Virus record (IMG/VR): IMGVR_UViG_3300021255_000027
Coordinates: 3,239 to 67,238 of that record
Reading direction: 5' to 3' (one strand)
Length of the DNA stretch: 64,000 bases
Source of the DNA: a virus
This document shows, piece after piece, positions 1 to 64,000 of this stretch; position 1 is the stretch's first letter; every line of letters begins with the position of its first letter. The notes beneath the pieces were generated by a model that searched no databases, was not told where the DNA came from, and worked only from the letters and a program-made list of their open reading frames with translations. Both the position numbers and the translations under genes were made by a program.

Positions 1-33
1 TATGCTGATGAGAGCAATCCAGCAATAGAAGCA

Positions 34-468
34 ATGGCTGACCTTGAAAGGACTTACTTTTGTAATCCAGATAAGCTCCCAAAGTGGCTTACAGATGACA
101 TTGCAAGGAAGGAGTTAAATGCACATACCAAAGGCTATAACAATGGCTACAAGGATGCCGAGAAGAAGATATTCAGCCATGGTGAAGGTACGTACTTCTA
201 TTCAAAAGACGGAGATGTAACATATATAAGTCCAATGCCAGTGTCTGCTCCTGCTATCCCAATAATGCTCACAACTCCTTCTGGATGGGGATGTGATGGT
301 ACACATTGCACTAATCCTCATGGTGATTGCATTAACTGCCCCAGAAGATTTTCATCTGGAGGAACAATCACAACACCCAATACAGCTTCTGGAACATCAA
401 TAGCAACTTTGCATGGTAACACTTCTGCTACTGATGGCAAAGAGCATAATCCGTCATTTACTGATTAA
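34..468 (+). CDS. hypothetical phage protein with Cys-rich motif (CxxxxCxxxxxxCxxC)
   Basis: ORF track; part of a tightly packed + strand run. Confidence 0.7.
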   Translation: MADLERTYFCNPDKLPKWLTDDIARKELNAHTKGYNNGYKDAEKKIFSHGEGTYFYSKDGDVTYISPMPVSAPAIPIMLTTPSGWGCDGTHCTNPHGDCINCPRRFSSGGTITTPNTASGTSIATLHGNTSATDGKEHNPSFTD

Positions 469-484
469 ATGAGAGGGGATAAAT

Positions 485-778
485 ATGACACTAACAGAAG
501 GTACATACAATATCGCAGACGATTGCAGAGCCAAATATAAAGATAGGACTCTCATAGTCTATAAAATGACAAAGAAACAGATTGAGCAATCAAAGGTTAA
601 AAGATGTCGTGACTGTGTGCATCAAAAAACTGGTAAACTCTGTATGCGTAATCAGTGGTGGGAATCCCCTTATTGTGAATTAAAGCCTAAGACAATCAGC
701 GGTGTATCAAACTTCTTTTACAATGCACCTGATAATCGCCCAGCATGTGAGAGTTTTAAAGAAAAAGCGAAGGAATAA
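485..778 (+). CDS. hypothetical Cys-rich (possible Zn-binding) protein
   Basis: CRDCVH...C...C...C pattern. Confidence 0.7.
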   Translation: MTLTEGTYNIADDCRAKYKDRTLIVYKMTKKQIEQSKVKRCRDCVHQKTGKLCMRNQWWESPYCELKPKTISGVSNFFYNAPDNRPACESFKEKAKE

Positions 779-924
779 TGAGCAAGTATAAGGTGACTAT
801 TAATGGAAGAGTAGTTGACGAAGGCTTATCATATAGGGAAGCCTGTGAGTTGGCAACTGAAATTGATAACGACCCCCGTTATTACTGGAAAGAAGTTGAT
901 ATTGAGCTAATGGAGGAGGAATAA
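778..924 (+). CDS. small hypothetical protein (48 aa, MSKYKVTINGR...)
   Basis: Translated by hand; TAATG coupling with upstream stop; fills the gap. Confidence 0.6.
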   Translation: MSKYKVTINGRVVDEGLSYREACELATEIDNDPRYYWKEVDIELMEEE

Positions 925-927
925 GAA

Positions 928-1266
928 ATGACACACGAAGAATGGAAAGCCTTTGAAAATACCCTTATCAATAGAGGATATAAGAAGTGGACTCGCTGCT
1001 GTTATGGTGAGGAGGACTTTGATGTGTCTTTTATGGCACGAGACGGAGAAAAAGACTTGTTCCAACTCATATTTCGTTTCTGGGACTTTGAACAATTCAA
1101 GGAAGGTGCTGGCTATTCAGTTGACTTTGTTGTTATGCCTTGTATTGATGGAAGGATGGATGTCATTTGTTCTGCTATGACAAATGATCTTGACAATAAT
1201 ATAGAGTTTGCTGAGAAGTTCGCCAAGGATTACTATAAGTTCGTAATAAAACATATAGAGAAATGA
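928..1266 (+). CDS. hypothetical protein
   Basis: ORF track; ATGA overlap with next gene. Confidence 0.75.
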   Translation: MTHEEWKAFENTLINRGYKKWTRCCYGEEDFDVSFMARDGEKDLFQLIFRFWDFEQFKEGAGYSVDFVVMPCIDGRMDVICSAMTNDLDNNIEFAEKFAKDYYKFVIKHIEK

Positions 1267-1649
1267 AATTCGGAGAATTTAAGGAACTTGGATTTCCAAC
1301 TTCTATGAAGATGGAAGATGTCCTTGCTCATGCCTTATTCGCCAAGCAGATAGATATATCTGAAGTGTTGGTGGCATATACCAAAGCACTTGAAGCAGAG
1401 AGGCATAAGCTCACAAGTCAGTTTGAGGAAGCATGTATCTGTATGAACATGTATCTATCAAAGCATTGGAATAAGAAGGCAGATAAAGAGAAGCTTAATA
1501 AGAGGATAATTCATATTTACAATAAGACTACTACACTTCCTCGCCATATCTATGACACAGAATACGGCTATACCAATGCTGATGATACAGAGCAAGAGCA
1601 GTTTTACAATGACCATTACTATGGCCCATTAAATAGGTTTGGACTATGA
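1263..1649 (+). CDS. hypothetical protein
   Basis: ORF track; ATGA overlaps on both sides. Confidence 0.75.
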   Translation: MKFGEFKELGFPTSMKMEDVLAHALFAKQIDISEVLVAYTKALEAERHKLTSQFEEACICMNMYLSKHWNKKADKEKLNKRIIHIYNKTTTLPRHIYDTEYGYTNADDTEQEQFYNDHYYGPLNRFGL

Positions 1650-1888
1650 CAAGAGCGGAAGAATTGGCCTTGAAAGCCTATCCAATATCCACTTCGTACT
1701 TATCAGAGAGCAATGGTGATGGCGATAGGAATTATCCTCGTAGGTTGGCTTTTATTGAAGGATATGAACAAGCGAAGAAAGACACTATGGAGATGGCTAT
1801 AAATTGGCTTCAAAATAGATTAAACGAGCAAGGTTTTCTTGACTATGATGATATTTTTGATTTAAGAAGTTTAATTGTGGAATTATGA
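1646..1888 (+). CDS. hypothetical protein, AExxALxAYP...FxEGYxQA family
   Basis: N-terminal module shared with next two ORFs. Confidence 0.75.
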   Translation: MTRAEELALKAYPISTSYLSESNGDGDRNYPRRLAFIEGYEQAKKDTMEMAINWLQNRLNEQGFLDYDDIFDLRSLIVEL

Positions 1889-2214
1889 GCAAGAAAGCAG
1901 AAGAAGCCGCATTGAAGGCTTATCCATATCAAAGAGCAACACATTTCCCTGATGGCTTTCAAGAATTTGACAGGAACGCAGTTGCAAGAACACTTTTTCA
2001 AGAAGGCTACTCGCAAGCAGAGAAAGACCTTGGCTGGATCTCAGTTAAGGACAGGCTGCCAGAAGTAGGTCACTTTGTACTTACTTGCGTGGATGATTCT
2101 GGGACTCCCCAAAGTGTAGGAATGGCATTATTGCTAAAGGATGGAACGTGGTGGGATGGTGATATGAAAGTGTGTGTTGACTACTGGATGGAAGTACCAA
2201 AATTAAAGAAGTAA
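1885..2214 (+). CDS. DUF551-like protein
   Basis: WISVKDRLPE...VDYWMEVP signature. Confidence 0.8.
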   Translation: MSKKAEEAALKAYPYQRATHFPDGFQEFDRNAVARTLFQEGYSQAEKDLGWISVKDRLPEVGHFVLTCVDDSGTPQSVGMALLLKDGTWWDGDMKVCVDYWMEVPKLKK

Positions 2215-2217
2215 GAA

Positions 2218-2637
2218 ATGAGCAAGAGAGCAGAGCAACGAGCATTGGAGGCTTATCCGACACAAGATATGTATTCTTCGTACATTGACGGAAGTAATAG
2301 GCTTAAACGAGAAGTGTTTATTAAGGGCTACGAACAAGCATGGAAAGACATCAAGGAATGGATGGAAGAACACCTTGAATTTAGAGGGAACTGGCCAGAA
2401 AACTCCATTGAAAAGCAGAATATAATCAATGGAATGAAACACATCATTCTAAAGTTCCATGAACTCTGTAAAGAAGAAAAATCAGAAAAACCGATTAATC
2501 TCACTTGGCAGGACATCAAGAAGATAGTCAACATTGCGGACGCAATGCTTGATGATCCGAAGATGAGGATAGCTGTACAGAACCATAGCGAGGAAGAATA
2601 CTATCAAAAGGTATTGAAGGCATTTTTATCTGTGTGA
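2218..2637 (+). CDS. hypothetical protein, AExxALxAYP family
   Basis: Shared N-terminal module; LTWQDIKKIVNIAD C-terminal block. Confidence 0.75.
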   Translation: MSKRAEQRALEAYPTQDMYSSYIDGSNRLKREVFIKGYEQAWKDIKEWMEEHLEFRGNWPENSIEKQNIINGMKHIILKFHELCKEEKSEKPINLTWQDIKKIVNIADAMLDDPKMRIAVQNHSEEEYYQKVLKAFLSV

Positions 2638-3029
2638 TGTTATTATCAGAAGCCATAACAATCCTGGAACAATACCATCCGCATGAGGTGAAAGTGAGGA
2701 AGGCAATAGAAGCTGTCCTATCCCTATTGTCAGGAGAAGACCCGGCCCCATCATGCGAAGAGAGGTTCGGATACTATAATGCTTTGATCGAGAAGATATA
2801 TGGAGTAACACCCTTTGCCAGCAGGAGCAGGGATGTACGGATGGTCGCATGGAGAAGAGTAGTCTTCCTTAAACTAAGGCAGGAAGGCTATTCTCTCCAC
2901 GAAATAGAGCGGGTATCAGGTTATGACCATTCAACTATCCTGGAAGCATGCAAAAGTCTGTCGGAGTACATCGGAATTGGTGATGCTACTACTGTCCGAA
3001 TCTGGAAGGACTTTCTAAAGATAATCTAA
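2634..3029 (+). CDS. HTH protein resembling the DnaA C-terminal DNA-binding domain
   Basis: SRSRDVRMVAWR...GYSLHEIERVSGYDHSTIL resembles DnaA domain IV (RDHTTV). Confidence 0.65.
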   Translation: MMLLSEAITILEQYHPHEVKVRKAIEAVLSLLSGEDPAPSCEERFGYYNALIEKIYGVTPFASRSRDVRMVAWRRVVFLKLRQEGYSLHEIERVSGYDHSTILEACKSLSEYIGIGDATTVRIWKDFLKII

Positions 3030-3436
3030 AAAGGCTCCTTCCTGCAACGGTCACAGCCTAGTTCACAAATCACATCGGCCAACTCCCTCGCAGAATCCCC
3101 AGAGAGGTATGCCGGAGTCTCACCCTCAAGATCTACCCCAAGACTCTTGGCAATCGCAACAGCCAAGTGATGGATCTCATGGACAAGACTGTCTTGGAAC
3201 TCCTTCCCCGAAGTGGTAGGGCCGATGACTACCAAGGCTTTCTTCATCTCTCCATTTGAAAACGTGAACCCCTCATTCGGCTTTGATTTCTGCATCTTCC
3301 TCGCAGCTTTGACCAAAGTGTAGTCAGGGGCATCAAGATCATACATGATGTCCAAAATTGGATTGACATCATAACCATCCGTGGCAAAGATAAAGTACAC
3401 ATGCCAACGGCCTATGTTAAGCTCCCGATAAACCAT
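3026..3436 (-). CDS. putative zincin-like metallopeptidase
   Basis: LVHEIHHLA (HExxH) with downstream ETPAYL. Confidence 0.6.
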   Translation of the reverse strand: MVYRELNIGRWHVYFIFATDGYDVNPILDIMYDLDAPDYTLVKAARKMQKSKPNEGFTFSNGEMKKALVVIGPTTSGKEFQDSLVHEIHHLAVAIAKSLGVDLEGETPAYLSGDSARELADVICELGCDRCRKEPF

Positions 3437-3440
3437 CTCT

Positions 3441-3842
3441 TTACATCATCTCATCCCAGAAGATAGGGATTCCTTTTGCAACACAGTTGATGTAGAATTC
3501 ATCAAAGGCCCTGGTGGGAGAACCATCCTCGTCATCAAGGTAGTCCATCACAAACAAGGCAAGATGCCGTTCATCAGTAATAGAACTGCCATAGTAATCT
3601 GCTATCGCCATGTTCATTACATAGGCAGCATTATGCCCCTTGTTATTCTTTAGTTCTATCCCGTATGTCTTCAATACCTCCTCTGTCCTCTTCTTGTCCC
3701 AGGGGGATATCTTCTGCCCATTCCTGTCCTCCATCATCCCCACAGCAAACTCAAAGAGTTTCCGATTGAAGTTGAAACCATAATCTTCCAGATACTCCTC
3801 CATGGATGAGGGGAATTTCGCTCTGCTATCTCTTCTTTCCAT
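3441..3842 (-). CDS. conserved hypothetical phage protein
   Basis: ORF track; operon context. Confidence 0.75.
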   Translation of the reverse strand: MERRDSRAKFPSSMEEYLEDYGFNFNRKLFEFAVGMMEDRNGQKISPWDKKRTEEVLKTYGIELKNNKGHNAAYVMNMAIADYYGSSITDERHLALFVMDYLDDEDGSPTRAFDEFYINCVAKGIPIFWDEMM

Positions 3843-3860
3843 TGCAATTGATTGTTAAAA

Positions 3861-3883
3861 GGGGAGAGTGATATTCTCTCCCC
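3861..3883 (-). terminator. intrinsic terminator
   Basis: GGGGAGAG/CTCTCCCC stem followed by TTTT on the - strand. Confidence 0.7.
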
Positions 3884-3889
3884 GGATGA

Positions 3890-4117
3890 TTACATGTAGC
3901 GTCCCCTACTGTCACGGTAACGCCTCTCGTCCATGTCATCCCAGTCACGGCTGGAATAACCACCTCTCATGCGATAGCTACCTCGCTCACTGTACTGCTC
4001 TTCCATCTCGTCAGAGAGTTCGCAGATCTCCTCAATAGCAGACTTCGCCATCTTGAGGGCCTTCTTGAAGCGGGTCTCTTCTTCTCCGCCTCTTTCCTTG
4101 ATATGAATCAGTCCCAT
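3890..4117 (-). CDS. small charged protein ending RRYRDSRGRYM
   Basis: ORF track; operon context. Confidence 0.75.
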   Translation of the reverse strand: MGLIHIKERGGEEETRFKKALKMAKSAIEEICELSDEMEEQYSERGSYRMRGGYSSRDWDDMDERRYRDSRGRYM

Positions 4118-4119
4118 GT

Positions 4120-4611
4120 CTATTCTTGTGTTTTAGCATGTTCCGAGGATGCAAGGAGCAACTTCTTCAATTCCGCTAACTCGCTCCGCAATCCTGCGAT
4201 CTCTTGAATCTGCTGGGCCTCGATCTTCTTTTCGGGACTCAACTCTATGAGAAGAGCCTCGCAGTCCTTGACCATCTTCTGATGGGCCGGGACAGACTCA
4301 AGAACCTGCTTGCTTGCAGTAGCCATCGCCTCTATCTCACGAAGGACGGCTGACTTATCCGTGGCGATGAAGAATCCCTTCTCTGGGAAGTTGGCTACAA
4401 CCCCGTTAGCCGGCAATCCGGCAAATGGAATTGTCTCGTTTCCAACTTGAACGGTGATGTCCGTAACTGGGCCATTCATCATGGCCAACGGCTGCTGGGG
4501 ATTATAAGTGGGCATGTGTGTGTTGACAGATATAACCCTTCCGTCCACAACACGTGGAATGTTTCGATACAGAACTGAAATAGCTGCACCTTGCGTCAAG
4601 CTCTGGAACAT
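4120..4611 (-). CDS. hypothetical protein with C-terminal coiled coil
   Basis: ORF track; operon context. Confidence 0.75.
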   Translation of the reverse strand: MFQSLTQGAAISVLYRNIPRVVDGRVISVNTHMPTYNPQQPLAMMNGPVTDITVQVGNETIPFAGLPANGVVANFPEKGFFIATDKSAVLREIEAMATASKQVLESVPAHQKMVKDCEALLIELSPEKKIEAQQIQEIAGLRSELAELKKLLLASSEHAKTQE

Positions 4612-4640
4612 ATTGTTAATGATTTAAGTGATACTTTTGA

Positions 4641-4982
4641 TTATGCCGTAGGAGCCAGAGGGGAGACGAGTTGGACTATTCCATTGTACCAGTCGTAGAA
4701 AATGGTGATGATACCAGTCCCCATCAGATCCGCTGCGGTCACGTAAGTCCCACCGAAGAAGGTGAGGTTTCGGGTGCTTCCGTTCAGCGTGAACCTGACT
4801 GGCAGAGTTCCCGTTGTTCCATCCGGGATTGCATCCGCAATGTTGACGGTGAAGTAACCCACGGCCGGAATCCTGCGGAAACCAAGCGAAAAGTCCACTG
4901 CATCCGTTCCCACGGTCACGCCATTTGTCCTGAAGTAGGACATACCATTGGCGTTGGTAGTAATATTGAAACAACCGAACAT
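4641..4982 (-). CDS. small beta-rich hypothetical protein
   Basis: ORF track; operon context. Confidence 0.7.
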   Translation of the reverse strand: MFGCFNITTNANGMSYFRTNGVTVGTDAVDFSLGFRRIPAVGYFTVNIADAIPDGTTGTLPVRFTLNGSTRNLTFFGGTYVTAADLMGTGIITIFYDWYNGIVQLVSPLAPTA

Positions 4983-4994
4983 GGCAATGGCGAT

Positions 4995-5933
4995 TTAGAA
5001 GGTGATTCCATTACCCCAACCGAAGCCAGGGACACCGCCACCATAGTAGCCGTTGAAGCCACCCTGGTAGAAGCCTCCGCTCACATAAGGAGTGGTATTG
5101 ACGGCTGCGAGGTTTGGCCAAGTCACAGGGACGGTCTGAGGCATCTTACACTTGATGTCATCAACTTCCTTGGCGATAGGGCTTACGAGGCTATTGATGT
5201 AGCCCGTGATTGCTGCGGTTTGATTTGCGTTGTCGATCTGGGAACGGAGAGTGGAGTTGGAGGCCAGAAGGCCATCAATTTTCTCCTGCATGTCACGCTC
5301 CTTGGCAGCGCAGAACTCCTGAACCATAGTGGTCTTGAGGTCTGCAATCGCATCAACGGTACGCTGGCCGCTTCCAGTGATAGCGGTGCCAAGGGTGTTG
5401 GTCTGCTCCATGGTGCGAAGCTGATTCTGATAACCCTGCTCAACTGTAAGCTGCCTCTGGTCACAGCAGCACTTACAGAGCTGGCTTGCGAGGTCAGCAT
5501 TTCCACTCTGGATTGAATTGATGATTTGAGGGACAGAGACCGCCTGCTGAAGTGCAAGGGTAGAAAGGCTTGTCTGGAGAGTCTGGATTGCTCCGTTGAC
5601 AAGGTTGAAGTCCTGTCCAAGCATGGTGGCAAGATTCTGGGTTGCAGCCCTGCCCGCCTCACCCTGCGAGGTGATGGCGTTCATGAGCAGTTCCCTGCCA
5701 CTGTCGTTGTTGATCTGGTTGGAAAGGAAACCGGCTCCTGCGCCACCTCCGAATCCGTTGCCGAAGCCACCGAAGCCGCCCCAGCCATTTCCGAAGAGGA
5801 GACCAAGGAAGAAACCGAGGATGCCACCTCCCCAGCCGTTGTTCCCGAACAGACCGCCATTGTTCATGGCCATCCATGCGGGTACTGTGCTAGCCTGATT
5901 TTCAGGCGTGTACACAACTGTTTCTGATGCCAT
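4995..5933 (-). CDS. Gly/Trp/Phe-rich membrane-anchored coiled-coil protein with CKCCC motif
   Basis: GWGGGILGFFLGLLFGNGWGGFGG hydrophobic segment; LCKCCCD; A/T-rich leader. Confidence 0.8.
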   Translation of the reverse strand: MASETVVYTPENQASTVPAWMAMNNGGLFGNNGWGGGILGFFLGLLFGNGWGGFGGFGNGFGGGAGAGFLSNQINNDSGRELLMNAITSQGEAGRAATQNLATMLGQDFNLVNGAIQTLQTSLSTLALQQAVSVPQIINSIQSGNADLASQLCKCCCDQRQLTVEQGYQNQLRTMEQTNTLGTAITGSGQRTVDAIADLKTTMVQEFCAAKERDMQEKIDGLLASNSTLRSQIDNANQTAAITGYINSLVSPIAKEVDDIKCKMPQTVPVTWPNLAAVNTTPYVSGGFYQGGFNGYYGGGVPGFGWGNGITF

Positions 5934-6032
5934 AAGAAATAGAATTAAAAATTAAACTTTGTACCTGTAACACATTGGTTACCAAGTACAAAGTTCAGTT
6001 AATCCTACCCCGTATGGAATTAGGCTACCACT

Positions 6033-6326
6033 CTATTCGGAGTGCCTCTTCTTCAATAGTTTAGGGGATACATTTTTGATGAAGGGAAGGAATCTATAAT
6101 AGACTCTCCGCTTGGGTTTGTCCAGAACCCTCCTGCTGATAATGGTTCGGACATGGTTCTGTGGGATCTCGCAGAACTTCGAGAAGTCCTCCACAGTACC
6201 GATGACGTTGAGATTCTTCTGAAGCATTTCCGATACCGACTCGATCTCCTCCATGGTACAGAGATCATTATTGATCTTGTACTTGTAGTAATCAAGAGTC
6301 TGGTTAATCAATTCCTTAGCGTCCAC
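6033..6326 (-). CDS. small putative DNA-binding protein
   Basis: Likely GTG start overlapping the upstream gene; HTH-like VEDFSKFCEIPQNHVRTIISRR. Confidence 0.55.
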   Translation of the reverse strand: MDAKELINQTLDYYKYKINNDLCTMEEIESVSEMLQKNLNVIGTVEDFSKFCEIPQNHVRTIISRRVLDKPKRRVYYRFLPFIKNVSPKLLKKRHSE

Positions 6327-6723
6327 GACTGAAGAAATGCTTATGGGCCATAACGAGGAACGACAATACTGCAACCAGCAGAACAACGTAAATGGCTATG
6401 AGTTCGTATTGGGAGAATTGCAGTATGTAAGAGTCTACGAATGACTCAATGTTCGATGAAGTGGGGATCAGACATGCTGCTTTGTGCCATTTGCAAAGCC
6501 TGAATAATCTGGATGCGACTAGAAGGAATCCAGTAGTGATTGGGGAGACAAGGCAAACAGAATCTATCCAGTTCACAAATGGCTCAAAGGAGCATATATT
6601 CACGATGATGTATGCGGCATAGACCAGAAGATAGACAAATGGGAACATCTGTACTATCCTCGTAGCCTTGCGCAGTACAAAGACAAGATTACTTAGTGCG
6701 CCTCTTGGGTCTTGGCTGTCCAT
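6316..6723 (-). CDS. membrane protein (3-4 TM)
   Basis: Several hydrophobic segments. Confidence 0.7.
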   Translation of the reverse strand: MDSQDPRGALSNLVFVLRKATRIVQMFPFVYLLVYAAYIIVNICSFEPFVNWIDSVCLVSPITTGFLLVASRLFRLCKWHKAACLIPTSSNIESFVDSYILQFSQYELIAIYVVLLVAVLSFLVMAHKHFFSRGR

Positions 6724-6841
6724 TTGACAAGGTCTTTACATGAGGGCCAATCTGCGCCCTCATTACACGGGTGGGGGAAGGGCGGCTCACTCCGGAACGT
6801 CCTCCCGACCTGGGTCTCTTTGAAGTTGATCTGTTATTCAT
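6689..6841 (-). CDS. small basic R/K/S/P-rich peptide (50 aa)
   Basis: Hand translation MNNRSTSKRPRSGGRSGVSRPSPTRVMRAQIGPHVKTLSNGQPRPKRRTK; start coupled to the upstream stop. Confidence 0.5.
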   Translation of the reverse strand: MNNRSTSKRPRSGGRSGVSRPSPTRVMRAQIGPHVKTLSNGQPRPKRRTK

Positions 6842-7323
6842 TAGAATCTATAGGTTATACCACCAGTAACTCCTCCGCCTCCATAGACTTTGCCGGATGG
6901 AGTGACAAGGAGTGACGGCCCGATAGCCACCCCAAAACTCCATTTCTTCGGAGGAGTCGTAACCGTATTGGTGATTGTTATCTCGGTTGTCTTGTTGTAA
7001 ATAAGAAGGGAATCCAGGCTCGGATGCCAGCCAGAAAGTACAGCTCGATACACGCTATCTTCCTCATAGACTTTCCTCTCAATAGGCACATTCACCAGGA
7101 CGGTGTCGTGTTCGATTGTAGTGAAGTAAGTGCGGATGGTATCGTGTATGTAAGAATGGACAAAAACGGGCTTCTCACGCACGATTGTATCAGTGACCAC
7201 ACAAGTGTCCACCTTCGTGATAACTTGCGTTTCTGGGGGCTTTCTGAACACCTTGTGGCCAAGTATCAATCCGACTGCAAAGCCGGATGCGATAATCAGA
7301 ATGTCTTTGATCAACGACCTCAT
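6841..7323 (-). CDS. putative spanin-like lysis protein
   Basis: N-terminal TM, DT-rich region, C-terminal beta strands ending YRF; follows the endolysin. Confidence 0.6.
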   Translation of the reverse strand: MRSLIKDILIIASGFAVGLILGHKVFRKPPETQVITKVDTCVVTDTIVREKPVFVHSYIHDTIRTYFTTIEHDTVLVNVPIERKVYEEDSVYRAVLSGWHPSLDSLLIYNKTTEITITNTVTTPPKKWSFGVAIGPSLLVTPSGKVYGGGGVTGGITYRF

Positions 7324-7796
7324 TGGATAGTTATACTTAAAGCCTCACCTCGGTCATCCGCTTCCTTGAGAATTGCATACACCTTGTTGAAACACATCGT
7401 GGATTTAGTCACCATGCCCTTCCTGTCGTTCATCCCCGTAAGAATGCACCCACTACTGTCAGGGTTGGCGTAGTTCCCCACATGTATAAGGACAGCCTCA
7501 AAGCCAGGCACTCCCAACAACCTTGGAAGATAACCATTGTAAGGCTTTGCCCATGAACGGTTCTTGTACTTCGGAGACTGAACCATTAAAGTAATGGCGT
7601 AAGTGCCACGAGGTATCGCAGTCTCATTGGGTATCTTATACTTCTTGATTTGTGCCAGCGACCAGGTTTTCTTCAACCCTCTGTCTACATCTTCCATGGT
7701 GTCACAGATATACACCATCTGGCCATTCTTCTCATAGTAGAGATGGCCAACGGTGTATTCCTTGCCCTTGAAGAATCTATCGAGCAGCAGCTTCAT
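7320..7796 (-). CDS. DUF5675-family putative endolysin
   Basis: YTVGHLY, TAIPRGTY, LIHVGN...SSGCILTG motifs. Confidence 0.8.
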   Translation of the reverse strand: MKLLLDRFFKGKEYTVGHLYYEKNGQMVYICDTMEDVDRGLKKTWSLAQIKKYKIPNETAIPRGTYAITLMVQSPKYKNRSWAKPYNGYLPRLLGVPGFEAVLIHVGNYANPDSSGCILTGMNDRKGMVTKSTMCFNKVYAILKEADDRGEALSITIQ

Positions 7797-8170
7797 TTCT
7801 TACTCCTCTTCTCGTCCCTGATCTGTTTGCTCGCCTTGATGCCGAGAGCCTTTGTGATGGTCGTTATCTGCATCTGGAGATCTGATATCTGCTTCTGATA
7901 AGCAAGCTCCATCTGCCGTTTCTCATCCCTTAAGGTCTTCACCTCGGTCTCAAGTTCGGCTATCCTGGCATTCTGGGCAGCAATCCTCTCGTCCTGATGC
8001 TGCAACAGAGGCTTGTAGAAGTCCTCCATTGCCTTGCGCATGTTGTCAATTTCATCGGACTTGACCTCTGCCGTTGCCTTCCGTTTACCGATTCGCCAGT
8101 TAATGATCTGAGTGAGGCCACCTGCTCCGAGAGCGGCAGCCACATAGCCAATTGCCTCCCCCCAATCCAT
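7793..8170 (-). CDS. putative holin-like protein (TM plus coiled coil)
   Basis: N-terminal hydrophobic helix; directly upstream of the endolysin. Confidence 0.55.
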   Translation of the reverse strand: MDWGEAIGYVAAALGAGGLTQIINWRIGKRKATAEVKSDEIDNMRKAMEDFYKPLLQHQDERIAAQNARIAELETEVKTLRDEKRQMELAYQKQISDLQMQITTITKALGIKASKQIRDEKRSKK

Positions 8171-8173
8171 CTC

Positions 8174-8371
8174 TTAGTCCTCCAACTCTTTATCCAGATA
8201 TCCTTTCTTGAAAAGGATAACTGCCGCAGCAATGGCTGCTCCAGACGTAGGCAAGGAAGCCCACCACCAATCGAATGATACCTTGGCCGTGACAAGGGCC
8301 AGGAAGAAGATTATTACTGCCGAGAACAACGACAGCAACCTCTTGAGATTTTTCTTGTTGTAGTCTAACAT
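8174..8371 (-). CDS. small 2-TM membrane protein
   Basis: MLDYNKK start; two hydrophobic helices. Confidence 0.6.
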   Translation of the reverse strand: MLDYNKKNLKRLLSLFSAVIIFFLALVTAKVSFDWWWASLPTSGAAIAAAVILFKKGYLDKELED

Positions 8372-8382
8372 GGTATTATTAA

Positions 8383-8661
8383 TTAAACGATTACTCCAGT
8401 AATAAACAGTATGATGAAAATAACTGCTGCCATTACAATTGTTCCGAAGACAGATGCACCGAAGGTCTCCACACTCGGTCTTCTCTGCGCCTTCCATGCC
8501 GTGTAGATCTCGTAGGGGATTCCAAGGAAGAGCGAGATGAGAGTTCCGTAGATGATGTTGTAGTCGGGCATCTTCGGATGCCTATTGACAAGGAAGCACA
8601 AGCCGATCATTATGGCGCAGACCAGGGCAAACATGCTAACCCTTTTGAAAAACTCTTTCAT
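8383..8661 (-). CDS. small 3-TM membrane protein
   Basis: Hydrophobic segments. Confidence 0.65.
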   Translation of the reverse strand: MKEFFKRVSMFALVCAIMIGLCFLVNRHPKMPDYNIIYGTLISLFLGIPYEIYTAWKAQRRPSVETFGASVFGTIVMAAVIFIILFITGVIV

Positions 8662-8888
8662 ATCATTACTTTAATTATGGTTATTATCAGTACTGCGACC
8701 ACCACTCCCGTTAGATCCGCTACAATGTCCCACCAAGAGAAGAGACCGTAGTCCTTATAGTCGTATAGCTCCTTGCCCACTCCAGAAGCTATGGCAGTGC
8801 CTATGCTCCACCACCCGATGAGAGGGTAGAGCAATAGGCAGATGCCGAGGCAGACCGCAAAGTGGAGGAGCTTGTCGTAAGGAATCAT
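8658..8888 (-). CDS. small membrane protein with DKLLHF motif (VanZ/YfiM-like)
   Basis: DKLLHF...GKELYD...DIVADLTG. Confidence 0.65.
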   Translation of the reverse strand: MIPYDKLLHFAVCLGICLLLYPLIGWWSIGTAIASGVGKELYDYKDYGLFSWWDIVADLTGVVVAVLIITIIKVMI

Positions 8889-10159
8889 GTCGTTGCAACT
8901 TCAAATGGGAAAGTTATCTTCAATCTTGTTATTGCAGGAAAATTGTTATAGGCTTCTGTATATCTATTGCCTATTCTTTCTATGACTATCCTTCGCTTTG
9001 AGAATTGCAGCTTAATATCATTGATAATAATCCCATTCCCCCTATTGCGAATATCACTGCTGCTACCGAGAGTATTAGGATTTGCATTATCTACTAACAG
9101 TATAAGCTGCTGGGGATAACTTGGATGGTAGGAACACATGTCACCATGTAGGTGGCCTCCGAGATAACATAGGAATGTGGCAGGAGTCACATTACTAAAG
9201 TCGTGATTTAATGTCAAGGTTGACAGCACCGTTCCATTGTCGGAGTGAGTATTCGTAACCGTGGTATTGAGATTCAATCTGTTCATGTAAGCATTGATGA
9301 TGATTGGGAACAGATTGCCATTCGTTAGCGAGGAATCCCATACCCAGAGCCTTGAGGAACAGAAGTCATTGACTCGTCTCTTTGCTACGGCATCTTCGTC
9401 CATTTTGCCAGGGACATTGTATTGATAATCGTTGGCGATTGTAGCATTTACTACAGGCTCATGGGTACAGATTATGATGAAGTCATCCTCGGTCAGTTCA
9501 AGAAGTCGAGCAATGAACCAATCAACCTGCTCTTGAGTGTAGATGGTATCGTATTTCGCCCCCGTTCCTACTCCGTCCCGATAGTCGTAAGCATCCATAG
9601 AGAATATGCGAAGTTTACCTCCTATCGGTGTTTGCACATCCTTGTACCAATAACTCGCCACTCCGTTGGTGTCTCCCCAAACGACAGACGGGTCGGTCAC
9701 GATAGTCTTGAGGTATGCCGTGGCATTTGCCTGGTTGCTGCTGAATGAGTTATAAATGTCGTGGTTCCCTATAAGGCAAAGGAATTTTGTTCCAAGTGCT
9801 TTCATCCCTGCATCCACACTGGAAAATCCTCCCGCTTGAGCGGAGAAGTCACCAGTACAAATTGTGAACAAATAGGAGTCGTTACCATCCATTAAGGTCT
9901 TGGCCTGTGTCAAGGAATCCGCCGAATTGTGGATGTCGGAAATATGTAGGAATCGCAATGATGCAGGCTCATAGGAGTTGACCTTCGACACAACCGTCGT
10001 GGCATTATCGCTGGTAGTTAGACCCACATCAAGGGAATCGTTAACCTTCGACACGAATTGCGTAGCATTATCCTCAATAACCAAGGTGTCTGGAGCGACC
10101 TCATTGATTGCCCCTACCACCTGCGTGGCATTGTCGTTTATGGTTATGATGTCGCTCAT
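8885..10159 (-). CDS. calcineurin-like metallophosphoesterase with N-terminal repeats
   Basis: HISDIH, TGD, GNHD, HEP and GHLHGD motifs. Confidence 0.85.
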   Translation of the reverse strand: MSDIITINDNATQVVGAINEVAPDTLVIEDNATQFVSKVNDSLDVGLTTSDNATTVVSKVNSYEPASLRFLHISDIHNSADSLTQAKTLMDGNDSYLFTICTGDFSAQAGGFSSVDAGMKALGTKFLCLIGNHDIYNSFSSNQANATAYLKTIVTDPSVVWGDTNGVASYWYKDVQTPIGGKLRIFSMDAYDYRDGVGTGAKYDTIYTQEQVDWFIARLLELTEDDFIIICTHEPVVNATIANDYQYNVPGKMDEDAVAKRRVNDFCSSRLWVWDSSLTNGNLFPIIINAYMNRLNLNTTVTNTHSDNGTVLSTLTLNHDFSNVTPATFLCYLGGHLHGDMCSYHPSYPQQLILLVDNANPNTLGSSSDIRNRGNGIIINDIKLQFSKRRIVIERIGNRYTEAYNNFPAITRLKITFPFEVATT

Positions 10160-11700
10160 AATGACAGGCCGAGATTGAATCTGGTATTGTCGAGTGCCTG
10201 GTCTGCGAGGATTTCTTCTGCGGTAAGTTGCCTATTATAGATTCTTATGGCATAAATATCGCCCATAAAGTATCCATTTGGAGAGAAGGTCGAGCTATTG
10301 TAGTTACTTGTCGTTCCGATGTATCTTCCCTGGCGGTTTCCAGACCAATGGTTTGCTCCGAGCGAAGACAAAGCAATGCCGTTTTTGTAAGCCCTTGCTC
10401 CAGAGAGAGCAAGAACAGCACTCCCACTCGCCCAAGAAATTCTCCAAACATTCTGTGTGCCGGAAGCATAACAACCATTCACCCATCCGTCTACCACCTC
10501 GCACGCATAAATGCAGCTTATCGGCTTGTCTGTCTGCGTGGCCAAATGGCAGATATTGGAGGTTCTGGAGCTGTCGTAGCCTGTTGGTTTGTAGGCAACC
10601 TCTATCGTGCAAGTGGACGGGTCGAAGTCCAGCTCGGTCTCATCCCATCCTCCCATATATGCAGAACCATTAAATGTCCATCCGAGGGTGTTTGCATCCG
10701 CACCATGATTAGCAAAGACCTCCCCTCCGATGAGGTCAGTCCAGGCGTTGGAATTGCTCCCCTTATGCTTACCGTCCAGGGCGAATACAAGGTCATCAGA
10801 GTATCCGATGTCGGTAAAGTCGAAGGTGGCGGTCAACGATATGGTGATGTCTCCCGTGACACTTGCGGATGCGATTGCACCCGTCTGCGAATCGTATGTA
10901 ATCGTGCCGCCTCCTGTCATGGAAACGACAACATTGGAGAGGGTGTAACCTTCGTTTGGTGTAAGCAGTCCAGAGTATGTCGAACCAACGGAAATCATGC
11001 CTCCAACTGAATTGTCGGTCAAGGTTGCACCTTCTGGGTCGGAGAAGTCAGTTATGATGCTTGCATCAAGTGCGCCCCAATCAAGCGATGGCCTTTGGCT
11101 AATGAACGCCATATTCGCCATTGCGTTCATCAAGGCCGTGACATTGCTTTTGACGGTTAAAGCAAGGCTGCTGATTTTATCGTCAAGCTCCTTCCCCATA
11201 TTGGCACTCAATCCTTTTGTGGCATCGGCAGTGGTAAGATTGTTCACAAGTTCATAGGGATAGGCCACAGATGAGCCAGTATTCCCCTGACCTCCTTTGA
11301 GGTTGTGGAAAGATAATGCTAAAGTACTGCCAGATACACTCCCTTCTGCGGAGGGCAATCCCGTGTTACTGTCTACCGTTACAGTCACGGTGTCTATCTC
11401 TGTTCCCCCGCCCTCAATAGTGATATTTCCGCTACCGAGCAAACTTGTGTTGTTCACAGTCTTGATATTAGTGCCGGATTCTAACAAGTCCTGCTTCCAC
11501 GCAAGTGCTGTATATACCCCTCCCGATTTAACGGGATTATTGCTATTCTGAGTAGGTGCATTGTCAAAGGTGAGCGTGGCTTGTTTCCCCGCAAGTTTGG
11601 TCTCAAGGTTTGTACCTTGACTATCTACGACTCCCCGTTCATGGGTAACGGGAAGTACTATCTCCTCGTTTTCGTCCTTGATGTATCTTATCTTTGCCAT
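10156..11700 (-). CDS. tail fibre-like protein with C-terminal LamG/concanavalin-like domain
   Basis: KQDLLESGTNIKTVN fibre motif; GDIYAIRIYNRQLTAEEI LamG ending. Confidence 0.75.
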   Translation of the reverse strand: MAKIRYIKDENEEIVLPVTHERGVVDSQGTNLETKLAGKQATLTFDNAPTQNSNNPVKSGGVYTALAWKQDLLESGTNIKTVNNTSLLGSGNITIEGGGTEIDTVTVTVDSNTGLPSAEGSVSGSTLALSFHNLKGGQGNTGSSVAYPYELVNNLTTADATKGLSANMGKELDDKISSLALTVKSNVTALMNAMANMAFISQRPSLDWGALDASIITDFSDPEGATLTDNSVGGMISVGSTYSGLLTPNEGYTLSNVVVSMTGGGTITYDSQTGAIASASVTGDITISLTATFDFTDIGYSDDLVFALDGKHKGSNSNAWTDLIGGEVFANHGADANTLGWTFNGSAYMGGWDETELDFDPSTCTIEVAYKPTGYDSSRTSNICHLATQTDKPISCIYACEVVDGWVNGCYASGTQNVWRISWASGSAVLALSGARAYKNGIALSSLGANHWSGNRQGRYIGTTSNYNSSTFSPNGYFMGDIYAIRIYNRQLTAEEILADQALDNTRFNLGLSL

Positions 11701-11714
11701 ATCTGAATTATTGT

Positions 11715-12548
11715 TTATATAACCGATTTCCCCTTGAATAAGTATGTGTTCGTTGTTACGTTTTTGATGAACACCTTGTCAATATATCGGGACTCCATAT
11801 TCTTTCCGACCTTGTGCCAGGTCGTTTTCCACCTATTATCATTCGTTACCCTCGGATTCGCATTCTGCGTGTAATAATTCGAGTAATTCCCAGCACTGTC
11901 ATACATAATCAAATAATGATAGACATTGGAATAAGTCCCGTTATCGCCAAATGACACCGATGTGGTTGACGTATCAACATCTTGAGGAATGACAGTCGCA
12001 TAGTCAAGCCCTTCAGTCGGACTTCCAGATGCCGCTTTTTGGTAGCATCCGAATATGACCTTATCATATTCGGTGTAGTAGTCGGGGCCAGTCCATATAT
12101 TTTGTTGATTGAACGAATTATCCCGTACCCGGACGAACTCCGTACCCCTATCAGCTATCCTCATAGAGAAACGGCAGTAGGCAGGAGTGATGCCGGAAGT
12201 CAAAGCATCCAGCCTCACCGTTCTATGTCCATATCTCGGCCCCCAATAGCCACCATAATCCTGGTTAGCATCATATAAGGCCATAAAAGGTGCCCATGAT
12301 ACCGTATCTATCAAGTCGAAGGTCAGATAAACATTCCCTGGAGGAATCGCAATGAAAGGAGAGACCGTTGCGGTGGAATCGGCCACCAAAACGCCACCTT
12401 CAGTAAGGCGATAGCCATCCGTCCAATCAGCATAAGGATTGTAAGGGGCATTGTTTTGGTAAACAAGGTCGCTGCCGAGATACATCTTCGCTATCTCGGT
12501 AGTCCCAAGGTAAACCTTGCCAATCTTATTTGTCCCTATGTAACTCAT
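11715..12548 (-). CDS. putative receptor-binding/tail fibre distal protein
   Basis: IGKVYLGTTEIAKMYLGSDLVY N-terminus. Confidence 0.65.
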   Translation of the reverse strand: MSYIGTNKIGKVYLGTTEIAKMYLGSDLVYQNNAPYNPYADWTDGYRLTEGGVLVADSTATVSPFIAIPPGNVYLTFDLIDTVSWAPFMALYDANQDYGGYWGPRYGHRTVRLDALTSGITPAYCRFSMRIADRGTEFVRVRDNSFNQQNIWTGPDYYTEYDKVIFGCYQKAASGSPTEGLDYATVIPQDVDTSTTSVSFGDNGTYSNVYHYLIMYDSAGNYSNYYTQNANPRVTNDNRWKTTWHKVGKNMESRYIDKVFIKNVTTNTYLFKGKSVI

Positions 12549-12778
12549 GTCTCTGGTATCAAGTAGAGTGTTCCGCTATCCTTGTTCTGTATCGCATTGT
12601 ATGTCGCTTCATCGGCACACAGAACATATTTCGGATACGAAGATAGCGTTGTATACATCCCCCCTGATGAAATCAGATTTGTGCTTAAAGAAGTTGGCGT
12701 AGAGTCAATACCTGTCACACGGGCATCGTGGATGTCCTGGGTGCTATTGTCTGGCAATTTGAGCTTCTTTACCGCCAT
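12545..12778 (-). CDS. small tail fibre adaptor protein
   Basis: DEATYNAIQNKDSGTLYLI ending typical of fibre junction proteins. Confidence 0.6.
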   Translation of the reverse strand: MAVKKLKLPDNSTQDIHDARVTGIDSTPTSLSTNLISSGGMYTTLSSYPKYVLCADEATYNAIQNKDSGTLYLIPET

Positions 12779-12792
12779 ATATCTCTCTCCTA

Positions 12793-13872
12793 TTAAGAAG
12801 CAGACACCGAGAGGTCTCCATACTTCGCTACTGTAATCTTATCATTTGTTCCTACGGTGATGCTTTGGGCCGCTGCCGTTCCTGATCCGATACCAGTTAC
12901 CGCAGTAACCTCGTCCTTGTTATTGGTTGTCGTACTTGCAGAGGAAATTCCTGTCGCAACAGAGATAACACCATCCCCAGAAGATGCATTCGTTGAAAGA
13001 GCAACCGTAGGCTGAGCGGTCACCTTTACTCCAGTAAGGGCTGTTGCCGTAGTAGCCGTCCCAAGCCCGGTCATGACGGTTCCCCCACTACCGCTTGATG
13101 AAAGGCTTCCTGTTGCTACTGTCTTTGCAGTACCAAGAGTAGGGGCTGTACTGTTCGCTCCGGAGATAATCAAGGTTTCAGCATCTGCTCCTGTACCCAT
13201 GGCAAAACTCCAAGTAGAAGCAGTCCCGGCAGATGTTACATTAGGAACGGTGGTCGTAGCCAGTTTACTTGTCGCACCAGGGTATGACTTGACAAAGGTG
13301 TCTGTCCCGTCAGCACCAACTGTGCCACCACTAGCCGTAGCCTTGATCCTAGTGGTCGTAGGGGTTACGGTTGTTGTGAAGGTCGCATCAGATCCGAGAA
13401 CCTTGTCAGTCGTGCCACCGGAGAAGGTCACGGCAGAGGATGAGTTCGTGAAAGTCGTAGCCTCTCCGAGAACAACATCACCAGAACCCTTGCTCAATGT
13501 CACGGTGTCTTTATAGGCGAGTGCGCCAAGGTCAGAGAGGTCAATGCTTGAACTGCCGAGCCTCTCCCAAGTCTTCGAACCAGTTGTGCCTACTGCTACA
13601 TACTCATCGTAGATGTCGTTGCTCTCATCGGCAGAATTCTTCACGAGGAAGAATGCTCCGGCCTGAGAGTCATCGGCATCAAGAGTCCCGGTATAGTCAG
13701 TTCCATTATAGGTCACAACGACTCCGGCAGGGATGTCCGCAACGACAGGAGTCGAAGCCCCATCCCATGCGATGATGTATGACACTCCTCCTGCGATAGC
13801 CTGCCTTGCCACAGCATCCTTAATGTCGTAGGTATTGCCCGAAGGCAGTTTGAGTTTACTAATATCCGGCAT
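12793..13872 (-). CDS. Thr/Ser/Gly-rich tail fibre protein
   Basis: Composition; YDEYV...WERLGS motif. Confidence 0.7.
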   Translation of the reverse strand: MPDISKLKLPSGNTYDIKDAVARQAIAGGVSYIIAWDGASTPVVADIPAGVVVTYNGTDYTGTLDADDSQAGAFFLVKNSADESNDIYDEYVAVGTTGSKTWERLGSSSIDLSDLGALAYKDTVTLSKGSGDVVLGEATTFTNSSSAVTFSGGTTDKVLGSDATFTTTVTPTTTRIKATASGGTVGADGTDTFVKSYPGATSKLATTTVPNVTSAGTASTWSFAMGTGADAETLIISGANSTAPTLGTAKTVATGSLSSSGSGGTVMTGLGTATTATALTGVKVTAQPTVALSTNASSGDGVISVATGISSASTTTNNKDEVTAVTGIGSGTAAAQSITVGTNDKITVAKYGDLSVSAS

Positions 13873-13874
13873 AT

Positions 13875-14228
13875 CTAATTCCTGTTAAAAATCAATGCTT
13901 CCTGCTCCACCTCATGTTCGTCATCCACATTCAGTTTACCATCCCATCTTGTCTTGTCAGAAGGGGACACATGAATCCCATCATTCTCAATATGTTCTAG
14001 AATAACCTCTCTTTCCAGATCCCCTACAAATGCCAAGTCCTGGACATAAGCATTTCCACTACCTATCTTGATCCCAGGGACATCAACTGCTACACCATCA
14101 ATCTCCATCGTGTCATGGTCGGTATAGATGATTATCTCACCCTTCATCGGGATAAACCCTCTTGCCGCTTCCCAATTGGCTGTAGTGTCTCTCTTTGCGA
14201 GTATTCTTGTCTTTATCGTCTGTGCCAT
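13875..14228 (-). CDS. tail protein with hyaluronidase/Mtd N-terminal-like motif
   Basis: KRDTTANW...PMKGEIIIY...KIGSG. Confidence 0.65.
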   Translation of the reverse strand: MAQTIKTRILAKRDTTANWEAARGFIPMKGEIIIYTDHDTMEIDGVAVDVPGIKIGSGNAYVQDLAFVGDLEREVILEHIENDGIHVSPSDKTRWDGKLNVDDEHEVEQEALIFNRN

Positions 14229-14230
14229 AA

Positions 14231-14812
14231 CTATTCAGTAGAAGTACCCCCATCTGCAATAAGAGATTCAAGACCAAGGTTGGTAAGAATCTGAGCCTTT
14301 TGTTCAGCACTTAATGACTGGGCTTTATTCCAAACCGTATCTGAAAATGCATTGAAATCGGGAATGATTACATCGTCCTCGCCAAGTTCGTCCCCGATAT
14401 AGGCGATGTCTTCAGGTAATGTACCTGTGCCGCTCTCAATGACCAGGTTGTTGAGAACAGAGGTAAACTGAACCTCGACTTCGCCATCTATTACATTCAT
14501 AGCATCGGGATAGGATGAGCTAACTATCTGAAATACTTGAGTCAGATTGTAGGAAGCATCCTCCGTTTCGCTTTCGGATTCCCTGATTTTTAACACTAGT
14601 TTATATGTCCCATATCTAGTTAGGTCACCCGCAGCTACCATGAATGTCAATTCGTTTCTATGCTGAATAACGAATGTTTCTATCTCCTTCTCAAGCGCAG
14701 CGGACTTCAGAAAGAGTCTCATGATCCTTCCTGAAAGCGGATACTTTGTGCCTGTATTGTCGAATATCTTCCACAACACATGGATGTTATTACCTATGCG
14801 AACAATTGTCAT
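14231..14812 (-). CDS. structural protein, paralogue of 18225-19187 N-terminus
   Basis: Shared RIGNxIxVxW...VFQxVSxxYP...LNN domain. Confidence 0.7.
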   Translation of the reverse strand: MTIVRIGNNIHVLWKIFDNTGTKYPLSGRIMRLFLKSAALEKEIETFVIQHRNELTFMVAAGDLTRYGTYKLVLKIRESESETEDASYNLTQVFQIVSSSYPDAMNVIDGEVEVQFTSVLNNLVIESGTGTLPEDIAYIGDELGEDDVIIPDFNAFSDTVWNKAQSLSAEQKAQILTNLGLESLIADGGTSTE

Positions 14813-14815
14813 GGC

Positions 14816-15454
14816 TTATGCATCTACTATTATCTCCCAAGAAACGCCATTGGGTGCGTTGACTGTTACTGAATCTCCACTAGTACCCGAAGCATTGACG
14901 CTTGCCGTACTACGAGAGAACGAAAGAGTGGTTGAAGCCGCACTCTGCACAACCGATAGTGCCTGTCCACCGATTGAACCAGTATAAGATGCTGATTCTG
15001 ATGTGCTTTGGTTGACGGGGATTGTAAACTCAAGAGTAACATTATATGCTGCAGTCGCACCAGGGTCATTAGGGATTGAATACCCCGCCTGCAACTGAGC
15101 CTTGGTCACTGTAGCACCATTCACTGTAGCAGATGTCAGAAGAGCGTCAAGAGTGCCATTACCTAGTGTAAGAGAAGCTAGGTTCGATGTCCCAGAAAAG
15201 GTTATCGTTCCACCTGCAGCAGGGAAAGCAGTTGTGCTTGAGGATGTAGTGAGGTTAATGAACCCCGGCTCTCCCGTCCCACTCTGTGTGACAACTAGAG
15301 TATTCGATGATGTAACAGAAGAGTAGTCACCAGTCCCCTTGAGAGAGAAACTGGCAGACCTACTATTCCTTCCGGTATTCTCGCTGGCGGAAACCGTCAA
15401 TGACTTATTTCCAGTCCCCGCAGTAGGGCTTACTGTTATGATATTTGTAGGCAT
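14816..15454 (-). CDS. BACON/Ig-like structural protein
   Basis: VSASENTGRNSRSA...VTQSG pattern. Confidence 0.7.
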   Translation of the reverse strand: MPTNIITVSPTAGTGNKSLTVSASENTGRNSRSASFSLKGTGDYSSVTSSNTLVVTQSGTGEPGFINLTTSSSTTAFPAAGGTITFSGTSNLASLTLGNGTLDALLTSATVNGATVTKAQLQAGYSIPNDPGATAAYNVTLEFTIPVNQSTSESASYTGSIGGQALSVVQSAASTTLSFSRSTASVNASGTSGDSVTVNAPNGVSWEIIVDA

Positions 15455-15466
15455 AATTATTTATGT

Positions 15467-17155
15467 TTATTCTGATAGTGTGTAAGTGGCAGGAATAACA
15501 GTATATCCCTGGATTGATATTGAAAGCACAAAGTATGTACACATCTCAAGTGTTCCAGTAAGGGCATGTGATAACTGAACTGTCACGTTACTGTGTGCCG
15601 CAACCTCAGATGTATAATCATCTTTACTTCCAGTCCATGTTTTTGCCGGTGTAGTATCTTCGCTACTATTGTATCCGCTAAGAGTCCATGCGAATGAACT
15701 TGGGAAGGTATATGAATAGTGATCGTTATTCAGGAACCCAACATTTGCGCTCATGGTGGGTCTCGCTCCAGAAGTGACAACAAGATTGCCTACACTTACA
15801 TTAGTATAAGTAGTAGGATCTGGCTTTGCCGCCTGTGTGTAGTTTACGGTAACGGTTTTGAGTGTTCCTCCACCATCAGGTTCAGCACATACTACGACAG
15901 TGCCATCCCATGACGAACCCGTATTTTCGCTGAACTGAGTCGTTATGACACCAGTAGTTGTATTGAGCGATGCTCCAGTAATAAACCCAGACCATCCGCC
16001 ATTTGTAGGGATATAAGGAGTCGCAGTGTTATTCCATGTCACAACAGGTGAACTGTTGCTTGTCGCATCCCATGCTACATTTACAGAATCCGGACTCACC
16101 TGAAGATCAGCATCAACTGAGACATAAGTGACAGTTACTGCCTTAGTACCGGATATACTTGGACGGACAGTACTAGTAGCCTTTACTATGACACTATCGT
16201 TATCCGCATCCTCAAGAGCAGTAACCCAACAGCTAGCTCCACTTGACCTTATACTGACAATTGTGCCTACAACACTATTGCCTGTCGAGGCATCTACGAC
16301 ATCCCATGAAAGGCCAGTCTCTGAAGTGTCGGTAGGGTTGTATGTGGCATTATAAAGATGCTCTGTTTCGCCATCATCGCTTATCGAAGAAGAGCCTGAA
16401 ACGGTGATACCTTGAAGCTGTATGTTGTCCTCTCCGTTCTGCGAAAGAGTACCATAACCAGTCCTCTGAACACCGGCAAGGTCATATCCTGTTACCGTGA
16501 CTGTCGTAGACCTGGAACTAGTGCTAAGATTTGCAGATATATTCAGAGTGACAGTACTTGTAGAACTGTCATAACTGCCAATGCTGGTAACCCACGAAGT
16601 CCCACTTGTGACAGATATCGAGATAGTTCTGCTTGTGTCTATGTTAGATAGTGTGATAGGGACTTGCGCACTTGTGTCATTCTTCAGCTTATTGACACTC
16701 CCGACTGTAATTGATCCAGCCTCAACGACAGTAACCAAACAATAATCGGATTTGCTTTGATCCGCCACCGATGTGGCATGTACGCCAACAGCGGTTGATG
16801 TTACGGCAACACCTCTTATCCATCCAGTGTTCCCGACAGCCACTTCGCTGCTATCATCAGAACTCCATGTTACCCTCTTATCAGATGCATTGGTCGGATA
16901 TACATTCGCCTCCAATTGATAGTCGTAAGAAGTACCCTTGTTGATCGTAACAGAACCAGGGACTACTTCTACACTTGTCACATCCACGCCAGAAGTTGCC
17001 TGCGTGATAGTCAATGTATCCGCAGTCTCGGAACTGCCAGTCCGCCTCAATTTGAAGTTATATGTCTTTGTGGAGCCGGAATCATTAGCACCGAGATTGA
17101 AAGTTAAAGTCTCAGTACCAGTTCCTGATGCTCCGGTTGGTGTCAATGTTGCCAT
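15467..17155 (-). CDS. Ig-like (Big_2) and BACON domain structural protein
   Basis: VYPTNASDKRVTWSSDD; ISANLSTSSRSTTVTV. Confidence 0.8.
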   Translation of the reverse strand: MATLTPTGASGTGTETLTFNLGANDSGSTKTYNFKLRRTGSSETADTLTITQATSGVDVTSVEVVPGSVTINKGTSYDYQLEANVYPTNASDKRVTWSSDDSSEVAVGNTGWIRGVAVTSTAVGVHATSVADQSKSDYCLVTVVEAGSITVGSVNKLKNDTSAQVPITLSNIDTSRTISISVTSGTSWVTSIGSYDSSTSTVTLNISANLSTSSRSTTVTVTGYDLAGVQRTGYGTLSQNGEDNIQLQGITVSGSSSISDDGETEHLYNATYNPTDTSETGLSWDVVDASTGNSVVGTIVSIRSSGASCWVTALEDADNDSVIVKATSTVRPSISGTKAVTVTYVSVDADLQVSPDSVNVAWDATSNSSPVVTWNNTATPYIPTNGGWSGFITGASLNTTTGVITTQFSENTGSSWDGTVVVCAEPDGGGTLKTVTVNYTQAAKPDPTTYTNVSVGNLVVTSGARPTMSANVGFLNNDHYSYTFPSSFAWTLSGYNSSEDTTPAKTWTGSKDDYTSEVAAHSNVTVQLSHALTGTLEMCTYFVLSISIQGYTVIPATYTLSE

Positions 17156-17158
17156 AGT

Positions 17159-18220
17159 CTAATAATGTATTTCTGCGCTCTGGTTAACGTACTGCTTTAT
17201 CCCACCAGGGAACTCGATATAAGCGGTTCTTGTCTTGCCAGTTGTGTTTTCTGTCACATGAAGCCCTACATATCCCTCCTTATCGCTATGCCTATATGCG
17301 GAATAAGTGAATGTAAGCCACTCCTCAGAACAAGTAGTATTTCTCATAATCTCTTCATACCCTTCTTCTGAACAATCAATCACAAGAGTACCGAGATCTG
17401 ATATAACTTCTCCCTTGTCGTTATATGTGAAATAGAAAGCACCGTTCTTATCACAATAGGATATGTCACCAAATGATCCCTTGATTCTATTCACAATTAC
17501 TCCGTAAGGCTGAGTGATGTTTATGGTGACTCCACCTGAGTTAGTGAAATTACCAGTAAGGACAAGTCTCAGATGCCTTGTCTCACCACCATTCTCCATT
17601 ATAGTAAGATCAAAACCATCAGGAGTCTTGTTGCTTATCTTATACAGATTATTAATGCTACCATAGGTATCATTGTACATAGTTGTTGTATAACCAGTAC
17701 TGTAGCCATCGTGATCTGTAGTATTGACATCAATGTGAACGGTTGTCTCCTTAGAGTCATCAAGAACAATCACCGTTGGATCTGCTCCGTCAACGGAAGT
17801 ACCGTTCTCTACAATATTTACAGTACAAATAGCTGTTTGACCATCAGCAGCCTTTGCCGTAACGGTAAAAGTGCCAGTACCAGACCTTAAACATTTCAGA
17901 TAGCCATCAACGCAAGAGAGAGCGGAAGGATCGGAAGATGTCCATTCAACAGCCTTGTTTGTAGCATTGGACGGAGTAACTGTCGCTGTGATTTGCTTCG
18001 AAAAATCGTAGGCATATTTAAGCGATACCGAAGTCCTACTCAAAGAAATCCCAGTAGTAGGGATATAAGAATTCTCCGGCACAACTGTTGTCGGGATCTG
18101 CCCAAGATATGTGCCGTTATCATCTCTGACTTCAATTGCAGTGTTTCCTGCGGCTTTCCCAGTAACCAAACCTTCGTTGGTCACAGAAGCAATAGTGATA
18201 TCTTTTGACTTGTATTTCAT
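17159..18220 (-). CDS. Ig-like (Big_2) and BACON domain protein
   Basis: ATVTPSNATNKAVEWTSSDP; VTENTTGKTRTAYI. Confidence 0.8.
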   Translation of the reverse strand: MKYKSKDITIASVTNEGLVTGKAAGNTAIEVRDDNGTYLGQIPTTVVPENSYIPTTGISLSRTSVSLKYAYDFSKQITATVTPSNATNKAVEWTSSDPSALSCVDGYLKCLRSGTGTFTVTAKAADGQTAICTVNIVENGTSVDGADPTVIVLDDSKETTVHIDVNTTDHDGYSTGYTTTMYNDTYGSINNLYKISNKTPDGFDLTIMENGGETRHLRLVLTGNFTNSGGVTINITQPYGVIVNRIKGSFGDISYCDKNGAFYFTYNDKGEVISDLGTLVIDCSEEGYEEIMRNTTCSEEWLTFTYSAYRHSDKEGYVGLHVTENTTGKTRTAYIEFPGGIKQYVNQSAEIHY

Positions 18221-18224
18221 GGCC

Positions 18225-19187
18225 TTATTTTTCTTCAATAGATAATGTTTCTCCTACCTTAATAGTAATTGATTCGACAGACACATTAATCGCAGTACTA
18301 GTGTCGATATCCTGTTCATCTTCTTCTATATCTGGAAGAGATTCACTTGTAATCTTCCAAGGAATATTTGCTTCTACCCCGATTCCTCCCGTAGTAACGG
18401 CATTACCTTGTGCATCGAGCTGGAATCCATTCTTAGTAAAATGCAGATAGGCATCTTCTGGATCATCAGGAACTACATCTCCTGAACCACTTCCGGCAAG
18501 AAGTGCGTCCACCTGTTCCTTTGAATAGAAGGGGATCGACAAGCCTCCGATGTTCAGTGTGTAATATGATCCGTTGTTAACGATGGAAAGGTTACCGATA
18601 AGCCCAGACAACCGCTCCAGCTCTTCCTCGTAGGCAGGGTGAGTGTGAGTGAGGTCAACACTGATCTCGCTATTGTCAGCCCTCGTGAAGATAAGGTTTG
18701 GCCAGTCACAACGGATAGAAGCGATGAACTCACCGAGCCATTCGGTCACCGTCCCCTCATAACCGTTCTCCACTGCTATCTCATAGGCGGATGCACCCTC
18801 CAGAGTGGAGACATAGACATTGTTCAAGATTGAATTGATAACGATGTCTGCCTGCCCATTGATGGACTTGTTCGCCCTCATAGGGTAGGTCTCGCTCACC
18901 ACCTGGAAGACATGTGACAGTTCGTAGGTTGCATCCTGCGTGTCATTGTCCGGCTCCTTGATCTCAAGGATGAGCTTGAATGTCCCGAATCGGTGTACTT
19001 CCTTCTCATCGATCACGAAGACAATCTGGTTGCGGAGTTGCTGGGAGTAGGCAGTGATCTCCTTCTTGCGAGGGCCACTGACGAGCCACAGGCGATGGAT
19101 CTTCCCGGTCAGCGAATACTTCGCACCGTTGCGCCCGTAAACATTCCAAGTTACGTTTATATCGTTTCCTATTCTTATGATATCCAT
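18225..19187 (-). CDS. tail/structural protein
   Basis: GASAYEIAVENGYEGTVTEWL fibre motif. Confidence 0.75.
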   Translation of the reverse strand: MDIIRIGNDINVTWNVYGRNGAKYSLTGKIHRLWLVSGPRKKEITAYSQQLRNQIVFVIDEKEVHRFGTFKLILEIKEPDNDTQDATYELSHVFQVVSETYPMRANKSINGQADIVINSILNNVYVSTLEGASAYEIAVENGYEGTVTEWLGEFIASIRCDWPNLIFTRADNSEISVDLTHTHPAYEEELERLSGLIGNLSIVNNGSYYTLNIGGLSIPFYSKEQVDALLAGSGSGDVVPDDPEDAYLHFTKNGFQLDAQGNAVTTGGIGVEANIPWKITSESLPDIEEDEQDIDTSTAINVSVESITIKVGETLSIEEK

Positions 19188-19198
19188 AAGGCAGTAGT

Positions 19199-19894
19199 CT
19201 ATTCAGCGAATGATGTAGCCCTCCCGAAGAAGGTCTGTTGTGCCGGCTGGTTCGCATAAGTCTCCATCACTATCCCCGTGAGCCAGTCAATAATATTCTG
19301 TCTCAACAGACGGGATATCGGATAACTGGTTGCACTCTCGGAATAGAACTGCTCCTTGACAAACGAAAAGACGGCAATGGCATTTGATGGACTCCCAAGC
19401 CCTGCCACCGTTGTCGGCTTGAGAGTATAGTACTTAAAGGTAGGGGGAGTCACTGCTCCCTGCTGACGAACCAGCCTCGGTCTGTCATACCTGCCTCTTA
19501 TTCTTACATTTAGTTGTTTCCTCCCTTCGGGGGAGGCTTCTTTAAGCGCATCCGTGACAACGATATCGGAATCAACGGCACGGAATGCGACAAGTCTCAG
19601 ATAATTCGAGCCAGCCGAAGGGGTGAACGTCAGTACTCCATCTGATGAAACACTGACAGATCCCCCCTCGCTTGACCCGCTTTTCTTGAAAGTGTACTCC
19701 TCTCCCTCCAGCAAATGCACGGGTGCGATCTTATGGATCGCATTGATTGCTTCGGGCAGGTTCTTCTTGATGATGTCATCGAGCGAGAGATTGTCATTGT
19801 TCTCATCGGTGTACATCACGGATTCATTGAGACCGGCCTCGTCAAGGTTCTTTCTTACGAGCGTTATGGCTGTTGCTGTGGAGAGAGTAGTCAT
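19199..19894 (-). CDS. putative head-tail adaptor/tail tubular protein
   Basis: Position after capsid; size; VRKNLDE...LPEAI N-terminus. Confidence 0.55.
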   Translation of the reverse strand: MTTLSTATAITLVRKNLDEAGLNESVMYTDENNDNLSLDDIIKKNLPEAINAIHKIAPVHLLEGEEYTFKKSGSSEGGSVSVSSDGVLTFTPSAGSNYLRLVAFRAVDSDIVVTDALKEASPEGRKQLNVRIRGRYDRPRLVRQQGAVTPPTFKYYTLKPTTVAGLGSPSNAIAVFSFVKEQFYSESATSYPISRLLRQNIIDWLTGIVMETYANQPAQQTFFGRATSFAE

Positions 19895-20307
19895 TATTCG
19901 TAAAGATTAGGGAAGGACACGCCAATCTTGGCTGCGTACTTCTTAATGGAATCATCGTCCTTGAGGTGTGTCGCTTTTGCTCCGTTCTGCTTGAGGAACA
20001 TAATCGCATCCTCCTTGCTGGTTATCTCCGGATGAGCGGTGAGGGCAGGGGTCTCGGAGACCGCTGCTTTCTTTTCTTCGCTTTCTTCCGACACACGGAC
20101 GATCTTGATAAGGTGGCCGAACTCCTTGCTGTTCTCAATGATCCCCTGGATGACGGGGTTGGCGGTGGTGTAGGTGGCAGGACGATTCTGGAGACCAGCA
20201 CCTATGCGGCCTCTGCCGAATTCTGCCGTGAACCAAGCCTTGCCTTCGTTGATGGGGAAATTGATAATGGCCTGGGTCTGGCCGTAAATACCATATTGCT
20301 TCAGCAT
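19894..20307 (-). CDS. hypothetical virion-associated protein
   Basis: ORF track; follows capsid gene. Confidence 0.7.
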   Translation of the reverse strand: MLKQYGIYGQTQAIINFPINEGKAWFTAEFGRGRIGAGLQNRPATYTTANPVIQGIIENSKEFGHLIKIVRVSEESEEKKAAVSETPALTAHPEITSKEDAIMFLKQNGAKATHLKDDDSIKKYAAKIGVSFPNLYE

Positions 20308-20323
20308 ATTAACGATGTTTTAG

Positions 20324-20352
20324 AAAAGCGGAGCGGGCTATCCCCGCCCCGC
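20324..20352 (-). terminator. intrinsic terminator after capsid gene
   Basis: GCGGGGCGGG-GATAG-CCCGCTCCGC followed by TTTT on the - strand. Confidence 0.75.
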
Positions 20353-20366
20353 AGATGAATTTCAGA

Positions 20367-22103
20367 TTAGGCCCTTACGACTCCCTGGAACTTGACCCAG
20401 GTATTGAGGTCGGTGTCCCACTCAACGATGTCAGCCTTCTTGAAGCCGGCAGTTGCATCGTCAGCGGTGAGGTAGTACTTGAGGAGCTTCGCAGCGGAGG
20501 TGAGAGCAGATCCGGTAGGAAGAGCGGACACGCTGGTGAAGGAAGCAACGATACCACCAAGGTTGGCCTGGGTGAGAGCAGCGTTGGCAGGAAGGACGAG
20601 CATGCTGTTGAATCCGTTGAGAGCAACGCAGTCATACTTGCAGAGGTTGTACTCCTTGGCCTCACGAGCCTCGGCAGTCTTGCTCATGTCACGGGTGGTG
20701 GTCTTCTTATTGACCATGTACGGACGGGTAGCATGACGGAGGTCAACAACGATCATAGCCTCTTCGTAGCCGATATCGTTCAGGGTAGGATCGTAGACGA
20801 ATTCGAATGAACCGAAGTTGTCACGATAGTTGCGAACCTTGATACCGTAGTCATTGACTTCGACCCTGCCGACATCCTTGTACTTATCAGCACTGTTGAC
20901 GAGCTTGATGAGCCTCTGCATAGCCTTCTTTCCGCAGAAGACGGTAGCCTCATCGGACTGGCTGTTATCGGTGAACTGGAGGGTGGACATCACGAGGAGG
21001 TCATCATCGGTGAGAGCATTGCCGGAGAGGGTGTAGAGCATATTGAGCTGACGGAGAATACCGTTCTCAAAGTACACGGACTCACGGTTTCCAGTCTCAG
21101 GGACAAAGACATCAACACGAGCCTTAGTTCCGTTCCAGTGGGAGCGGGCGCACTCACGCTTGAAGTTGTACTCGGCATTGGCGAGGATCTTCTGCTTGGT
21201 GTGAGGGACTTTCTTGATCTGCTCCTCAAGGGCATCGGTGATAACGCAGGTGACGATCTTCTTCTGGAGGAAGACATCGAACTTCTCAGGCAGATAGGTC
21301 TCGGAAGCAACATGCATCTGGGACTCTGCGCAAGCGGTAGCCATGCTCTTGAACTCAGCGTACTGAGGGATGGAAACGGTGGTAGGAGTGGTGGCATCAA
21401 TAGGAGGGTTGATGACCTTGAACTGAACCAGATCGCTTGAATCCTTGTGGTCAAGCACGAAGAGCATCAGTTCGCCATCGGCAACCTCATTGCCACTCTC
21501 ATCCTTCTTGTAACCTGCAACACCCTTCACAACGACAGTAGAGAACTCGGTGAGGCACTCAGGGTTGTCAAAGTTGGCAACGGCCATCTTGAGGACGTTA
21601 TTGGTCTTGTTGTAAGGAGTGGTGGAGGCAGCAGCAGGAGAGATGGTAACTGCGCTACCATTCCAGACTGCATCCAGATCGGTGGAGCCAGTCCTCCAAT
21701 GTCCGTGGACAGGGCTGTTCACCTTGACCGGACGGCACTGACGGGCGATGTAGGTCTCAATAGGGAAGGCGAAAGGACGGAACTCGTCAACATCCTTGTC
21801 ATAGTCTTCGGCCTCAAGACCGGCATCACGGACATCGGTAGCGGTAGCGGCCTTGCCCTGGAGCTGGGTCTTGCCACCCTGCTCGTCAGTCTGAAGAGCC
21901 TCATCTGCAGGACGGCCACCAGGGTTGGTGGTTGCGTCATAGGTGTCCATGTTCTCTGAAGGGTTGGCGTCAGGAGACAACTCAACGGGGTCAACAACTG
22001 CCATAGCGAAACCGAGATCTGCACCCAGCAGAGCTGCGGCAACCACAAGCAGCGATGACAGGACGCTCATCTTGTGGGTCTTAAGAAAATTATAAATTCC
22101 CAT
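20367..22103 (-). CDS. major capsid protein (with N-terminal hydrophobic segment)
   Basis: Follows scaffold; strong codon bias; downstream terminator; LQKKIVTCVIT...FKRECARSHWNG resembles HK97-fold spine. Confidence 0.75.
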   Translation of the reverse strand: MGIYNFLKTHKMSVLSSLLVVAAALLGADLGFAMAVVDPVELSPDANPSENMDTYDATTNPGGRPADEALQTDEQGGKTQLQGKAATATDVRDAGLEAEDYDKDVDEFRPFAFPIETYIARQCRPVKVNSPVHGHWRTGSTDLDAVWNGSAVTISPAAASTTPYNKTNNVLKMAVANFDNPECLTEFSTVVVKGVAGYKKDESGNEVADGELMLFVLDHKDSSDLVQFKVINPPIDATTPTTVSIPQYAEFKSMATACAESQMHVASETYLPEKFDVFLQKKIVTCVITDALEEQIKKVPHTKQKILANAEYNFKRECARSHWNGTKARVDVFVPETGNRESVYFENGILRQLNMLYTLSGNALTDDDLLVMSTLQFTDNSQSDEATVFCGKKAMQRLIKLVNSADKYKDVGRVEVNDYGIKVRNYRDNFGSFEFVYDPTLNDIGYEEAMIVVDLRHATRPYMVNKKTTTRDMSKTAEAREAKEYNLCKYDCVALNGFNSMLVLPANAALTQANLGGIVASFTSVSALPTGSALTSAAKLLKYYLTADDATAGFKKADIVEWDTDLNTWVKFQGVVRA

Positions 22104-22129
22104 ATCGATAAGATTTTATGAGTTTTCGA

Positions 22130-22897
22130 TTAGCGTATTCCAGCCCACGGACTCGTGGTTTCCGTTCTGGGGGCTTTCTCTCTTACCCTTGCTCCCTGTC
22201 CTCCGGGGATTGCGGGAGGCATGGCGTTAGAGGTGCTACGATCACGTCTGGTGACAGCGATCTTGGCGTTGCGCCCGCTCACTTCACCTTCCTGACGGGC
22301 AAGAGCCACGTCCGAGTCGTGATTAATTGCATTGAGTGCGAGGTCGAAGTCTTCGGTGGAATACTTGTTCACCATCCCGTTGAAGGCAATGGACAGGAGC
22401 CTCAGCATGACATCACGCTTCTGCTCAAGGGACAGACCCTTTGAGTTGCCCCACTCCTCCAAGTCTGACAGCGACTTGTTCCAGTTCTCTTCGGCCTCCT
22501 GATTGAGGGCATCGTTGGCGGATTTCCTTTCCCTCCAAGAGTCCAACTGACTCTTGAACTGGGACTGGCTCTCCTCACTGATGCCGAGGTCATCACCGAA
22601 TGTCTCCACCAGGGCTGTCCTGGGATCTCCGGTTTCGACCCATCTCTGAATGAACTCTGCGCTACTCGGATCGGTGAGCAACAGTTCCTTCAGCCTGCTG
22701 TCCTTCTCGTCATAAGCGGTCTGCCTGGTCGAGTAGTCCTGCAGCATCTCGTCTATTGCTTCATCCAGATCGGAAACCCCTTCCTGCGGCTCGGTTGCAT
22801 CCAGGTCAGCGAAGGTTCGATCAGGGAAACGCTCCCTTGCACGGGCAAGAAGGTCGGCTCGTGGGGAGGTTCTGTTCATTTCTTCTGAATTAGCCAT
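22130..22897 (-). CDS. putative scaffolding protein
   Basis: Acidic, helical, directly upstream of capsid. Confidence 0.65.
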   Translation of the reverse strand: MANSEEMNRTSPRADLLARARERFPDRTFADLDATEPQEGVSDLDEAIDEMLQDYSTRQTAYDEKDSRLKELLLTDPSSAEFIQRWVETGDPRTALVETFGDDLGISEESQSQFKSQLDSWRERKSANDALNQEAEENWNKSLSDLEEWGNSKGLSLEQKRDVMLRLLSIAFNGMVNKYSTEDFDLALNAINHDSDVALARQEGEVSGRNAKIAVTRRDRSTSNAMPPAIPGGQGARVREKAPRTETTSPWAGIR

Positions 22898-22950
22898 TGA
22901 TGAATCGTAATTAGTTTGGGTCAAAAATAACTTTGGCATCGCTCGCATAA

Positions 22951-22966
22951 GGTCTATCTTTCCCCA
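22951..22966 (-). promoter_or_regulatory. late-operon motif TGGGGAAAGATAGACC copy 1
   Basis: Identical 16-mer at four sites; 54 nt from scaffold ATG. Confidence 0.75.
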
Positions 22967-23016
22967 TTTAACTAAACATTGTGCAAGAACTTGCGCAAGA
23001 ATAGGTTAAATCTTTT

Positions 23017-23024
23017 TACCTTTG
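23017..23024 (+). promoter_or_regulatory. Bacteroidota -7 promoter element
   Basis: TACCTTTG matches TAnnTTTG upstream of the 23039 ATG. Confidence 0.6.
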
Positions 23025-23038
23025 CAATAAAGGAGAGA

Positions 23039-23449
23039 ATGAGAGATACCGAACTGATTAGGGCGAAAGAGCAAGCCTTGTATGCCGTCTACAAGAGAGG
23101 ACTGGAGGAGGGTCGCTTCAAATCTTTCCGGGAAGCAGGGGAATGGACGAGGAAACAGCCCGCCCCCAGGTATTTCATTGACTCTCGCACGGCTTCATTG
23201 CTATTGGGAAAGATTCACAACCAGTCTTTCCTGATGGGGCTTCACCCCGCTTCACGGAGACTAATCCTCCATCTCGACTCTAAATACAAGGAATACCTTC
23301 ACGAACATCCTAAAAGCACGTTATCCAGAGAAAGGATAATGGAACTGCTCGTGGAAGAACCCGCCCCCGAATTCTACATAACCGGGGAAGGAGCGAGGAA
23401 GATAATACGCAAGGTGATAAAAGGAATCAGGGAGAAGTGGGGACAATGA
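23039..23449 (+). CDS. hypothetical basic protein, possible transcription regulator
   Basis: Internal repeat PAPRYFID/PAPEFYIT each followed by a helix. Confidence 0.65.
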   Translation: MRDTELIRAKEQALYAVYKRGLEEGRFKSFREAGEWTRKQPAPRYFIDSRTASLLLGKIHNQSFLMGLHPASRRLILHLDSKYKEYLHEHPKSTLSRERIMELLVEEPAPEFYITGEGARKIIRKVIKGIREKWGQ

Positions 23450-23940
23450 GATACGTTCTGATCATACTCATGATAGCGGTGTATGCCATCTTCGGCATAC
23501 CGACATGGTTGGAGATGGGGGAGTCCCCTTATCTTGCCAGGGCATTGGCCTATTCTTTCTTCCACGCTTCCCTCTGGCATCTGGCCGTGAACTCCCTTGC
23601 CACATGGACTCTTTACAGAAATGCAAGTTTCTGCAAGGCTTGCAAGGAATTGCTTGTCGCTTTCCTCATCGCAGTGGCCGTCTACCCTCTCTCGTTCCGT
23701 CCCGTAATCGGATTCTCAAACGTACTCTATGCCACCATAGGCATGCGTACACCACCGCTATCCTCACCATGGTGGAGGAAGTCTCCCGTGATAGTCTTCC
23801 TTGCCGTGACCGTTGCCATGTTTTTCATACCGAGGTTCAGTGCCACGACACACGTAGCGGCATTCGCTCTGGGAATAGGATACGCCTATCTGCGGAGATT
23901 CCATAAATCAATCATGAACGATGCAGGGCGCTATCTATAA
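23446..23940 (+). CDS. rhomboid-family intramembrane serine protease
   Basis: FFHASLWHLAVN, IGFSNV (GxS catalytic Ser), TTHVAAFALG (catalytic His); multi-TM. Confidence 0.75.
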   Translation: MRYVLIILMIAVYAIFGIPTWLEMGESPYLARALAYSFFHASLWHLAVNSLATWTLYRNASFCKACKELLVAFLIAVAVYPLSFRPVIGFSNVLYATIGMRTPPLSSPWWRKSPVIVFLAVTVAMFFIPRFSATTHVAAFALGIGYAYLRRFHKSIMNDAGRYL

Positions 23941-26023
23941 ACAGATCATCGAGGAGAATGAAGCCAGGCTTCATCGGTTGCGGGCAGAGTATGATCCCGT
24001 GACGGGTGAGGGTCTTGCCGAGCTGCTTGGTGAGGAGAGGGTGAAACTTGAGATATCGGACTTCTCCATCCCCGTCCAATGGGTTCCGAAGGAGATGATG
24101 AAGAATCCTCTTATCAAGGAGGTGGCCAAAGCGGGGAGCATCGAGACTTATATTGAAAAACATAAATGGAAATACAGTACTCCGACCCATCTTGACATAG
24201 AAAGACGCATCAGGCGAATCCGCCATAAGCACGACTTCTGTCATTGGGCATTCTTCTGTATCTGGATCAAGCACAAGAAACTCAAAAGAAGAGTCCGTTT
24301 CAAGCTGAACCTCCCCCAGCTCATTGTGCTTTCCAAATGCGAGGAACTGCGAAGGGCCGGAGAGCCTATTGCGTTGATCATCCTCAAGGCCAGACAGTGG
24401 GGAGGATCGACCTTCTGCTTCTTCTACCAGGTCTGGCTGCAGTTCAAGTGGAACGAGTTCCATTCCTTCGCCATTGCAGCGCACACCTCCTCGGCATCCG
24501 AGACCATCCTCAATATGCTCAAGCGATCCATCAAGGATTATCCGGCATGGGATCTCGGACTTGAGGACGGTACGGAACTGCGGCTCGCCCCTGCCGACAC
24601 ATCCGGCCATGCCTTCACCCTCAAGGATCAGGATAACAAGCAGGTGTTGGAAGGGTTCATCTATGTGGGTACTGCCGAGAAACCCGACACCCTCCGTTCA
24701 AAGGATATCTCCGGTGCGCATTACTCCGAGGTCGGAGTCTGGCCTGACACTCCCGGCAAGCAGGCAGAGGATATCATTGCAGACATCCAGGGAGGTCTCC
24801 TTGAGGACACGGAGACGATGGAGGTCATGGAGTCCACGGCCAAGTCTTCCGATGATTACTTCCATGCGGTCTGGGAGTCATGTGTCGGTGGGGAAGGTGG
24901 CTATGTCCCCGTGTTCATCTCCTTCATCCAGATCGAGAACGATGTCAGGGAGATAAAGGACATGAAAGCCTTCGTGTCCTGGCTCTATGAACACAAGGAT
25001 GAGGAGCGTCCCAACGGCAAGTGGAGGGACAGTGGCAAGTACTACTGGTGGTTGTGGGAGCTTGGTGCTACCCTCGAACACATCAACTGGTATCGTTATC
25101 GCAGGCTCAAGCTCTCCTTCGCCAAGATGTGCAACGAAGCCCCCGCCACTCCGGAGCAGGCGTTCATCACTGCAGGACAGAAGGTCTTCGACCCGTTTGA
25201 GGTGGCGAGGAAGAGGGAGAAGTGCAGGGAGCCGGTGATGGTCGGTGACCTGATAAGCGATGCCCATGAAGGAGCGGAGGTGCTGGACAACATCCGTTTC
25301 ATCCCCAACTCATCCGGTGCGCTCAAGGTCTGGGAAGAACCGGACGATTCTCCCATCTCCAACAGATATGTCGTTGCAGTGGATATCGGTGGTCCGAATG
25401 ACACCTCCGACTGGTCTTCTGTCAGAGTCCTCGACAGGCTCATGATGATGCCGGACTTCGGCCTTGCGGGGAAGCCGAATGTGGTAGCGGAGATGCATTA
25501 CCACATCGACCATGACAAGCTGGCCTACGATGCCTTGAGGCTTGCGGAATGGTACAACCATGCACTGCTGGTCATAGAGTCCAACACCCTTGAGACCCAT
25601 AAGAAAGACCACAATGCCGATGAGGATGGCTTCGAGTACATCCTTGACATCATTGCAGACCTCTATGACAATCTGTACATGCGCCAGACCAAGGAGGAGG
25701 ATGTCAAGGAGGGAGTGATAGGGAAGTGGGGATTCCACACCAATGCACTCACCAAGCCGAAGATCATTGACAACATGCGCACCTGTCTGAGGGATGACCT
25801 CTGGGATGAGCCAAGCACCCTCTGTCTAGATGAGATGTCCATGTACGTGGATGAGAAAGGACAGTATACCGCACCTCCGGGCAAGCATGATGATGTCCTC
25901 ATGGCCACGGCCATCCTGCTCTGGGTGGGATTCAAGGAGATGCCCATGCCCGCTTGGATAAGGCAGAGGGAGAAGAGCAGAGTGGAAGTGGAAGGGGACA
26001 GGATGGGACTGACCAACATTTAA
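23921..26023 (+). CDS. terL: terminase large subunit
   Basis: LKARQWGGST Walker A, MEST motif, VAVDIGG and HDDVLMA nuclease motifs. Confidence 0.92.
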   Translation: MQGAIYKQIIEENEARLHRLRAEYDPVTGEGLAELLGEERVKLEISDFSIPVQWVPKEMMKNPLIKEVAKAGSIETYIEKHKWKYSTPTHLDIERRIRRIRHKHDFCHWAFFCIWIKHKKLKRRVRFKLNLPQLIVLSKCEELRRAGEPIALIILKARQWGGSTFCFFYQVWLQFKWNEFHSFAIAAHTSSASETILNMLKRSIKDYPAWDLGLEDGTELRLAPADTSGHAFTLKDQDNKQVLEGFIYVGTAEKPDTLRSKDISGAHYSEVGVWPDTPGKQAEDIIADIQGGLLEDTETMEVMESTAKSSDDYFHAVWESCVGGEGGYVPVFISFIQIENDVREIKDMKAFVSWLYEHKDEERPNGKWRDSGKYYWWLWELGATLEHINWYRYRRLKLSFAKMCNEAPATPEQAFITAGQKVFDPFEVARKREKCREPVMVGDLISDAHEGAEVLDNIRFIPNSSGALKVWEEPDDSPISNRYVVAVDIGGPNDTSDWSSVRVLDRLMMMPDFGLAGKPNVVAEMHYHIDHDKLAYDALRLAEWYNHALLVIESNTLETHKKDHNADEDGFEYILDIIADLYDNLYMRQTKEEDVKEGVIGKWGFHTNALTKPKIIDNMRTCLRDDLWDEPSTLCLDEMSMYVDEKGQYTAPPGKHDDVLMATAILLWVGFKEMPMPAWIRQREKSRVEVEGDRMGLTNI

Positions 26024-26034
26024 CACCATCAGAT

Positions 26035-26400
26035 ATGAAATTCTTAAAGAAACTTTTCCGCAGGCCGGCAATCATGCTGGTCACGCTCTGGGCTAACCGG
26101 ACGTACAACCAAGGAGTCAAGGCTGCCGAACTAAGGCATCGCAAGGAGAAGAGGACAATCTACCTTGCCGCACAGACCTTCCATCCAGACAGGCTCGTGA
26201 CCTACACGAGGGAGACCTTCCGCATGCAGAAGAAGGTGTTCGGCTACAAGGCACGGCTTCTGACCATCAACACTCTCCGTGAGGGATGCTATTACTACAC
26301 CACCGACAAGTTCGGTCAGCACGGCATGACAGAGAGGGAGAAGGAAGTGAGGAGGAAAGCCTTCGTCAGGGAGAGGCTGATGCTCGCCAAACTGATATAA
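26035..26400 (+). CDS. hypothetical basic protein
   Basis: ORF track; ATG just after terL stop. Confidence 0.65.
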   Translation: MKFLKKLFRRPAIMLVTLWANRTYNQGVKAAELRHRKEKRTIYLAAQTFHPDRLVTYTRETFRMQKKVFGYKARLLTINTLREGCYYYTTDKFGQHGMTEREKEVRRKAFVRERLMLAKLI

Positions 26401-26403
26401 GAA

Positions 26404-26433
26404 TAGCCTCCGGGATTCACATCCGAGAGGCTA
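26404..26433 (-). terminator. terminator between convergent genes (GUGA tetraloop on - strand)
   Basis: TAGCCTC...GAGGCTA stem. Confidence 0.65.
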
Positions 26434-26462
26434 CATCAAAATATGCAAGAGAAATAATCAGA

Positions 26463-28520
26463 CTATTCAGGCCGATACATGTTCATCGACCTTACTACTG
26501 CCGCTTCGTCTCGTGACAAACCGGAGTCAGTCTGTACGGGTCTTCCTTGAACGACATCCTGCGCTCCCTGCGGAGGGGCTGTAGACGGCATGGCCGCTCC
26601 TTGCATCGCCTCGGCCTCGGCCTGCCTTGCCTGCCTACCCTGCAGGATCTTGTCCGCATACGGCACATCGGCAATCTCAAGGTATTCCTCGAAGGTGATG
26701 AGTCCGTTCAGCAGGAACTCCTTGGCATCCTGGTTGATGACGGCACGGAACACGGGAGTGTCTGCGCTTTCCTTTATCTTGATGTCATACTCAAGGTCAC
26801 CTACCTCATTGAGATTGAGGTTGGCGTTGTCGTATGCTCCATCCAGTCTTCCGGCAATGCTTGTGAACCTTGCAGTGTCATAGAACATTGCAATATTCTT
26901 CATCTTCTTGTAGAGGATGGACTCCTTGAACTTGCGGAAGTCTTCCATCAGTCCGGCAATAGGAGTGGAAGCATTCGTCACCATCTGTGCATAGAGCGCA
27001 CCGGACGTTGATGCCCCAGGGGCTTTACCCTGCATCGCTCCATTGACCGGAGTACCACTCTCCATCAGACGGGAATAGGTGGCGATGAGGCTGCTCACAT
27101 CGAAGTTCTGTGCAGCACCGAAGAAGACCTTCGGCATCAGTCCTTCCTGTCCCGGTTTCATGTCGATGTACACCATGTCATCGATGGAAGTCCAGCTCTT
27201 TGCGAAATCCTCGAAACTCACGTCATCGGGGACGATGGCCTTCGGGACAACGGTGACACCCTTCGCCTGTGAACGGAGGAGCCAGTCGTGAAGCACTATC
27301 GCACGGTTGATGGCGATATTGTGGTCGATGGCATCGTTCATGTAGCCCGTGAGCTTGCCGTCCACGAAGGGGAATGCGCAGAAGGAGAAAGGATGGCTTC
27401 TGTCTGCATAGGGTGACTCACCCTCCCAGAGGATAGTCCCATCGGGTGCAAGGAACCGACAATACCAGTAGGTGTCAATGAAGAATCCGTTCCTCTCGTC
27501 CTCCTCATTGCCATACCCGTCACCAACGATATAAGGGACATCGGAGTCAGACCACCCGGCACTTGCCGCCAGTTTCTTCCTCCTTTCGTTCTCCATCTTT
27601 ATCTGCTTGCGATAGGCACGGTCATCGGCATCAATGATCTCTTCCGTTCCGGCATTCATGTCATGAAGACGGATTCTAGGCTTCGTCTCCCTTGTCCAGA
27701 CCTCGAAGACCCTGCACTTGGTAGAGTCGGTAGGACGGAGGAAGACCATGTCATCCTCATCATGCCTGTCGGTAATCTCATCTATATCCTCTTCTTTGAA
27801 GGTGGCGGACTGGTCGGCATAGATGTCTCGGAGGGTTTCATAGTCTCCCATCTTATGTGCGAACATGGCGCAGACTTCCTCGAAGCTCTTGTCAAAGAAC
27901 TGCCCCACGAGGGTGACATCCCAGAAGCGGGGATCGACTGCCTCGCTCTCGAAGAATATCTGGTTGGGGTTGCAGTAGGTAGTCCATGAGTCGAGCCTTC
28001 TGCTGGGGCCGGATGTGTCATCATAAGCCTCATGAGCAACGGCTAGTCCTCCGATGCAGACATCCTTGAGGAACTTGATCTCCAATTCCGTGAGGAGGTT
28101 CTTCTCGCAGTTTGCCTGCAGAGCCACGGTCATTATCTCTCCGTACTGCTGCTCATCCCTATCGATGGCATGGCAGACGGGTTCGCTCTTGTCCTTGATC
28201 ATGACACCCACGATGGTGTCCACCTTGTTCTTGATTTGGTTGGTCTGGATGACTACATTGCCCTGCTGCATCAGATACTCACGATAGGTCATCGCCTGAC
28301 CGTTCACCGTGATCGTATCCGCCCACTGGTCACCATAGGCGAACCGGACACCCCTTGCCCTCTGCTGGCGGAACTCATCCAGGTTGCCCCAGACCGTCTC
28401 GCACCTCTGGAGCAGGGCTACGTCCTTGTCCTTGAAGTTGAGCTTGGCTTGCCTCGCCTTCACGGAATTCATCTCGGTGAGGGTACTGCCTCGCTTTATG
28501 AGTCTGGTTGCCTTAAACAT
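26463..28520 (-). CDS. portal protein (P22/podovirus-like)
   Basis: GDQW, NQIKNKVDTIVG, HPFSFCAFPF, QGKAPGASTSG motifs; size. Confidence 0.85.
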   Translation of the reverse strand: MFKATRLIKRGSTLTEMNSVKARQAKLNFKDKDVALLQRCETVWGNLDEFRQQRARGVRFAYGDQWADTITVNGQAMTYREYLMQQGNVVIQTNQIKNKVDTIVGVMIKDKSEPVCHAIDRDEQQYGEIMTVALQANCEKNLLTELEIKFLKDVCIGGLAVAHEAYDDTSGPSRRLDSWTTYCNPNQIFFESEAVDPRFWDVTLVGQFFDKSFEEVCAMFAHKMGDYETLRDIYADQSATFKEEDIDEITDRHDEDDMVFLRPTDSTKCRVFEVWTRETKPRIRLHDMNAGTEEIIDADDRAYRKQIKMENERRKKLAASAGWSDSDVPYIVGDGYGNEEDERNGFFIDTYWYCRFLAPDGTILWEGESPYADRSHPFSFCAFPFVDGKLTGYMNDAIDHNIAINRAIVLHDWLLRSQAKGVTVVPKAIVPDDVSFEDFAKSWTSIDDMVYIDMKPGQEGLMPKVFFGAAQNFDVSSLIATYSRLMESGTPVNGAMQGKAPGASTSGALYAQMVTNASTPIAGLMEDFRKFKESILYKKMKNIAMFYDTARFTSIAGRLDGAYDNANLNLNEVGDLEYDIKIKESADTPVFRAVINQDAKEFLLNGLITFEEYLEIADVPYADKILQGRQARQAEAEAMQGAAMPSTAPPQGAQDVVQGRPVQTDSGLSRDEAAVVRSMNMYRPE

Positions 28521-28577
28521 AAGTGACGAATTAATATACACTACGCAACGAAAATAGGGATGCTTTCGCACCCCTAT

Positions 28578-28593
28578 GGTCTATCTTTCCCCA
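28578..28593 (-). promoter_or_regulatory. late-operon motif copy 2
   Basis: Identical 16-mer; 58 nt from portal ATG. Confidence 0.75.
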
Positions 28594-28597
28594 ATTT

Positions 28598-31372
28598 CTA
28601 TCTCAATCGGTTCTGGAATCTCGTATCGTAGTCAATATCGACCCAACTGACTCGCTCGGTAGGTGACATGTCGGTGAGGATGACCAGCCTGTACCACTTG
28701 TATGAACCACCATGGAGCGAGGGGAGTACACCCCAGTGGATGTTGTCCATCGATCCGAGAAGGATATACTGGACATCCTCCCTGTTGAAGTGGCCTCTTA
28801 TCCTGATGCTACGGATACTCTTCCTTACATCGGGGACATCCATGTCAAATGGCCTTGTCACTATTACGCCCTTCATGCTCTCGGAGGTGGTTACATCCAT
28901 CTTGCCGGACAGATCCAGGACATACTGATAGTTGTTAGACTTCAGGTTGACGTATGCCTCCGGATAGTTGTTGAGAACATAGGAGAAGCGCAGTGGCAGT
29001 TGGTAGTCCTCCACATATAGCTTGTGCCATGTGTTGGTGCGAAGCATGTAGACATATTGGAAGGACTCACCACCGTTGATGAACACCAGTCGGTTGCCCT
29101 TGTAGTCGTATGCTATCCTCGCTCCCTCCATAAAGGCCATGAAGTGGGTCTCATCGGAAAGGGGATTGACGAACTTGCCCCACTTGCCGGAACTTATCAT
29201 CTGCCACTCCTTGCTTGTAGTCGGCATGTAGTAGTGCTTTCCGTTCATGAATGGCGAGATGTCCGTTATCTGTGAGCCGGATATCAGCATGACCGTCTTG
29301 TCAGTCGTGAAGACTACGGCATTGTCGATGGATGTAATGGAGTCGGGGTTGTTGCACACCTCCCTGCTCATCGGCTTGGTAGAGACTATCGTCCCATCGG
29401 ATGCCGATTCCATAGCCCAGATCCCGTCCTCAAGGAATGCATAGATAGGGAACTGACCGAACTGTCCTTCAGACAGGGCAGCAGTCGCAATGGCGCAGCC
29501 AAGCACCTTGCTGTTCATCGTGTACCTTGATGCCACGGGGAAGACAAACGGGTTGTCCATCTCGGACATGTATATCTTGTTGGGTTTGTCATCAAGGTAG
29601 CTCTCCTGTCCGGGGATGTAGGTGGCCGTCTGGGTGCAGGACTCTATCAGTTCCTTGGTGATGTCACCATACCAGTAGGCACAGTCAAGGTTCGGATGCT
29701 CGGTCATGCTCAGTGTCGCAGCACCGATGACGGCTCCCGATCCTGCCATGATATTTGCCGGAGTCCCCCAGAGAGCTTGGATATCCACCGCAAAGGCTCT
29801 GGCATCGGGACACATGATGAATCCGTAGCCGTTAGACCAGAGGGTTGTTTCGTTGAGATATTCCGCCTTGAAGAAGAAGTACTCGCTCCCTTTGTTCGTT
29901 GCCTTGATGGAGAACGATCTTCCGTAGCTGTCCCTCAGATAGTAGGTCAGCCTGAAGGCAAGGACTTCATCATGGAGATATCGGTAGGTGTATGTCGGAT
30001 GGGGTTCGTTTGACAACTGCGGATTGTAGTAATAGGTGGCGATAGGGTTATGGATGTCCATGCTCACCTCCTCGCTGATTCCCGAAGCCACGATCTTGTT
30101 GTTATAGAGTGTGGCTCTGGTGAATCCTACCTTGTAGTGCTTCATGTCAGAGAGAGTATCCAGACGGATGCCCGCAGTCACAAGGTTATCCGTGGACATG
30201 AAACCCTTGGTATCTACGATAATCCCGTTCCTTAATTCCTGTACCGTCTCTTCTGAATACGCTACAGAATATACCCTATAGAAGTTTGATGAGTCAAGAT
30301 ATCTCTGGAGGGTCGAATCGCCCTTACCAAGTACGGGTGTCCCACGCACATAAACGATTGTATTCCCTTCTTTTTGTGCTGTATAATCGTCAAGGAAATA
30401 GCTCGAAGCCCTATCAACATCTATCTGTGGGGACAGATAGATTTCAAAGGAGTCAATGATTTCTTCCCATCCGGAATAGAAATTGGCATTTTCATCCAGT
30501 CGGAAGAAAAGTTTATATGCCATGTTGAGTGTGAGGTTGAACCTCTCAACCGCTCTGTTTTCTCCCTCATGATCCCAGTAGTATCCGGATATTTCAAATG
30601 GATTCTCAAACCCTGGGGCTATCAGCACGGGGGTGGAAGCAATCCTTGTCCCATCGAAAAGCCTGATGGCAAGGACAGCGAACATCTGTCGGTTGAAGAC
30701 ACCCTGTCTTGCGTTGGATGCAAGGATTTTGTCTATCTCTTCCAGTATCCATGTACGGCTATCATTGGACAGACCGGCCTTGCTTGGAGCCTCGGCATCA
30801 TCATCGAATGTCCTGAAGATATCATTCTTCGTTCTGATGACCTCTTCTCCTGCTGTCGATGATGAAGGCACGTCATAGTTGGCGAAGGTGAAAGCAGGGA
30901 AGGGGATTGATGTCCCCAGATACTGGTACTCACCATCCTTCATCAGCACCCAGTGTGTATGGTACACCTTCTTCCCGTTATCCACGGTATAGGTCACCAC
31001 ACCGAGTGAGTTACCGAGATTGATGCAGCGATAGAAGATTTCCCCGGTCTGAAGAGTCATGAATGGAACGACTTGTGTACCGTCCCATACGCCCAGCTTG
31101 ACGAATACCCGGTCTATGTATTTGATGATGGCACGGGTATAAGTCGGGGTCTTGTGGATGAATACTGCCTCCCAACCGTTTCCCCAGCTTGAGGTAGGGA
31201 ACATGGCTATGCCCCTCTCATCCGTTTTGTCATTGACCGCCACGGGTTTGAGGGCAGGGGCCGTCTCATCGTTATCGAGAAAAACATTGAGGCTCTCAGC
31301 GCACCCTCCATCGGCAGTGTACCTGTCGGAAGGGTTGCGTGAGATCCCACGAAGTTGAAGTTGCTTAATCAT
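28598..31372 (-). CDS. tail stabilisation/nozzle protein (P22 gp10-like)
   Basis: GISRNPSD...ESLNV; SEMDNPFVFP; ALSEGQFGQFPIY; beta-propeller-like. Confidence 0.7.
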   Translation of the reverse strand: MIKQLQLRGISRNPSDRYTADGGCAESLNVFLDNDETAPALKPVAVNDKTDERGIAMFPTSSWGNGWEAVFIHKTPTYTRAIIKYIDRVFVKLGVWDGTQVVPFMTLQTGEIFYRCINLGNSLGVVTYTVDNGKKVYHTHWVLMKDGEYQYLGTSIPFPAFTFANYDVPSSSTAGEEVIRTKNDIFRTFDDDAEAPSKAGLSNDSRTWILEEIDKILASNARQGVFNRQMFAVLAIRLFDGTRIASTPVLIAPGFENPFEISGYYWDHEGENRAVERFNLTLNMAYKLFFRLDENANFYSGWEEIIDSFEIYLSPQIDVDRASSYFLDDYTAQKEGNTIVYVRGTPVLGKGDSTLQRYLDSSNFYRVYSVAYSEETVQELRNGIIVDTKGFMSTDNLVTAGIRLDTLSDMKHYKVGFTRATLYNNKIVASGISEEVSMDIHNPIATYYYNPQLSNEPHPTYTYRYLHDEVLAFRLTYYLRDSYGRSFSIKATNKGSEYFFFKAEYLNETTLWSNGYGFIMCPDARAFAVDIQALWGTPANIMAGSGAVIGAATLSMTEHPNLDCAYWYGDITKELIESCTQTATYIPGQESYLDDKPNKIYMSEMDNPFVFPVASRYTMNSKVLGCAIATAALSEGQFGQFPIYAFLEDGIWAMESASDGTIVSTKPMSREVCNNPDSITSIDNAVVFTTDKTVMLISGSQITDISPFMNGKHYYMPTTSKEWQMISSGKWGKFVNPLSDETHFMAFMEGARIAYDYKGNRLVFINGGESFQYVYMLRTNTWHKLYVEDYQLPLRFSYVLNNYPEAYVNLKSNNYQYVLDLSGKMDVTTSESMKGVIVTRPFDMDVPDVRKSIRSIRIRGHFNREDVQYILLGSMDNIHWGVLPSLHGGSYKWYRLVILTDMSPTERVSWVDIDYDTRFQNRLR

Positions 31373-31374
31373 CG

Positions 31375-34300
31375 TTACTTGGATTTGCGTTCTTTGACTA
31401 ATTTCTTAAATCTCTTGAGATATGCCTTCTCTCGTTTCTCTTCTGCCTCATCAGAGTATGCCCAGCCGGTGATTGGTGCGCCCTTCGCTACCTTGTATCT
31501 GGCATATCTTTCTGCCATCTCGCTGACAGACATCCTCTTTGCGCTGGCCGCATTCTCACCAAGCTCATCTATATAGATCTCATCCACCTGGGACTGAGGT
31601 ACTTGCAGGACTCTCATGATGAGGAGCATTGCCTCCTTCGAGGTATCGAGGTCTCCTCCGCATGCATCTACGACAGCCACGACTGCATCCGTAAGTGTCT
31701 GGGGGTTGACCCCTATTCCCGCCTGAATGGCGAGGTTTATAAGGTCATTCGCTCCTGCTACTGGATCATAACTCATCTTCTTGTAAGCCGACTTCATGTC
31801 GCTTATGATAGGCAGCAAGGAAGGATCATAGTTATTGAGGCTCTCACCCTTGGCCACCATATTAAGAGCCTCGCTCATCACGTTACCTCCGGCCAGACCT
31901 TCAATCGTTCCTCCAATCAGTCCATGGATAAGGGCTTCTGTAAGCATCTCATCCTTCTTGTCATCATCGTCTCCGAAGAGCAGATAGGCGATGCTTCCAC
32001 CAAGATTCCAGGCGAACTGGACAAGGAATCCGAAGGTTGCCACCCTTGCGGCACTTCTCCATTTCTCCCTTTCGTAGTTCCTGTTCGCTGCATGCTCGGC
32101 CTGCTCCTCGGTGAGTCCGTCACGAACCATCTGCTTGGTCATGAACTCAATGGATGCCGCCTTGTATCCCGGCTTCATCATCTTGCCGATGTTGCGGATT
32201 GCATCATGAAGCTGTCTCTGATATCCCATCGAAGAGTTACGGAAGACAGTCAGCATGGTAGCAAGGACTGTCCTATCCAACTGTACCGGAGATGTGAATG
32301 CCGCCTCATTTGACTGCTGGGTCTCATTGTACAAAGTGGTCGCATCCTGCTTGGCCTTCTTGTCTGCTTGCGCTTCAGTGTAACCATCCTTGATGTATCT
32401 ATCGTATCTACTTTGGTAGATTGAATGTGCGCCTATTGAAACGGTCAGAGCATCCACAAAGGCATTAGGAGACATACCCCATTGTGATGCCTTCTCCACG
32501 ATTTTGTTCCTCCAGAGTTTCCAATCGGACTCAGTTTTCATCAGTCTTGTGTCTCCAGCTTGTCTGGACTTCCATCTCTTCTCGAAGAGAGGGAGGTTCT
32601 CCATCGCCCAGTTCCATGCCTTCCAAGGCGTTGCCATGTTTTCTCCGAGATACTTGATGTTGGCATCGGAAACAAATGCGGGCATCGAAAGGAACTGCTT
32701 CAAAGCCGTGTACACTCTGAAGGAGATCTTTGCTGCAGTCACACCTTTGGCTATATTCAGAGCAGCAGTATCAAGATCAGACTTCTTCCCCGCAGGGTTG
32801 TATGTACCTCCGGCAACCCTGCAGACTGCTTTGAAGTTCCTCCACAACTCACTACCAGAGCCATAGACGGTTGCCATGTTCTGCACCTGATTGCGGAATC
32901 TCTTATAGGAGAGCAGGGTATTGAGGTCTTTGTTGAACTCTGCGAAGGCAGCCCACTGCTCCATCTGCTCCACATGCTCAATCACCACGGAGAAAGCATC
33001 GGCTCCAAGGAGATCAAGGTCTTGGGCATTCCTTCTTCTCTTGATAATGCTTCCAGTAGTGGTTGCAGGAAGGGCATCATCAAACTCCGGCCTTCCGATG
33101 TCTTCGGCTCTGTTGAGACTCCTCTTGTTGATCTTGAGAGGGAAGTAGTCCTCGATAGCAGCCATTGATGCTCCGAAGAGTCTCTCGTGGACTGCATTGT
33201 ATTTGTTCCTCTTGTTCACGAGGTATTCGTCCTGCAGCCAGTCTGCAAGCTCAATGAATCTGGAATCCATCTGCCTCTTGATTGCATCCACAGTCTCTTC
33301 AGTGATTCCCATCCTGCGGAGTTTCATCCTGCCATCGGTCATCTTGTTGACCATGTAGATGTACAGAAGATTGCCCTGGGTTAGATCATGCTCCTTCATT
33401 TCGCCACCATCCCACCACTTGACCTTGACGGTAGGCATCTTCCTTTCCTCTTCATAGAGATCACTCCACCTCATCTTCTTGTCGAAAACCTCGCTGACCT
33501 TGGCATCAAGTTCTTCCTTGGCCTGCTTCTCTCCGAGATAGGCATTCTCCTGCGCATCGAGCCATCCTCTGTGGAACTTGTTGAAGAGGTAGCCTTCTCC
33601 AGCCACGTTCTTCTCACCGAAGAGCCGGAGCATCTGGTCGAAGGTTGCAAGAGGCTTGGCGAAGAATCTCACGATAGAAGAGTTTGCTAGTCTTCCCATC
33701 CGGGTAGATTCCTGGAACGAGCTTGCAGACCTGCCCTGCATATCGCTATTGGCGAGGTGATGAATCTCCTCGACCCTCTGCTTCTCCCTCTCTGTGAACT
33801 CTTTCCTCGCTTCGACACTGCCTGCCATCATATCCAGCATCTTGGCCCGAAGATTACGATAGGCTTCAATGCGATCAATCTTGTTCTCCCTCAAGGACTT
33901 CTCCGCCTCTTCCACGAACTGGTTATATCCGGTTCTGGAGATGTTTCCATCACGATAGGCTTCGGCAGCCTCCTTCATCTCGTTCTTCAGGCCACGCTCT
34001 TCATTGATGCTGGCCTTTATATTCTCCTGATACTCTTGAGCGAGCATCAGTCCTGCATACTCATCTTCTGCCTCTGAACGGACTGCATCGTCCGTACTTG
34101 AAAGCCTTTCAGAGAGAGTAGAAAGCCTGCCCTTTATGGTGTTGCCATCGAACTCATCATCGGGATTTTCGATATCCATGTCAAGGCCGGCCTTGTATGC
34201 TCTGAGGATATTCTGCCCTCGGACATCAAGTTCGCCTTGGACTTCCACTCCTGCCTGATTGGTCTTGGTCGCTTTCCTATTGGCAAGCATTCCAAGTTTG

Positions 34301-37300
34301 GTCTCCTCAGATCTCATCAAGTGATCTACGATAAGACCTACCAGTGCATCAGCATTCTTCTTGACCGTCTTCGGGGCTTTGCCCACAGAGGTTGTGACGA
34401 TTCCCAGAAGCCTTGCAATCTCCCTTCTGTTGAGAGTATCGATGTTCTGATCCTTGATGATGTTCTTCGCAAGCACCGTGATGGTGTTCACGGTCTTCTT
34501 GTCATACTCCTTCTGGAGTGACATGGCCTTGATGGTGGTAAGGGCATTGTCCTCCCTTGCCGCAGCTTTATTCTCATCCTTGGTCTGCTTGGCGTCATCT
34601 GCCATAGACTCGGCTCTGTTCTCGGCTTCCTCAATATCATCAGCAAGTCTGAACCTTACAGGATCTGCGAACTCTCCGACCTGCAGTCTGCGCTGCATGG
34701 CGATGTCATTCACGGTGTCGAGGAGGTCATCGTCTTCTACCTTCCGGTCACCTCTCCAGAGGATATACCTTGCAGTCCTCTCGTCAAGGTCTCCTACATA
34801 GTCACGAAGCATGTTGGCAGCGAGTCCTGCTATTCCGGTCTCGTCTCCCTTCTCAACTGCTTCTGCTATGGCATTCTGTGTAGCCTCGGAGAAGAGGAAT
34901 CCATCTCCGGCCCTATCGACTATCCGCTCACGGATCTCCTTGGGGATTGCACGGTAGACATTGTGATAGAGTTCTGTAGCGTTCTCATCACCGATTACTC
35001 TGGTCAGTCCTCCTTCACGGGATTCGTTGAACAGATTCTGGCTCCTACGGAAGAGGACATCTTCCTTGGCTTCAGTTTCCTTGACCTTGCCGGAAGGAGT
35101 GTCACTTATCTGGACTCCTCTGTTCTCCAGTTCTTCACGGAGTGAAGGGGTGACGGTGTTGTAGGGGACTGCGATGTCTTCTCCTTCCAAAAGCTCTGCA
35201 ATCCTGTCTGCCACCTCGCTGTCAGGAACAATGCGAATCGGCTTGTCCCATCTGGAGAGAATCACCTTGCGCTTCTTCTCTTCGGGCAGTTTGCTACTGA
35301 CAGGCCCAGCATGCCATGTCATCTCTCCTACGGAGTCCTTGGCTTTCTCTGCCTTGTATCCGCTCGTCAGTTCGCTTTCGGGAACTTCCACCTCTACGGT
35401 CACCAGATTCGGTCTGTCATAAGCAGAGGTGAACTGGTCATTGAGAGGGGAGCGAGAGGTATGAATGTACGGATTATACCTTGCCTTGAGCGACTTGCCG
35501 TTACCCTTGTTAAGGGTGAAGTTGCCCTTTGCATCTGCGAGATCCGGTCTTTCAACGGCCTCCTCCCAGACACCGAGTTCAATCGGCTCTTGCATCTTGC
35601 CCTCAACCTTGGCGGCCATTGGAGGATAGAGTTGTCCATCTATCTCCTGCATAGCACGATAGACCTTGATTGTCGGCTCGGACTCCAGTCGCTCAAGTGT
35701 TGCCGGGTCGGTTACCTTGCGGAACTGAACAATCTGCTCACTCCTGGAGTACTCCTCTGTGACTTCAGGAGAATACTTCTGCCTCTTTTCATCGGACAGG
35801 GTAGACCTTCTTTCTACATTCCTTGCCTCTACCTCGCCTGCGGAATTCTCATAGCTCTTTTCTCCTGCCTTCTCTGCTGTCTTCACGACCTTGGCAGCAC
35901 GACTGACGAACTTCTTGAACTCATCATCGGAGATCCCCTTCAGATAGTTGATGAGATTCCTAAAGTATTCCTTATCCTGTTCAGTCAGGTTAGACTGGTC
36001 ATAGTTCTCTGCAAATCTAATGACCTTACTCCTTCCGACCTGGTTCAGTTTCCTTGCAGAGTTCTTCCTTGAGAAGAACCAAGCGAAGTAGGTCTCTTCG
36101 GGTTTAGACTTTAGAGCATCACGATAATAGAGTCTTTCTCCCTGCTTTGCATTCGTCCCTTTGGCAAAGCCTTCAATATGCTGAATAGCATGTTGCAACT
36201 CATGGAGGATCGTGCGAATACCTTCTTTGGTCAGTTGCCTCTGTCCATCGCTTTCCTTTGTATTGTAATCCGTATCAAGGACTATCCTATTCTTCTCCGC
36301 ACTATATGCTCCTGCCGCTACAGTATTTGCCAAATCAATAGGAATCTCGGCCAATTGCGGATATGAAGCAAACAATTCGGGGGCATCAAGTACCTCGCTA
36401 GCGATGTTGTGTTTCTGCAGGCTTACACCCTCTTTCTGCTTGGCATCGGGAATCTCATTGCGCCACTTGCCATCGGCACCTCTCTCCCAGCCAGTGGCTC
36501 TCCAGATTGTCTGGCTATCCTTGCCAGCATTCTCCATCTCTTCTGCCACCTCCAGGTTGTCCAGTGCCGCCTCATCCTCTGCGTTCTCTGCTCCGATTAT
36601 CCCACGGAGACTGAAGCGGATGTCATCACTCTCTTCGTTGAACCTTTCTGAAAGAGGGATAACATTGCCGTTGTCATCATAAGTGACAGGCTCTGCGGAC
36701 TTGATCTGGTTAGGAGCAAAGACTACATAGTCATCTGCTATCTCATCTTCACGAGAGACATTCTCTCCGAGTGTATCATAGATATCAGAGACTCTCTTGA
36801 CTATTAGGCCATCGTACCCTTTCTCCTTGGCTCTCTTTGCCCAGGCATTGGTATCCATCTCGCCCTGTGCAATTATACTCTTTTCAGAGATACCCTTCTC
36901 TTTTGTAAAGACAAGAGCCTCCGCATATGTGTCGAACTGCTCATCAATCTCTACTCCGTCCTTGTCCGAATAGACCTCATAGTAGGCAGGGAGTTGATCC
37001 CAACTCATACCTTCGGCATCAATGATTAAAGGGTTCTTGATGTTAAGGAAGACATTTAACAAGTCTCCTCCATCCTGTTGGTAGGTCTCGGCATGAGCTT
37101 TAATGTTTGTGAACCAGTATGTCCCCCTTGGACTATCCGACCACTTATGCTCATCGTTGAATTTCGTTATTCCCTTCTTGTAGGAGCCATGATAGACTAC
37201 TTTCGGCTTGCCATCCTCATCCACGACCTTAGTATCTGGCATAGCCAGGGCAGCAGCCTCTCTGACCATCTGCTGTGCCTTGTCCATGTCGCCAGCATTG

Positions 37301-40300
37301 ACGGCATCCATGTACTCCTTGTCCTGCTCAAGGGTAATCTGGCCCTTCCTGAACATTGTCTGCCCCTCCATCACGGACTCCTTCATCTCCGGGGTCACAT
37401 CAACGGAGTGCATAACAAGTGGACGGCCAGTCTCATCATAGACCTCTGACAGAGCAACATCCTGGACTTTGACTCCCCACTTCTTGCCGTACTTGTTCAT
37501 GAAGCGGGGGAGGATGTCATCATAGAAACCGTTCATACCTTCACCACCGACACGGAGACCATCACCTGAGATGGTCTGCTCTTCGGTGCTATCAAGAATC
37601 CTCTTGGCGATATCTTTCCCTACAACATCCGAGAGATTCTTTCCCACATACTGATCATCCCTGCTATTATCCGAGAGAATAGTCCCTTCCTTGTCGGTGT
37701 TGAAAAGTAGAACGTCTCCTTTGTTAAGGACGATATCTACGTTGTAGCCTTCAGATTTATAAGGGGTAGACTCAATCTTATTGACCACTCCTCCAAGATT
37801 GTACCTCTCTGCCTGCTGGTCACCAGTAGTCCACGCAATCTTGTCGTAGCCTTCCTCGGCAGCCAGACGGAGCATACGCTTCATCGCAAGCTCATGCCAG
37901 TTCTTCTCAAAGGGAGCAGCGGGAACTCTATCCCTTACCTTCCGCCATTCTTCTTGAGTCGTATTAACTGCTTGGTTAAGTTTAGCCGCCTTTTGGAATT
38001 CCTCCGGTGTGGCCTTGTTGTAGATTTTTTGCATCAAGACATAGGAGATATCGTCCTTCAAATTATACTTATCCCGCAGCTCTTTGGAATAATCCTCCCA
38101 TTCTTTTTCCGCTTTATCCCTCGCTTTCTTGACCAAACTAGTATTCTCATCCGTATATCCTCCTCTCTCCCTAGCTTCCTGATGCCTCTTGGACTGGATC
38201 TCATCAATGACGAGAACCCTACTTCTCCTCCCTTGTGGAGTGGTGCGGACTGGCCTTTCGTTCAGCCCTAGTTCTTCCTTGTATGCATCTCGCTCGGCTA
38301 TGGCTTCTCTCAATGCCGCCTCTGCCAAATCCAATTCTTCCTGATTGGTTGAAGCCTGAGCGGATAAGCCTGCTTCCCTCACTCGCTTCTCCAGAGAATC
38401 AAGCCTCTCCCTCTGTTCGGGGGTCAACTCTTTTTCATTCGACTGTTCCTCGCCCTGCTCACCGGCTTCAACCGATGTGGCATCTCCGAACCTTATCCAC
38501 GCCACGGCTCGACCTTCTCCGGCATCACCGAAGTGAATCTTGTCTCCTTCATTCCAAGGATCGATAGTCGGGACAGTCAAGGCAATCTCGGCCTTGTTAG
38601 ACAACCCAGGGGTAGTGTAATCCAGACGGACGCTATCAATAGGTCTGACCTCTGCTCCATCTAGTCCTAAGAAATATTTTGTGGCATCATTGAATTCTTC
38701 ATCGTATTCCTGCATCGGTGCAAGAGTATGTCCGTCAACCTCGAATGCAAGTCTGAAGTCATCACCATACTTCTCCACCATCTGCTCAAAGGCATACTCT
38801 GGTGCGCTTGCCCAGTAATAGGAATTCTCTACATCTCCGTTCCTCCATTCATCTGCGAAGGTATCAAACTCATCCTGATATCTTTGCAGAGCTTCTGAAG
38901 CAGCCCTTTCTGCACCTAGAATAGCCTCCTCGGAATAATGCTGTTCCTCAATCTGGATTCGGTTCTGTTCAATGAAGTCCCCTATCTCATCTTTGGTAAG
39001 GGTCTTCTTGTCGGATTCCTTGAGCCAGTCAGAGAGTCCAAGCCATTTGTCCTCGCCAGCCTTGAGTCCACCTTCCTTCTCCAGCATCTTTCTCCACTGC
39101 TCCGGTGTGGCCTTCTCCATCTTGATCTTGTCCAGAGCCATCTCTGCATTGGAGATAAATCCGTTCTGGGTCTGGTTGGCCTTGCGGAACATCACATTGC
39201 CTTCGGGTTCAATCCCCTCATCAAAGTATCTGCGAATGTCATTGATAACCCTCTCTGGCCTTGCATGATTGTAAGACGCATAATGGTCGGAATCATAGCC
39301 ATCACCGAAGTCCACATCCACATCTCCATTTGCTCTCTGGATAAGTGTCCAAAGAACATTCTCTTGGCCACTGGTAGGCTTCGTTGCTAGATTGATGACA
39401 CCGGAGTTCAGACGAATCGCACCCCTACGGATGAAGTCGCTCATGTCGGTCTCATATCCACTAGGGGTATTCAGATCTTTCTCGTAGTTAAGGTCGCTTA
39501 TGTCACGGTGATCAACCGTGCGTCCGCCATTCAACCAACTAGAGTCCTTGTTAGGGTCAACAAGATGACGGCCACTGAAGTCAAGCATTGATCCATCAGG
39601 AATCACATATCCTGCCTCGGATAGATTCTTTGTTACTCCGAAAGTCTTCTTCGCCCGCTCGAACAACTCCTCGCTCTTCTCATCAACGATAGGCTCAACC
39701 TTGCGGAATTGGACATTCTCATCAAGAGGAAGGGTGCGGACTTTCTGTCCATCCTTCCATTCTTCCCTGAGGATGAGGTCACCTTCCTTGTTCCACTGCT
39801 CCTGCAGACCATCCACTTCTCCATCCTTGAAGTCTCCCCTCAACCACAACTTACCATTCTCATGGTATACCTCTTTCATCCCGTTTCGTTCTCCCTCAAC
39901 ATAGTGGGTTCTTGTTTGGATAGTTCCATCGGGATAATAGTATTCTACAGTGCCATCAAGTTTGCTCCCGTGGTATTCCTCCCTCTTGTGCAGTTTCCCA
40001 TTTGCACGGAATTCTTCCTCCACTCTCTTCTCCTTTCCGTTGCTATCTAAAGGCAAATAAGTCACTCTTCTTCCTATCCCTATATGGGCTTTGATTCCCT
40101 TTTCTGCTCTCCAGGAAACATAGTCCTCGTAACCGGCCAGAGTCCCTTCCTCATCAAAATGTTGAATAAATTTAGGCTCTCCTGTCTCATAATATTGTAT
40201 ATGGTCTCCAACCGTTTTCCCCTCCTTCGCTCGCCACTCATAACTTTTGTTTCCATTTCTATACCAGCCGACTTGCTCTCCATCCCTATCTCCCTCCTCA

Positions 40301-43300
40301 TTCATCTCCGCCTTCACCTTCTGCTGGCCGTTGTCATACCACTGCTCATAAGTACCGACATAGCGGTCTTCTTTTAAGACTGCCCTTCTCCTAATTTGGC
40401 CAGAAGGATACCACTCCTCGGAGATTCCCTCCTCCTTCCCGTCCTTGTATTCAATACGGGAAAGAAGCTGACTACCATCAGAATTCCATTCTTCATAGAC
40501 TCCGTTCTGACGGTTGCCCCGATACATATGACCGCCCGGCTCAATGATGAGTTTACCTCCCTCATCAACGATATAATCTGCACTACGGCCAAGTTCATCC
40601 CCTTCAACTTTCTTTGTGAGAGGAATACCATAATGGCTCTGGTCTTGCCTATCCCACCAGACCCTCGTATGGGTATCGTTGGCAGAGAAAGCAAGCAACT
40701 TACCATCCTTGAACGCCACCTGCTTCGGATATGCATTGTAGTGTTTCCAATATTTTGCGGATTGTTCCGTCAGGTTACCCTTGCCATCACCCTGAAGCAG
40801 ACACCAAGGAGATGCATCCTCACCGAAGTGGGTGTTGATAATCTTCCTCATATTCTCCCTGCTCTCCTTCGTGTTGTCCACATCATAGACCACGATTCCA
40901 TCGGGATACTCGGCAGCACGATGGAGAGTGGATACCTCGTCTGGATTGATCCTCTCCTCTGACGGCTTGAACTCCGCATGGGCATCAAGCAGTTCCATAG
41001 GGGAGTTGTAGCGTAAAGGATCTACCTTCGCCTTACCAGCGACAGAGATAGCCTGCTGAACTTTCTTCATATCCTCCGGGATACGGATTGTCCCGTTGGC
41101 GAACCACTTGGCCGTAGCAAGCTGGGTCTTGGCATCATCCAGTTTGTCAATGTAGTCCACGACCTCTGCCCTCTGCTCATCATTGAGATCCTCTCTCTTC
41201 TTTAGCCAGGACTCTACGGTGGCCTTGTTGTTCTTGGAGAGTCTGAACATCACATCCTCTTCGGTGACCACTGGCTCTGCTGCCTCGGATGCCGGCTGCT
41301 TCTGGGTTGCATTGGCTACTTCAAGAGGTTCTCTCTCGCTCTTAAACTCTCCGGTCTCAAGGTAGTTGAGGACACTCTGCTGGGCTTTGGTAATTTTATC
41401 CCCTCCGATGCGCCTCGGTGTACCTTGATGGGTGCGGGGCCTCTTCTTCTTGCCCGCCATTGCTGCAAGTTTCTCCGCACTTGCCTTGATATCCTGCCTT
41501 CCATAGTCCACATCCTTTGCGGTCTTTCCGGCCTCAACATCGGCTGCAACCTGCTCAACTCCTCTCTCAAATGCTCCTTCCTCGGTGAACCATCCTGCAT
41601 AGTAGCCTCCCTTGTCCACGAATTCATCGAAAGACCGCCTCGCCTCCTGAATATCGAAGATGGGTTTGATGCGAACCGTCTCATTGACAGAACGCCTCGT
41701 CTCATTGACGAGTTTCATATAGTCGGGATCTTCGGTGACACTCCTGCCTGTAGACGGAAGAATAAGGTCAGCGAACCTCGGCTTCAAACCCCTCTCTTCG
41801 CACAGCCGTAGGAAGGTATCCTTATCATTCATATGCTCGGTAGGCATGATGTCCCTTGACCTTCCCTTGACATCCTTATCAGCCTCCATGGCAGTGTAGT
41901 TCGTCCAATCATAGAACTTGGCGATGTCCTCTCCCGTCCTCACGATATGGAACGGGATGACTACATCCACCCAGGGCTGGTGAATTGCCCACTCAACCAT
42001 CCTGTCATTGGTGGCTACGAATACGCATCCCACGTTGCCGTATCTTTCACGCAGGGCTTGGGCTTCACCCCAGTCTGCACCCTGCTTGGTATCCATCACA
42101 ACCGTCCCATCTTCGGCTTCACGGCCATAACAGGAGATGTTGATGTTTATTCCCGTAGGTGCGAAGATCTTGGCGAAGTCTATCTCCTTGGTGTATGCGA
42201 GTCCTACCAGACCCCGCAAGGCTGCATCCCTCACCATCTGCATGTTCTCCACGATGAAGGCAGGGGAGTATTCGGAGAAGGAATAGAACCTAAGCCCATA
42301 TTCACTATTGAGGAGGTTAACTACCTTCTGGGGCATTGACAATAGTTCGCCATTGTATGCACGATATTCCTCCTGCTTCTTCGCCCACGATGCGCTCTGT
42401 GCATATTTCTCGGCATCATCTATCTGGGCTGCATATGAAGCTCCTTTCCCCGCCACCTTCTGGCGAGTCTCTGGAGAAGTGAGGTCTTTCATCCCTATCA
42501 GAGTGCCTTCGGCTATCCTGTCAAGCCAACCGTTGAATCGGTTTCTCATTGAAGGCGTGTCAGCCCTTCCATCCAGGTATTCAAGGTAGAGCTTATTTAC
42601 TTGATTGTCAGCAGACAATGCCTTGCGATTCTTCCTACTCTTCGCCTGAGCGGGAAGGCGGTAGGTTTTGTCTATGGAGTCATCAGCCTTGTATTTATCC
42701 AAGACCGCATCCCTCTGCTCGATGTATGTCTTGAGGAATCCATTGTATGCCTTCCTATCCAGTGCAACGTAGCAGTACAGACACTGCGGGTCGGTGGCTA
42801 TGTCGTAGAGCATCTGGGAAGCGAGGAACGACTCAGTAGGAGTAAGAGGTCTCCCAACCTTCTCCTGCACGGCATTCACGAAGTCATTGTATGCGAGAGT
42901 CCTCATGCATATGAGGGTGTTCTCCATCGTCCTGCCATACGATCCGTTCTTGAAGATGGTTGACCAACCCTTGCCGAATATCTCTTCTGGCAGATACCTC
43001 TTCCCATCCTTGACCTTGTCAAGGTACGGCATCATGTAGTTTACCATCTCTCCGATGGCATCGCTTCCGATTGCCAGTTCCTCTGGTGTTAGTGGCTTAT
43101 CGGCCAACTTGGCAAGGAAACCATCTGCCAGGGTGCGAAGTCCGGGAACAGGCTTCCCTTCACCGTCTACGGAGTCTTCCTCCCTTCTGAGGGAGAACAT
43201 GGTCTCGTCAGGGGCAGAAGGAGATTCCTGTCCCGTGGGTGCATCCATATAGGATGTGAGTTTGCCGTCCTCTATGACGAAGTTTGTGCCCTTCTCTTGC

Positions 43301-46300
43301 TGGGCAGGGGAGAGGGTAGGAGTTACTTGTTCTCCTGCTCCTTCAGTTCCTTGATCGCTTCCTTCTCCAGATCCAGATCCCTGTTCTCCCAGGTTCCCTT
43401 CGGGCTGCGATGCGCTATCTCCGCCATCTTGTCGTTCACCTTCTTGGGCATTGTCACCAGAAAGTGTATCTCGTCCTGACGAATCGAGCGTCTGATCATT
43501 TCCTCGTTCTCCATTGTATATGGTTTTTACAAAGTTAATAATTTCTTGATTATCAAGACCGGCATTGCGGAGATTCTCATCAACATTTTCGGGGGTGCTT
43601 TCTGCAACCACCTCCATTGAGAGTGCTATTACCTCGTCTGCCAGAGCCTGTTGGGGATTAGGGTAGTCAAGATAGTCTCCATATCCATTCTTGTCACTGA
43701 CTCCGGCCATTTTGTTGGCGGCAGCAAGAAGGTATTCTGTTGTCGCTCCAGGGATAGATGCAACGACTTTCTGGTATCCATTCTGCCTATTGACCTCATG
43801 CCAATGCTCATGGAGATGGGCAAGCCTTGCTCTCCTTGCATCCCTGATGTCATCGGCAACGATGAAGACGGTATTACCGATATGGAATCCTTCAGTAAGA
43901 GTACCTTCGGCATTCAACTGGTCTCTGACCTGTCCGATGACCCTCTCGGAGAATCCGAGTTCTGCCATTCTCTGGAGTATGTCTGCCCTTGTACCTACGA
44001 CTGTAGGATCTGTGGTGGTGAGTGCATAATACTCTTCCAGAGCCTGCCTCTTCTCTTCGGGAGTCTTGGCTTCTGCCAGTCTGCTCTCAAGGGCTTGTTC
44101 GGGAGTCTGGGGAGCCACCTCTTCCTGAACTTCGGGAGCAGCCTCTACTTCTCCCTGTGTCTGCGCTGCCTCTGCAACGGGTGCTGCCTCTGTGGTCTCT
44201 GCTACTGGAGCAGGAGCTTCGGCAGGGGTCTCGACTGCTTCCGTCTGTGCGACCTCGGCATTGGCATAGTTGTTCTCTATCCTCTCAAGGTCTGCTATCC
44301 TTGAATTGATCTGACCAAGCTGGCCTTCCAACTCGGAGATCCTATCGAAGTCAAGTTCACTGTCAATCTGCTTCTGGACTGCCTTGGCATCGGACTGGAG
44401 TTTCTTCGTAGCCTTGGCGATGTATCCACGGCTATTTGCTCCTCCATCATTCCTCTGTGAGTCATTCCATCTTGCCCATGCTTCGGGATCTGCATTCCAG
44501 AGTGCGGTCTGGTTGACTGAACCATCATCCTTCAGAGGGATAGGATTGCCTCTGAAGTCACGCAGTGTATTATCTTCCTCTATGGGTGCTTCCTCTTCTG
44601 TCTGCACCTCTTCTGCTTGTGTCTCTTCTGGAGTCTTGAGAGAATCAAGGACAGATGTGAGATTACCCTGAAGGGCCATCTCCTCCGTTATCTGCTCATC
44701 CTTGCCCGTCTCCTTGTCGGTGACCTGGAGCATCATTGTCCCATCTTCGTTGAGGAATGCCCTCTTGAACTGGTATGTAACCGGCTCCTCACCCTCTACC
44801 AGAACGGCATTGAATTCCGTTCCTTCGGGTATGGTCTTATTGTAGTCCTCCTTCCTGCTACGGATATCGTCTTCTGCCTGGATCTCTTCCTGCTCGATCT
44901 GCTCATCGGTCTTGACCTCGACAGGAGTACCGAGGTAGTTGCCCACCTGCTCCCAAGTCAAGGTAGCATCCTTTGCTCCGTCCTCATCCTGCCAAGTGAC
45001 ATGCACACCATTGGCATTAGCGGCATCCACGACTGCCATCTTCGGTGCTTCCTCTGTACCCATGTTGATAGTAGGGTCGGCAGCTATTCTTTCTTGAATG
45101 GCAGTAATCTGGCTTGATGTCTCCTCTGCCATCCTCTGCTCTTCTGCAGCCCTCTGGTCGTTCTCGCTGATTCCGTCCAGATAGTCATTGATTGGCTGTT
45201 CTCCGGAGTCTGTGAGTGAACCATCGGCAATTCCAGCCTCAAGCTCCTCATTGGTGAGGAACGAGTAACTGCCATCCTTGCCGATCAGGGCATACTGACC
45301 ATCTAACGAATTCACGACAAACCTCTCATTGCCCTCTGCATCGGTGATGGTACGGACGTAGTTTGCTCCGTTCTCTCCCTCATGATACCAGCTCTTGTTT
45401 CCTACCTGCTCATCCAGGAGAGCGGTATTCTGCGCACGGGCTATATCCTGCTCTTCATCGAAGATTCCCCTGAGGACTTTATATTGTGCTGCGGATTGGA
45501 GATACTGCCCCATCGCCATACCCAGATCAGGTGCGATGTCGTTGGTAAGCAGACCTGTGTCTCCTACCATCTTGCCAATCTTGGCAATCTCCGAACCGAG
45601 TTCTGCAGGAGTTTTCATCAGTTCGTTTCCGTTGTTGCTGATTGCCCTAAGACTATCCTCGACATCTTCCATCCGCTCCTCATCCAGGCCAAGGTTGTTC
45701 AATATGGTCTTCAGTTGGTCACCATACTTGGACATCTGTTTCCCTGCCTTGCGAATCTGATATCCCGATGCCCCCGCACCGATGATGCTCATGGGAGCGA
45801 AGGATGCGAGAGTAGTCCAGAATTCATCACCACTAAAGAAATTCTTGAGTGCTTCGGGATCTGTTCCGACTTCTGGGATAGACCTCATGGCATTGCCAAG
45901 GACTTCCTCGGCCATTTCACCAATCAGTCCATGCCAGCCCGCATCCTTGAGCAGACGGCCTGCACCAGTCCTTGACATGGCCTTGCCTATCTCTCCAAGT
46001 TTACTCTTGGCTATGCCATCGAAAATCTTTGTTTCAAATGGAATCCCAAAGAGTTCTCCTGCATTCTCAGAGAAGGTCTCAATGAGTCCATCCTCAATAG
46101 CCTTCCTGACAGCCTTGGCAGACAGATCCATCTGACCCTCGCCATTTAGTTGGGTCATGGTATTGATAAAGTTGGCATAAGATGAAGGCATCAAAGGAGT
46201 CATGACCAGTGCCTTTGTCGCACCCTCAAGACCTCCCACGAGCATCTTCTTGCCAGCTTCGGACAATGTCTTGCCCGCCATCTCTTTAGCGGTAGTTTTA

Positions 46301-47598
46301 AGCAGACTCTTCGCTGCCGCAGAACCGACACCTCCGGTAATAAGGAAGTCTCCCATGAATCCGAGAGACTGAACTGCTCCCTTACCAGCATTATAGCCGA
46401 TGGACATATTGTCCGACCTCCCTTGCTCAACTTCAAATCTCTTGGCGAAAGCCTTCAACATTTCCTTCTGACCATCGCTCAGATAGTTGAGTTTATCCGA
46501 GTCATTATTGATGAGATTAATGAGATTTACATCCTTGCCTTCGGCCTGCTGTATCTGCTTGACAGTATTTATGAGGTTGACATCCTGAAGGGATTTGGCA
46601 AGTTCAAGGATGGATACTGCGCTTGTGATATTCGCTCCCACTCCCTTCGCAAAGTTCACCAGACCCCATGAGTCATCATACTTGCTAGGTGCTTTCGCAG
46701 TCTCCAGAGCTTCCTTGTAGTATTTCCTAGCAGTGAGGTAGTAATCCTGCTCCTGCTCATTGCCTTGCCTTTCCTCTGCTCCGCCAATCAGATCCAATGC
46801 TTCTTGGTCGCTCATATTGGCAGACCTACCGGATATATTGGCATTCTCCTTGGCCTTCGCATCCATGGCATCAATAAGACTGGGGAGTTCCTCCTTCGTC
46901 TTATTCCAATAAGCTATCCAAGCAGGGTTGTTCTCTCTCTCCTTACGAAGTTGTTCAAGTTCCTTCTTGATCTCGGATCTCCTTCTCCCTTCAGGGCTAT
47001 TGGCTTCTTGCGCATACTGGATTGCTTCTGCCCTTGACAGACCACGATAATCCCTCTCTTCGGGAAGAGTATCCAACTCATTCTCAAGAGCCTCTATTCT
47101 TGAGTATATGTCTATAAGCCTATCTGCTCCTTCTGGACGGCTGCTAGGTTGGTTACCATATCTGTCCTTTACCTTGCCATATCTGTCAGCATTTTGACCT
47201 ACGAAGTCAATATACTGCTGCTTCTCCTCATCGGGAAGGTTGGCATCATCCACCTTGCTCTGGGCGAACTCATATTGATGTGCGAAATCCCGATTGCGCC
47301 TTGCCGTGATGTCATCCGACACGCTTATCTTTGCTCCTGGGTATTTCTCCATCAAATTCTTCCCTGCCTTTGAGAACTGGTCGTAATTCCAATCCGTTTC
47401 CCTTCCGTCATCCAGAGTGATATGGAAACTGGAATCGGGGGTCAGTTCCGACTGATCAGAGTATCCAGATATTCTGTTCACTTGAGCATCTGGGTATTTC
47501 TCAAAAAGGCTTTGGGCTGCTTTGTTATACTGCTTCTGATCCCACTCCGTCTGTCTTCCATCGGGGAGGGAGATGCTGAACTTTACATCTTCTGGCAT
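31375..47598 (-). CDS. giant polyvalent (internal virion/ejection) protein, 5407 aa
   Basis: Uninterrupted ORF; HExxH peptidase motifs, MORN-like repeats, ART-like YHGS domain, LPD23-like domain, C-terminal hydrophobic helices. Confidence 0.85.
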   Translation of the reverse strand: MPEDVKFSISLPDGRQTEWDQKQYNKAAQSLFEKYPDAQVNRISGYSDQSELTPDSSFHITLDDGRETDWNYDQFSKAGKNLMEKYPGAKISVSDDITARRNRDFAHQYEFAQSKVDDANLPDEEKQQYIDFVGQNADRYGKVKDRYGNQPSSRPEGADRLIDIYSRIEALENELDTLPEERDYRGLSRAEAIQYAQEANSPEGRRRSEIKKELEQLRKERENNPAWIAYWNKTKEELPSLIDAMDAKAKENANISGRSANMSDQEALDLIGGAEERQGNEQEQDYYLTARKYYKEALETAKAPSKYDDSWGLVNFAKGVGANITSAVSILELAKSLQDVNLINTVKQIQQAEGKDVNLINLINNDSDKLNYLSDGQKEMLKAFAKRFEVEQGRSDNMSIGYNAGKGAVQSLGFMGDFLITGGVGSAAAKSLLKTTAKEMAGKTLSEAGKKMLVGGLEGATKALVMTPLMPSSYANFINTMTQLNGEGQMDLSAKAVRKAIEDGLIETFSENAGELFGIPFETKIFDGIAKSKLGEIGKAMSRTGAGRLLKDAGWHGLIGEMAEEVLGNAMRSIPEVGTDPEALKNFFSGDEFWTTLASFAPMSIIGAGASGYQIRKAGKQMSKYGDQLKTILNNLGLDEERMEDVEDSLRAISNNGNELMKTPAELGSEIAKIGKMVGDTGLLTNDIAPDLGMAMGQYLQSAAQYKVLRGIFDEEQDIARAQNTALLDEQVGNKSWYHEGENGANYVRTITDAEGNERFVVNSLDGQYALIGKDGSYSFLTNEELEAGIADGSLTDSGEQPINDYLDGISENDQRAAEEQRMAEETSSQITAIQERIAADPTINMGTEEAPKMAVVDAANANGVHVTWQDEDGAKDATLTWEQVGNYLGTPVEVKTDEQIEQEEIQAEDDIRSRKEDYNKTIPEGTEFNAVLVEGEEPVTYQFKRAFLNEDGTMMLQVTDKETGKDEQITEEMALQGNLTSVLDSLKTPEETQAEEVQTEEEAPIEEDNTLRDFRGNPIPLKDDGSVNQTALWNADPEAWARWNDSQRNDGGANSRGYIAKATKKLQSDAKAVQKQIDSELDFDRISELEGQLGQINSRIADLERIENNYANAEVAQTEAVETPAEAPAPVAETTEAAPVAEAAQTQGEVEAAPEVQEEVAPQTPEQALESRLAEAKTPEEKRQALEEYYALTTTDPTVVGTRADILQRMAELGFSERVIGQVRDQLNAEGTLTEGFHIGNTVFIVADDIRDARRARLAHLHEHWHEVNRQNGYQKVVASIPGATTEYLLAAANKMAGVSDKNGYGDYLDYPNPQQALADEVIALSMEVVAESTPENVDENLRNAGLDNQEIINFVKTIYNGERGNDQTLDSSGRDTLSGDNAQEGERQDGGDSASQPEGNLGEQGSGSGEGSDQGTEGAGEQVTPTLSPAQQEKGTNFVIEDGKLTSYMDAPTGQESPSAPDETMFSLRREEDSVDGEGKPVPGLRTLADGFLAKLADKPLTPEELAIGSDAIGEMVNYMMPYLDKVKDGKRYLPEEIFGKGWSTIFKNGSYGRTMENTLICMRTLAYNDFVNAVQEKVGRPLTPTESFLASQMLYDIATDPQCLYCYVALDRKAYNGFLKTYIEQRDAVLDKYKADDSIDKTYRLPAQAKSRKNRKALSADNQVNKLYLEYLDGRADTPSMRNRFNGWLDRIAEGTLIGMKDLTSPETRQKVAGKGASYAAQIDDAEKYAQSASWAKKQEEYRAYNGELLSMPQKVVNLLNSEYGLRFYSFSEYSPAFIVENMQMVRDAALRGLVGLAYTKEIDFAKIFAPTGININISCYGREAEDGTVVMDTKQGADWGEAQALRERYGNVGCVFVATNDRMVEWAIHQPWVDVVIPFHIVRTGEDIAKFYDWTNYTAMEADKDVKGRSRDIMPTEHMNDKDTFLRLCEERGLKPRFADLILPSTGRSVTEDPDYMKLVNETRRSVNETVRIKPIFDIQEARRSFDEFVDKGGYYAGWFTEEGAFERGVEQVAADVEAGKTAKDVDYGRQDIKASAEKLAAMAGKKKRPRTHQGTPRRIGGDKITKAQQSVLNYLETGEFKSEREPLEVANATQKQPASEAAEPVVTEEDVMFRLSKNNKATVESWLKKREDLNDEQRAEVVDYIDKLDDAKTQLATAKWFANGTIRIPEDMKKVQQAISVAGKAKVDPLRYNSPMELLDAHAEFKPSEERINPDEVSTLHRAAEYPDGIVVYDVDNTKESRENMRKIINTHFGEDASPWCLLQGDGKGNLTEQSAKYWKHYNAYPKQVAFKDGKLLAFSANDTHTRVWWDRQDQSHYGIPLTKKVEGDELGRSADYIVDEGGKLIIEPGGHMYRGNRQNGVYEEWNSDGSQLLSRIEYKDGKEEGISEEWYPSGQIRRRAVLKEDRYVGTYEQWYDNGQQKVKAEMNEEGDRDGEQVGWYRNGNKSYEWRAKEGKTVGDHIQYYETGEPKFIQHFDEEGTLAGYEDYVSWRAEKGIKAHIGIGRRVTYLPLDSNGKEKRVEEEFRANGKLHKREEYHGSKLDGTVEYYYPDGTIQTRTHYVEGERNGMKEVYHENGKLWLRGDFKDGEVDGLQEQWNKEGDLILREEWKDGQKVRTLPLDENVQFRKVEPIVDEKSEELFERAKKTFGVTKNLSEAGYVIPDGSMLDFSGRHLVDPNKDSSWLNGGRTVDHRDISDLNYEKDLNTPSGYETDMSDFIRRGAIRLNSGVINLATKPTSGQENVLWTLIQRANGDVDVDFGDGYDSDHYASYNHARPERVINDIRRYFDEGIEPEGNVMFRKANQTQNGFISNAEMALDKIKMEKATPEQWRKMLEKEGGLKAGEDKWLGLSDWLKESDKKTLTKDEIGDFIEQNRIQIEEQHYSEEAILGAERAASEALQRYQDEFDTFADEWRNGDVENSYYWASAPEYAFEQMVEKYGDDFRLAFEVDGHTLAPMQEYDEEFNDATKYFLGLDGAEVRPIDSVRLDYTTPGLSNKAEIALTVPTIDPWNEGDKIHFGDAGEGRAVAWIRFGDATSVEAGEQGEEQSNEKELTPEQRERLDSLEKRVREAGLSAQASTNQEELDLAEAALREAIAERDAYKEELGLNERPVRTTPQGRRSRVLVIDEIQSKRHQEARERGGYTDENTSLVKKARDKAEKEWEDYSKELRDKYNLKDDISYVLMQKIYNKATPEEFQKAAKLNQAVNTTQEEWRKVRDRVPAAPFEKNWHELAMKRMLRLAAEEGYDKIAWTTGDQQAERYNLGGVVNKIESTPYKSEGYNVDIVLNKGDVLLFNTDKEGTILSDNSRDDQYVGKNLSDVVGKDIAKRILDSTEEQTISGDGLRVGGEGMNGFYDDILPRFMNKYGKKWGVKVQDVALSEVYDETGRPLVMHSVDVTPEMKESVMEGQTMFRKGQITLEQDKEYMDAVNAGDMDKAQQMVREAAALAMPDTKVVDEDGKPKVVYHGSYKKGITKFNDEHKWSDSPRGTYWFTNIKAHAETYQQDGGDLLNVFLNIKNPLIIDAEGMSWDQLPAYYEVYSDKDGVEIDEQFDTYAEALVFTKEKGISEKSIIAQGEMDTNAWAKRAKEKGYDGLIVKRVSDIYDTLGENVSREDEIADDYVVFAPNQIKSAEPVTYDDNGNVIPLSERFNEESDDIRFSLRGIIGAENAEDEAALDNLEVAEEMENAGKDSQTIWRATGWERGADGKWRNEIPDAKQKEGVSLQKHNIASEVLDAPELFASYPQLAEIPIDLANTVAAGAYSAEKNRIVLDTDYNTKESDGQRQLTKEGIRTILHELQHAIQHIEGFAKGTNAKQGERLYYRDALKSKPEETYFAWFFSRKNSARKLNQVGRSKVIRFAENYDQSNLTEQDKEYFRNLINYLKGISDDEFKKFVSRAAKVVKTAEKAGEKSYENSAGEVEARNVERRSTLSDEKRQKYSPEVTEEYSRSEQIVQFRKVTDPATLERLESEPTIKVYRAMQEIDGQLYPPMAAKVEGKMQEPIELGVWEEAVERPDLADAKGNFTLNKGNGKSLKARYNPYIHTSRSPLNDQFTSAYDRPNLVTVEVEVPESELTSGYKAEKAKDSVGEMTWHAGPVSSKLPEEKKRKVILSRWDKPIRIVPDSEVADRIAELLEGEDIAVPYNTVTPSLREELENRGVQISDTPSGKVKETEAKEDVLFRRSQNLFNESREGGLTRVIGDENATELYHNVYRAIPKEIRERIVDRAGDGFLFSEATQNAIAEAVEKGDETGIAGLAANMLRDYVGDLDERTARYILWRGDRKVEDDDLLDTVNDIAMQRRLQVGEFADPVRFRLADDIEEAENRAESMADDAKQTKDENKAAAREDNALTTIKAMSLQKEYDKKTVNTITVLAKNIIKDQNIDTLNRREIARLLGIVTTSVGKAPKTVKKNADALVGLIVDHLMRSEETKLGMLANRKATKTNQAGVEVQGELDVRGQNILRAYKAGLDMDIENPDDEFDGNTIKGRLSTLSERLSSTDDAVRSEAEDEYAGLMLAQEYQENIKASINEERGLKNEMKEAAEAYRDGNISRTGYNQFVEEAEKSLRENKIDRIEAYRNLRAKMLDMMAGSVEARKEFTEREKQRVEEIHHLANSDMQGRSASSFQESTRMGRLANSSIVRFFAKPLATFDQMLRLFGEKNVAGEGYLFNKFHRGWLDAQENAYLGEKQAKEELDAKVSEVFDKKMRWSDLYEEERKMPTVKVKWWDGGEMKEHDLTQGNLLYIYMVNKMTDGRMKLRRMGITEETVDAIKRQMDSRFIELADWLQDEYLVNKRNKYNAVHERLFGASMAAIEDYFPLKINKRSLNRAEDIGRPEFDDALPATTTGSIIKRRRNAQDLDLLGADAFSVVIEHVEQMEQWAAFAEFNKDLNTLLSYKRFRNQVQNMATVYGSGSELWRNFKAVCRVAGGTYNPAGKKSDLDTAALNIAKGVTAAKISFRVYTALKQFLSMPAFVSDANIKYLGENMATPWKAWNWAMENLPLFEKRWKSRQAGDTRLMKTESDWKLWRNKIVEKASQWGMSPNAFVDALTVSIGAHSIYQSRYDRYIKDGYTEAQADKKAKQDATTLYNETQQSNEAAFTSPVQLDRTVLATMLTVFRNSSMGYQRQLHDAIRNIGKMMKPGYKAASIEFMTKQMVRDGLTEEQAEHAANRNYEREKWRSAARVATFGFLVQFAWNLGGSIAYLLFGDDDDKKDEMLTEALIHGLIGGTIEGLAGGNVMSEALNMVAKGESLNNYDPSLLPIISDMKSAYKKMSYDPVAGANDLINLAIQAGIGVNPQTLTDAVVAVVDACGGDLDTSKEAMLLIMRVLQVPQSQVDEIYIDELGENAASAKRMSVSEMAERYARYKVAKGAPITGWAYSDEAEEKREKAYLKRFKKLVKERKSK

Positions 47599-47605
47599 GG
47601 CGAGA

Positions 47606-48910
47606 TTAGTTCTTCTTGGTTACATTAAATTCATCATCAATCGAGACACGGCCTTCCGTTTTCTTCTCTTCCGGAGCTGGTGCATTTGCTTTTGCTCCGG
47701 TTGTCCCAGTAAGGCGGCCAGAATTAGCCACTCGGATAAGATGGGAGTTAAACTCATTCAGGTCATCACGGTTATTGCTGATGAAGGTTCTGATGGTATT
47801 CAAATTGTCTTCACCACCTGCCTCAATGGCCTTGACTATCTGTGCATAGTCCTGAAGGTCTCCCTTCTTTTCTATCCTATTCTTGAGGTCATTCCAGTCA
47901 TTGGCTCCAGACATTTTCACGATGTCCTTCTTGAGGTCGGCATTGCCGAATTCAATAGCAGCGTTGAATGTCTTGTCTGCCATATCAATGGTGTATCTGT
48001 TACCATCCACGGTGACATCATAACTATTGCCTGAATTCTTTCCGCTCCCAGATCCCTTTGCCGCCTGTGATGCTTTGACAATCTTACTCATCGCCTCCTC
48101 GTTGATAGTTCCATCGGGATTATATCCCTTGGCCATCATCTCGGCATTGTGTTCTCTTTGCCTCTGTGCAAGGCTTGCAGCACTCTGATCAAGTTGTCTG
48201 TCTCTCTGCGCAGTGCTTGCCACATCAGATGCAGCCTGGACTCCAATCTTGCCAACGGCTTCGGCATTCTTGGCAGCCTGGTTGAGGGGATTGATAGTGG
48301 TGTTATACCTTGTCTCGGCCATAGTCAGACCCTGCTGATAGTTGGTCTTGGCCTGCTCTCTGGCAAGTTCCAATGCCCTCGCTGCATCATTGAGACGGAG
48401 GTTGGCGAGTTGTCCTTGCATTGCCCTCTGGCGTTCACGCAGATTGTCAATCCTCATTCGGTTTATCCTTGCATCCTGATCCGCCTTGCGCATCCAGTCT
48501 TGGGAGAAAGGTCTGTACTGCTGGCTGACTGCATTATGTCCTCCAACTGCAACGAGGTTGGCTATGGATGATGCAAGTTCGGTTGCTCCTGCCCATCGTG
48601 CCGCCCTCTGGCTTGCCGCCACTTGGGCCGCTCCCTCATCCTCTGCCCGTCTGATGTTCTCCGCATACTGGTTGACCATGTCTGCGAATGAACCGATGGC
48701 TGCATTGCTCTGCTGACGGTTGGCCTCTATTGCGGCATTATTCGCCTCATTATAGGCGTTATTGGCCGCTTCCAAGTCGGCTAACTGCTGCGCTCCGGCA
48801 GTCTGCATCCCTTCTACGACATTCTGCCCGGCCTGTTGTACTTCGGACTGATAAGCATCGTAGGCGTTCTGGACGTTCTCAGCGTTCTGGGATTGTTTCT
48901 TCTTTGCCAT
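47606..48910 (-). CDS. putative ejection/DNA transfer protein
   Basis: Ala/Gln-rich helical; adjacent to the giant protein. Confidence 0.6.
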   Translation of the reverse strand: MAKKKQSQNAENVQNAYDAYQSEVQQAGQNVVEGMQTAGAQQLADLEAANNAYNEANNAAIEANRQQSNAAIGSFADMVNQYAENIRRAEDEGAAQVAASQRAARWAGATELASSIANLVAVGGHNAVSQQYRPFSQDWMRKADQDARINRMRIDNLRERQRAMQGQLANLRLNDAARALELAREQAKTNYQQGLTMAETRYNTTINPLNQAAKNAEAVGKIGVQAASDVASTAQRDRQLDQSAASLAQRQREHNAEMMAKGYNPDGTINEEAMSKIVKASQAAKGSGSGKNSGNSYDVTVDGNRYTIDMADKTFNAAIEFGNADLKKDIVKMSGANDWNDLKNRIEKKGDLQDYAQIVKAIEAGGEDNLNTIRTFISNNRDDLNEFNSHLIRVANSGRLTGTTGAKANAPAPEEKKTEGRVSIDDEFNVTKKN

Positions 48911-48912
48911 TG

Positions 48913-49575
48913 TTATGCGTTTATCTTTTGAACGGGATATCCTATGGGGTTAGCCTTGGGAAGACCATTGCCCGTGATTCCTAACTGCTGATTACCGAGA
49001 GCAGTCAAGTCGGTGCTTGACGGCAATTCTCCCGAACCAGTTGCAGAAGGGGTGGTGACACCTTTCACTCCTCCACCCAGATATGCTTCATTAGCAGCCA
49101 CATTGATTCCTGCACTCACTGCCTGACTGGCGGCTTGTGCGGTCTGTGCTGCCTGCTGCTGGTTGTTCTGGATCTGTTGCTGATTGAGAGCCGAATCCTG
49201 CGCCTTGTACTGTGCTTCTACCCTGTCCTTATAGGCAGATGCCTGGGATGCAATCTCGGAAGTGGTATCGGCCAGAGCCTTGTTGGCCGCCTCTTTCTGC
49301 ATGGCAACGGCTTCGTTTGTGGCTCCGGACACAACCCCAGTCTTCCTTGCTCTGTTATACTGTTCGTTGAGCAATTCCCTCTGACGATTGATTGCTGCCT
49401 GCGCATCAGTACGCAGGGTATAGTCCTGGGCCATCTTGGTATCGTACCAACGCTTGTTCTCATCCCTCTGCCGCTGGATGAGCCGTCTGGCTCTGTTATT
49501 CGCTGCTGCGGATTGAATTCCGCCATATATTGCGCTAGCAAGGGACAAGCCTGCGCCAATAGCTGCTGTAACCAT
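48913..49575 (-). CDS. putative ejection/pilot protein
   Basis: MVTAAIGAGLSLASAIYGG N-terminus; Ala/Gln-rich. Confidence 0.65.
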   Translation of the reverse strand: MVTAAIGAGLSLASAIYGGIQSAAANNRARRLIQRQRDENKRWYDTKMAQDYTLRTDAQAAINRQRELLNEQYNRARKTGVVSGATNEAVAMQKEAANKALADTTSEIASQASAYKDRVEAQYKAQDSALNQQQIQNNQQQAAQTAQAASQAVSAGINVAANEAYLGGGVKGVTTPSATGSGELPSSTDLTALGNQQLGITGNGLPKANPIGYPVQKINA

Positions 49576-49628
49576 AATTATCGATAATTTGTTTGGCCAC
49601 TAATTAACGAAGTCTCGCAGCGTATGTC

Positions 49629-49644
49629 GGTCTATCTTTCCCCA
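49629..49644 (-). promoter_or_regulatory. late-operon motif copy 3
   Basis: Identical 16-mer; 54 nt from ATG at 49575. Confidence 0.75.
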
Positions 49645-49682
49645 AACACTATTCAAAACTACTAGTAGTGAGTATAAAGAAA

Positions 49683-49704
49683 GGGGTTATCTCACGACAA
49701 CCCC
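49683..49704 (-). terminator. intrinsic terminator with GUGA tetraloop
   Basis: GGGGTTGTC-GTGA-GATAACCCC followed by TTTCTTT on the - strand. Confidence 0.7.
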
Positions 49705-49887
49705 GATTCACATCATGTAAAACCTATCAACTAAAAACAACAAAAAGTATATGTATCTCTTTCAGAGAATCAACGAACTCTTATTAAGATTTAGGCGAAT
49801 CTCACGACTGACCTAAATCAACCACATAATCAATAAAACATTGCAATATAACCATTCTTTCTTATTTATGCAAGACTTGTACAAGTA

Positions 49888-50271
49888 TTATACTTCATTG
49901 ATTGCGATACCTTTGAAGGCCCGCATCATCTTCTTCTTCAGCAGATAGACGGGATGCTTCCTGGTTATCTCGCTCTTGACATCGACCACTTCTTCCAGGC
50001 CAGTCGCATTGTCATAATAAACAAAGTCAGCAACATAATGCACGGCTTTCTGGACACACTTGCTTACTATCTTGTCCTTGGTCTTCAGGTGGACTACCTG
50101 ATCCTCATAGATAGCAGGGATGAGTTCATAAGGGACTTGCAGTCGGAGGTCTCTGATCTCTCCATTCTTCTGGGCTTCCTTGAGGAACAGATAGAACTTG
50201 GCTTCCTTACGGGAGTCGAACTGTATTCCATCTACCGTTATCTTTTTGTTCCCAAACTTGGATCTTCTCAT
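49888..50271 (-). CDS. DUF1064-family PD-(D/E)XK endonuclease
   Basis: NKKITVDGIQFDSRKEA...YVADFVY...VVDVKS. Confidence 0.85.
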   Translation of the reverse strand: MRRSKFGNKKITVDGIQFDSRKEAKFYLFLKEAQKNGEIRDLRLQVPYELIPAIYEDQVVHLKTKDKIVSKCVQKAVHYVADFVYYDNATGLEEVVDVKSEITRKHPVYLLKKKMMRAFKGIAINEV

Positions 50272-50567
50272 CTCGTCTTCTCACCGGATATCTCGTCAAG
50301 TTCATCCTGCAGGGTCTTGGGTTTGTCCTTATCCTTGTATTCAACAGATGCCAATCTTGGATAAGCGAAGGGAAGGAGGTCGATGAAGATGCTGCACTTC
50401 CTTACGGGATCGTCTATCTCATCATAGGTCTTGATGAAGTCATCCCATCGCCCCTCGATGAATGAGCGGAACAGTTCCTTCTTCGCTGCGGTGTTTTTGT
50501 TAGGAGTGCCGGCCTTCCTTCCTCCTAGCCTGCCTCTTCCGTCTCCTTTCTGTCTTGCCATAATCAA
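50268..50567 (-). CDS. putative terminase small subunit-like protein
   Basis: GGRKAGTPNK motif. Confidence 0.55.
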   Translation of the reverse strand: MIMARQKGDGRGRLGGRKAGTPNKNTAAKKELFRSFIEGRWDDFIKTYDEIDDPVRKCSIFIDLLPFAYPRLASVEYKDKDKPKTLQDELDEISGEKTR

Positions 50568-51121
50568 TATATCTTTTTAGCCGGGCCGAATGGCTGCATC
50601 GGTCTCTTTGCGATTGACGGTGAACGGAGGATGCTGTTGATCTCTTCCTCCAGTTCATCTAGCTGTGAGCCGTATACTGCAGCTTGCGGCATCCCGAACT
50701 GCGAATACCAGTCATAGAGCGCACCCCATACGAGGAATCGGTGTATGTACTCCGCCAACGGCTCCATGAGATTGTCGTTGAACGACTCCGGCAGATTGAA
50801 ATAGTATCTGTACTTGTTGTCATCCAGGTTGAGGTCATCATCCGCATAGCCCTGAGTTCTATCCTTGAGGACTTTCTGGAGTCTGCGCCTCAGTTGTGCA
50901 TCACGGAATTCCACATAACGCACGATCACCGCTCCGTCCATGTCCTCGGACACATCTGAAGCGATGGCGTTCCGTGACTCCAGATTCTGGATGGCGTTAC
51001 CCTCGGTATGCTTGTAGGTAAGGAGATCCACATCCTTGTAGACCTCGTTCTTGTATATCTCTATCGCCCGGACTTTCTTCGGCTCCTCGGAGTCGGTATT
51101 TATTGCCAGTATAACGCTCAT
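50564..51121 (-). CDS. putative head-tail connector/adaptor protein
   Basis: YIHRFLVWGALYDWY helical ending; similar to two neighbours. Confidence 0.55.
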   Translation of the reverse strand: MSVILAINTDSEEPKKVRAIEIYKNEVYKDVDLLTYKHTEGNAIQNLESRNAIASDVSEDMDGAVIVRYVEFRDAQLRRRLQKVLKDRTQGYADDDLNLDDNKYRYYFNLPESFNDNLMEPLAEYIHRFLVWGALYDWYSQFGMPQAAVYGSQLDELEEEINSILRSPSIAKRPMQPFGPAKKIY

Positions 51122-51573
51122 AGTATCGGAGGGAGTTTGGAATATAAAATCATGTCTAACTCGTTTCCAGCATCTATAGCAGCCAGACTGTGCTTGTTCG
51201 ACAGTTCGGACTGGGAGACATCGGAGTAGAACTGCGAGAGGGCATAGTGGAGGACGAAGTCGTTCATCGCCTTGGCCAGCATCTCGGACTTGCCTACGGC
51301 CCTTCTTTCAGAAATGTTGAAGTCGAAGGTCATCTCCGGAGGGATTTCCCCTGCATTGTCGGAACTGATGTAGTATCCTCCCTTGAGGAATCTGTGGCAT
51401 CTGCGGAGCAGCCGTCCCACACCTTCACTTATTCCCCTGTAGATGAGGGGGAACTTCTCGCTTCCTGCCTCTCCCCTGTACCTGGCTTCGACATCTGGTA
51501 TCTCGGCAACCTCATGGTGTGATATGCCACGGATGTTGCTGACTATTTCCTCTGTGTAAAGTGTGACTACCAT
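51118..51573 (-). CDS. putative head-tail connector/adaptor protein
   Basis: MNDFVLHYALSQFY helical ending. Confidence 0.55.
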   Translation of the reverse strand: MVVTLYTEEIVSNIRGISHHEVAEIPDVEARYRGEAGSEKFPLIYRGISEGVGRLLRRCHRFLKGGYYISSDNAGEIPPEMTFDFNISERRAVGKSEMLAKAMNDFVLHYALSQFYSDVSQSELSNKHSLAAIDAGNELDMILYSKLPPIL

Positions 51574-52025
51574 AGCTCAATAGGGGATTTGCGTGACTTC
51601 AGGAGTGTGATGGCACGGTTCATTGCGGCCTGCGTCCTCTCGGTGTACTGCGGGACAACAGACGGTCTTCTGGTCTGGAAGACGCACGTACACACGAAGA
51701 GTGTGATGTACTTGCTTATCTCCTCAATGATGGCCGGCTCCATGGTCTCATCAAGGTCGGGGACGTAGAACTCCAGTTTCTCATTGGTCTGGAGGGAGGA
51801 CGATTCGGTCTGGTAGTAGTACTTGCAGATGTCGAATGCCCTGGTCACGAAGGAACTGACTGCGGTGTCGATGAACCTGTCCACCTCCTCGCTGTCCTTC
51901 TCGGTCAGTATGATACTGTCATACAGGGATGCCCCGTTATCGCTGTAAGCCTCATCAGCGACATTGGACACCTCCTCGTCTATCCTTGATCCAAGGTCGG
52001 CTTTGTCAATGGTATAATAAAACAT
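51567..52025 (-). CDS. putative head-tail connector/adaptor protein
   Basis: ISKYITLFVCTCVF...RKSP ending. Confidence 0.55.
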   Translation of the reverse strand: MFYYTIDKADLGSRIDEEVSNVADEAYSDNGASLYDSIILTEKDSEEVDRFIDTAVSSFVTRAFDICKYYYQTESSSLQTNEKLEFYVPDLDETMEPAIIEEISKYITLFVCTCVFQTRRPSVVPQYTERTQAAMNRAITLLKSRKSPIELW

Positions 52026-52080
52026 AAATCGCAGACACTATTCTGTGCCTGCGAATATATCGATGCGAGTTGATTATCAA

Positions 52081-52096
52081 GGTCTATCTTTCCCCA
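52081..52096 (-). promoter_or_regulatory. late-operon motif copy 4 (overlaps integrase stop)
   Basis: Identical 16-mer; 56 nt from ATG at 52025. Confidence 0.75.
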
Positions 52097-53184
52097 ATGT
52101 CGGGTATCAGGTCAACGGTCTTGCGCTTGTTCTCGTCCACTATCTTGGCGTATATCTGTGTTGTCTTTACGTTGGTATGTCCCAGGAGGGAGGAGACGGT
52201 GTAGATGTCAGCACCATAGGTCAGTAGGAGAGTGGCATAGGTATGCCTTGCACAGTGGAAGGATATGTGCTTATCGATCCCCGCCTTTTCTATCCAGTGG
52301 TTGAGGTACTCTCCGATGGTGCTTCTAGCCGGGAGCGTGAAGACCTTACCCTGCTTACGTTTCGAGTCCGGCAGTTGTGCGATTGCATTGGCAGAGAGTG
52401 GGATGTAGACAAGTTTCTTCGTCTTTATCTGCCTGGACTCCACCTGCAAGCCTTTGCCGTTGTCCTTTATCATCTCCCATGTAAGAGCCTCGATGTCGCT
52501 TATGCGGAGGCCGGTGAAACAAGAGAAGAGGAACGCCTTCTCGGTCATCCTGTTCCTGCAGTGGATGGTCATCAGCTTCTTTATCTCTTCGAGGGTGAGG
52601 TACTCCCTGCTTGTGTCCGGCTTCTTGGGTCTGTCGGTGGTGTCGATCCGTGAGAAAGGGTTCTCATTGATCCTACCTGCACGGTATGCCCTGTTTATCA
52701 CGGTGCGGAGGATGGAGAAATAGACGAACACCGTCCCCTGCGACAGTCCTTCTTTCCCCATGAAGCGGCAGAATCCGAGGATATAGTCCTTGTCCAGAGT
52801 CAGCAGGGTCACCTTCTTCCCATACTTCTTCATCCACTTCGCTATCTTGTCGAGGGCTTCGGGATAGAAAGGTTTCCCCGCCTGCGTGTATTCTTCCTTC
52901 TGCTCGTTTATGAAGTTTCCCAAGGTTATGTCCTCATGCCTTGCCGTCCTTATCCCAGACCTCCCTTCCTGAAGCAGGAGGATCTTCTTCGCTTTCATTC
53001 CCTCGGCCAGCTTCATAGTCTCCTGGTTCTTGATCTTATCCAGTCTGGTATGTTCGGGGACTAGATACATCTTTAGGAATTCCCTCGTTCTTATCCCGTT
53101 CATGGAATAGTCGAGATATAGGGATTGGCCTCCATCTTTCATTGCTCTCTGGCGGAGCGTTACCAGTTCCTTGCTATGGTTCAT
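52084..53184 (-). CDS. int: tyrosine integrase (Bacteroides type)
   Basis: SLYLDY arm domain; TGLRISD, FHCARHTYA, LGHTNVKTTQIYAK. Confidence 0.95.
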   Translation of the reverse strand: MNHSKELVTLRQRAMKDGGQSLYLDYSMNGIRTREFLKMYLVPEHTRLDKIKNQETMKLAEGMKAKKILLLQEGRSGIRTARHEDITLGNFINEQKEEYTQAGKPFYPEALDKIAKWMKKYGKKVTLLTLDKDYILGFCRFMGKEGLSQGTVFVYFSILRTVINRAYRAGRINENPFSRIDTTDRPKKPDTSREYLTLEEIKKLMTIHCRNRMTEKAFLFSCFTGLRISDIEALTWEMIKDNGKGLQVESRQIKTKKLVYIPLSANAIAQLPDSKRKQGKVFTLPARSTIGEYLNHWIEKAGIDKHISFHCARHTYATLLLTYGADIYTVSSLLGHTNVKTTQIYAKIVDENKRKTVDLIPDIGER

Positions 53185-53188
53185 TTGG

Positions 53189-53447
53189 GTGACAATAAAA
53201 TGACAAAAGTGACGGTAAAGTGACGGTTTGTCGGGACGATTTGGGATATGTCCGGGATATTACTGGGATATACGAAGGTTATACAACTCGTTTAATATGA
53301 ATTTCTTGCGTTGTAATCACTTGTTTTTCTGCATCTTATCCAAATCGGCCCTTATACGAGCGAATAGAATGTAATGCTTTCTTCTATCTATCTGAACTAT
53401 AATTGTTTGTCCCTAATAGATAGTGTTTCGAGTGACGATGGAGTGAC
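53189..53447. other. probable attP (arm-type and accessory-protein repeats)
   Basis: GTGAC/ATGAC repeats at 53189, 53200, 53209, 53220, 53432, 53443; GGGATAT at 53243, 53254, 53265; adjacent to int. Confidence 0.6.
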
Positions 53448-53756
53448 AAGGTTTTCGAGCATCGCCCAGAGCCTCTCCTTCTCCTGCTTGAGTTCCTCGA
53501 CCCTAGCCCGGAGCAGCTTGTTCTCTTCCCGAAGCCTTGTGGCCTCTTCTGTTCGGATGGGTTTCTCCTCGGATCTGACGAGGGAGGAAGTGTCCCATCC
53601 CCTGTCATTGTCCATCATCTTCTGGAGGTTTGCCTTGGACGGCCTGGTGAGTCCGTTGACCATCTTGGACACGGATGCCTCCGTTATTCCGAGGAATCGT
53701 GCGAGATCCACCTGCTTGATGTTGTTGTCGGCTATGAAGTCCTTGATGTTCGCCAT
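53397..53756 (-). CDS. XRE-family HTH regulator with coiled coil
   Basis: IKQVDLARFLGITEASVSKMVNG. Confidence 0.85.
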   Translation of the reverse strand: MANIKDFIADNNIKQVDLARFLGITEASVSKMVNGLTRPSKANLQKMMDNDRGWDTSSLVRSEEKPIRTEEATRLREENKLLRARVEELKQEKERLWAMLENLVTPSSLETLSIRDKQL

Positions 53757-53758
53757 GC

Positions 53759-54445
53759 TTATTTAATCTTTATCGGCCCGTTACTTACCCTCTTGACCAC
53801 ACAACCAAGCACCAGATCCATGTGCCTGATGTCATCCTTCGGTATGGCAAAAGGGGCATAAATCAATTCACCGTCAGGGTAGGTTTCTTTGTTGGTTGAA
53901 TAAGCCATGATGTAATCGCCCTTATCAACTATCTGCTTTGTGACACGGAACTCTGATGTCTCTATCACATAATGTTCTCCGTTAACCAGGAGCCTGGGGT
54001 CTTCCACCCTCTTGAGGGCAAGGATGCATCCAGACGGATACTCTATCATTGACTCTCCATAATGATGGATAGCTGAAGTGGCTGCAGGAAACCAATCCCC
54101 AGCATCTATGTACTCTGCCACCCTGGATGCATCATCCACGTTGGCAACGATATCATTATAACCCCCAATGGTTGAAGCATCATCGTAGATAGGTATCTTC
54201 TTATTCTTCTTATCGGTAAGAATCATTTCGCCTTCTCCTGTCATCATCCATTTATAGGATATCTTACCATTTGTGGCTTTCTCAACTCTCCGGCACAGAC
54301 CTTCTGTTAAGTACCGTTCATCCCCCTTCAATGCGCTAGATAGGTTATTTGCCCCCATATCTATCATTGAGGCAAAGTCCTTCTGCGTCTTCACGACTCC
54401 ATTTGACCGTAGCCACTCAAACACTTTCCTCAACCTCTCATTCAT
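53759..54445 (-). CDS. CI-like repressor (HTH plus S24 peptidase-like domain)
   Basis: TQKDFASMIDMG...; GESM and VTKQ S24 motifs. Confidence 0.85.
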   Translation of the reverse strand: MNERLRKVFEWLRSNGVVKTQKDFASMIDMGANNLSSALKGDERYLTEGLCRRVEKATNGKISYKWMMTGEGEMILTDKKNKKIPIYDDASTIGGYNDIVANVDDASRVAEYIDAGDWFPAATSAIHHYGESMIEYPSGCILALKRVEDPRLLVNGEHYVIETSEFRVTKQIVDKGDYIMAYSTNKETYPDGELIYAPFAIPKDDIRHMDLVLGCVVKRVSNGPIKIK

Positions 54446-54467
54446 AGTTCTCAAAAAAATCTTAAAA

Positions 54468-54513
54468 ATTCTTATAAAAGTTCTTGTTTATAAGAATAAA
54501 GTTCTTATCTTTG
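54468..54513 (+). promoter_or_regulatory. lytic promoter with operator palindromes
   Basis: TATCTTTG -7 element at 54506; ATTCTTATAAA-N8-TTTATAAGAAT and TAAGAA-N5-TTCTTA inverted repeats. Confidence 0.7.
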
Positions 54514-54568
54514 CAATGTAAACGATGACAGCCAGCAAAACAAACACCGTTTACAAGGATATCAAAGT

Positions 54569-54832
54569 ATGCAAACTAAAGAAAAAAATCCCACAGATGC
54601 AAGAAGTTTCCCGGAAATCTGGGCAACTTTTACCGAGGGCGAGAGGGGTGACCTCATCTACGACCTCATGAAAAGCAAGTGCTGTACTACACGCCAAGCA
54701 GTCTACAACTGGGCCAACGGATTAAGGACACCGGGCAGCAGACTCGTCCGTGACGAGGTTGCCAAGGTCGTTGGAAAGTTCATCGGCTCCCGTGTCCTCG
54801 GAGCGACATTGTTTCCCAACTCATTAAGATAG
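54569..54832 (+). CDS. Cro-like HTH protein
   Basis: TTRQAVYNWANG; divergent from repressor. Confidence 0.7.
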   Translation: MQTKEKNPTDARSFPEIWATFTEGERGDLIYDLMKSKCCTTRQAVYNWANGLRTPGSRLVRDEVAKVVGKFIGSRVLGATLFPNSLR

Positions 54833-54842
54833 TTGCGCAACC

Positions 54843-55082
54843 ATGGAAGCGGACATCAGAAAGCAACTGGACAGGATAGAGAGGCTCACCCTTCTGGCAG
54901 CGAAGAACGTGCTGACCGTTGAGGATCTCGCCCTTCTTATCGGACGTTCACCGAAGACCATCCGCAACCAGGTTGACCAGTATCCCCACTACAAGAACGG
55001 CAAGTCCGTTTACTTCCGCAAGGACGAGATCGAGTCCTACCTATGCCAAGTCAAACACACACCAATACTCACCACACGATGA
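54843..55082 (+). CDS. excisionase-like HTH protein
   Basis: VLTVEDLALLIGRSPKTIRN...YFRKDEIESYL. Confidence 0.8.
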   Translation: MEADIRKQLDRIERLTLLAAKNVLTVEDLALLIGRSPKTIRNQVDQYPHYKNGKSVYFRKDEIESYLCQVKHTPILTTR

Positions 55083-55264
55083 AAAAGTTAGTCAATACCA
55101 TCCTCTGCATCGTCTTCGCCATCGGAGCGTTTGCAATGTTCATCCCCCTCTTCGAGGGAACCGGCAAGTTCTGGCACGGAGCAATGTGCGTCATCTTCGC
55201 CTGCTCCTCCATCGCCTTCTCAAGCAAAAGAATCGAAGACAACCGCTACAAGAAGATTTCGTAA
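55079..55264 (+). CDS. small 2-TM membrane protein
   Basis: Coupled ATGA start; hydrophobic. Confidence 0.6.
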   Translation: MKKLVNTILCIVFAIGAFAMFIPLFEGTGKFWHGAMCVIFACSSIAFSSKRIEDNRYKKIS

Positions 55265-55401
55265 TGGAACAGACAGTCTACGATGCCTTCCTCGCAATGA
55301 AAGCCGCTTATGACAAGTTCGTCAAGGAGAGCGAGGAACTCAAAAAGAAAAACCATGAGAGAGTAATGAATCTCCCACCCACATTAGGAACAATCAAGTA
55401 A
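55264..55401 (+). CDS. small hypothetical protein (MEQTVYD...)
   Basis: TAATG coupling. Confidence 0.55.
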   Translation: MEQTVYDAFLAMKAAYDKFVKESEELKKKNHERVMNLPPTLGTIK

Positions 55402-55412
55402 CAACAACAGCA

Positions 55413-56021
55413 ATGAAAGAATTAATCGAAATCCAGTCCTCACTGGTAGCCCCCAAGGACAAGAAGAACACCTTCGGCAACTATTCCTACAGGTCAGCAG
55501 AGCAGATCCTCGAATGCGTCAAGCCTCTGCTCAAGAAGCACAACTGCACACTTACCATCTCCGATGACCTCATTCAACTTGGTGACAGGTTCTATGTCAA
55601 GGCCACAGCCACATTGAGGAACTCCTCTGGCGAAACCGAATCCGCAACCGCATTCGCAAGGGAGCAGGAAGACAAGAAGGGAATGGATCAAGCCCAAATA
55701 ACCGGCTCGGCCAGCAGCTATGCCCGTAAATATGCCCTCGGTGGACTTCTCGCCATAGATGATAACAAAGACCCCGACACGATGGACAATAGGGAAGAGG
55801 GGACAAATCCAAAGGCATCCACCAACCCTCTCAAGCCTGCATCGAAGACCACCGAAAGGCCACTTATCCAGGAAGGCAACGAGCTTTGGACAAAAGCCAT
55901 AGCCTACTGCAGGAAGAACAAGTGTTCCGCACTTGCCCTCCGCAAGTACTACGACATCTCCGATGCCGACATCAAGACAATGGACAACATCCTTTCTTTC
56001 TCCGACAATCTCAACAACTAA
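55413..56021 (+). CDS. erf: ERF-family single-strand annealing protein
   Basis: YSYRSAEQIL...QITGSASSYARKYAL...DPD. Confidence 0.9.
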   Translation: MKELIEIQSSLVAPKDKKNTFGNYSYRSAEQILECVKPLLKKHNCTLTISDDLIQLGDRFYVKATATLRNSSGETESATAFAREQEDKKGMDQAQITGSASSYARKYALGGLLAIDDNKDPDTMDNREEGTNPKASTNPLKPASKTTERPLIQEGNELWTKAIAYCRKNKCSALALRKYYDISDADIKTMDNILSFSDNLNN

Positions 56022-56025
56022 TATC

Positions 56026-56547
56026 ATGGAAACACTCTACCAACTCACCGAACAGATGTCAGCCCTTGAGTCCCTTCTTGAGGACAATGGGGGAGAACTG
56101 ACCCCGGACATCGAAGCCCTCTGGCAGGAGACGGGCGAATCCCTCACCAGGAAGGTGGACAACTACAATGCCCTCATCATCAAGCTGAAGAACTACTCAT
56201 CCAATCTGGATGCCGAGATCAAGAGACTGCAGGGTCTGAAGAAGACTGCCGACAACTCGTTGAAGAACGTCAAGGAACACATCAAGTCGGTGATGGAGCA
56301 GTTCGGCATCGACAAGCTCGAAGGGGCCTACTGCAAGATATCACTCGCCTCCAGCACTTCAACCGAGGTGGATGAGGAGACAGTCCTTGCTCCATACCTC
56401 TCACGCATTGCGAAGCTCAACCTTCCAGAGTGGATCACCGCAGACCTCAAGGTCTCCAAGACAGCCCTCAAGGATGCATTCAAGGACAAGGACGTGACCC
56501 CTGCAGGAGTCTCCTTCGTAAAGAACAAATCACTACGTATAAAGTAA
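56026..56547 (+). CDS. Siphovirus Gp157-like protein
   Basis: TLYQLTE...GELT...EIKRLQ...KSLRIK. Confidence 0.8.
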   Translation: METLYQLTEQMSALESLLEDNGGELTPDIEALWQETGESLTRKVDNYNALIIKLKNYSSNLDAEIKRLQGLKKTADNSLKNVKEHIKSVMEQFGIDKLEGAYCKISLASSTSTEVDEETVLAPYLSRIAKLNLPEWITADLKVSKTALKDAFKDKDVTPAGVSFVKNKSLRIK

Positions 56548-56566
56548 TATCAAATTTCAAAGTATC

Positions 56567-56929
56567 ATGGCAACAATCAACGGATCAATCAACCTCATGA
56601 AGTTCGTGGGAGCCAGGAAGGTCGTGGCTTCCGGAGAGAAGGGGATCTTCATTCCCATAGACCAGAACCCCACCATCATCCCCGGAGCGAAGGGAGCCTA
56701 TGCCAGTGTCCGTATCGTGGAGAAGGAATCCACCTTCAACGACAGGCACTACACTCACTTCATCTGTCTCTCCCTCAACAAGGAGAAGAAGGAACAACTC
56801 AAGAATGATGGCTACTCCGATGAGCAGCTTAATGCCCTCACTCCCATCCTCGGAAACCTTGAGACCTATCAGCCCAGGGATGAATACCAGACCGAGAACA
56901 TCCAGGAAGTGGATGACATTCCGTTCTAA
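56567..56929 (+). CDS. putative single-stranded DNA-binding protein
   Basis: Acidic DDIPF tail; recombination module context. Confidence 0.65.
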   Translation: MATINGSINLMKFVGARKVVASGEKGIFIPIDQNPTIIPGAKGAYASVRIVEKESTFNDRHYTHFICLSLNKEKKEQLKNDGYSDEQLNALTPILGNLETYQPRDEYQTENIQEVDDIPF

Positions 56930-56947
56930 TCCATAACTTCAAGTAAG

Positions 56948-57379
56948 ATGATCTACAACCTTAAAGACCAGCTCTCCCGCAAGCGTTTCTCCACAAGGGT
57001 AAAAGCCTTGTGGGATGCTGGTGCGGTTGTGGAACTGACCGACAAGAGAAGAAGGACTGGAAGCCAGAACGCATACCTCCATGTGGCTTTAGGAATCCTT
57101 GCGATGGAGACTGGTAACTCATTGGAATCCATCAAGCAGGAAGTGTTCAAGAGGAAGGTCAACCCCGATCTGTTCATCATAGAGAAGGATGACCCTATCC
57201 TCGGTCACATCCAGACTCTCCGTTCATCCAGGGATCTGGACAAGGAAGAGATGTCCAAAGCTATTGACCGCTACCTGAAGTTCTGCGCTGACAATGGTGT
57301 CTATATCCCTTCTCCGGAAGAGGAAGACATCCTTCGTGAAGCCGAATATGAGATTGCCAAATTTGAAAGGTTTCTGTAA
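56948..57379 (+). CDS. NinB-like protein
   Basis: RRTGSQNAYLH...RSSRDLDKEEMS...IPSP. Confidence 0.65.
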   Translation: MIYNLKDQLSRKRFSTRVKALWDAGAVVELTDKRRRTGSQNAYLHVALGILAMETGNSLESIKQEVFKRKVNPDLFIIEKDDPILGHIQTLRSSRDLDKEEMSKAIDRYLKFCADNGVYIPSPEEEDILREAEYEIAKFERFL

Positions 57380-58119
57380 TGGAAGGTTGGGTTAAGATAT
57401 TCCGCAAGATGCGTGACTGGGAATGGTACAAGAACAGCAATACGAAGGATCTGTTCATCCATCTCCTTCTCTCGGCCAATAATGAAGACAAGATGTGGCA
57501 CGGAATCCTCGTGAAGAGAGGCCAGCTTGCAACCTCATTGTCCTCCTTGGCATCAGACCTCGGAATGTCTATCCAGAATGTGCGGACAAGCATTGCTAAC
57601 TTAAAATCAACACACGAAATAACAAGCGAATCAACAAACAAACTAACAATCATAACTGTCTGTAGATTCGAGGATTACCAAGAGAGTCAACAAACTGACC
57701 AACACGCTGACCAACACGCCACCCAACAGCAAACTAACAACAAACAAGAAGAAAAGAATATATATCCCCCCTATATATCTAAAGATATATTATCCCCCCT
57801 TAAAGATCGTCAGGATCGATTCTACAATGACCTCGTCCCGTTCATCGGACAATACGGCAAAGAGATGCTTCGGGAATTCTACGACTACTGGTCTGAAACA
57901 GACCGCTCCTCAAAACCCAGAATGAGATTCGAGAAAGAGAAGACATGGTGTCTGGACAGAAGGCTGGAGAGATGGCGAAGAAACAACGAAGAGTTCAAGA
58001 GACCAAGAGCAACACAACAACAGAAACCAAGCAAACTAGACCAGTACAAAGCACAAGCACAACGATTAGGACTTCTTGATTATGACACAGACCAAAGCAA
58101 TAGCATTGACGAGCAGTAA
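57379..58119 (+). CDS. phage replication initiator/replisome organiser
   Basis: GWVKIFRK..DWEWY; HTH; FYDYW C-terminal motif; internal iterons. Confidence 0.85.
   Translation: MEGWVKIFRKMRDWEWYKNSNTKDLFIHLLLSANNEDKMWHGILVKRGQLATSLSSLASDLGMSIQNVRTSIANLKSTHEITSESTNKLTIITVCRFEDYQESQQTDQHADQHATQQQTNNKQEEKNIYPPYISKDILSPLKDRQDRFYNDLVPFIGQYGKEMLREFYDYWSETDRSSKPRMRFEKEKTWCLDRRLERWRRNNEEFKRPRATQQQKPSKLDQYKAQAQRLGLLDYDTDQSNSIDEQ
57605..57800. repeat. probable replication origin iterons
   Basis: 12-bp-period AACA-core repeats 57605-57652 and 57696-57743, then AT-rich tracts. Confidence 0.6.
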
Positions 58120-58585
58120 TGTCCCTGCGATTCCGGATGCCAAGACCCTTGCATCGGTTAGGATGGATAAGTCCATCCCTCATTACAAGGATCTGTCGCA
58201 AGCCCAGAGGGTCAAGTGGCTCAAGGGACAGATCGTGTCCCTGAACATGATCCGCCACCAGATGGCTGAGGACTGGCAGGTTGAATACGATGCACAAGCC
58301 CTCGATGAGTTCATCATGGATGACCACTTCGCCATGGACTACACCTTCTCCGAGATCAAGGATGCTTTCAAGAGGGGATTGATGGGAGATTACGGAGATT
58401 ACTTCGGACTTACCGCTGAATCCCTCTACGGCTTCATCAGAGGCTACTTCATGAGCGAGAAGAAGAGGACTGCCACCAAGCTCGTAAGAGAGGCTCTGGA
58501 AGGCAGGAAAGAGCCAAAGGGAGAGTTCTATCTGGAGAAGGTGCGCTACCACGCAGCACAGATGGCTAAACGAAACAAGATATGA
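58082..58585 (+). CDS. putative helicase loader-like protein
   Basis: Follows initiator; SEIKDAFKRGLMGDYG. Confidence 0.5.
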   Translation: MTQTKAIALTSSNVPAIPDAKTLASVRMDKSIPHYKDLSQAQRVKWLKGQIVSLNMIRHQMAEDWQVEYDAQALDEFIMDDHFAMDYTFSEIKDAFKRGLMGDYGDYFGLTAESLYGFIRGYFMSEKKRTATKLVREALEGRKEPKGEFYLEKVRYHAAQMAKRNKI

Positions 58586-58818
58586 GCAAGACCGGCCAGT
58601 TCTGTCCCGATTGCAAGACCTGCGGATGGCTTGGACATGGGAAGTATCCTGATGGCAGACCCTACGTCACTTGCGAGTTCTACGGAACATTCCTCAAGGA
58701 TATGATCGAGACAGAATGCAAAAGGAAGATGACCCAGGACGAGGTAATGAGGTTCAAGACACAGAATGCTGAAAGGCTATTAAAAACGAAGAGAAATGAG
58801 CGAAAAGGTAAGCGTTGA
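58582..58818 (+). CDS. hypothetical Cys-rich protein
   Basis: CPDCKTC motif. Confidence 0.65.
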   Translation: MSKTGQFCPDCKTCGWLGHGKYPDGRPYVTCEFYGTFLKDMIETECKRKMTQDEVMRFKTQNAERLLKTKRNERKGKR

Positions 58819-59203
58819 GGATGTAGAGGCCAACATTCTCTATACAATGAGCCAGGCGATGGATCTGATACTCAAAGATGCAGACAGAAGGATGAGAGCG
58901 AAGAGGGGAGAGTTCAGACATGAGAAGAAGTATCTGTTCAACCGATACGCAAAGGCAGTAAGGGAAGCCTGTGTGCTGTCAGAGCAGCTTGGAGAAGACA
59001 TCATAACGAGTGCGGCAACGAAGGACTTCAAGGAGTTCGACACATGGCAGGAAGAGAGCAATGAACTGGCAAGGCTGATGCTTCTATATGCCGACAAGTC
59101 AAGCGAGGACGGAGCAACTGAAGCGATATTCGGCTACCTCAATTCCTTCAGAGGCGCAGGGATAATAACGGAAGATGTGTTAAAGAGATTCTATCTGAAA
59201 TGA
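58796..59203 (+). CDS. hypothetical protein
   Basis: ORF track. Confidence 0.7.
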   Translation: MSEKVSVEDVEANILYTMSQAMDLILKDADRRMRAKRGEFRHEKKYLFNRYAKAVREACVLSEQLGEDIITSAATKDFKEFDTWQEESNELARLMLLYADKSSEDGATEAIFGYLNSFRGAGIITEDVLKRFYLK

Positions 59204-59346
59204 AAGACTGCCCCTATCTCCAACAGAGAGACGAAATATACCTCGGAGGTGAACGTCACGACCTCTACTGCTCATACCACCTTGAATGGTGCCCCAACTG
59301 TGACAGATGCAACATTAACAAGCAAGAAGAAGATGATGAACGATGA
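59200..59346 (+). CDS. small Cys-rich protein (48 aa, MKDCPYL...CPNCDRC)
   Basis: Hand translation; ATGA coupling. Confidence 0.55.
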   Translation: MKDCPYLQQRDEIYLGGERHDLYCSYHLEWCPNCDRCNINKQEEDDER

Positions 59347-60088
59347 AATAGCAATAGTGATTCCCTACCTGGCTGAAGCAGCCCAGGGGAATGAACTGGA
59401 ACTGGCAGTCACCGGATGGAGAAAGCACTTCATCCAGCCCCATCACTTCATCATCGTTGGAGACTCGCATCCCATTGTATCCTCTGGAGATGATATAACC
59501 TTCATGGATCTTCCGAGGGTCAAGAAGTGCGAAGACGGCAACTACCTTCCCCATATTGACATCGTCAAGAAGTTCATTGCTGCTTCAATGTATCTTTCCT
59601 CAGAGGGGATTGACCACTTCATCTACACCTGCGATGACATCTACCCGGTCAACGATTTCTCACTCGTGGAGATCCTCTTCCCGAAGGTTGCGGGCAAGAT
59701 GCATCGGAATGATTCGGACACAACAGGCTGGGCAGGAGACCTCCAGAGGACAAGGAAAATCTGCGAGGAGGAGAACCTCCCTTTATGGGACTGGGTATGC
59801 CACCTGCCCGTATTCTACGACATCAATAATCTCCTCTCGGTCATAGGGGAATACTGCTGCTTCGAAACGAGTTATGTCCTTGAGAACATCTACTTCAACA
59901 AGACACAGGACAACAGGATACCTCTTGTCCTCAACGGATCTGACAACCTCAAGTACGAAGTCAGCACCAATCCTCTGGACTCTTTCGGGTTCGATAGGGC
60001 TTTACAAGAGAAGATATTCATCACCAACACCAACTCCGGCTGGAGTCAGGAACTGGAAGACAGATTAAAGAAACATTACAACAAATAA
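59333..60088 (+). CDS. GT-A/Stealth-like nucleotide-sugar transferase
   Basis: IVIPY, ELELAV..WRKH, IIVGD, FIYTCDDIY (xDD motif), HLP. Confidence 0.55.
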   Translation: MMNDEIAIVIPYLAEAAQGNELELAVTGWRKHFIQPHHFIIVGDSHPIVSSGDDITFMDLPRVKKCEDGNYLPHIDIVKKFIAASMYLSSEGIDHFIYTCDDIYPVNDFSLVEILFPKVAGKMHRNDSDTTGWAGDLQRTRKICEEENLPLWDWVCHLPVFYDINNLLSVIGEYCCFETSYVLENIYFNKTQDNRIPLVLNGSDNLKYEVSTNPLDSFGFDRALQEKIFITNTNSGWSQELEDRLKKHYNK

Positions 60089-60100
60089 AGCAAGAAAGAT

Positions 60101-60328
60101 ATGGCAAACATCAACCTTAATGCAAAGTCAAGCGCATCCCAGACCGAGATGATCCTTGAACACATGATGGCAGGGAGATCTATAACTCCTATGGAAGCCC
60201 TCAACCTCTACCATTCGGAGAGACTGGCAGCAAGGATCTCCGACATCAAGAAGAGAGGATATATCGTCTATACGGAGATGGTAAAAGACTCCAAGACGGG
60301 AAAGAGGTACGCACAATACTCGATGTAA
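60101..60328 (+). CDS. winged HTH protein
   Basis: ITPMEAL...RLAARISDIKKRGY. Confidence 0.8.
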   Translation: MANINLNAKSSASQTEMILEHMMAGRSITPMEALNLYHSERLAARISDIKKRGYIVYTEMVKDSKTGKRYAQYSM

Positions 60329-60330
60329 TC

Positions 60331-61038
60331 ATGGACTGGCAATATACACAAGACAACCCCTTGAGGGTAGTGACCCTCTGCTCTGGCTACGACAGTCAGC
60401 TTATGGCAATCCGCAACCTCGGCATCCCCTATGTCTGCGTAGGGTGGTCGGAGATCGACAAGTATGCTATCAAGGCTCACGATGCCGTGTTCCCAGAGTA
60501 TGCGGACAGGAATCTCGGTGACATGACCAAGATAGATTGGAGTGGAGTGGAAGACTTTGACCTCTTGTTCTATTCGACTCCTTGCACAGACTTCTCAAAT
60601 GCGGGCAAGCAGGCAGGGGGTGAGGAAGGATCAGGCACCCGCTCTTCTATACTCTGGTACACCAGACACGCAATAATTACGAAGAAGCCAAAGTACCTGG
60701 TGATGGAAAATGTCAAAGCCCTTGTCAGCGACAAGTTCCGTCCGCTCTTCCTCAAGTGGTGTGACGAACTCACCTCCTATGGCTATACCAACTTCATGCA
60801 GGTACTCAATGCCAAGGACTATGGTATCCCGCAGAATCGTGAAAGGATCTTCGTTGTCAGCATCCTTGGTGATGCCTGGTATTCCTTCCCACAGCCGAGG
60901 GAACTGAAGCTCAGACTAAAGGATATGCTTGAAGACAAGGTGGACGAGAAATACTACCTCGACCAGGATAAGGTCAACCAGTTCATTGAAAGCCTTGATG
61001 ATGAAAAACTCAAGCTCATTGAAAAGGATTCCGATTAA
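60331..61038 (+). CDS. C5 cytosine DNA methyltransferase, N-terminal part (motifs I-VIII)
   Basis: LCSGYD (I), SEID, GDMT, TPCTDFS (IV), ENV (VI), PQNRER (VIII); stops before motifs IX-X. Confidence 0.92.
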   Translation: MDWQYTQDNPLRVVTLCSGYDSQLMAIRNLGIPYVCVGWSEIDKYAIKAHDAVFPEYADRNLGDMTKIDWSGVEDFDLLFYSTPCTDFSNAGKQAGGEEGSGTRSSILWYTRHAIITKKPKYLVMENVKALVSDKFRPLFLKWCDELTSYGYTNFMQVLNAKDYGIPQNRERIFVVSILGDAWYSFPQPRELKLRLKDMLEDKVDEKYYLDQDKVNQFIESLDDEKLKLIEKDSD

Positions 61039-61196
61039 TGAATATCTGGATAGTACCGATGAAGGGCAAGGGACACGAGGTGACTGCGAGGAACATAGTG
61101 CTTGATGATCCGATGGAGGATTGCAGACCACTAACAACCGACCCGAAGGACAATGTGATGGTTTATGAAGATGATACCGAAAGCCGTAATGGGTAG
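61038..61196 (+). CDS. TRD-like mini-ORF 1
   Basis: Hand translation ...CRPLTTDPKDNVMVYE... Confidence 0.6.
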   Translation: MNIWIVPMKGKGHEVTARNIVLDDPMEDCRPLTTDPKDNVMVYEDDTESRNG

Positions 61197-61335
61197 CGCA
61201 CAGAAGAACTGCTACTTCGGACTTGTGGATTCATATTGTTCCTGCATAACTGCCGCTTGTGGAATGGGGGGGGGCCAAATCCCGATGATAATTGAAACAA
61301 ATGAGAAAGATGATACCGATAAACACGACTGCTGA
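61165..61335 (+). CDS. TRD-like mini-ORF 2 (G9 tract, in frame)
   Basis: ...CSCITAACGMGGGQIPMIIE... Confidence 0.65.
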   Translation: MKMIPKAVMGSAQKNCYFGLVDSYCSCITAACGMGGGQIPMIIETNEKDDTDKHDC

Positions 61336-61543
61336 CGGATGCGCTTTCACAGTCAGAGCAAGATACGATGGGGCATGCCTAAAGAGTTTGACAGGGGGGG
61401 GGCGGATACTATCCGAATACGGGTGTATTGGAGGTCTCGCAAGAACCCTTACCGCACGATACTACAAGACAGGAGTCACCAATATAATCGGACATTGGGA
61501 TGATGGATTTGCGACAACAGGAATCCTTGAGGTGTATGAATGA
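61301..61543 (+). CDS. TRD-like mini-ORFs 3/4 joined through a G9 tract
   Basis: IPINTTADGCAFTVRARY and GLARTLTARYYK...TTGILEVYE. Confidence 0.65.
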   Translation: MRKMIPINTTADGCAFTVRARYDGACLKSLTGGGRILSEYGCIGGLARTLTARYYKTGVTNIIGHWDDGFATTGILEVYE

Positions 61544-61727
61544 TGATGTGATAATCCTTGGGCTTTATAGTCCCAACTCCCAGATGGGGGGGGCGAGTTT
61601 TCTCAAAGGAAGGTCTGGCTCCGACTATAATGGCAGGGACACACGGATATGGGTTCGGATGTATATTGGAATATGGAGAAGATCAGGATAAGGGAAGCGA
61701 CAGAGAAGGGCTATGCCGAGGTCGGTG
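61536..61727 (+). pseudogene. TRD-like mini-ORF 5, out of frame at a G8 tract
   Basis: One G fewer gives GGRVFSKEGLAPTIMAGTHGYGFGCILEY. Confidence 0.65.
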
Positions 61728-61864
61728 AAGGAGGAGTGTTTGATGCGAGCTACCCGACCTCCAACACCAGGAGAGGCAGAGTCCAATATGGTGGGGCGAT
61801 TTGTCCGACACTGACATCCGCAAGACAGGAGATATACTACTTTGAGGAGGTATGGATAAGATAG
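61673..61864 (+). CDS. TRD-like mini-ORF 6
   Basis: IREATEKGY...SYPTSNTRRGRVQ...ICPTLT. Confidence 0.75.
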   Translation: MEKIRIREATEKGYAEVGEGGVFDASYPTSNTRRGRVQYGGAICPTLTSARQEIYYFEEVWIR

Positions 61865-62034
61865 TTCACATAGGCAATCTCTATGGCCCAGACAGAGGGA
61901 CAGGATATGCGGGGAACATCTGGGGCAAGCAAGGTCTCGCACCTGCTTTGACAACGATGGGTGGGGGCATGAGAGAGCCGATGATAGTTGAATATGAGGA
62001 TAAGGATGATACGATACCCACATGGGTACTTTAG
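61852..62034 (+). CDS. TRD-like mini-ORF 7
   Basis: GTGYAGNIW...GLAPALTTMGGGMREPMIVEYE. Confidence 0.75.
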   Translation: MDKIVHIGNLYGPDRGTGYAGNIWGKQGLAPALTTMGGGMREPMIVEYEDKDDTIPTWVL

Positions 62035-62185
62035 GGGAGGGTTATGGGAAAACGGATATGCCCCGACCATCACGACTTCCGCTTGGGAATTTAACAACTA
62101 TGTGCTTGAGATACATTACGACTGCGATACTGACAAGGGAACGGAGCGAAGAGGAGAAGAGGAGAAGACATATCTACGGAGATAA
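61994..62185 (+). CDS. TRD-like mini-ORF 8
   Basis: PHGYFRGG...APTITTSAWEFNNYVLE. Confidence 0.7.
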   Translation: MRIRMIRYPHGYFRGGLWENGYAPTITTSAWEFNNYVLEIHYDCDTDKGTERRGEEEKTYLRR

Positions 62186-62339
62186 GGGAGCGAAATTCTC
62201 TGGTGGCAAGATACCGAAAATTGACCTTGGACAAGTGATAGGAACAGTTACTACGATGGTTACAAAAGACTTGTTATTGATTGAGAGTTATGAATCGGAT
62301 AGTGATAGCGGGAAGGATAGGCAGACATCAGCAGGATAG
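62100..62339 (+). CDS. TRD-like mini-ORF 9
   Basis: LTRERSEEEKRRRH...IGTVTTMVTKDLLLIESYE. Confidence 0.7.
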   Translation: MCLRYITTAILTRERSEEEKRRRHIYGDKGAKFSGGKIPKIDLGQVIGTVTTMVTKDLLLIESYESDSDSGKDRQTSAG

Positions 62340-62502
62340 GATAATATCTACCGAAGGGATTTGCCCAGCATTGACCGCAGGATCACATCTGAACGCAGGA
62401 TGGATGAATTTGATATTGGATGTTAAGGATAATAATGAACACAACGGAGGATGGGATATGCCGGACAATCCTCGCAACCTACTACAAGATAGGGACGTAT
62501 AA
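62290..62502 (+). CDS. TRD-like mini-ORF 10
   Basis: HQQDRIISTEGICPALTAG. Confidence 0.7.
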   Translation: MNRIVIAGRIGRHQQDRIISTEGICPALTAGSHLNAGWMNLILDVKDNNEHNGGWDMPDNPRNLLQDRDV

Positions 62503-62584
62503 CGTGTTTGAGCATAGTTTCCCGGCGGTGATGGAAGTGTATGAAAGTAAAAGAGATGGAGAAGGGTTGCTCGTACAAGGGTAA
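62420..62584 (+). CDS. TRD-like mini-ORF 11
   Basis: Hand translation MNTTEDGICRTILATYYK...PAVMEVYE. Confidence 0.65.
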   Translation: MLRIIMNTTEDGICRTILATYYKIGTYNVFEHSFPAVMEVYESKRDGEGLLVQG

Positions 62585-62924
62585 GTTCATACCTGTCTGG
62601 TGGGGGCTTTATGATGGGACTTCCGTTGAGTTCTTCCGAGGTGCGCTCCCAGGAATATCCAGGACCCTCAAATGTGATAATAGTGCAAGTGTATGTGTAG
62701 AACAAATTGATAACGATATGGCAAAGATTTACAGAATTAGAAAGCTCACTCCACTTGAGTGCATGAGACTGATGGGAGTCAAGGATGAGGACACACAGAA
62801 AATGAAGGATGCAGGGATATCCGATAGCCAACTCTATAAGATGGCAGGAAACTCAATCGTAGTCCCCGTGCTTGAAGGAATCTTCACCCAGATGTTCAGG
62901 GTAGACAAAGACTGTTTGTTTTAA
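62541..62924 (+). CDS. TRD-like module 12 fused to C5 methyltransferase motifs IX-X
   Basis: GISRTLKC; YRIRKLTPLECMRLMG (IX); LYKMAGNSIVVPV (X). Confidence 0.9.
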   Translation: MKVKEMEKGCSYKGKFIPVWWGLYDGTSVEFFRGALPGISRTLKCDNSASVCVEQIDNDMAKIYRIRKLTPLECMRLMGVKDEDTQKMKDAGISDSQLYKMAGNSIVVPVLEGIFTQMFRVDKDCLF

Positions 62925-62930
62925 TGGGTG

Positions 62931-63038
62931 GCCGATGTGGTATAAGGGTATGATCGCCTTCCTATGGAAGTCTAAAGGATTTCGTCTATTGCAAGCGGCA
63001 TAGGTAAGGAGATGTCGGTTCGAGTCCGACCATCGGCC
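62931..63038 (+). ncRNA. tRNA-like RNA with enlarged anticodon arm
   Basis: GCCGATG/CATCGGC acceptor stem; GTCGG-TTCGAGT-CCGAC T arm. Confidence 0.6.
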
Positions 63039-63058
63039 AATCCAAAAAAGAAAAGATC

Positions 63059-63412
63059 ATGAGCAAACCAAACGATTTGACAGGCAAGAGATTCGGCAGG
63101 CTGACAGTGCTACACGCAACAGAGATGCGTGACGGAGCAAGAGGGATAGTGTGGATGTGCAAGTGTGACTGCGGTGAAGTGCTGCCGATAAGCGGACAGA
63201 GCCTGAAACGAGGAATAACAAAGTCCTGCGGATGCCAAAGGGCTGACATAGCAAGACAACACATGCTGAAACTGAGAGAAAAGAATATGCTCGGAAGGAA
63301 GCCGACAAAGGAGAAGAAAGAGTTCATAGACGATGACCCGCTTGTGGATGATGACCTCTGGATGTTCGGCAACCACCAAGCGATAAAGAGACTACAGAAG
63401 ATGTTTCATTAA
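63059..63412 (+). CDS. protein with HNH/AP2-associated N-terminal Zn domain, no nuclease domain seen
   Basis: DLTGKRFGRLTV...WMCKCDCG...KSCGC. Confidence 0.75.
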   Translation: MSKPNDLTGKRFGRLTVLHATEMRDGARGIVWMCKCDCGEVLPISGQSLKRGITKSCGCQRADIARQHMLKLREKNMLGRKPTKEKKEFIDDDPLVDDDLWMFGNHQAIKRLQKMFH

Positions 63413-63431
63413 CTCGCAGAGATGCGCTGCT

Positions 63432-63525
63432 TCCCTCCTATGTCACGGTGACAGAATGTCGATCATACTTTTTTCATCACGCACGTAATACTTTGCCCAT
63501 TGGGGTTCGACTCCCCGGGAGGGAA
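63432..63525 (+). ncRNA. tRNA-like RNA with replaced anticodon arm
   Basis: TCCCTCC/GGAGGGA acceptor; TGTC-ACGGT-GACA D arm; TGGGG-TTCGACT-CCCCG T arm. Confidence 0.6.
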
Positions 63526-63546
63526 CAAGAAATTAACATTAAGGAT

Positions 63547-63855
63547 ATGGAATTAACATTAACAACTAACATTAACAAGACGGACATCATGGACGTGTTC
63601 AAGAAATCAAGGGAGCGCAGGAGGATAGACTACCTCCGAGCCGACTGCAAGAGGGTGTTCAACGGTGTAGTACACAACTGCTGCAAAGTAACTGCTAATA
63701 ACCACAAGGTTGCCTTTGCCATCCGTAGATCGGTGTTCGGCTTCCCTATGGTAGAGCAGATTGACAGACCCAATGACGTGATGCTTCATGAGAAGGGTGA
63801 CTGGGTTGTGGTCAAGGACGGGTATGTGTACGAACTGACTAAAAGGGTGGAGTAA
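63547..63855 (+). CDS. hypothetical protein
   Basis: ATG after A-rich leader. Confidence 0.65.
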   Translation: MELTLTTNINKTDIMDVFKKSRERRRIDYLRADCKRVFNGVVHNCCKVTANNHKVAFAIRRSVFGFPMVEQIDRPNDVMLHEKGDWVVVKDGYVYELTKRVE

Positions 63856-63856
63856 T

Positions 63857-64000
63857 ATGAAGGCTAAAGAATTGATGATTGGAGACTGGGTTATGCCTTT
63901 GAAAAAGAAGTTAAAAGGCATCCCAGGCAAAGTAATAACTATTGACGGAGGAACGAACGTATGTTGGATAGACAGCAAGGATTATTCCTGCCTTGTCCCA
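63857..64000 (+). CDS. hypothetical protein MKAKELMIGDWV..., truncated at window end
   Basis: Hand translation; open to end of window. Confidence 0.6.
   Translation, partial: MKAKELMIGDWVMPLKKKLKGIPGKVITIDGGTNVCWIDSKDYSCLVP

Follow-up and report, generated by a model that had tools for sequence, protein, structure and literature searches.

The gut Bacteroidales phage analysed here encodes a major capsid protein that begins with a membrane-type leader and, in its packaging operon, a rhomboid intramembrane serine protease. This pairing, the core of the original prediction, is confirmed. We put at about 40% the probability that the leader is cut from the membrane in a rhomboid-dependent manner before the capsid assembles. 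The analysis covered a stretch of 64,000 nucleotides, referred to as the window, and extended to related phage genomes. The phage is temperate, with an integrase gene at 52084-53184.

The capsid gene is an open reading frame of 578 codons on the minus strand (20367-22103), whose product begins with MGIYNFLKTHKMSVLSSLLVVAAALLGADLGFAMAVV. The protein matches the Pfam family SU10_MCP (PF17236) with an E-value of 4.1e-11 (43.4 bits, cut-off 24.1). Foldseek, run with its AlphaFold2 model (pLDDT 72), found the capsid protein of Vibrio phage VP1 first (E 7.5e-19) and then those of crAss001, SU10 and HK97, the capsid matches spanning E-values from 7.5e-19 to 1e-6. A profile built from a 16-sequence capsid alignment that reaches down to 17% identity also recovered the VP1 capsid chain 9in6_M (E 2.1e-16). 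Pfam and Foldseek thus agree, the model matches solved HK97-fold capsids as had been anticipated, and the gene lies in a head-module context with scaffold, portal and terminase; judged by sequence and model, the protein is an HK97-fold major capsid protein. Its linker has AlphaFold2 pLDDT values below 50 at residues 27-50, 80-93 and 95-108, varies in length and sequence among homologues in two alignments, and carries a net charge of -5 over its first 20 residues.

The leader comprises a basic n-region (K8, H10, K11), a hydrophobic helix of 16 residues (S13-A28) and the closing segment D29-L-G-F-A-M-A35. The capsid start had been described as a basic stretch and a hydrophobic helix, and the reading frame has just this sequence; the transmembrane helix is likewise recovered by prediction, with a mean Kyte-Doolittle value of 2.23 in the 17-residue window from residue 12 and an AlphaFold2 helix over residues 2-26. 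Among the structural genes of the 64-kb window, only the capsid gene has such a hydrophobic stretch. The leader is found in 16 of 16 aligned homologues, at identities down to 45%. The 16-sequence alignment reaching 17% identity has no more than 18 invariant columns; L19 and G27 occupy two of them, and conservation at M34 and A35 is 90% or higher. Compared with each of five close relatives, codons 12-33 have accumulated five or six synonymous changes and no non-synonymous ones. The true start lies upstream of the helix, as residues 2-11 are also conserved among the aligned homologues and the helix codons change synonymously only. These comparisons show that the leader is translated and that purifying selection on it is strong; it is no chance feature.

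Table 1. Features of the capsid and packaging region, with the evidence for each assignment
Feature	Position	Strand	Evidence
Capsid-protein leader, residues 1-35	21999..22103	-	Sequence, hydrophobicity, alignments, AlphaFold2
Acidic low-complexity linker, residues 36 to ~110	21774..21998	-	Low pLDDT, variable in alignments
HK97-fold capsid body, residues 111-578 and stop codon	20367..21773	-	Pfam SU10_MCP, Foldseek
Scaffold-like 272-aa protein, directly 5' of capsid gene	22130..22948	-	phrog_22323, E 9.8e-32
156-aa protein, 5' neighbour of rhomboid gene	22979..23449	+	phrog_27246, E 1.8e-9
Rhomboid intramembrane serine protease	23437..23940	+	Pfam PF01694, AlphaFold2, conserved residues
terL, large terminase subunit	23921..26023	+	phrog_2, E 3.7e-14
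P22-like portal protein, completing the head module	26463..28571	-	Pfam P22_portal, E 2.3e-25; phrog_156, E 1.4e-45

The rhomboid gene starts 1,334 nt from the capsid start (23437 and 22103, respectively) and overlaps terL by 20 nt, the terL start lying inside its 3' end; the intact rhomboid with GxS and His that had been placed about 1.3 kb away, overlapping terL, is therefore where it was said to be. At its other end, the alternative rhomboid ATG at 23446 and the stop codon of the 156-aa gene overlap as ATGA. The 156-aa protein is the constant 5' neighbour of the rhomboid, including in a group of phages with terL elsewhere, and in rhomboid-less phages its homologue directly adjoins terL; a protein atlas search with it returned nothing but unnamed phage clusters. 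TerL is 39% identical to its homologue in cultured Bacteroides phages. In each of the 12 relatives whose sequence extends upstream, the 272-aa gene is found at this position; it falls in a PHROG without assigned function, and position and acidic composition suggest that its product may be a scaffold.

The rhomboid comprises 167 residues from a GTG at 23437, or 164 from the ATG. It carries G92-F-S94 (the GxS motif) and H139, with Ser94 encoded at 23716-23718, His139 at 23851-23853, and His43, His48 and Asn52 at 23563-23592. It scores 29 bits against Pfam PF01694 (MEROPS S54; cut-off 22.6, E 1.4e-6), an annotation precomputed on 120 of 120 homologues among the matches listed. The AlphaFold2 model (pLDDT 92.9, pTM 0.88) has a six-helix core, and in Foldseek the best 32 listed chains were all GlpG of E. 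coli or H. influenzae, with TM-scores of 0.55-0.69, those to E. coli GlpG being 0.6-0.69. Across 21 phage rhomboids, some as little as 15% identical, there is no variation at Y39, H43, H48, N52, P89, G92, S94, G102, H139 or G146. In the alignment of a phage-rhomboid profile with GlpG structures (E 7e-4), the Ser and His motifs coincide with GLSG and HIA of GlpG. The enzyme thus shares with GlpG (PDB 2ic8, 2nr9, 6pjr) the six-helix core, the GxS serine, the helix-6 histidine and the helix-2 His, His and Asn; it differs in being a minimal core of 164-167 residues without the cytoplasmic domain, in being encoded by a virus in a terminase operon, and in a sequence similarity that is marginal even at the profile level. 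Rhombosortase (NCBIfam TIGR03902) was not matched, at 16.6 bits against a cut-off of 84. By sequence and model, the rhomboid bears every hallmark of an active enzyme and looks catalytically intact. It diverges much faster than the capsid protein, with 55-62% identity to close relatives where the capsid protein has 85-95%.

Co-occurrence across phages had been proposed as a check on the pairing, and the two genes do travel together. All 12 close loci that include upstream DNA have a rhomboid. Among 80 viral loci collected with the rhomboid as seed, 59 include the capsid gene and 49 its N-terminus, and the leader is present in all 49. It is also retained in five of five records of a second group, in which the two genes lie ~11 kb apart, and the cultured Bacteroides phages BF1-TP2, BS-TP4 and BKO1-TP3, whose capsid proteins are too diverged for tblastn detection from the window's protein, have both leader and rhomboid (three of three). 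With the capsid protein as seed, a rhomboid was found at E <= 0.01 in 38 of 50 records (31 above the Pfam cut-off), and in six of the seven at least 90% complete. A capsid tree was built from 104 clusters. Its deep backbone consists of the 43 clusters that have the rhomboid, whose presence or absence can be mapped with only two changes; the leader is absent from none of these 43, and all 22 purely leaderless clusters fall inside the rhomboid-less clade. By these counts, rhomboid and leader co-occur across a very large, deeply diverged phage clade, a short leader being present wherever a phage of the clade has the rhomboid; as the tree shows no more than about two independent losses, the co-occurrence is largely phylogenetic.

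The shape of the leader also tracks the presence of the protease. In rhomboid-bearing clusters, the hydrophobic span has a median of 22 residues and is followed by a polar tail of 49, whereas in rhomboid-less ones the median span is 70 residues (7 phage clusters) or 43 (27 chromosomal clusters). Related true phages with the same head module, for example L109 and L110, keep a longer membrane leader and have no rhomboid, and the phage-rhomboid profile matched none of five leader-bearing rhomboid-less phage records at E <= 1. The protease is therefore not indispensable for a leader-bearing capsid protein. A very improbable reading is that the rhomboid serves the relationship of prophage and host, for instance in superinfection exclusion or membrane remodelling, and that its link to the leader is inherited synteny only. 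The phage is indeed temperate (integrase at 52084-53184), and the low identity of the rhomboid, 55-62% against 85-95% for the capsid protein, would suit such a role; yet its gene overlaps late structural genes on both sides, the pairing with the leader persists where the genes lie ~11 kb apart, and the catalytic residues are invariant.

The polarity of the leader and its candidate cut site were assessed in the 43 rhomboid-bearing capsid clusters. The N-terminal flank is net-positive in all 43 and the C-terminal flank net-negative in 42, which by the charge rule predicts the polarity of a Sec signal peptide, with the N-terminus inside. This counts against the proposed mechanism, as the same polarity places the body outside, as in exported proteins, and a periplasmic capsid body is unable to package DNA. 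Moreover, the substrates that define rhomboid specificity, those of AarA and GlpG, have their N-terminus outside, in the periplasm (PMC2941825, section 12), and the leader, by the charge-rule prediction, departs from their single-pass N-out/C-in arrangement. The leader is closed by x-M-[A/G] in 38 of the 43 clusters, the other five having no Met there. Position -1 is A or G in 38 of these 38, and position -3 is A, C, S, V, I or L in 25 and Met in 11. Rhomboid sites are reported to be defined by a small P1, a large hydrophobic P4 and a hydrophobic P2', and Asp is reported to be deleterious (PMC2941825, section 9). The original prediction held that F-A-M-A↓V-V fits this rule; for the window it does, but the 15 aligned relatives have FAMAV(D/E)P without exception, which puts an acidic residue (Asp or Glu) at P2', and only 18 of the 38 rhomboid-bearing clusters with an x-M-[A/G] site conform, Asp or Glu occupying P1' in 16 and P2' in 8.

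The Met-Ala at the leader end could alternatively be a second translation start, with a leaderless form predominant and the long form a minor membrane isoform. M-[A/G] stands at this point in 38 of 43 clusters, and the database representatives P0284 and P0351 are called from exactly that Met. We consider this very improbable: five clusters have no Met, and in the second group its position shifts; A/T-rich DNA precedes the first ATG, but the coding sequence around the internal Met is rich in G+C; and the strong protein-level selection on the helix implies that the long form matters.

With a positive n-region, a hydrophobic core and small residues at -1 and -3 (A33-M-A35), the leader has the makeup of a Sec signal peptide, and its A-x-A is just as good a match to host signal peptidase I. 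We regard it as possible, if on balance doubtful, that removal of the leader is the work of a host protease (signal peptidase I or another) while the phage rhomboid has some different task in the same membrane. The leader is a textbook signal peptide, down to the ~16-residue core and a c-region with a helix-breaking Gly and polar residues, and leader-bearing capsid proteins occur in phages and chromosomal cassettes without a phage rhomboid. Unlike ordinary signal peptides, however, it sits on a protein with a cytoplasmic job, is far more conserved, persisting across lineages whose remaining protein is less than 20% identical, and has a nearly constant Met at -2 (38 of 43 clusters), which signal peptidase leaves unexplained. 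A signal-peptidase cut also normally means that the body is exported, a fate incompatible with capsid function, and the rhomboid is never seen without a short leader. If a host protease did make the cut, the rhomboid might clear the leftover leader peptides, present in very large numbers, in the manner of a signal-peptide peptidase, the free peptides being N-in as the charges predict, or it might cleave host proteins, or lysis proteins so as to time lysis. For the last, two lysis-cassette membrane proteins of the window (6841-7323, DUF6808; and 7793-8170), which by eye have N-out polarity and Gly/Ala/Ser-rich helices, are candidate alternative substrates, and in the second phage group the rhomboid gene adjoins lysis genes; yet the DUF6808 protein occurs in only six of 18 rhomboid-bearing records, and thus does not track the protease.

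No HK97/S49 prohead protease had been recognised in the window, and searches with Pfam prohead-protease families at E <= 0.001 bore this out, finding none in 9 + 53 translated stretches of the window or in five open reading frames from the 3.4 kb of the record outside it. The families S78, S77 and S49 (HK97 gp4, T4 gp21 and S49/ClpP type) gave no Pfam match, a search that very distant homologues could escape. In T4, gp23 is processed by gp21, and in HK97 the gp5 delta domain is removed by gp4. The leader resembles these propeptides in being an N-terminal segment absent from related mature-length proteins; it differs in that theirs are soluble and cut by a soluble protease packaged in the prohead, whereas here the leader is of membrane type and the only candidate phage protease is intramembrane. 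PMC9958956 describes cleavage of the N-terminal region of T4 gp23 during maturation; it also places the T4 portal initiator (gp20, with chaperone gp40) on the inner membrane, and reports that the prohead comes free once the maturation cleavages are done. As described there, T4 is an earlier example of a tailed phage whose head assembly includes a membrane step, although in T4 the portal and not the shell protein is membrane-associated, the capsid protein has no transmembrane leader, and release proceeds without an intramembrane protease.

Leaderless relatives start approximately where leader-bearing proteins would be cut, just before the conserved N-arm. The leader thus behaves as a removable module, and the capsid body of these close relatives evidently works without it. 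N-terminal regions of HK97-fold proteins face inward and frequently mediate assembly. With this in mind, the leader might remain uncleaved, perhaps not even inserted in the membrane, as a helix inside the procapsid that contacts scaffold, portal or cargo, the rhomboid being an unrelated accessory gene. In its favour, the available part of the paper on the cultured relatives reports no cleavage, and Stenotrophomonas phage DLP3 gp93 exemplifies a rhomboid of unknown role among accessory genes. We judge it unlikely: the leaderless relatives indicate a body functional without the leader, the signal-peptide polarity is universal among the clusters, and the rhomboid gene, which lies within the packaging operon and not with accessory genes, has been kept from the root of the clade onward.

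In the reading that we prefer, rhomboid-dependent removal before assembly, the capsid precursor would have three parts: a signal-peptide-like leader (residues 1-35), a disordered acidic linker (to ~110) and the HK97-fold body. The leader would bring newly made capsid protein to the cytoplasmic membrane and keep the subunits assembly-incompetent there. The rhomboid, made from the same late operon as the terminase, would cleave at or near the conserved x-M-A at the outer end of the helix, and the freed subunits would then build the shell with scaffold and portal in the cytoplasm. We infer membrane insertion, cleavage, the identity of the protease and the cytoplasmic retention of the body; one topologically consistent option may be insertion as a translocon hairpin, the long linker slipping back once the cut is made. 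The cut would precede shell closure rather than detach completed proheads. Proheads had been envisaged as assembling on the membrane, but anchoring through inward-pointing N-termini seems geometrically unlikely, and pre-assembly cleavage is more plausible than anchoring of closed proheads.

A close parallel is Providencia stuartii AarA, which, according to PMC3712462, trims a short N-terminal extension of TatA, only the cut form building large homo-oligomers. Both cases have an N-terminal extension on the pro-protein of a large assembly, and the window's F-A-M-A↓V-V obeys the motif. They differ in that screened TatA-type substrates remain membrane-bound with an outside N-terminus (PMC2941825, section 12), whereas the capsid N-terminus is predicted inside and the cut protein has to end up soluble in the cytoplasm to form the shell; moreover, only 18 of 38 phage clusters conform to the motif. 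In the literature searched, we found no description of rhomboid-dependent removal of a capsid leader and no report of capsid-leader cleavage; the available part of the paper on the cultured relatives mentions neither rhomboid nor mass spectrometry.

The pairing hints at a membrane step in tailed-phage head building. Tentatively, and with more doubt than assurance, we suggest that in this clade of Bacteroidales phages from gut and rumen an HK97-fold shell protein is targeted to the membrane and a virus-encoded intramembrane serine protease serves as head-maturation enzyme. If true, this would be the first intramembrane protease to act in tailed-phage morphogenesis, and the phages would provide a natural rhomboid-substrate pair with an N-in leader, widening the known substrate rules.

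The 578-residue protein encoded near the rhomboid gene scores 43.4 bits against the Pfam family SU10_MCP (cut-off 24.1), and the profile of its family recovers the capsid sequence of Vibrio phage VP1 (E = 2.1e-16). In its AlphaFold2 model (mean pLDDT 72) a spine helix accompanies an HK97-type body, and structural matches were obtained to the solved capsids of VP1 (E = 7.5e-19), crAss001, P1, SU10 and HK97; the assignment as a capsid protein is secure. Residues 1-35 form a leader: first a basic n-region with K8, H10 and K11, next 16 hydrophobic residues (S13-A28), and last the sequence D-L-G-F-A-M-A. The model places a helix at residues 2-26, in agreement with the hydrophobic helix of the original prediction, and assigns no confident structure to residues 27-50, 80-93 and 95-108; the protein is therefore composed of a leader, an acidic flexible linker and a capsid fold. 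Capsid homologues number 267 at E <= 0.001 in one search and 1,210 cluster representatives in another, from a phage group abundant in gut and rumen samples; neither the capsid protein nor the rhomboid has a PHROGs family at E <= 0.001.

The leader is conserved at the protein level. Residues 2-11 and the helix are kept in 16/16 homologues, down to 45% identity, and codons 12-33 differ at 5-6 positions from each of five close relatives (L001, L002, L003, L006 and L012), all changes being synonymous; A/T-rich DNA precedes the first ATG. On these sequence patterns the leader is translated. A start codon downstream of the helix was considered and rejected, because residues 2-11 are conserved and changes in the helix codons are synonymous only. 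A broad alignment of 16 sequences, with lineages sharing only 17-20% identity with the window protein, retains just 18 invariant columns; the leader accounts for two of these (L19, G27), and its M34 and A35 reach at least 90% conservation. Ordinary signal peptides are far less conserved than this.

The window takes up 64,000 of the 67,238 bases of its virus record and derives from a temperate phage, as the integrase indicates. Its principal features are collected in the table. The rhomboid ATG overlaps the upstream stop codon as ATGA, and terL begins 20 nt before the rhomboid stop codon; because terL starts inside the rhomboid gene, the 156-residue protein gene, rhomboid and terL constitute one tightly coupled late operon. 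The 156-residue protein and rhomboid genes remain adjacent even in the phages whose terL and capsid gene have relocated (L063 and L091, at about 6260-6950). Family searches linked the 156-residue protein to no named family. On the portal side of the head module lies the gene of a giant polyvalent protein, with homologues of 3,633 to 5,553 residues in cultured Bacteroides phages, one of them annotated as DarB-like.

Features of the window considered here
Feature	Coordinates	Strand	Remarks
Lysis cassette	~6.3-8.9 kb		several membrane proteins
Lysis protein	6841-7323	-	Pfam DUF6808
Lysis protein	7793-8170	-	
578-aa capsid protein	20367-22103	-	next after the 272-aa scaffold-like protein
272-aa scaffold-like protein	22130-22948	-	divergent from the rhomboid and terL genes
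156-aa protein	22979-23449	+	adjoins the rhomboid gene upstream
Rhomboid	23437-23940	+	passes Pfam PF01694; 167 aa, or 164 aa from ATG 23446
Large terminase (terL)	23921-26023	+	phrog_2, E = 3.7e-14
Portal	26463-28571	-	Pfam P22_portal, E = 2.3e-25
Giant polyvalent protein	31375-47598	-	5,407 aa; ART-PolyVal, LPD23 and MORN_2 domains
Integrase	52084-53184		

As an enzyme, the rhomboid most closely resembles GlpG. Its model (pLDDT 92.9) reaches TM-scores of 0.6-0.69 to the E. coli protein, and a profile of phage rhomboids aligns their GxS and His motifs with those of GlpG. Ten residues (Y39, H43, H48, N52, P89, G92, S94, G102, H139 and G146) do not vary among 21 phage rhomboids whose identity falls to 15%, and the charged loops, judged by eye, place both termini inside and the active site toward the periplasm. 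The sequence and the model thus suggest an active protease. Identity as a rhombosortase was ruled out. Two of the three cultured relatives have the gene labelled as a rhomboid in GenBank; gp50 of BKO1-TP3 is called a 'glycoside hydrolase', and the terL genes of all three (L014 9034-11061, L015 6001-8097, L016 5965-8079) are entered as 'tail spike protein'. The observation behind the original prediction, a capsid protein with a basic and hydrophobic N-terminus encoded near a rhomboid that has its catalytic residues and overlaps terL, is confirmed.

Co-occurrence had been proposed as a test, and the pairing recurs across phages. The capsid protein led to 13 close viral loci; upstream DNA is available for 12 of them, and all 12 carry the rhomboid in the same place. 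A rhomboid-seeded scan of viral contigs confirmed 167 relatives, from which 80 loci were retained; within the locus, the capsid gene is present in 59 and its N-terminus in 49, with the leader in 49/49. The 21 loci without a capsid gene include a second group of phages, whose genomes measure 59-86 kb and in which the rhomboid and its 156-residue neighbour adjoin lysis genes; the capsid gene, with leader, lies elsewhere in the record in 5/5 records, at a distance of about 11 kb in the two measured. Conversely, a search seeded with aligned capsid proteins of more distant kinds gave 80 viral loci, and 38 of the 50 records checked contain a rhomboid at E <= 0.01 (31 above the Pfam cut-off), as do 6/7 records that are at least 90% complete. 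The temperate phages BF1-TP2, BS-TP4 and BKO1-TP3, known from culture, share the head module and a leader-bearing capsid protein; they were reachable by terL only, as tblastn of the window capsid protein and rhomboid against 50,697 phage records returned no match. We conclude that the pairing is not due to chance.

Twelve of the 50 capsid-seeded records gave no rhomboid match, and small fragments account for several of these. By contrast, L109 and L110 are true phages that share the head module, and in them the 156-residue protein homologue abuts terL with nothing between. A phage-specific rhomboid profile found no match at E <= 1 in any of five such records, one of them 93% complete. Capsid proteins of rhomboid-less phage records still start with a membrane-type leader. 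An alignment of 10 leaderless capsid representatives, sought as a negative set, retrieved 80 viral loci, nearly all with a hydrophobic leader in open frame; leaderless forms turned up in chromosomal mini-cassettes only.

We placed these patterns on a FastTree tree of 104 capsid clusters, based on rough shared-4-mer clustering, rooted at the midpoint and with the leader left out of the alignment. The 43 rhomboid-bearing clusters make up the deep backbone, and the rhomboid-less ones form a single 59-cluster clade (support 99) plus one pair. The leader is absent from none of the 43, and all 22 purely leaderless clusters fall within the rhomboid-less clade. In the rhomboid-bearing clusters a hydrophobic span of median length 22 residues (range 17-51) precedes a polar tail with a median of 49; without one, the span median is 70 residues in 7 phage clusters or 43 in 27 chromosomal clusters, and the tail is 31. 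The comparison gives a Mann-Whitney p of 3e-11 with phylogeny ignored, and measurement on stop-to-stop frames may lengthen some spans. Comparative sequence evidence for coupling between leader and rhomboid is thus real, but the independent events behind it number only about two, because the rhomboid label changes only twice on the tree.

The chromosomal mini-cassettes comprise 2-4 genes and occur in many Bacteroidales genomes, including MAGs of Muribaculaceae, Prevotellaceae and Porphyromonadaceae (at least 516 confirmed stretches, 80 loci kept). Their products are a small acidic protein, a capsid protein of the SU10 type (Pfam E about 1e-50), a third protein some 170 residues long and a truncated P22-like portal (430-472 residues), as in L221 (9983-12965), L230 (9271-13254) and L239 (9383-11263), and are directly flanked by housekeeping genes (LptF/G, an aminotransferase, a PpiD-like gene). 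None of the 80 loci has a rhomboid within 10 kb, and no terminase is found among the ORFs of the four loci read. The cassette has the look of a capsid remnant that was domesticated, or of an element akin to encapsulins. Its capsid-like proteins may be leaderless or leader-bearing even among close relatives (L239, L246, L251, L277 and L290, at about 9.6-11.3 kb of the locus; L262, at 1.3-2.9 kb). By eye, several chromosomal leaders end in a lipobox-like L-x-[G/S]-C, which would mean that an HK97-fold protein is exported and lipidated.

Of the 43 rhomboid-bearing clusters, 38 end their leader with an M-[A/G] pair. At these 38 putative sites P1 is Ala (31) or Gly (7). A large hydrophobic residue occupies P4 in 28; at P3, 25 have one of A, C, S, V, I or L and 11 have Met. 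Asp/Glu stands at P1' in 16, while P2' is Ala in 17 and Asp/Glu/Pro in 9. Rhomboids favour a small P1, a large hydrophobic P4 and a hydrophobic P2', and Asp, Pro and Trp are harmful in most cases (PMC2941825). F-A-M-A↓V-V was said to fit this rule, and in the window it does, because of an extra Val; the 15/15 aligned relatives read FAMAV(D/E)P, and only 18/38 clusters satisfy the rule. This leaves the argument from the motif weak. The x-M-A end also fits the -1/-3 residue rule of signal peptidase I, and cleavage by the host signal peptidase is a serious rival. Were that enzyme responsible, it would still have to be explained why a capsid protein of the cytoplasm bears a Sec-type leader. Members of the BS-TP4-like clade share a further conserved motif about 5 residues past x-M-A, (S/N)-L-P-D-A-G-(K/V)-T (L015 2702-4144 on the minus strand, L047, L051, L114, L124 and others), possibly a further recognition element.

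Topology bears on both proteases. The N-flank is net positive in 43/43 rhomboid-bearing clusters and the 20 residues past the helix are net negative in 42/43, so by the positive-inside rule the N-terminus lies inside and the helix ends at the periplasm, as in a Sec signal peptide. Rhomboid and signal peptidase I both act at the periplasmic face, and since the capsid body must stay in the cytoplasm, cleavage on that side is difficult to explain. As a speculative way out, the long acidic linker could enter the translocon as a hairpin and slide back after the cut. The original prediction had proheads assembling on the inner membrane; with inward-pointing N-termini, anchoring of closed proheads seems geometrically implausible, and any cut should therefore precede shell closure.

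Other partners for the protease, and other proteases for the capsid, were also considered. No conventional prohead protease was found in the window, where the original prediction had recognised none, or in the rest of the record; many short-tailed phages have none, and its absence here thus leaves no gap that needs filling. The two lysis proteins in the table each have, by eye, a single N-terminal Gly/Ala/Ser-rich helix with positive charges behind it, which would give N-out polarity and the classical shape of a rhomboid substrate. DUF6808 occurs in only 6/18 rhomboid-bearing records (0/5 rhomboid-less ones), and therefore does not track the protease; it was rejected as a constant partner. Fast-evolving lysis proteins in general may be rhomboid partners.

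Taken together, the conserved pairing of leader and rhomboid makes a plausible maturation system with a putative cleavage, and the membrane-maturation proposal is supported in part; the weak motif, the awkward topology, the rivalry of host signal peptidase and the rhomboid-less relatives count against it. We put the probability of rhomboid-dependent leader removal before assembly at roughly 40%.

In logic, the closest known system is AarA/TatA, in which a rhomboid trims an N-terminal extension and large oligomers are possible only then (PMC3712462). On the phage side the nearest parallels are the propeptides at the N-termini of T4 gp23 and HK97 gp5, and the T4 prohead, which begins bound to the membrane via portal gp20 and gp40 and is released once the maturation cleavages are done (PMC9958956). 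In none of these systems (GlpG, AarA/TatA, T4 and HK97) does a shell protein with a membrane leader occur together with an intramembrane protease. Rhomboid genes without a known role are annotated in other phages, such as Stenotrophomonas phage DLP3; the titles and abstracts searched describe neither a leader-bearing phage capsid protein nor a function for a phage rhomboid, and the text searched on the cultured Bacteroides phages does not mention the rhomboid.

Because three relatives infect Bacteroides in culture (PMC12694917), the question is directly testable. The feature is of high interest: it is widespread, it would not be expected of a capsid protein, and these phages allow experiments on it. 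As currently understood, heads of tailed phages mature through soluble proteases packaged in the prohead, or without a protease. If the proposal is true, a membrane leader on the shell protein together with a phage rhomboid would add a membrane-based control step, and the capsid protein would be among very few natural substrates of bacterial-type rhomboids.

Follow-up and report, generated by a model that had tools for sequence, protein, structure and literature searches.

The window analysed here (the whole stretch of 64,000 nucleotides of viral DNA) contains a gene for a protein of 5,407 amino acids along which a five-residue motif recurs, raising the question of whether this motif marks the cut sites of a phage polyprotein. 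The preliminary description had proposed as much, with a zincin metallopeptidase upstream of the first copy and a cleavage or cassette-exchange signal that frees about eight injected effectors. Our comparison with homologues suggests that the most likely role of the junction peptide is to mark the point of cutting or handling once the chain has been loaded into the virus head. The genes that matter for the argument are the following:

31375..47598, minus strand: giant open reading frame (5,407 aa plus stop), a polyvalent virion or ejection protein
28598..31372, minus strand: 924-aa protein of unknown function (phrog_32516), between the giant gene and the portal gene
26463..28571, minus strand: P22-like portal gene (Pfam P22_portal, 2.3e-25), downstream of the giant gene
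23437..23940, plus strand: rhomboid gene (Pfam Rhomboid, 1.4e-06)

The giant gene lies in a phage setting (portal, SU10-type capsid protein and integrase), and the source may be a gut-type temperate, podovirus-like phage of Bacteroidales, an assignment that is part of the best explanation and, like it, tentative. The portal gene follows the giant gene in all 8 related viral contigs, so that this adjacency is conserved; the 924-aa protein is present in only 2 of the 8 loci. Giant homologues of the 5,407-aa protein number 477 (E ≤ 0.001), and the motif counts below refer to a set of 120 stored proteins, the query itself included. Two signature domains, ART-PolyVal (PF18760, 6.5e-26) and LPD23 (PF18838, 7.8e-17), exceed the Pfam cutoffs, and a MORN_2 domain is also present; homology breakpoints delimit at least 10 units in the one chain. 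Judged by its many unrelated domains, along with the ART-PolyVal and LPD signatures, the protein is a member of the polyvalent class, as the preliminary description had implied. It comprises an N-terminal frame of 1,465 aa, eight exchangeable cassettes (133-650 aa) and a C-terminal frame of 1,094 aa:

43204..47598, minus strand: N-terminal frame (aa 1-1465), ending with zincin 1 and a Gly/Ser/Glu/Gln-rich linker
43798-43812, minus strand: zincin 1, HEHWH (aa 1263-1267), an HExxH motif about 200 residues before junction 1
43624-43641, minus strand: zincin 1, ADEVIA (aa 1320-1325), holding the candidate third ligand E1322
43189-43203, minus strand: junction 1, TMFSL (aa 1466), starting cassette 2 (650 aa, no domain assigned)
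41239-41253, minus strand: junction 2, VMFRL (aa 2116), starting cassette 3 (513 aa, SPWC Cys motif and MORN_2 repeats)
39700-39714, minus strand: junction 3, VQFRK (aa 2629), starting cassette 4 (173 aa, no domain assigned)
39181-39195, minus strand: junction 4, VMFRK (aa 2802), starting cassette 5 (612 aa, partial match to phrog_7348)
37345-37359, minus strand: junction 5, TMFRK (aa 3414), starting cassette 6 (246 aa, ART-PolyVal at aa 3460-3636, 36691-37221)
36607-36621, minus strand: junction 6, IRFSL (aa 3660), starting cassette 7 (297 aa, LPD23 at 36439-36600, zincin 2, GEVEARN at 35818-35838)
36190-36204, minus strand: zincin 2, HELQH (aa 3799-3803), within cassette 7
35716-35730, minus strand: junction 7, VQFRK (aa 3957), starting cassette 8 (224 aa, weak ADP-ribosyltransferase-like fold)
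35044-35058, minus strand: junction 8, VLFRR (aa 4181), starting cassette 9 (133 aa, no domain assigned)
34645-34659, minus strand: junction 9, VRFRL (aa 4314), starting the C-terminal frame
31378..34659, minus strand: C-terminal frame (aa 4314-5407), beginning with junction 9

No junction motif was found within the N-terminal frame (aa 1-1465) or further inside the C-terminal frame. The stored proteins, counted with the query itself, conserve aa 300-1000 of the N-terminal frame in 105 of 120 cases and the C-terminal frame in 69; cassette 5, the most widespread, is matched in 113. A weak match to LPD14 (aa 548-612) in the N-terminal frame falls below the Pfam cutoff. Cluster representatives of one cassette type alone number 8,076.

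All nine copies of [VTI]-x-F-[RS][KLR] claimed previously were found in the giant open reading frame, in one reading frame, against 0.54 expected from composition; 2,000 residue shuffles gave a mean of 0.57 and a maximum of 5. The pattern was defined after the sequence had been seen; the same signal nevertheless recurs in independent homologues. At least one D or E occupies positions -3 to -1 of every copy (the earlier claim was "mostly"), and every copy sits at a homology breakpoint in BLAST comparisons with 119 homologues. Of the 730 BLAST segments, each of at least 80 aa, 261 have their start between -5 and +25 relative to a motif (expected, 5.2%) and 243 have their end between -40 and +5 (expected, 7.7%). 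Pfam domains open just past motifs, LPD23 at 3667 (motif at 3660) and ART-PolyVal at 3460 (motif at 3414), so that the change in domain character previously noticed at each copy is borne out by both approaches.

Across the 120 homologues, the strict core motif occurs 762 times, compared with 126.1 expected, and 104 proteins contain at least four copies. In the family consensus, [IVT]-R-[FY]-[SR]-h comes after an acidic linker (also written [DE]-[IV]-R-[FY]-[SR]-h); the local form in the 5,407-aa protein has h-[RMQL]-F-[SR]-[KLR] behind a disordered acidic linker. The motif is retained at 425 of 480 homologous cassette starts (query self-hits included) versus 5.5% of random windows, and each cassette is found behind 2 to 51 distinct upstream contexts. 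These alignments demonstrate, as far as sequence goes, that cassettes swap among homologues exactly at the motif and that the peptide travels with the cassette borders through shuffling. At the protein level, the motif marks cassette borders as originally proposed; a cassette-exchange signal in the DNA is not supported. The idea that short junction homology guides the exchange in DNA, the peptide being a by-product, would account for swapping exactly at the motif and for the 17/20 and 22/27 nucleotides shared by two junction pairs (families D1 and D9), but we disfavour it as highly improbable: synonymous codons differ between junctions, the 15-nt core is 55% identical on average, the flanks hold little sequence information, and codon sharing shows no excess over the gene's codon usage (51/88 versus 41.8 ± 7.5, P = 0.14; a further P value, 0.28, is likewise not significant of any excess). 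Because synonymous codons vary with no excess codon sharing, the selection on the junction peptide evidenced here acts on protein rather than DNA.

In AlphaFold models of two cassettes, the motif is predicted to form the short edge strand with which the next domain opens, directly behind a disordered linker. In the AF2 model of cassette 7, the linker before the motif has pLDDT <50 and S-L-R forms strand E44-46; in that of cassette 8, a disordered segment leads into strand E19-22, formed by Q-F-R-K, and junction 8 falls in a low-confidence stretch of the same model. Motifs placed inside folded domains had been named beforehand as grounds for rejecting the original proposal; the models go half way towards this, with a disordered linker ahead of the motif but the motif itself assigned to the next domain. 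Such strands are what would be seen if the motif were simply a structural cap, an amphipathic beta-strand at the start of each cassette that closes off its N-terminal edge, insulates the folding of neighbours from one another and has no reader. Also compatible with a cap are the stand-alone LPD23 protein P0325, which keeps MKFSL at its N-terminus, and F116 gp60, 8P_023 and Dartukuta gp57, where the motif immediately precedes LPD23; F116, 8P and AF, all proteobacterial phages, have the motif nowhere but before LPD23, and general enrichment is absent from them. We nonetheless regard a mere cap as unlikely. The motif is common to unrelated folds, and it is absent from stand-alone cassette-8 proteins: among those on long contigs, P0132, P0133, P0135, P0137 and P0138 begin just past the motif position, and others such as P0148 extend through this position with the motif absent. 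Because such proteins exist, the motif is, on this comparison, dispensable for the cassette fold; of the 50 fold-match rows for cassette 8, 48 have an aligned range whose first position is model residue 21 or higher, no earlier than the point where the motif strand stops.

A further departure from what a cap would predict is that each protein has a dialect, FS or FR plus a favoured next residue. Arg occupies position +3 at 301 of 738 sites overall, and this residue is near-uniform inside each protein (chi2 447, df 103): 53 of 104 proteins are S-type, 40 are R-type and 11 are mixed. The commonest +4 residue accounts for a share of 0.53 per protein, compared with 0.36 in permutations (maximum 0.40). 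The phage studied here uses FR, and the dialect changed at least 7 times on the tree of the C-terminal frame. Within the scope of these counts, the junction peptide is shown to be tuned per lineage, one dialect being common to all junctions of a protein. A dialect shared across unrelated cassettes therefore points to a shared reader; without one, concerted S/R and +4 dialects would be unexpected.

Candidates for this reader are the two zincins. The HEHWH...DEVIA motif reported upstream of the first copy is present: all 56 homologous regions compared (median identity 29%) keep H1263, E1264, H1267 and E1322 unchanged, and the region at aa ~1200-1400 bears, by these residues, a gluzincin signature, HExxH with a conserved downstream Glu. 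It has neither a Pfam match nor a PDB sequence match and is found in only 56 of the 120 homologues. Zincin 2 (HELQH) had been overlooked previously. Across 31 sequences its H, E, H and Q do not vary, while E190, G302, E303 and E305 are nearly invariant; the model of its cassette (pLDDT 84.6) gives zincin fold matches that are weak, below the tool's clear level (PprI, Z 5.5; VgrG2b, Z 5.0; SprT-type, Z 4.8; lethal factor, Z 4.3). No Pfam peptidase family matches the 5,407-aa protein at cutoff, DUF6782 reaching 18 bits against a cutoff of 27. Although both HExxH motifs are conserved, the proposed link between zincin and junctions is weak. Both zincin types are missing from 40 of the 120 homologues, and the 12 that are free of any HExxH still contain 86 strict motifs versus 12.2 expected; a same-protein zincin is therefore not required, and the two zincins described here cannot, on this distribution, be the universal enzyme for the family. 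Which zincin a protein has does not predict its dialect in any simple way, and no zincin alignment column tracks the dialect cleanly.

Independence from HExxH would allow an enzyme acting from outside the protein. According to Pfam searches of the 27 other neighbouring open reading frames, the two zincins are the only soluble peptidase candidates in the window; these searches gave no family match to a prohead protease (HK97, T4 or assemblin type), of which distant forms could escape, and PHROG scans of 10 open reading frames gave none either. Cuts by the rhomboid encoded in the window, or by a host protease, seem very unlikely. Rhomboids prefer a small P1 residue, and the FS dialect offers a small residue there, but the FR dialect of this phage puts Arg at that position, rhomboids cut in membranes, and a homologue occurs in just 2 of 8 related loci.

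Some of these observations also fit a non-enzymatic reader. Per-protein dialects imply that a reader is shared, not that it cuts, and the junction strand could be a handling signal, bound by the phage portal, a scaffold, a chaperone or the ejection conduit, by which the intact chain is spooled into the procapsid or threaded out cassette by cassette. HExxH independence, the lack of a recognisable head protease and the portal adjacency in 8/8 related loci agree with such handling, as does the N4 virion RNA polymerase, which, like some plasmid polyvalent proteins, is transferred uncut according to the main text of Iyer et al. (PMC5512222). It is improbable all the same: packaging would need only a single targeting signal in each chain, not nine, the motif is also present in small two-domain proteins, and a candidate receptor is still lacking.

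The explanation that we favour, with slightly less than even confidence, is a head-packaged ejection polyvalent protein whose junctions share a single lineage-specific reader, most probably an endopeptidase that releases the cassettes. Conserved N- and C-terminal frames would bracket the eight exchangeable cassettes, each cassette and the C-terminal frame opening with a junction peptide, and the one factor would read all junctions. The putative cut would fall at the initial hydrophobic residue or immediately ahead of it, leaving the strand on the downstream cassette, and the chain may come apart into about 10 individual proteins, either inside the head or once ejected. Besides the motif counts, dialects and models, the context in favour of this reading comprises the conserved zincin signatures, the portal adjacency in 8/8 related loci, the detection of a 2,811-aa polyvalent protein in phi24B virions and the proposal of zincin processing by Iyer et al. 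A bolder version, possible if on balance doubtful, is that more than 470 temperate gut-type phages use a true polyprotein strategy, with a five-residue address, h-R-[FY]-[SR]-x, on each effector cassette and a dialect that co-evolves with a lineage-specific protease. A chain of 5-7 thousand residues would be loaded next to the portal, and any cassette picked up by recombination, carrying the address of the co-evolving protease, would automatically come free as an injected protein of its own.

Several observations speak against cleavage: the HExxH-free homologues, the independence of dialect and zincin, the absence of a prohead protease match, and the attachment of the strand to the downstream domain. 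To these can be added MKFSL in the stand-alone LPD23 protein, the restriction of the motif to LPD23 in F116, 8P and AF, and the uncut N4 RNA polymerase.

Polyvalent proteins are widespread, and their cutting, along with the cut sites, has only been proposed since 2017; with its exact residues and its lineage dialects now defined, the junction peptide makes that proposal directly testable. Should the peptide prove to be a release code, it would explain how phages freely shuffle anti-defence and takeover enzymes, and giant phage proteins that lack annotation, of which there are thousands, could be split into functional units by rule. If the polyprotein strategy is real, DNA phages would possess a plug-and-play code for effector delivery.

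RNA-virus polyproteins are cut by a cognate protease, such as picornavirus 3C or potyvirus NIa. The 5,407-aa protein resembles them in being a single chain of many functional units with a short, lineage-tuned site recurring at each unit border; as for a cognate protease, zincins are present here, but 12 of the 120 homologues have none and still keep the sites. Unlike RNA-virus polyproteins, it belongs to a DNA phage, its units are exchangeable accessory effectors rather than a replication core, and its cleavage is putative. The T4 head protease gp21 cuts at L/I-x-E, and phiKZ-like phages use S/A/G-x-E. Their substrates, proteins loaded into the capsid and injected, are likewise bordered by a short recurring site; the difference is that here the sites join many cassettes within one chain, the motif reads hydrophobic-Arg-aromatic instead of x-x-Glu, and no prohead protease was found in the window with Pfam. 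Compared by description, phi24B gp47, a 2,811-aa polyvalent protein of a podovirus seen in virions by mass spectrometry (bioRxiv 10.64898/2026.04.10.717836), is similar in its large size, its LPD domains and its metallopeptidase; it is packaged and has been proposed to be an ejection protein, and the passages on it describe neither processing nor a junction motif. A close framework is that of Iyer, Burroughs, Anand, de Souza and Aravind (2017), who described polyvalent proteins of phages and conjugative elements and proposed their processing by zincins (PMC5512222). The protein analysed here shares with theirs the giant multi-domain organization, the location in the head-gene region, ART-PolyVal, LPD23, candidate zincin-like peptidases and variable domain order. 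The main text of that paper contains no junction motif and none of the terms "linker", "boundar" or "spacer"; what distinguishes the present case is the explicit junction peptide with lineage dialects defined here, which persists without any HExxH.

The giant protein combines ART-PolyVal, LPD23 and MORN_2 domains, which have been described as marks of "polyvalent proteins" in phages and conjugative elements (Iyer et al. 2017, PMC5512222), and the genes around it are phage genes:

Giant gene, its Pfam domains and phage neighbourhood
31375..47598, (-): giant ORF, 5,407 aa
aa 3460-3636 of the giant protein: ART-PolyVal (Pfam)
aa 3667-3720 of the giant protein: LPD23 (Pfam)
around aa 2547 of the giant protein: MORN_2 repeats (Pfam)
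26463..28571: P22-like portal, phage neighbourhood
20367..22103: SU10-type major capsid protein, phage neighbourhood

The window also encodes tail proteins with Big_2 and BACON domains and a tyrosine integrase with Arm-DNA-bind_5 and Phage_int_SAM_5 domains. One giant homologue carries the source label Bacteroidales bacterium, and many of the stored homologues come from contigs of about 60-70 kb. The portal gene is located 3' of the giant gene in all eight related IMG/VR loci (retrieved with the C-terminal frame, aa 4314-5407) and immediately adjoins it in five; a 924-aa beta-rich protein encoded between the two genes in the window (28598-31372 (-); phrog_32516, without a Pfam match) was found in only two of the eight loci, distinct from those five. 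A Rhomboid-domain ORF (window 23437-23940 (+), Pfam 1.4e-06), on the strand opposite to the head genes, adjoins a 700-aa ORF, probably the large terminase, that is kept in 7 of the 8 loci; a rhomboid homologue is present in two only, the two closest.

All nine copies of the motif [VTI]-x-F-[RS][KLR] reported in the preliminary description were recovered at the same positions, against 0.54 expected from composition and a mean of 0.57 (maximum 5) in 2,000 shuffles. As that description also held, acidic residues precede the motif (at -3..-1 in every copy) and an HEHWH signature (aa 1263-1267; zincin 1) lies ahead of the first copy; it did not include a second zincin signature, HELQH (aa 3799-3803; zincin 2), in cassette 7. 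A looser scan yielded no further convincing copy in residues 1-1,465 or in the final 1,094, so that the nine motifs partition the central ~2,850 residues alone, into cassettes 2-9 of 650, 513, 173, 612, 246, 297, 224 and 133 aa. VKFSI at aa 5, considered as a tenth junction, was rejected because it forms the opening strand of a small N-terminal domain and just 20 of the 120 homologues match there. Internal translation starts at the motif were rejected by the codons (GTA, ACC, GTC or ACA at position 0; ATG at +1 in only 4 of 10 motif sites). At the N-terminus (window 47300-47598 (-), aa 1-100), a unit of ~45 aa occurs twice in tandem (VKFSISLPDGRQTEWDQKQY... and SSFHITLDDGRETDWNYDQF...), and a small N-terminal domain of the K-x-Y-x-V-x-x-P-G type also opens many homologues. 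The last ~350 aa (window 31378-32400 (-)), within the C-terminal frame, contain hydrophobic Gly-rich stretches, for example near ATFGFLVQFAWNLGGSIAYLLFG and LIHGLIGGTIEGLAGG, that might insert into the membrane upon ejection.

A search with aa 1400-4400 of the giant protein retrieved, among 1,200 scored candidates, 477 homologous proteins of 2,973-9,463 aa (E≤0.001), the best 120 of which, the query included, were used for further analysis. Comparison of the whole giant protein with these stored homologues bears out the claim that the motifs mark changes of domain: 261 of the 730 BLAST segments of at least 80 aa begin within -5..+25 of a motif (5.2% expected), and 243 of the 730 end within -40..+5 of one (7.7% expected). 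The upstream neighbour of a given cassette varies between proteins, with 2 to 51 distinct upstream 18-mers per cassette, and a junction-type peptide (h-x-aromatic-[SRKQ]) lies at most 3 residues from the aligned cassette start in 425 of 480 cases (the nine self-hits of the query counted), compared with only 5.5% of random windows. Several conserved cassette tails stop exactly at the motif (here after the slash), as in ...IPLSxRF-x5-D/IRFS, ...VTPEMKESVMxGQ/xMF[SR] and ...RYFDEG-x5/xRFS. Together, these comparisons show a real peptide at every cassette border that is portable through shuffling.

The constraint on this peptide acts at the protein level. Val, Arg and Ser are encoded by differing synonymous codons across ten motif sites, and DNA repeats at the junctions are limited to two short pairs (17/20 and 22/27 nucleotides identical). 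At same-residue positions, codon sharing (51 of 88) does not exceed that given by the codon usage of the gene (41.8 ± 7.5; P=0.14), nor does it in a wider window (59 of 114; P=0.28), which implies that it is the peptide that is selected. The cassette-exchange signal that the preliminary description had entertained is accordingly not supported at the level of DNA, and a junction acting as a DNA recombination signal is highly unlikely given codon sharing no greater than that of the gene at large.

The exact pattern of the preliminary description is a local dialect of a family-wide motif: it occurs 268 times in the 120 proteins (79.5 expected) and is missing in 39 of them, whereas for the core [ILVMT][RMQL]F[SR] the count is 762 (126.1 expected), and 104 of the 120 have four or more copies. 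RFS, IRF and DIR rank among the most over-represented tripeptides of the homologues. In a logo of 367 non-redundant contexts, the core [VIT]-R-F-[SR] is preceded by Asp, Glu, Gly or Asn at -3..-1 and followed by Lys, Val, Ile or Leu at +4 and a small residue at +5, the information being confined to these positions. The two most over-represented tripeptides are PWC and WCL (57 and 59 occurrences; 0.5 and 1.1 expected in the 120 homologues); in the giant protein, the SPWC motif (aa 2263-2266, cassette 3, window 40801-40812 (-)) belongs to a conserved Cys-containing domain fused to MORN repeats that could be a thiol enzyme.

Among the 738 dialect sites, defined as [DEGNSQ][ILVMT][RMQLK][FY][SR]x, Arg occupies +3 at 301, yet the choice between Ser and Arg is almost uniform inside each protein. 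One homologue (P0021) has FRK or FRR at all six sites, another (P0108) FSK at all five, a third (P0109) YSI at most sites and a fourth (P0043) FRE at four out of eight. Proteins with four or more sites, 104 in all, are heterogeneous at +3 (chi2 447, 103 df) and fall into 53 S-type, 40 R-type and 11 mixed, and the commonest +4 residue of a protein accounts on average for a share of 0.53, compared with 0.36 upon permutation (maximum 0.40 in 1,000 runs). A FastTree phylogeny of the C-terminal frame (69 rows, 49 labelled) includes at least 7 dialect changes, a count that recombination between frame and cassettes could inflate; the clade of the window has FR[KL] where the same cassettes in other proteins have FS[KVIL]. 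These results show that the junction peptide is tuned per lineage. Such concerted change at unrelated cassettes, without homogenisation of the DNA, is to be expected from a shared lineage-specific reader; one such reader would act on all junction peptides of a protein.

The placement of the motif was further examined in two AlphaFold models. Cassette 7 with flanks (aa 3620-3980, 31-row alignment) was modelled at pLDDT 84.6, with the acidic linker ahead of IRFSL below 50 and S-L-R forming a short strand (E44-46); cassette 8 with flanks (aa 3940-4200, 50 rows) was modelled at pLDDT 86.4, with values below 50 ahead of VQFRK, Q-F-R-K forming a strand (E19-22) and the next junction, VLFRR, falling in a low-confidence stretch. 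With a disordered linker before it and a strand at the motif itself in both models, the motif sits at the edge between linker and next domain; it is not buried in a folded domain, but it does not lie free in the linker either. A purely structural role, in which the strand caps the domain that follows, would fit the stand-alone LPD23 protein P0325, which keeps an MKFSL start. However, the strand is not required for the fold of cassette 8: five stand-alone homologues of this cassette on long contigs (P0132, P0133, P0135, P0137 and P0138) start right after the motif position, and a sixth (P0148) lacks the motif. We regard the purely structural cap as a less likely but live reading.

Searches for relatives of the cassettes gave little. 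Foldseek against PDB with the cassette 7 and 8 models produced no match at E≤0.001, and a sequence search of PDB chains with cassettes 2 and 5 nothing meaningful; a protein atlas search with cassette 5 matched unnamed viral clusters at scores no better than 0.81, and the PHROG search returned only unnamed giant-protein families and one family labelled 'endolysin' matching part of cassette 5. Cassette 8 (window 35059-35730 (-), aa 3957-4180) is matched in 89 of the 120 stored proteins (query included), mostly at ~70% identity. Judged by title, 30 or more of the top 50 fold matches of its model have the ADP-ribosyltransferase fold (PARPs, Arr, DarT, ParT and Rhs ART toxins), all at low Z (≤5.5). 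Alongside the Pfam ART-PolyVal, cassette 8 may represent a second such cassette, ART-like but divergent.

Both zincins are well conserved. Zincin 1, which has no match in Pfam or, by sequence, in PDB, keeps H1263, E1264, H1267 and E1322 unchanged in all 56 homologous regions (median identity 29%). An alignment of 31 zincin 2 sequences shows little or no variation in HExxH and in a GEVEARN block downstream of it; the best zincin fold matches of zincin 2 are all weak (PprI, Z 5.5; VgrG2b, Z 5.0; SprT-type, Z 4.8; lugdulysin, Z 4.4; lethal factor, Z 4.3), and unrelated helical proteins reach equal scores. With 8,076 cluster representatives at E≤0.001, the LPD23-zincin cassette is very widespread. 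Both zincin types occur together in 33 of the 120 giant homologues, type 1 alone in 23, type 2 alone in 24 and neither type in 40. The twelve homologues without any HExxH contain 86 strict motifs (12.2 expected) and the other 108 contain 676 (113.8 expected); with enrichment equal in the two sets, the junction code is independent of a zincin in the same protein. Zincin alignment columns show partial, clade-like associations with the S/R dialect, none of them clean, and a predicted complex of zincin 2 (aa 3679-3955, with alignment, plus Zn) with a 40-aa junction peptide (aa 4163-4202) scored at best 0.26 (mark 0.32), which speaks neither way. As the enzyme acting on the junctions, the upstream HEHWH zincin is at best one option, and a doubtful one. 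Pfam scans of 27 neighbouring ORFs and PHROG scans of 10 detected no prohead protease; the one protease-type domain they returned is the Rhomboid domain at 23437..23940.

Relatives in GenBank phages are confined to the LPD23-zincin cassette and parts of cassette 5 (51 records). LPD23 is preceded by VQYSF in F116 gp60, where ILFSR also follows an SAxGNxGTF tail, and by LRYSF in the 'structural protein' (5,145 aa) of phage 8P; in phage AF the match falls in gp16, adjoining genes annotated as internal virion proteins. The strand ahead of LPD23 may be the oldest instance of the junction code. The motif is not enriched overall in the proteobacterial phages among these (2 sites; about 2-3 expected), and three clear junctions are present in gp57 (4,203 aa) of Bacillus phage Dartukuta; from these sequences, the generalised code seems to be a feature specific to the family of Bacteroidales type and to some phages of Firmicutes. 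The giant polyvalent proteins of Pseudomonas phage 8P (MT152150.1 26390-41827) and Dartukuta (42617-55228) are annotated only as 'structural protein' and 'putative methyltransferase', respectively; both phages are cultured and might be used in the laboratory to study processing.

Polyvalent proteins and the idea of their processing are already known (Iyer et al. 2017, PMC5512222), and the 2,811-aa polyvalent protein of phi24B has been detected in virions by mass spectrometry and proposed as an ejection protein (bioRxiv 10.64898/2026.04.10.717836). We found no description of the junction peptide in the literature searched by motif string or in the body of Iyer et al. 2017 (PMC5512222), whose supplementary alignments and architectures might show a strand at domain starts, and no report of processing in the literature searched for virion polyvalent proteins studied by mass spectrometry. 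The reader could be a handler that engages the junctions for packaging or threading and does not cut, a less likely but live reading on a par with the structural cap. We put first, at somewhat less than an even chance, a protease as the reader, because the site comes after a disordered acidic linker and because zincins have already been proposed for a processing role (Iyer et al. 2017, PMC5512222). What is new here is a junction motif shared by a large family, its dialects that differ from protein to protein, and the finding that it does not depend on HExxH. A protease is also put first because one chain with many units and a dialect for each lineage is how the cleavage sites of viral polyproteins behave.

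Follow-up and report, generated by a model that had tools for sequence, protein, structure and literature searches.

A gut or rumen phage carries a locus that we read as a split multispecific DNA methylase with separately translated, partly phase-variable target-recognition domain (TRD) subunits, a reading that we regard as reasonably likely to be correct. One core would then probably protect the phage DNA from many host restriction systems. The locus spans 60331–62924 on the + strand of the window, the 64,000-nt stretch of the metagenome-assembled record IMGVR_UViG_3300021255_000027 that was analysed. At one end, 60331–61038 encodes motifs I–VIII of a C5 DNA methyltransferase, and at the other, 62541–62924 encodes motifs IX–X; the ~1.5 kb separating the two core ORFs is tiled by 12 TRD-like modules. 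The features are as follows.

60331–61038, + strand: N-part, motifs I–VIII, 235 aa, matching the PF00145 profile
61038–61196, + strand: module 1 mini-ORF, 52 aa; ..RPLTT..VMVYE and an acidic tail
61165–61335, + strand: module 2 mini-ORF, 56 aa, with an in-frame G9 at 61266–61274
61301–61543, + strand: N-terminal half of module 3 joined through a G9 (61394–61402) to module 4; hybrid ORF, 80 aa
61536–61728, + strand: module 5, split by a G8 (61586–61593); head in frame 3, body in frame 1
61673–61864, + strand: module 6 (M6) mini-ORF, 63 aa; ..TRRGRVQ..CPTLTS..IYYFEE; TRD match
61852–62034, + strand: module 7 mini-ORF, 60 aa; ..GLAPALTTMGGG..MIVEYE
61994–62185, + strand: module 8 mini-ORF, 63 aa; ..YAPTITTSAWEFNNYVLE
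62100–62339, + strand: module 9 mini-ORF, 79 aa from ATG 62100; ..TRERSEEEKRRR..GTVTT..LLIESYE
62290–62502, + strand: module 10 mini-ORF, 70 aa; ..GICPALTAG..
62420–62584, + strand: module 11 mini-ORF, 54 aa; ..GICRTILATYYK..VMEVYE
62541–62924, + strand: module 12 and C-part (motifs IX–X) in one frame, 127 aa, matching the PF00145 profile

The break in the core lies where the preliminary description of this DNA had placed it, and both ORFs match PF00145. The N-part covers profile positions 2–215 of 324 (E 2.3e-46) and terminates at TAA 61036–61038, where its stop overlaps the start codon of module 1 (TAATG); the C-part covers positions 269–323 (E 1.5e-10) and holds motifs IX–X. The catalytic Pro-Cys, ENV and QxRxR motifs are all present in the N-part, where P84-C85, N127-V128 and Q168-N169-R170-E171-R172 are invariant in 12 sequences and E126 is nearly so. 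YRIRKLT..EC..L and GNSIVV of the C-part are invariant in 10 sequences, eight of which also align an internal Met at 62718, before YRIRKLT; a start at this codon could yield a TRD-less C-part of 68 aa. How does this compare with the known forms of the family? The usual single polypeptide is not found here: a stop codon comes after motif VIII, and motif IX is reached only in the last of 11 more ORFs. Motifs I–VIII and IX–X lie on separate ORFs, as in a two-subunit enzyme of the M.AquI type, with assembly predicted by a model (core chains at pLDDT 85). Twelve different TRD-like modules stand in tandem between VIII and IX, as in the multispecific SPR/phi3T type, but they do not form a single polypeptide: the frame changes at all module borders, each of which has an ATG.

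All the module starts proposed earlier, from 61038 to 62541 (the first coordinates listed above after the N-part), were recovered as + strand ORFs. Reading frames run 1, 3, 1, 2, 3 (to 1 at a G8), 2, 1, 2, 3, 1, 2, 3 along the locus; all steps from one ORF to the next are +1 apart from the first, the TAATG overlap. Every module has its own variant of a T-L/I-T-like TRD signature, as the preliminary description had it: RPLTT, SCITA, AFTV/RTLTA, APTIMA, CPTLTS and APALTT, then APTITT, GTVTT, CPALTA, CRTILA and SRTLK. The hydrophobic-E-x-Y-E strand also said to end each module closes most of them; the Tyr is absent from modules 2 (..MIIETNE) and 10 (..LILDVKD). Likewise, the count of about 12 modules stands, but they are not all separate and intact. 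Module 12 shares a frame with motifs IX–X and so has no ORF of its own, the third and fourth modules form a hybrid, and module 5 is out of frame: its head runs from ATG 61536, its body (..GLAPTIMAG..CILEYGE) to the stop at 61728, and both halves share one frame in the relative L003. An intact reference from L015 aligns to module 3/4 in frame 2 before the G9 tract and in frame 3 after it. With the hybrid and the broken module 5, part of the array may be decaying.

Are these modules TRDs? Pfam gave no match at E ≤ 1 for the eight module ORFs submitted, and their TRD identity is recognised because M6, with which the homology search was made, matches cis homologues. The matches fall in the TRD region of the one-chain PF00145 proteins P0001, P0003 and P0004 (E 2.5e-13 to 2.5e-10); in P0001 (396 aa) the match lies between motifs VIII and IX, and P0003 and P0004, of 605 and 595 aa, are multi-TRD one-chain forms. 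By eye, P0004 contains, all in one frame, segments similar to several module types of the window, and the module 7 type is also present there in cis. Judged by this homology, M6 is a real TRD.

Further evidence comes from the junctions, where the next ATG was said to sit within the module-end motif, usually in the +1 frame. This holds. ATG occurs at 11 of the 11 window junctions (that of module 2 within TAT GAA of module 1), and across 12 arrays 74 of the 75 module-end Tyr codons are TAT (4/4 at window junctions with the strict motif), against 47 TAT to 29 TAC for Tyr-[ED] in other window genes (Fisher p 2.6e-9). The ATG for the next ORF is thus conserved; at the lone TAC junction (L015, 7290), the next ATG is taken from elsewhere. 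The distance from the ATG to the upstream stop has a median of 32 nt, compared with 62 nt at random positions, and ranges from 8 to 314 nt. Junction sequences resemble one another (e.g. ..GAnnTnTATGAAG), and the contexts of the ATG vary (TATGA, GATGA, AATGA, TATGG, TATGT, GTATGG, TAATG), with nothing else common to the junctions. On this codon evidence, the junction start codons are under selection. The phage's genes show no Shine-Dalgarno sequence, so internal initiation must rely on coupling or on unstructured mRNA.

Comparison with related phages, which the preliminary description had called for, shows the arrangement to be kept. From 544 confirmed matches, 80 viral loci were retained (L001–L080). 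The closest relatives, L001–L023, all retain the stop that ends the N-part, together with an array of TRD-like mini-ORFs; the other 57 loci (L024–L080) encode ordinary one-ORF enzymes of 357 or 384 aa. The N-part stops at about 231–249 aa in L001–L012, L014, L015, L017 and L019, and at 268–330 aa in L016, L018 and L020–L023. L015 has 16 detected junction ATGs, and its modules are all intact. Three further layouts favour modules acting in trans. L005 and L014 have stand-alone C-part ORFs (77 and 83 aa), neither with a cis TRD, and in L014 an HNH gene lies between the array and the C-part. In L017, L018 and L022 motifs IX–X are fused ahead of I–VIII in a single ORF; the permuted core of L018 is TRD-less and is followed by five mini-ORFs, without a downstream C-part. 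Close strains gain or lose whole modules, with joints at module borders (61039 to 61325, 61992 to 62118, and 62422 to 62698 with 123 nt in its place); a contig of run X2 has the 61992 to 62118 joint, with module 8 missing or replaced.

Purifying selection on the modules, anticipated earlier, is also seen. In the 16 of 45 listed comparisons with computable dS, module dN/dS is 0.08–0.41; in the remaining 29, dS is saturated and protein identity is 35–79%. By these ratios the modules are under purifying selection. Module 1 has orthologues 58–64% identical in L002, L003, L004, L006 and L011, and a dN/dS of 0.27 in the sole comparison with computable dS. Values are 0.11–0.35 for module 3/4, 0.08–0.21 for module 7 (13 matches in relatives; M6 has 16), 0.27–0.41 for module 8 and 0.25–0.34 for module 11, which is 66% identical to the L015 module at 7693. 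Module 9, whose start was picked by orthology to L012 and L003, has orthologues 51–79% identical with saturated dS. Among L001–L023, modules 2 and 10 and the frame-1 part of module 5 have no orthologues at E ≤ 1e-4.

Could a free module take the place of a TRD in the enzyme? A structure model of the kind proposed in the preliminary description, with the N-part, the C-part residues from 62718 and M6 as partner, scored 0.61, against 0.21 for the best of three controls. The score mark is reached by 58 of 80 solved complexes and by two of 110 mismatched pairs, a calibration not strictly valid for own alignments or three chains. The runs agree in at least 68% of contacts, M6 being the only module scored; its pLDDT is at least 43, and values of 44–60 leave its own fold uncertain. 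In the model, M6 residues 41–49 contact N-part residues 167–171 and C-part residues 15–19 and 40–45, and M6 residues 54–63 contact C-part residues 1–10. The prediction thus places the free module in the canonical TRD position. As the modelled fold is a split version of one with many solved one-chain structures, the pass may reflect memory.

A second feature of the array is its poly-G tracts, three of which lie in the window.

61266–61274, + strand: G9 in module 2, in frame
61394–61402, + strand: G9 in module 3, out of frame with the module's own C-terminal half
61586–61593, + strand: G8 in module 5, out of frame

Within the 1,705-bp array these are the only G-runs of at least 7; elsewhere in the window (62,296 bp) no such run of G or C occurs. 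Arrays of 11 relatives hold 0–16 G-runs; L015 alone has none, and the highest number, 16, is that of L006, roughly one per module. Poly-G runs are all but confined to these arrays. By a hand tally against intact L015 references, nine tracts are in frame (eight of them G9), 18 are out of frame and four are ambiguous. Out-of-frame tracts span G7–G12, with shifts in both directions, and orthologous tract lengths in eight relatives are G8, G8, G8, G8, G9, G10, G11 and G12. As in contingency genes, these are coding-region tracts whose length sets the frame, since frame state follows length in the relatives. Contigs of three other assemblies covering 61394 or 61586 showed no length variants there, which lends switching no support, although minority variants are hidden in contigs; the out-of-frame G8 at 61586 is identical in contigs of runs X2, X3 and X4.

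How else could such an array be explained? An assembly or sequencing error at homopolymers and repeats might be suspected, as the record is a metagenome assembly and three long G-runs lie in the region. However, eight of the 11 window frame changes lie away from homopolymers, identical frames recur, gapless over the parts covered, in independent assemblies of other samples and studies, and 22 further contigs share the layout, so this explanation has practically no standing. Nor do we give much credence to the array being the frameshifted, non-functional wreck of a former cis multispecific methyltransferase. Cis multi-TRD homologues do exist, module 5 and the module 3/4 hybrid are disrupted in the window, and about two thirds of the poly-G tracts are out of frame. 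Yet the split and the +1 pattern are kept across 23 loci with saturated synonymous sites, dN/dS is well below 1 where computable, and L015, without poly-G, has all its modules intact; random indels would be expected of both signs and scattered, not with an ATG at each module border. The preliminary description had also offered serial +1 frameshifting. A +1 shift or a four-base codon at each junction would give one long chain, a cis multi-TRD enzyme like P0003 and P0004, and it would fit the almost constant +1 steps and restore the domain order of the cis homologues. Against this, the junctions share only the ATG: neither a slippery motif nor a constant position of the stop was found there (the ATG-to-stop distance varies as given above), and the first junction is the TAATG overlap. 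If TATG is taken for a four-base codon of Tyr, the N-part is broken at Y34 and many stops are met, and no tested reading gives one ORF. Arrays carry several out-of-frame poly-G tracts each, 18 of the 27 interpretable ones in all, and any would end the chain; the HNH gene interrupts the L014 locus, and after eleven shifts in series hardly any full-length product would remain. We consider a single chain very improbable.

A silent store of cassettes deserves more attention but is still unlikely. Here an M.AquI-like two-chain enzyme, N-part plus C-part with its cis TRD, would alone be active, and recombination at the conserved junctions would bring new TRDs from the silent upstream modules into the expressed last position. 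The last window module is indeed in frame with IX–X, close strains differ by whole modules joined at borders, and the junction sequences are alike. Silent cassettes, however, would need neither their own ATG (TAT in 74 of 75) nor open frames under purifying selection; all modules have the same orientation, and L005, L014 and L018 lack any TRD in cis with the core. The plug-in subunits suggested in the preliminary description are therefore favoured, on the ATGs, the relatives' layouts, the M6 homology and the model, and from these we infer translation, assembly in trans and methylation at several motifs.

Parts of this arrangement have precedents. Work from the Trautner laboratory on the Bacillus temperate phages SPR, phi3T, rho11s and H2 described one-core multispecific C5 methyltransferases with tandem TRDs of ~40–60 aa. 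The window locus shares with the SPR/phi3T enzymes the single core, the several TRDs between VIII and IX and a presumed protection against several restriction systems. It differs in that its TRDs are separate ORFs with their own ATG, its core is split (or permuted, in relatives), and its arrays are longer (12 modules; 16 junction ATGs in L015), many modules bearing poly-G; true cis forms occur within its lineage as P0003 and P0004. M.AquI has one specificity and two subunits, which are encoded by adjacent genes and carry I–VIII and IX–X, the division falling in the variable region. The two core parts in the window, the N-part of 235 aa and the C-part of 127 aa with one TRD, resemble it, but the halves are separated by ten or so additional TRD-only genes, and the C-parts of L005 and L014 are TRD-less. 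Circular permutation is known from C5 methyltransferases of the M.BssHII type, which L017, L018 and L022 resemble in having IX–X ahead of I–VIII; in contrast, the window is unpermuted, the permuted L018 has no cis TRD, and TRD mini-ORFs follow the permuted relatives. In phasevarions (Type III mod, Type I hsdS), a methylation specificity is turned on and off by simple-sequence tracts that lie within coding DNA, and in Type I systems a separate HsdS specificity subunit aims a common methylase. The enzymes of phasevarions are cellular and for the most part methylate adenine, and their genes have either a single tract each or inverting hsdS cassettes, whereas the present case is a phage C5 enzyme with up to 16 tracts per array (L006). 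For M.EcoHK31I alpha/beta, a small polypeptide from an overlapping other frame is needed for activity, an example of a C5 methyltransferase whose small-domain element can act from a second chain, in trans (PMC2836561). Its small chain gives motif IX, whereas the large chain keeps the TRD, with one specificity, no array and no poly-G. Our literature search found no description of such a split array with separate TRD modules.

How would the locus work? The catalytic core would be made as two proteins, the N-part (I–VIII) and the C-part (IX–X), the latter in the window phage also bearing one cis TRD, and the other TRDs would be separate proteins of 50–80 aa. As each module ATG is embedded in the final codons of the preceding ORF, translation would be overlapping and probably coupled. 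Modules would dock singly between the two core pieces, the T-L-T loop lying against motif VIII (QNRER) and motif IX and the C-terminal hydrophobic-E-x-Y-E strand pairing with the opening strand of the C-part. Free modules would have to compete with the cis TRD of module 12, or use a putative C-part begun at Met 62718. The number of motifs methylated by one core would equal the number of expressed modules, and this multi-motif methylation may shield the phage DNA against many restriction systems. Slippage would alter poly-G length and turn single modules on or off with the others untouched, which would be possible only because the modules are separate translation units.

A bolder view, which we hold tentatively, is combinatorial epigenetic bet-hedging by a split core and a dozen or more plug-in TRD mini-proteins, many toggled independently by poly-G. 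Up to 2^n methylation patterns would then be available, and sibling phages leaving the cell would differ in their subsets. Methylation is an advantage under Type II restriction and a liability under methylation-dependent restriction, and the mixture would hedge against both. Having the modules as separate ORFs would be the adaptation that allows each to be switched singly.

If the modules act in trans, a C5 methyltransferase TRD is a specificity subunit that is both autonomous and exchangeable. Type I HsdS follows this principle; to our knowledge, no C5 methyltransferase is known to do so. For programmable 5mC writing, a small constant core with plug-in readers of 50–80 aa would make an attractive scaffold. 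Animal-gut viromes commonly contain the family (23 of the best 80 loci). If the proposal is true, this would be the first viral anti-restriction enzyme known to vary in phase module by module, and it would explain how phages of restriction-rich gut and rumen bacteria come to have far more specificities than one chain could carry.

The window is taken from a complete virus record of 67,238 bp that carries direct terminal repeats, and covers its bases 3239-67238. DNA that matches it nearly identically or in part comes from metagenome runs of animal gut and bovine gut (20 rows in 12 studies, no RNA dataset among them), and X1, the possible source, is the only run to contain at least half of the window's words. 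The largest gene in this phage of 67 kb, by a wide margin, is a single ORF of 5,407 aa (31375-47598, - strand). The methylase locus is laid out as follows.

60331-61038: N-part ORF (motifs I-VIII), 235 aa, Pfam PF00145 profile positions 2-215 of 324, E 2.3e-46
62541-62924: C-part ORF (motifs IX-X), 127 aa, PF00145 profile positions 269-323, E 1.5e-10
61038, 61165, 61301, 61536, 61673, 61852, 61994, 62100, 62290, 62420, 62541: module ORF starts

The two PF00145 matches thus separate motifs I-VIII from motifs IX-X by 1.5 kb, and the gap is tiled by 12 TRD-like modules (M1-M12). The frame step between successive ORFs is +1 throughout, save for the first, a TAATG stop/start overlap. The preliminary description of a split methyltransferase with a separately encoded TRD array holds for the halves, the tiling and the starts, but not for every module: M12 is read in the same frame as motifs IX-X, a G9 joins M3 and M4 into a single hybrid ORF, and a G8 interrupts M5. 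Most modules do end in a motif of the proposed kind, here a pair of hydrophobic residues followed by x-x-Y-[ED] (mostly E-x-Y-E); the terminal Tyr is missing from M2 and M10. What are these modules? A Pfam search of eight module ORFs gave no family at E <= 1, and a PDB sequence search gave no match for M6 and only three chance matches for M7 (E 0.47-1). M6 (63 aa) matches five longer proteins out of 18 candidates, and in one of them, the one-chain PF00145 protein P0001 (396 aa, one TRD), the match falls between motifs VIII and IX. Judged by homology, the modules are TRDs, the direct search evidence coming from M6.

Is this arrangement peculiar to one genome? Three weak partial matches to the core, and no relatives of the array, were found by blastn among INPHARED phages. 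Searching viral contigs with the N-part yielded 544 confirmed matches, and the best 80 were retained as loci. In 23 of these (L001-L023, 53-93% identity) the N-part frame is closed by a stop ahead of any C-part, 230-245 aa from the match start in L001-L012, L014 and L015, and the C-part lies 0.5-3.0 kb downstream in all 15 loci long enough to reach it. The other 57 (L024-L080) encode ordinary enzymes in one ORF, 357 or 384 aa long, and the stretch between their two core parts lacks G-runs and has no more than one TATGA. The arrays of eleven relatives repeat the pattern of short TRD-like ORFs in stepping frames. The cleanest array is that of L015, where almost all ORFs end in VYED and a stop, the following ATG lying inside TATGA. 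The modules are also under purifying selection, with dN/dS of 0.08-0.41 in the 16 of 45 listed module comparisons with computable dS; in the other 29 dS was saturated, and protein identity is still 35-79%. For M2, M10 and the frame-1 part of M5 no orthologue was detected in L001-L023. On this comparative evidence, the array is neither an artefact nor the product of decay.

How would such short ORFs be translated? Across 12 arrays the module-end Tyr codon is TAT in 74 of 75 cases, against 47 TAT and 29 TAC at Tyr-[ED] in the window's other genes (Fisher p 2.6e-9). With GA after it, TAT gives rise to an ATG in the +1 frame, and at the sole TAC junction (L015 7290) the downstream ORF starts from a different ATG. 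All 11 junctions of the window have an ATG, in contexts so varied (TATGA four times, TATGG, TATGT, AATGA, GATGT, GTATGG, TAATG) that the ATG is their only common feature. The stop of the upstream ORF lies a median of 32 nt past the ATG over 96 junctions, compared with 62 nt at random positions in these arrays. Such spacing is in keeping with overlapping, coupled ORFs, which would explain the constant +1 step without frameshifting. A greedy ORF tiling gave 79 steps of +1, 46 of +2 and 25 of 0 among 150, a count in which true junctions are pooled with chance frames and breaks at poly-G, and which is not usable as a statistic. Two other readings of the junctions were rejected: TATG as a four-base Tyr codon would break the N-part at Y34, and a Shine-Dalgarno origin of the E-x-Y-E motif fails since there is no GGAGG in the leaders of 29 gene starts. 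These 29 inspected starts have A/T-rich leaders and no Shine-Dalgarno-like sequence, as in phages of Bacteroidota; together with the gut and rumen sources, this is only a hint of a Bacteroidota host. Directly after the methylase locus lies a tRNA-like gene (62931-63038, + strand; Rfam tRNA 31.2 bits, E 9e-4; 47 nt versus the model's 11 in the anticodon region), called tRNA-Ala(TGC) with a 30-nt insert by ARAGORN with introns allowed. A second, weaker call at about 63432-63526 (+ strand; tRNA-Val(CAC), 16-nt insert; introns allowed, lowered threshold) has no Rfam match at E <= 1, and default ARAGORN finds no tRNA anywhere in the window. As for these elements acting as frameshift suppressors, nothing connects the weak Rfam match to the junctions.

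Another feature of the array is its poly-G tracts. Three G-runs of at least 7 lie in its 1,705 bp, and none, of G or C, in the window's remaining 62,296 bp. The relatives' arrays compared carry 0-16 G-runs each, with few in the flanks, L015 alone having none; those of L004 and L011 also hold runs of 8-10 C (three and four, respectively), absent from their flanks. In L015 (6694-9300) almost all modules are intact, and their Gly-rich loops are encoded by mixed codons. A broken query can align in frame to a target broken in the same way; intact L015 modules therefore served as references for a hand tally of tract frames in the other arrays, four ambiguous tracts (L012-7096, L006-8496, L006-8645 and L010-8584) being excluded. 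Nine tracts are in frame, eight of them G9, and 18 are out of frame, with shifts both ways (one G7, eight G8, three G9, three G10, two G11 and one G12). Drifting tract lengths would be expected to leave a third of the tracts in frame, as seen here, and the tracts look like contingency switching, not a one-way programmed shift. Are they switching now? In contigs of three other assemblies, which hide minority variants and whose uncovered parts (X2-X4) are uninformative, no length change was seen at 61394 or 61586, and the out-of-frame G8 of M5 (61586-61593) is identical in these contigs, which differ from the window nearby at 0, 12 and 17 other positions. Both observations would count against ongoing switching, and a fast switch would not be expected to keep an 'off' length conserved. 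Module content differs between close strains: their contigs join 61039 to 61325, losing M1 and M2, and 61992 to 62118, with M8 missing or replaced, and 62422-62698 is exchanged for 123 other letters. Each joint falls at a module border or close to one; modules thus behave as units of gain and loss.

How, then, does a TRD reach the core? L005 and L014 have stand-alone C-part ORFs without any TRD (77 and 83 aa), and in L014 the array is separated from the stand-alone IX-X gene by an HNH endonuclease gene (8114-8533; Pfam HNH, E 6.7e-5). In L017, L018 and L022 motifs IX-X are fused ahead of I-VIII in one ORF, a permuted core with PF00145 matches in two stretches and I-VIII beginning at residue 101-121. 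The L018 core has no TRD and is followed by five TRD mini-ORFs and then unrelated genes, with no downstream C-part. At L017 5538-7630, TRD mini-ORFs flank on either side an ORF that reads TRD, IX-X, then I-VIII; the downstream array ends without a further C-part, and L017 has no G-run of at least 7. In phages whose core lacks a TRD, the only way for a TRD to join it is as a separate protein or, possibly and for the first module alone, through C-terminal fusion. The layouts of these five loci favour modules acting in trans. A model of three chains (the N-part, the C-part starting at Met 62718, and M6, the partner that was scored) gave 0.61 versus 0.21 for the best of three controls, passing a mark that 58 of 80 solved complexes and 2 of 110 mismatched pairs attain; runs share at least 68% of contacts, with partner pLDDT of at least 43. 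The module's A-I-C-P-T-L-T loop (residues 41-49) is predicted to contact N-part 167-171 (QNRER) and, in the C-part, motifs IX and X (15-19 and 40-45), as in a canonical C5 methyltransferase. Residues 54-63, the module's terminal strand, pair in the model with the first ten residues of the C-part, which would give the conserved hydrophobic-E-x-Y-E tail a structural role as docking strand. The prediction may draw on memory of one-chain structures; what it shows is that the pieces are compatible with the known fold, not binding between them.

We consider it somewhat probable that the modules are separate trans-acting TRD subunits of a split methyltransferase. Could they instead be joined by serial +1 frameshifts into one chain, the alternative first offered for the stepping frames? 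The route appears blocked: there is no slippery site, the HNH insertion in L014 stands in the way, and so do the out-of-frame tracts, any of which would remove motifs IX-X from a single chain. Under a silent cassette library, both the conserved ATGs and the cores that have no TRD in cis stay unexplained. Decay, to which broken modules such as M5 might be ascribed, leaves conservation and selection unaccounted for, and assembly error is excluded by the independent assemblies.

Among C5 methyltransferases, M.AquI is naturally split and M.BssHII is permuted. Bacillus phages carry tandem TRDs in one chain (reviewed in PMC12707154), motif IX of the naturally split M.EcoHK31I comes from a small chain encoded in an overlapping frame (PMC2836561), and phase-variable methyltransferases occur in bacteria. 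These three elements, tandem one-chain TRDs, split enzymes and phase variation, are established. A search confined to open-access papers without their supplements, and thus no proof of absence, found no published description of TRDs as free-standing genes or of per-TRD poly-G switches in phage, nor did passages of PMC11954522. The translation starts, assembly, methylation specificities, switching rates and benefit to the phage are inferred. P0003 (605 aa) and P0004 (595 aa), also matched by M6, are one-chain PF00145 proteins with several TRDs in a single frame, and by eye P0004 has stretches resembling the types of M6, M7, M8, M9, M11 and M12. Multispecific enzymes acting in cis thus exist in the same lineage, and the window's family would be their taken-apart form.
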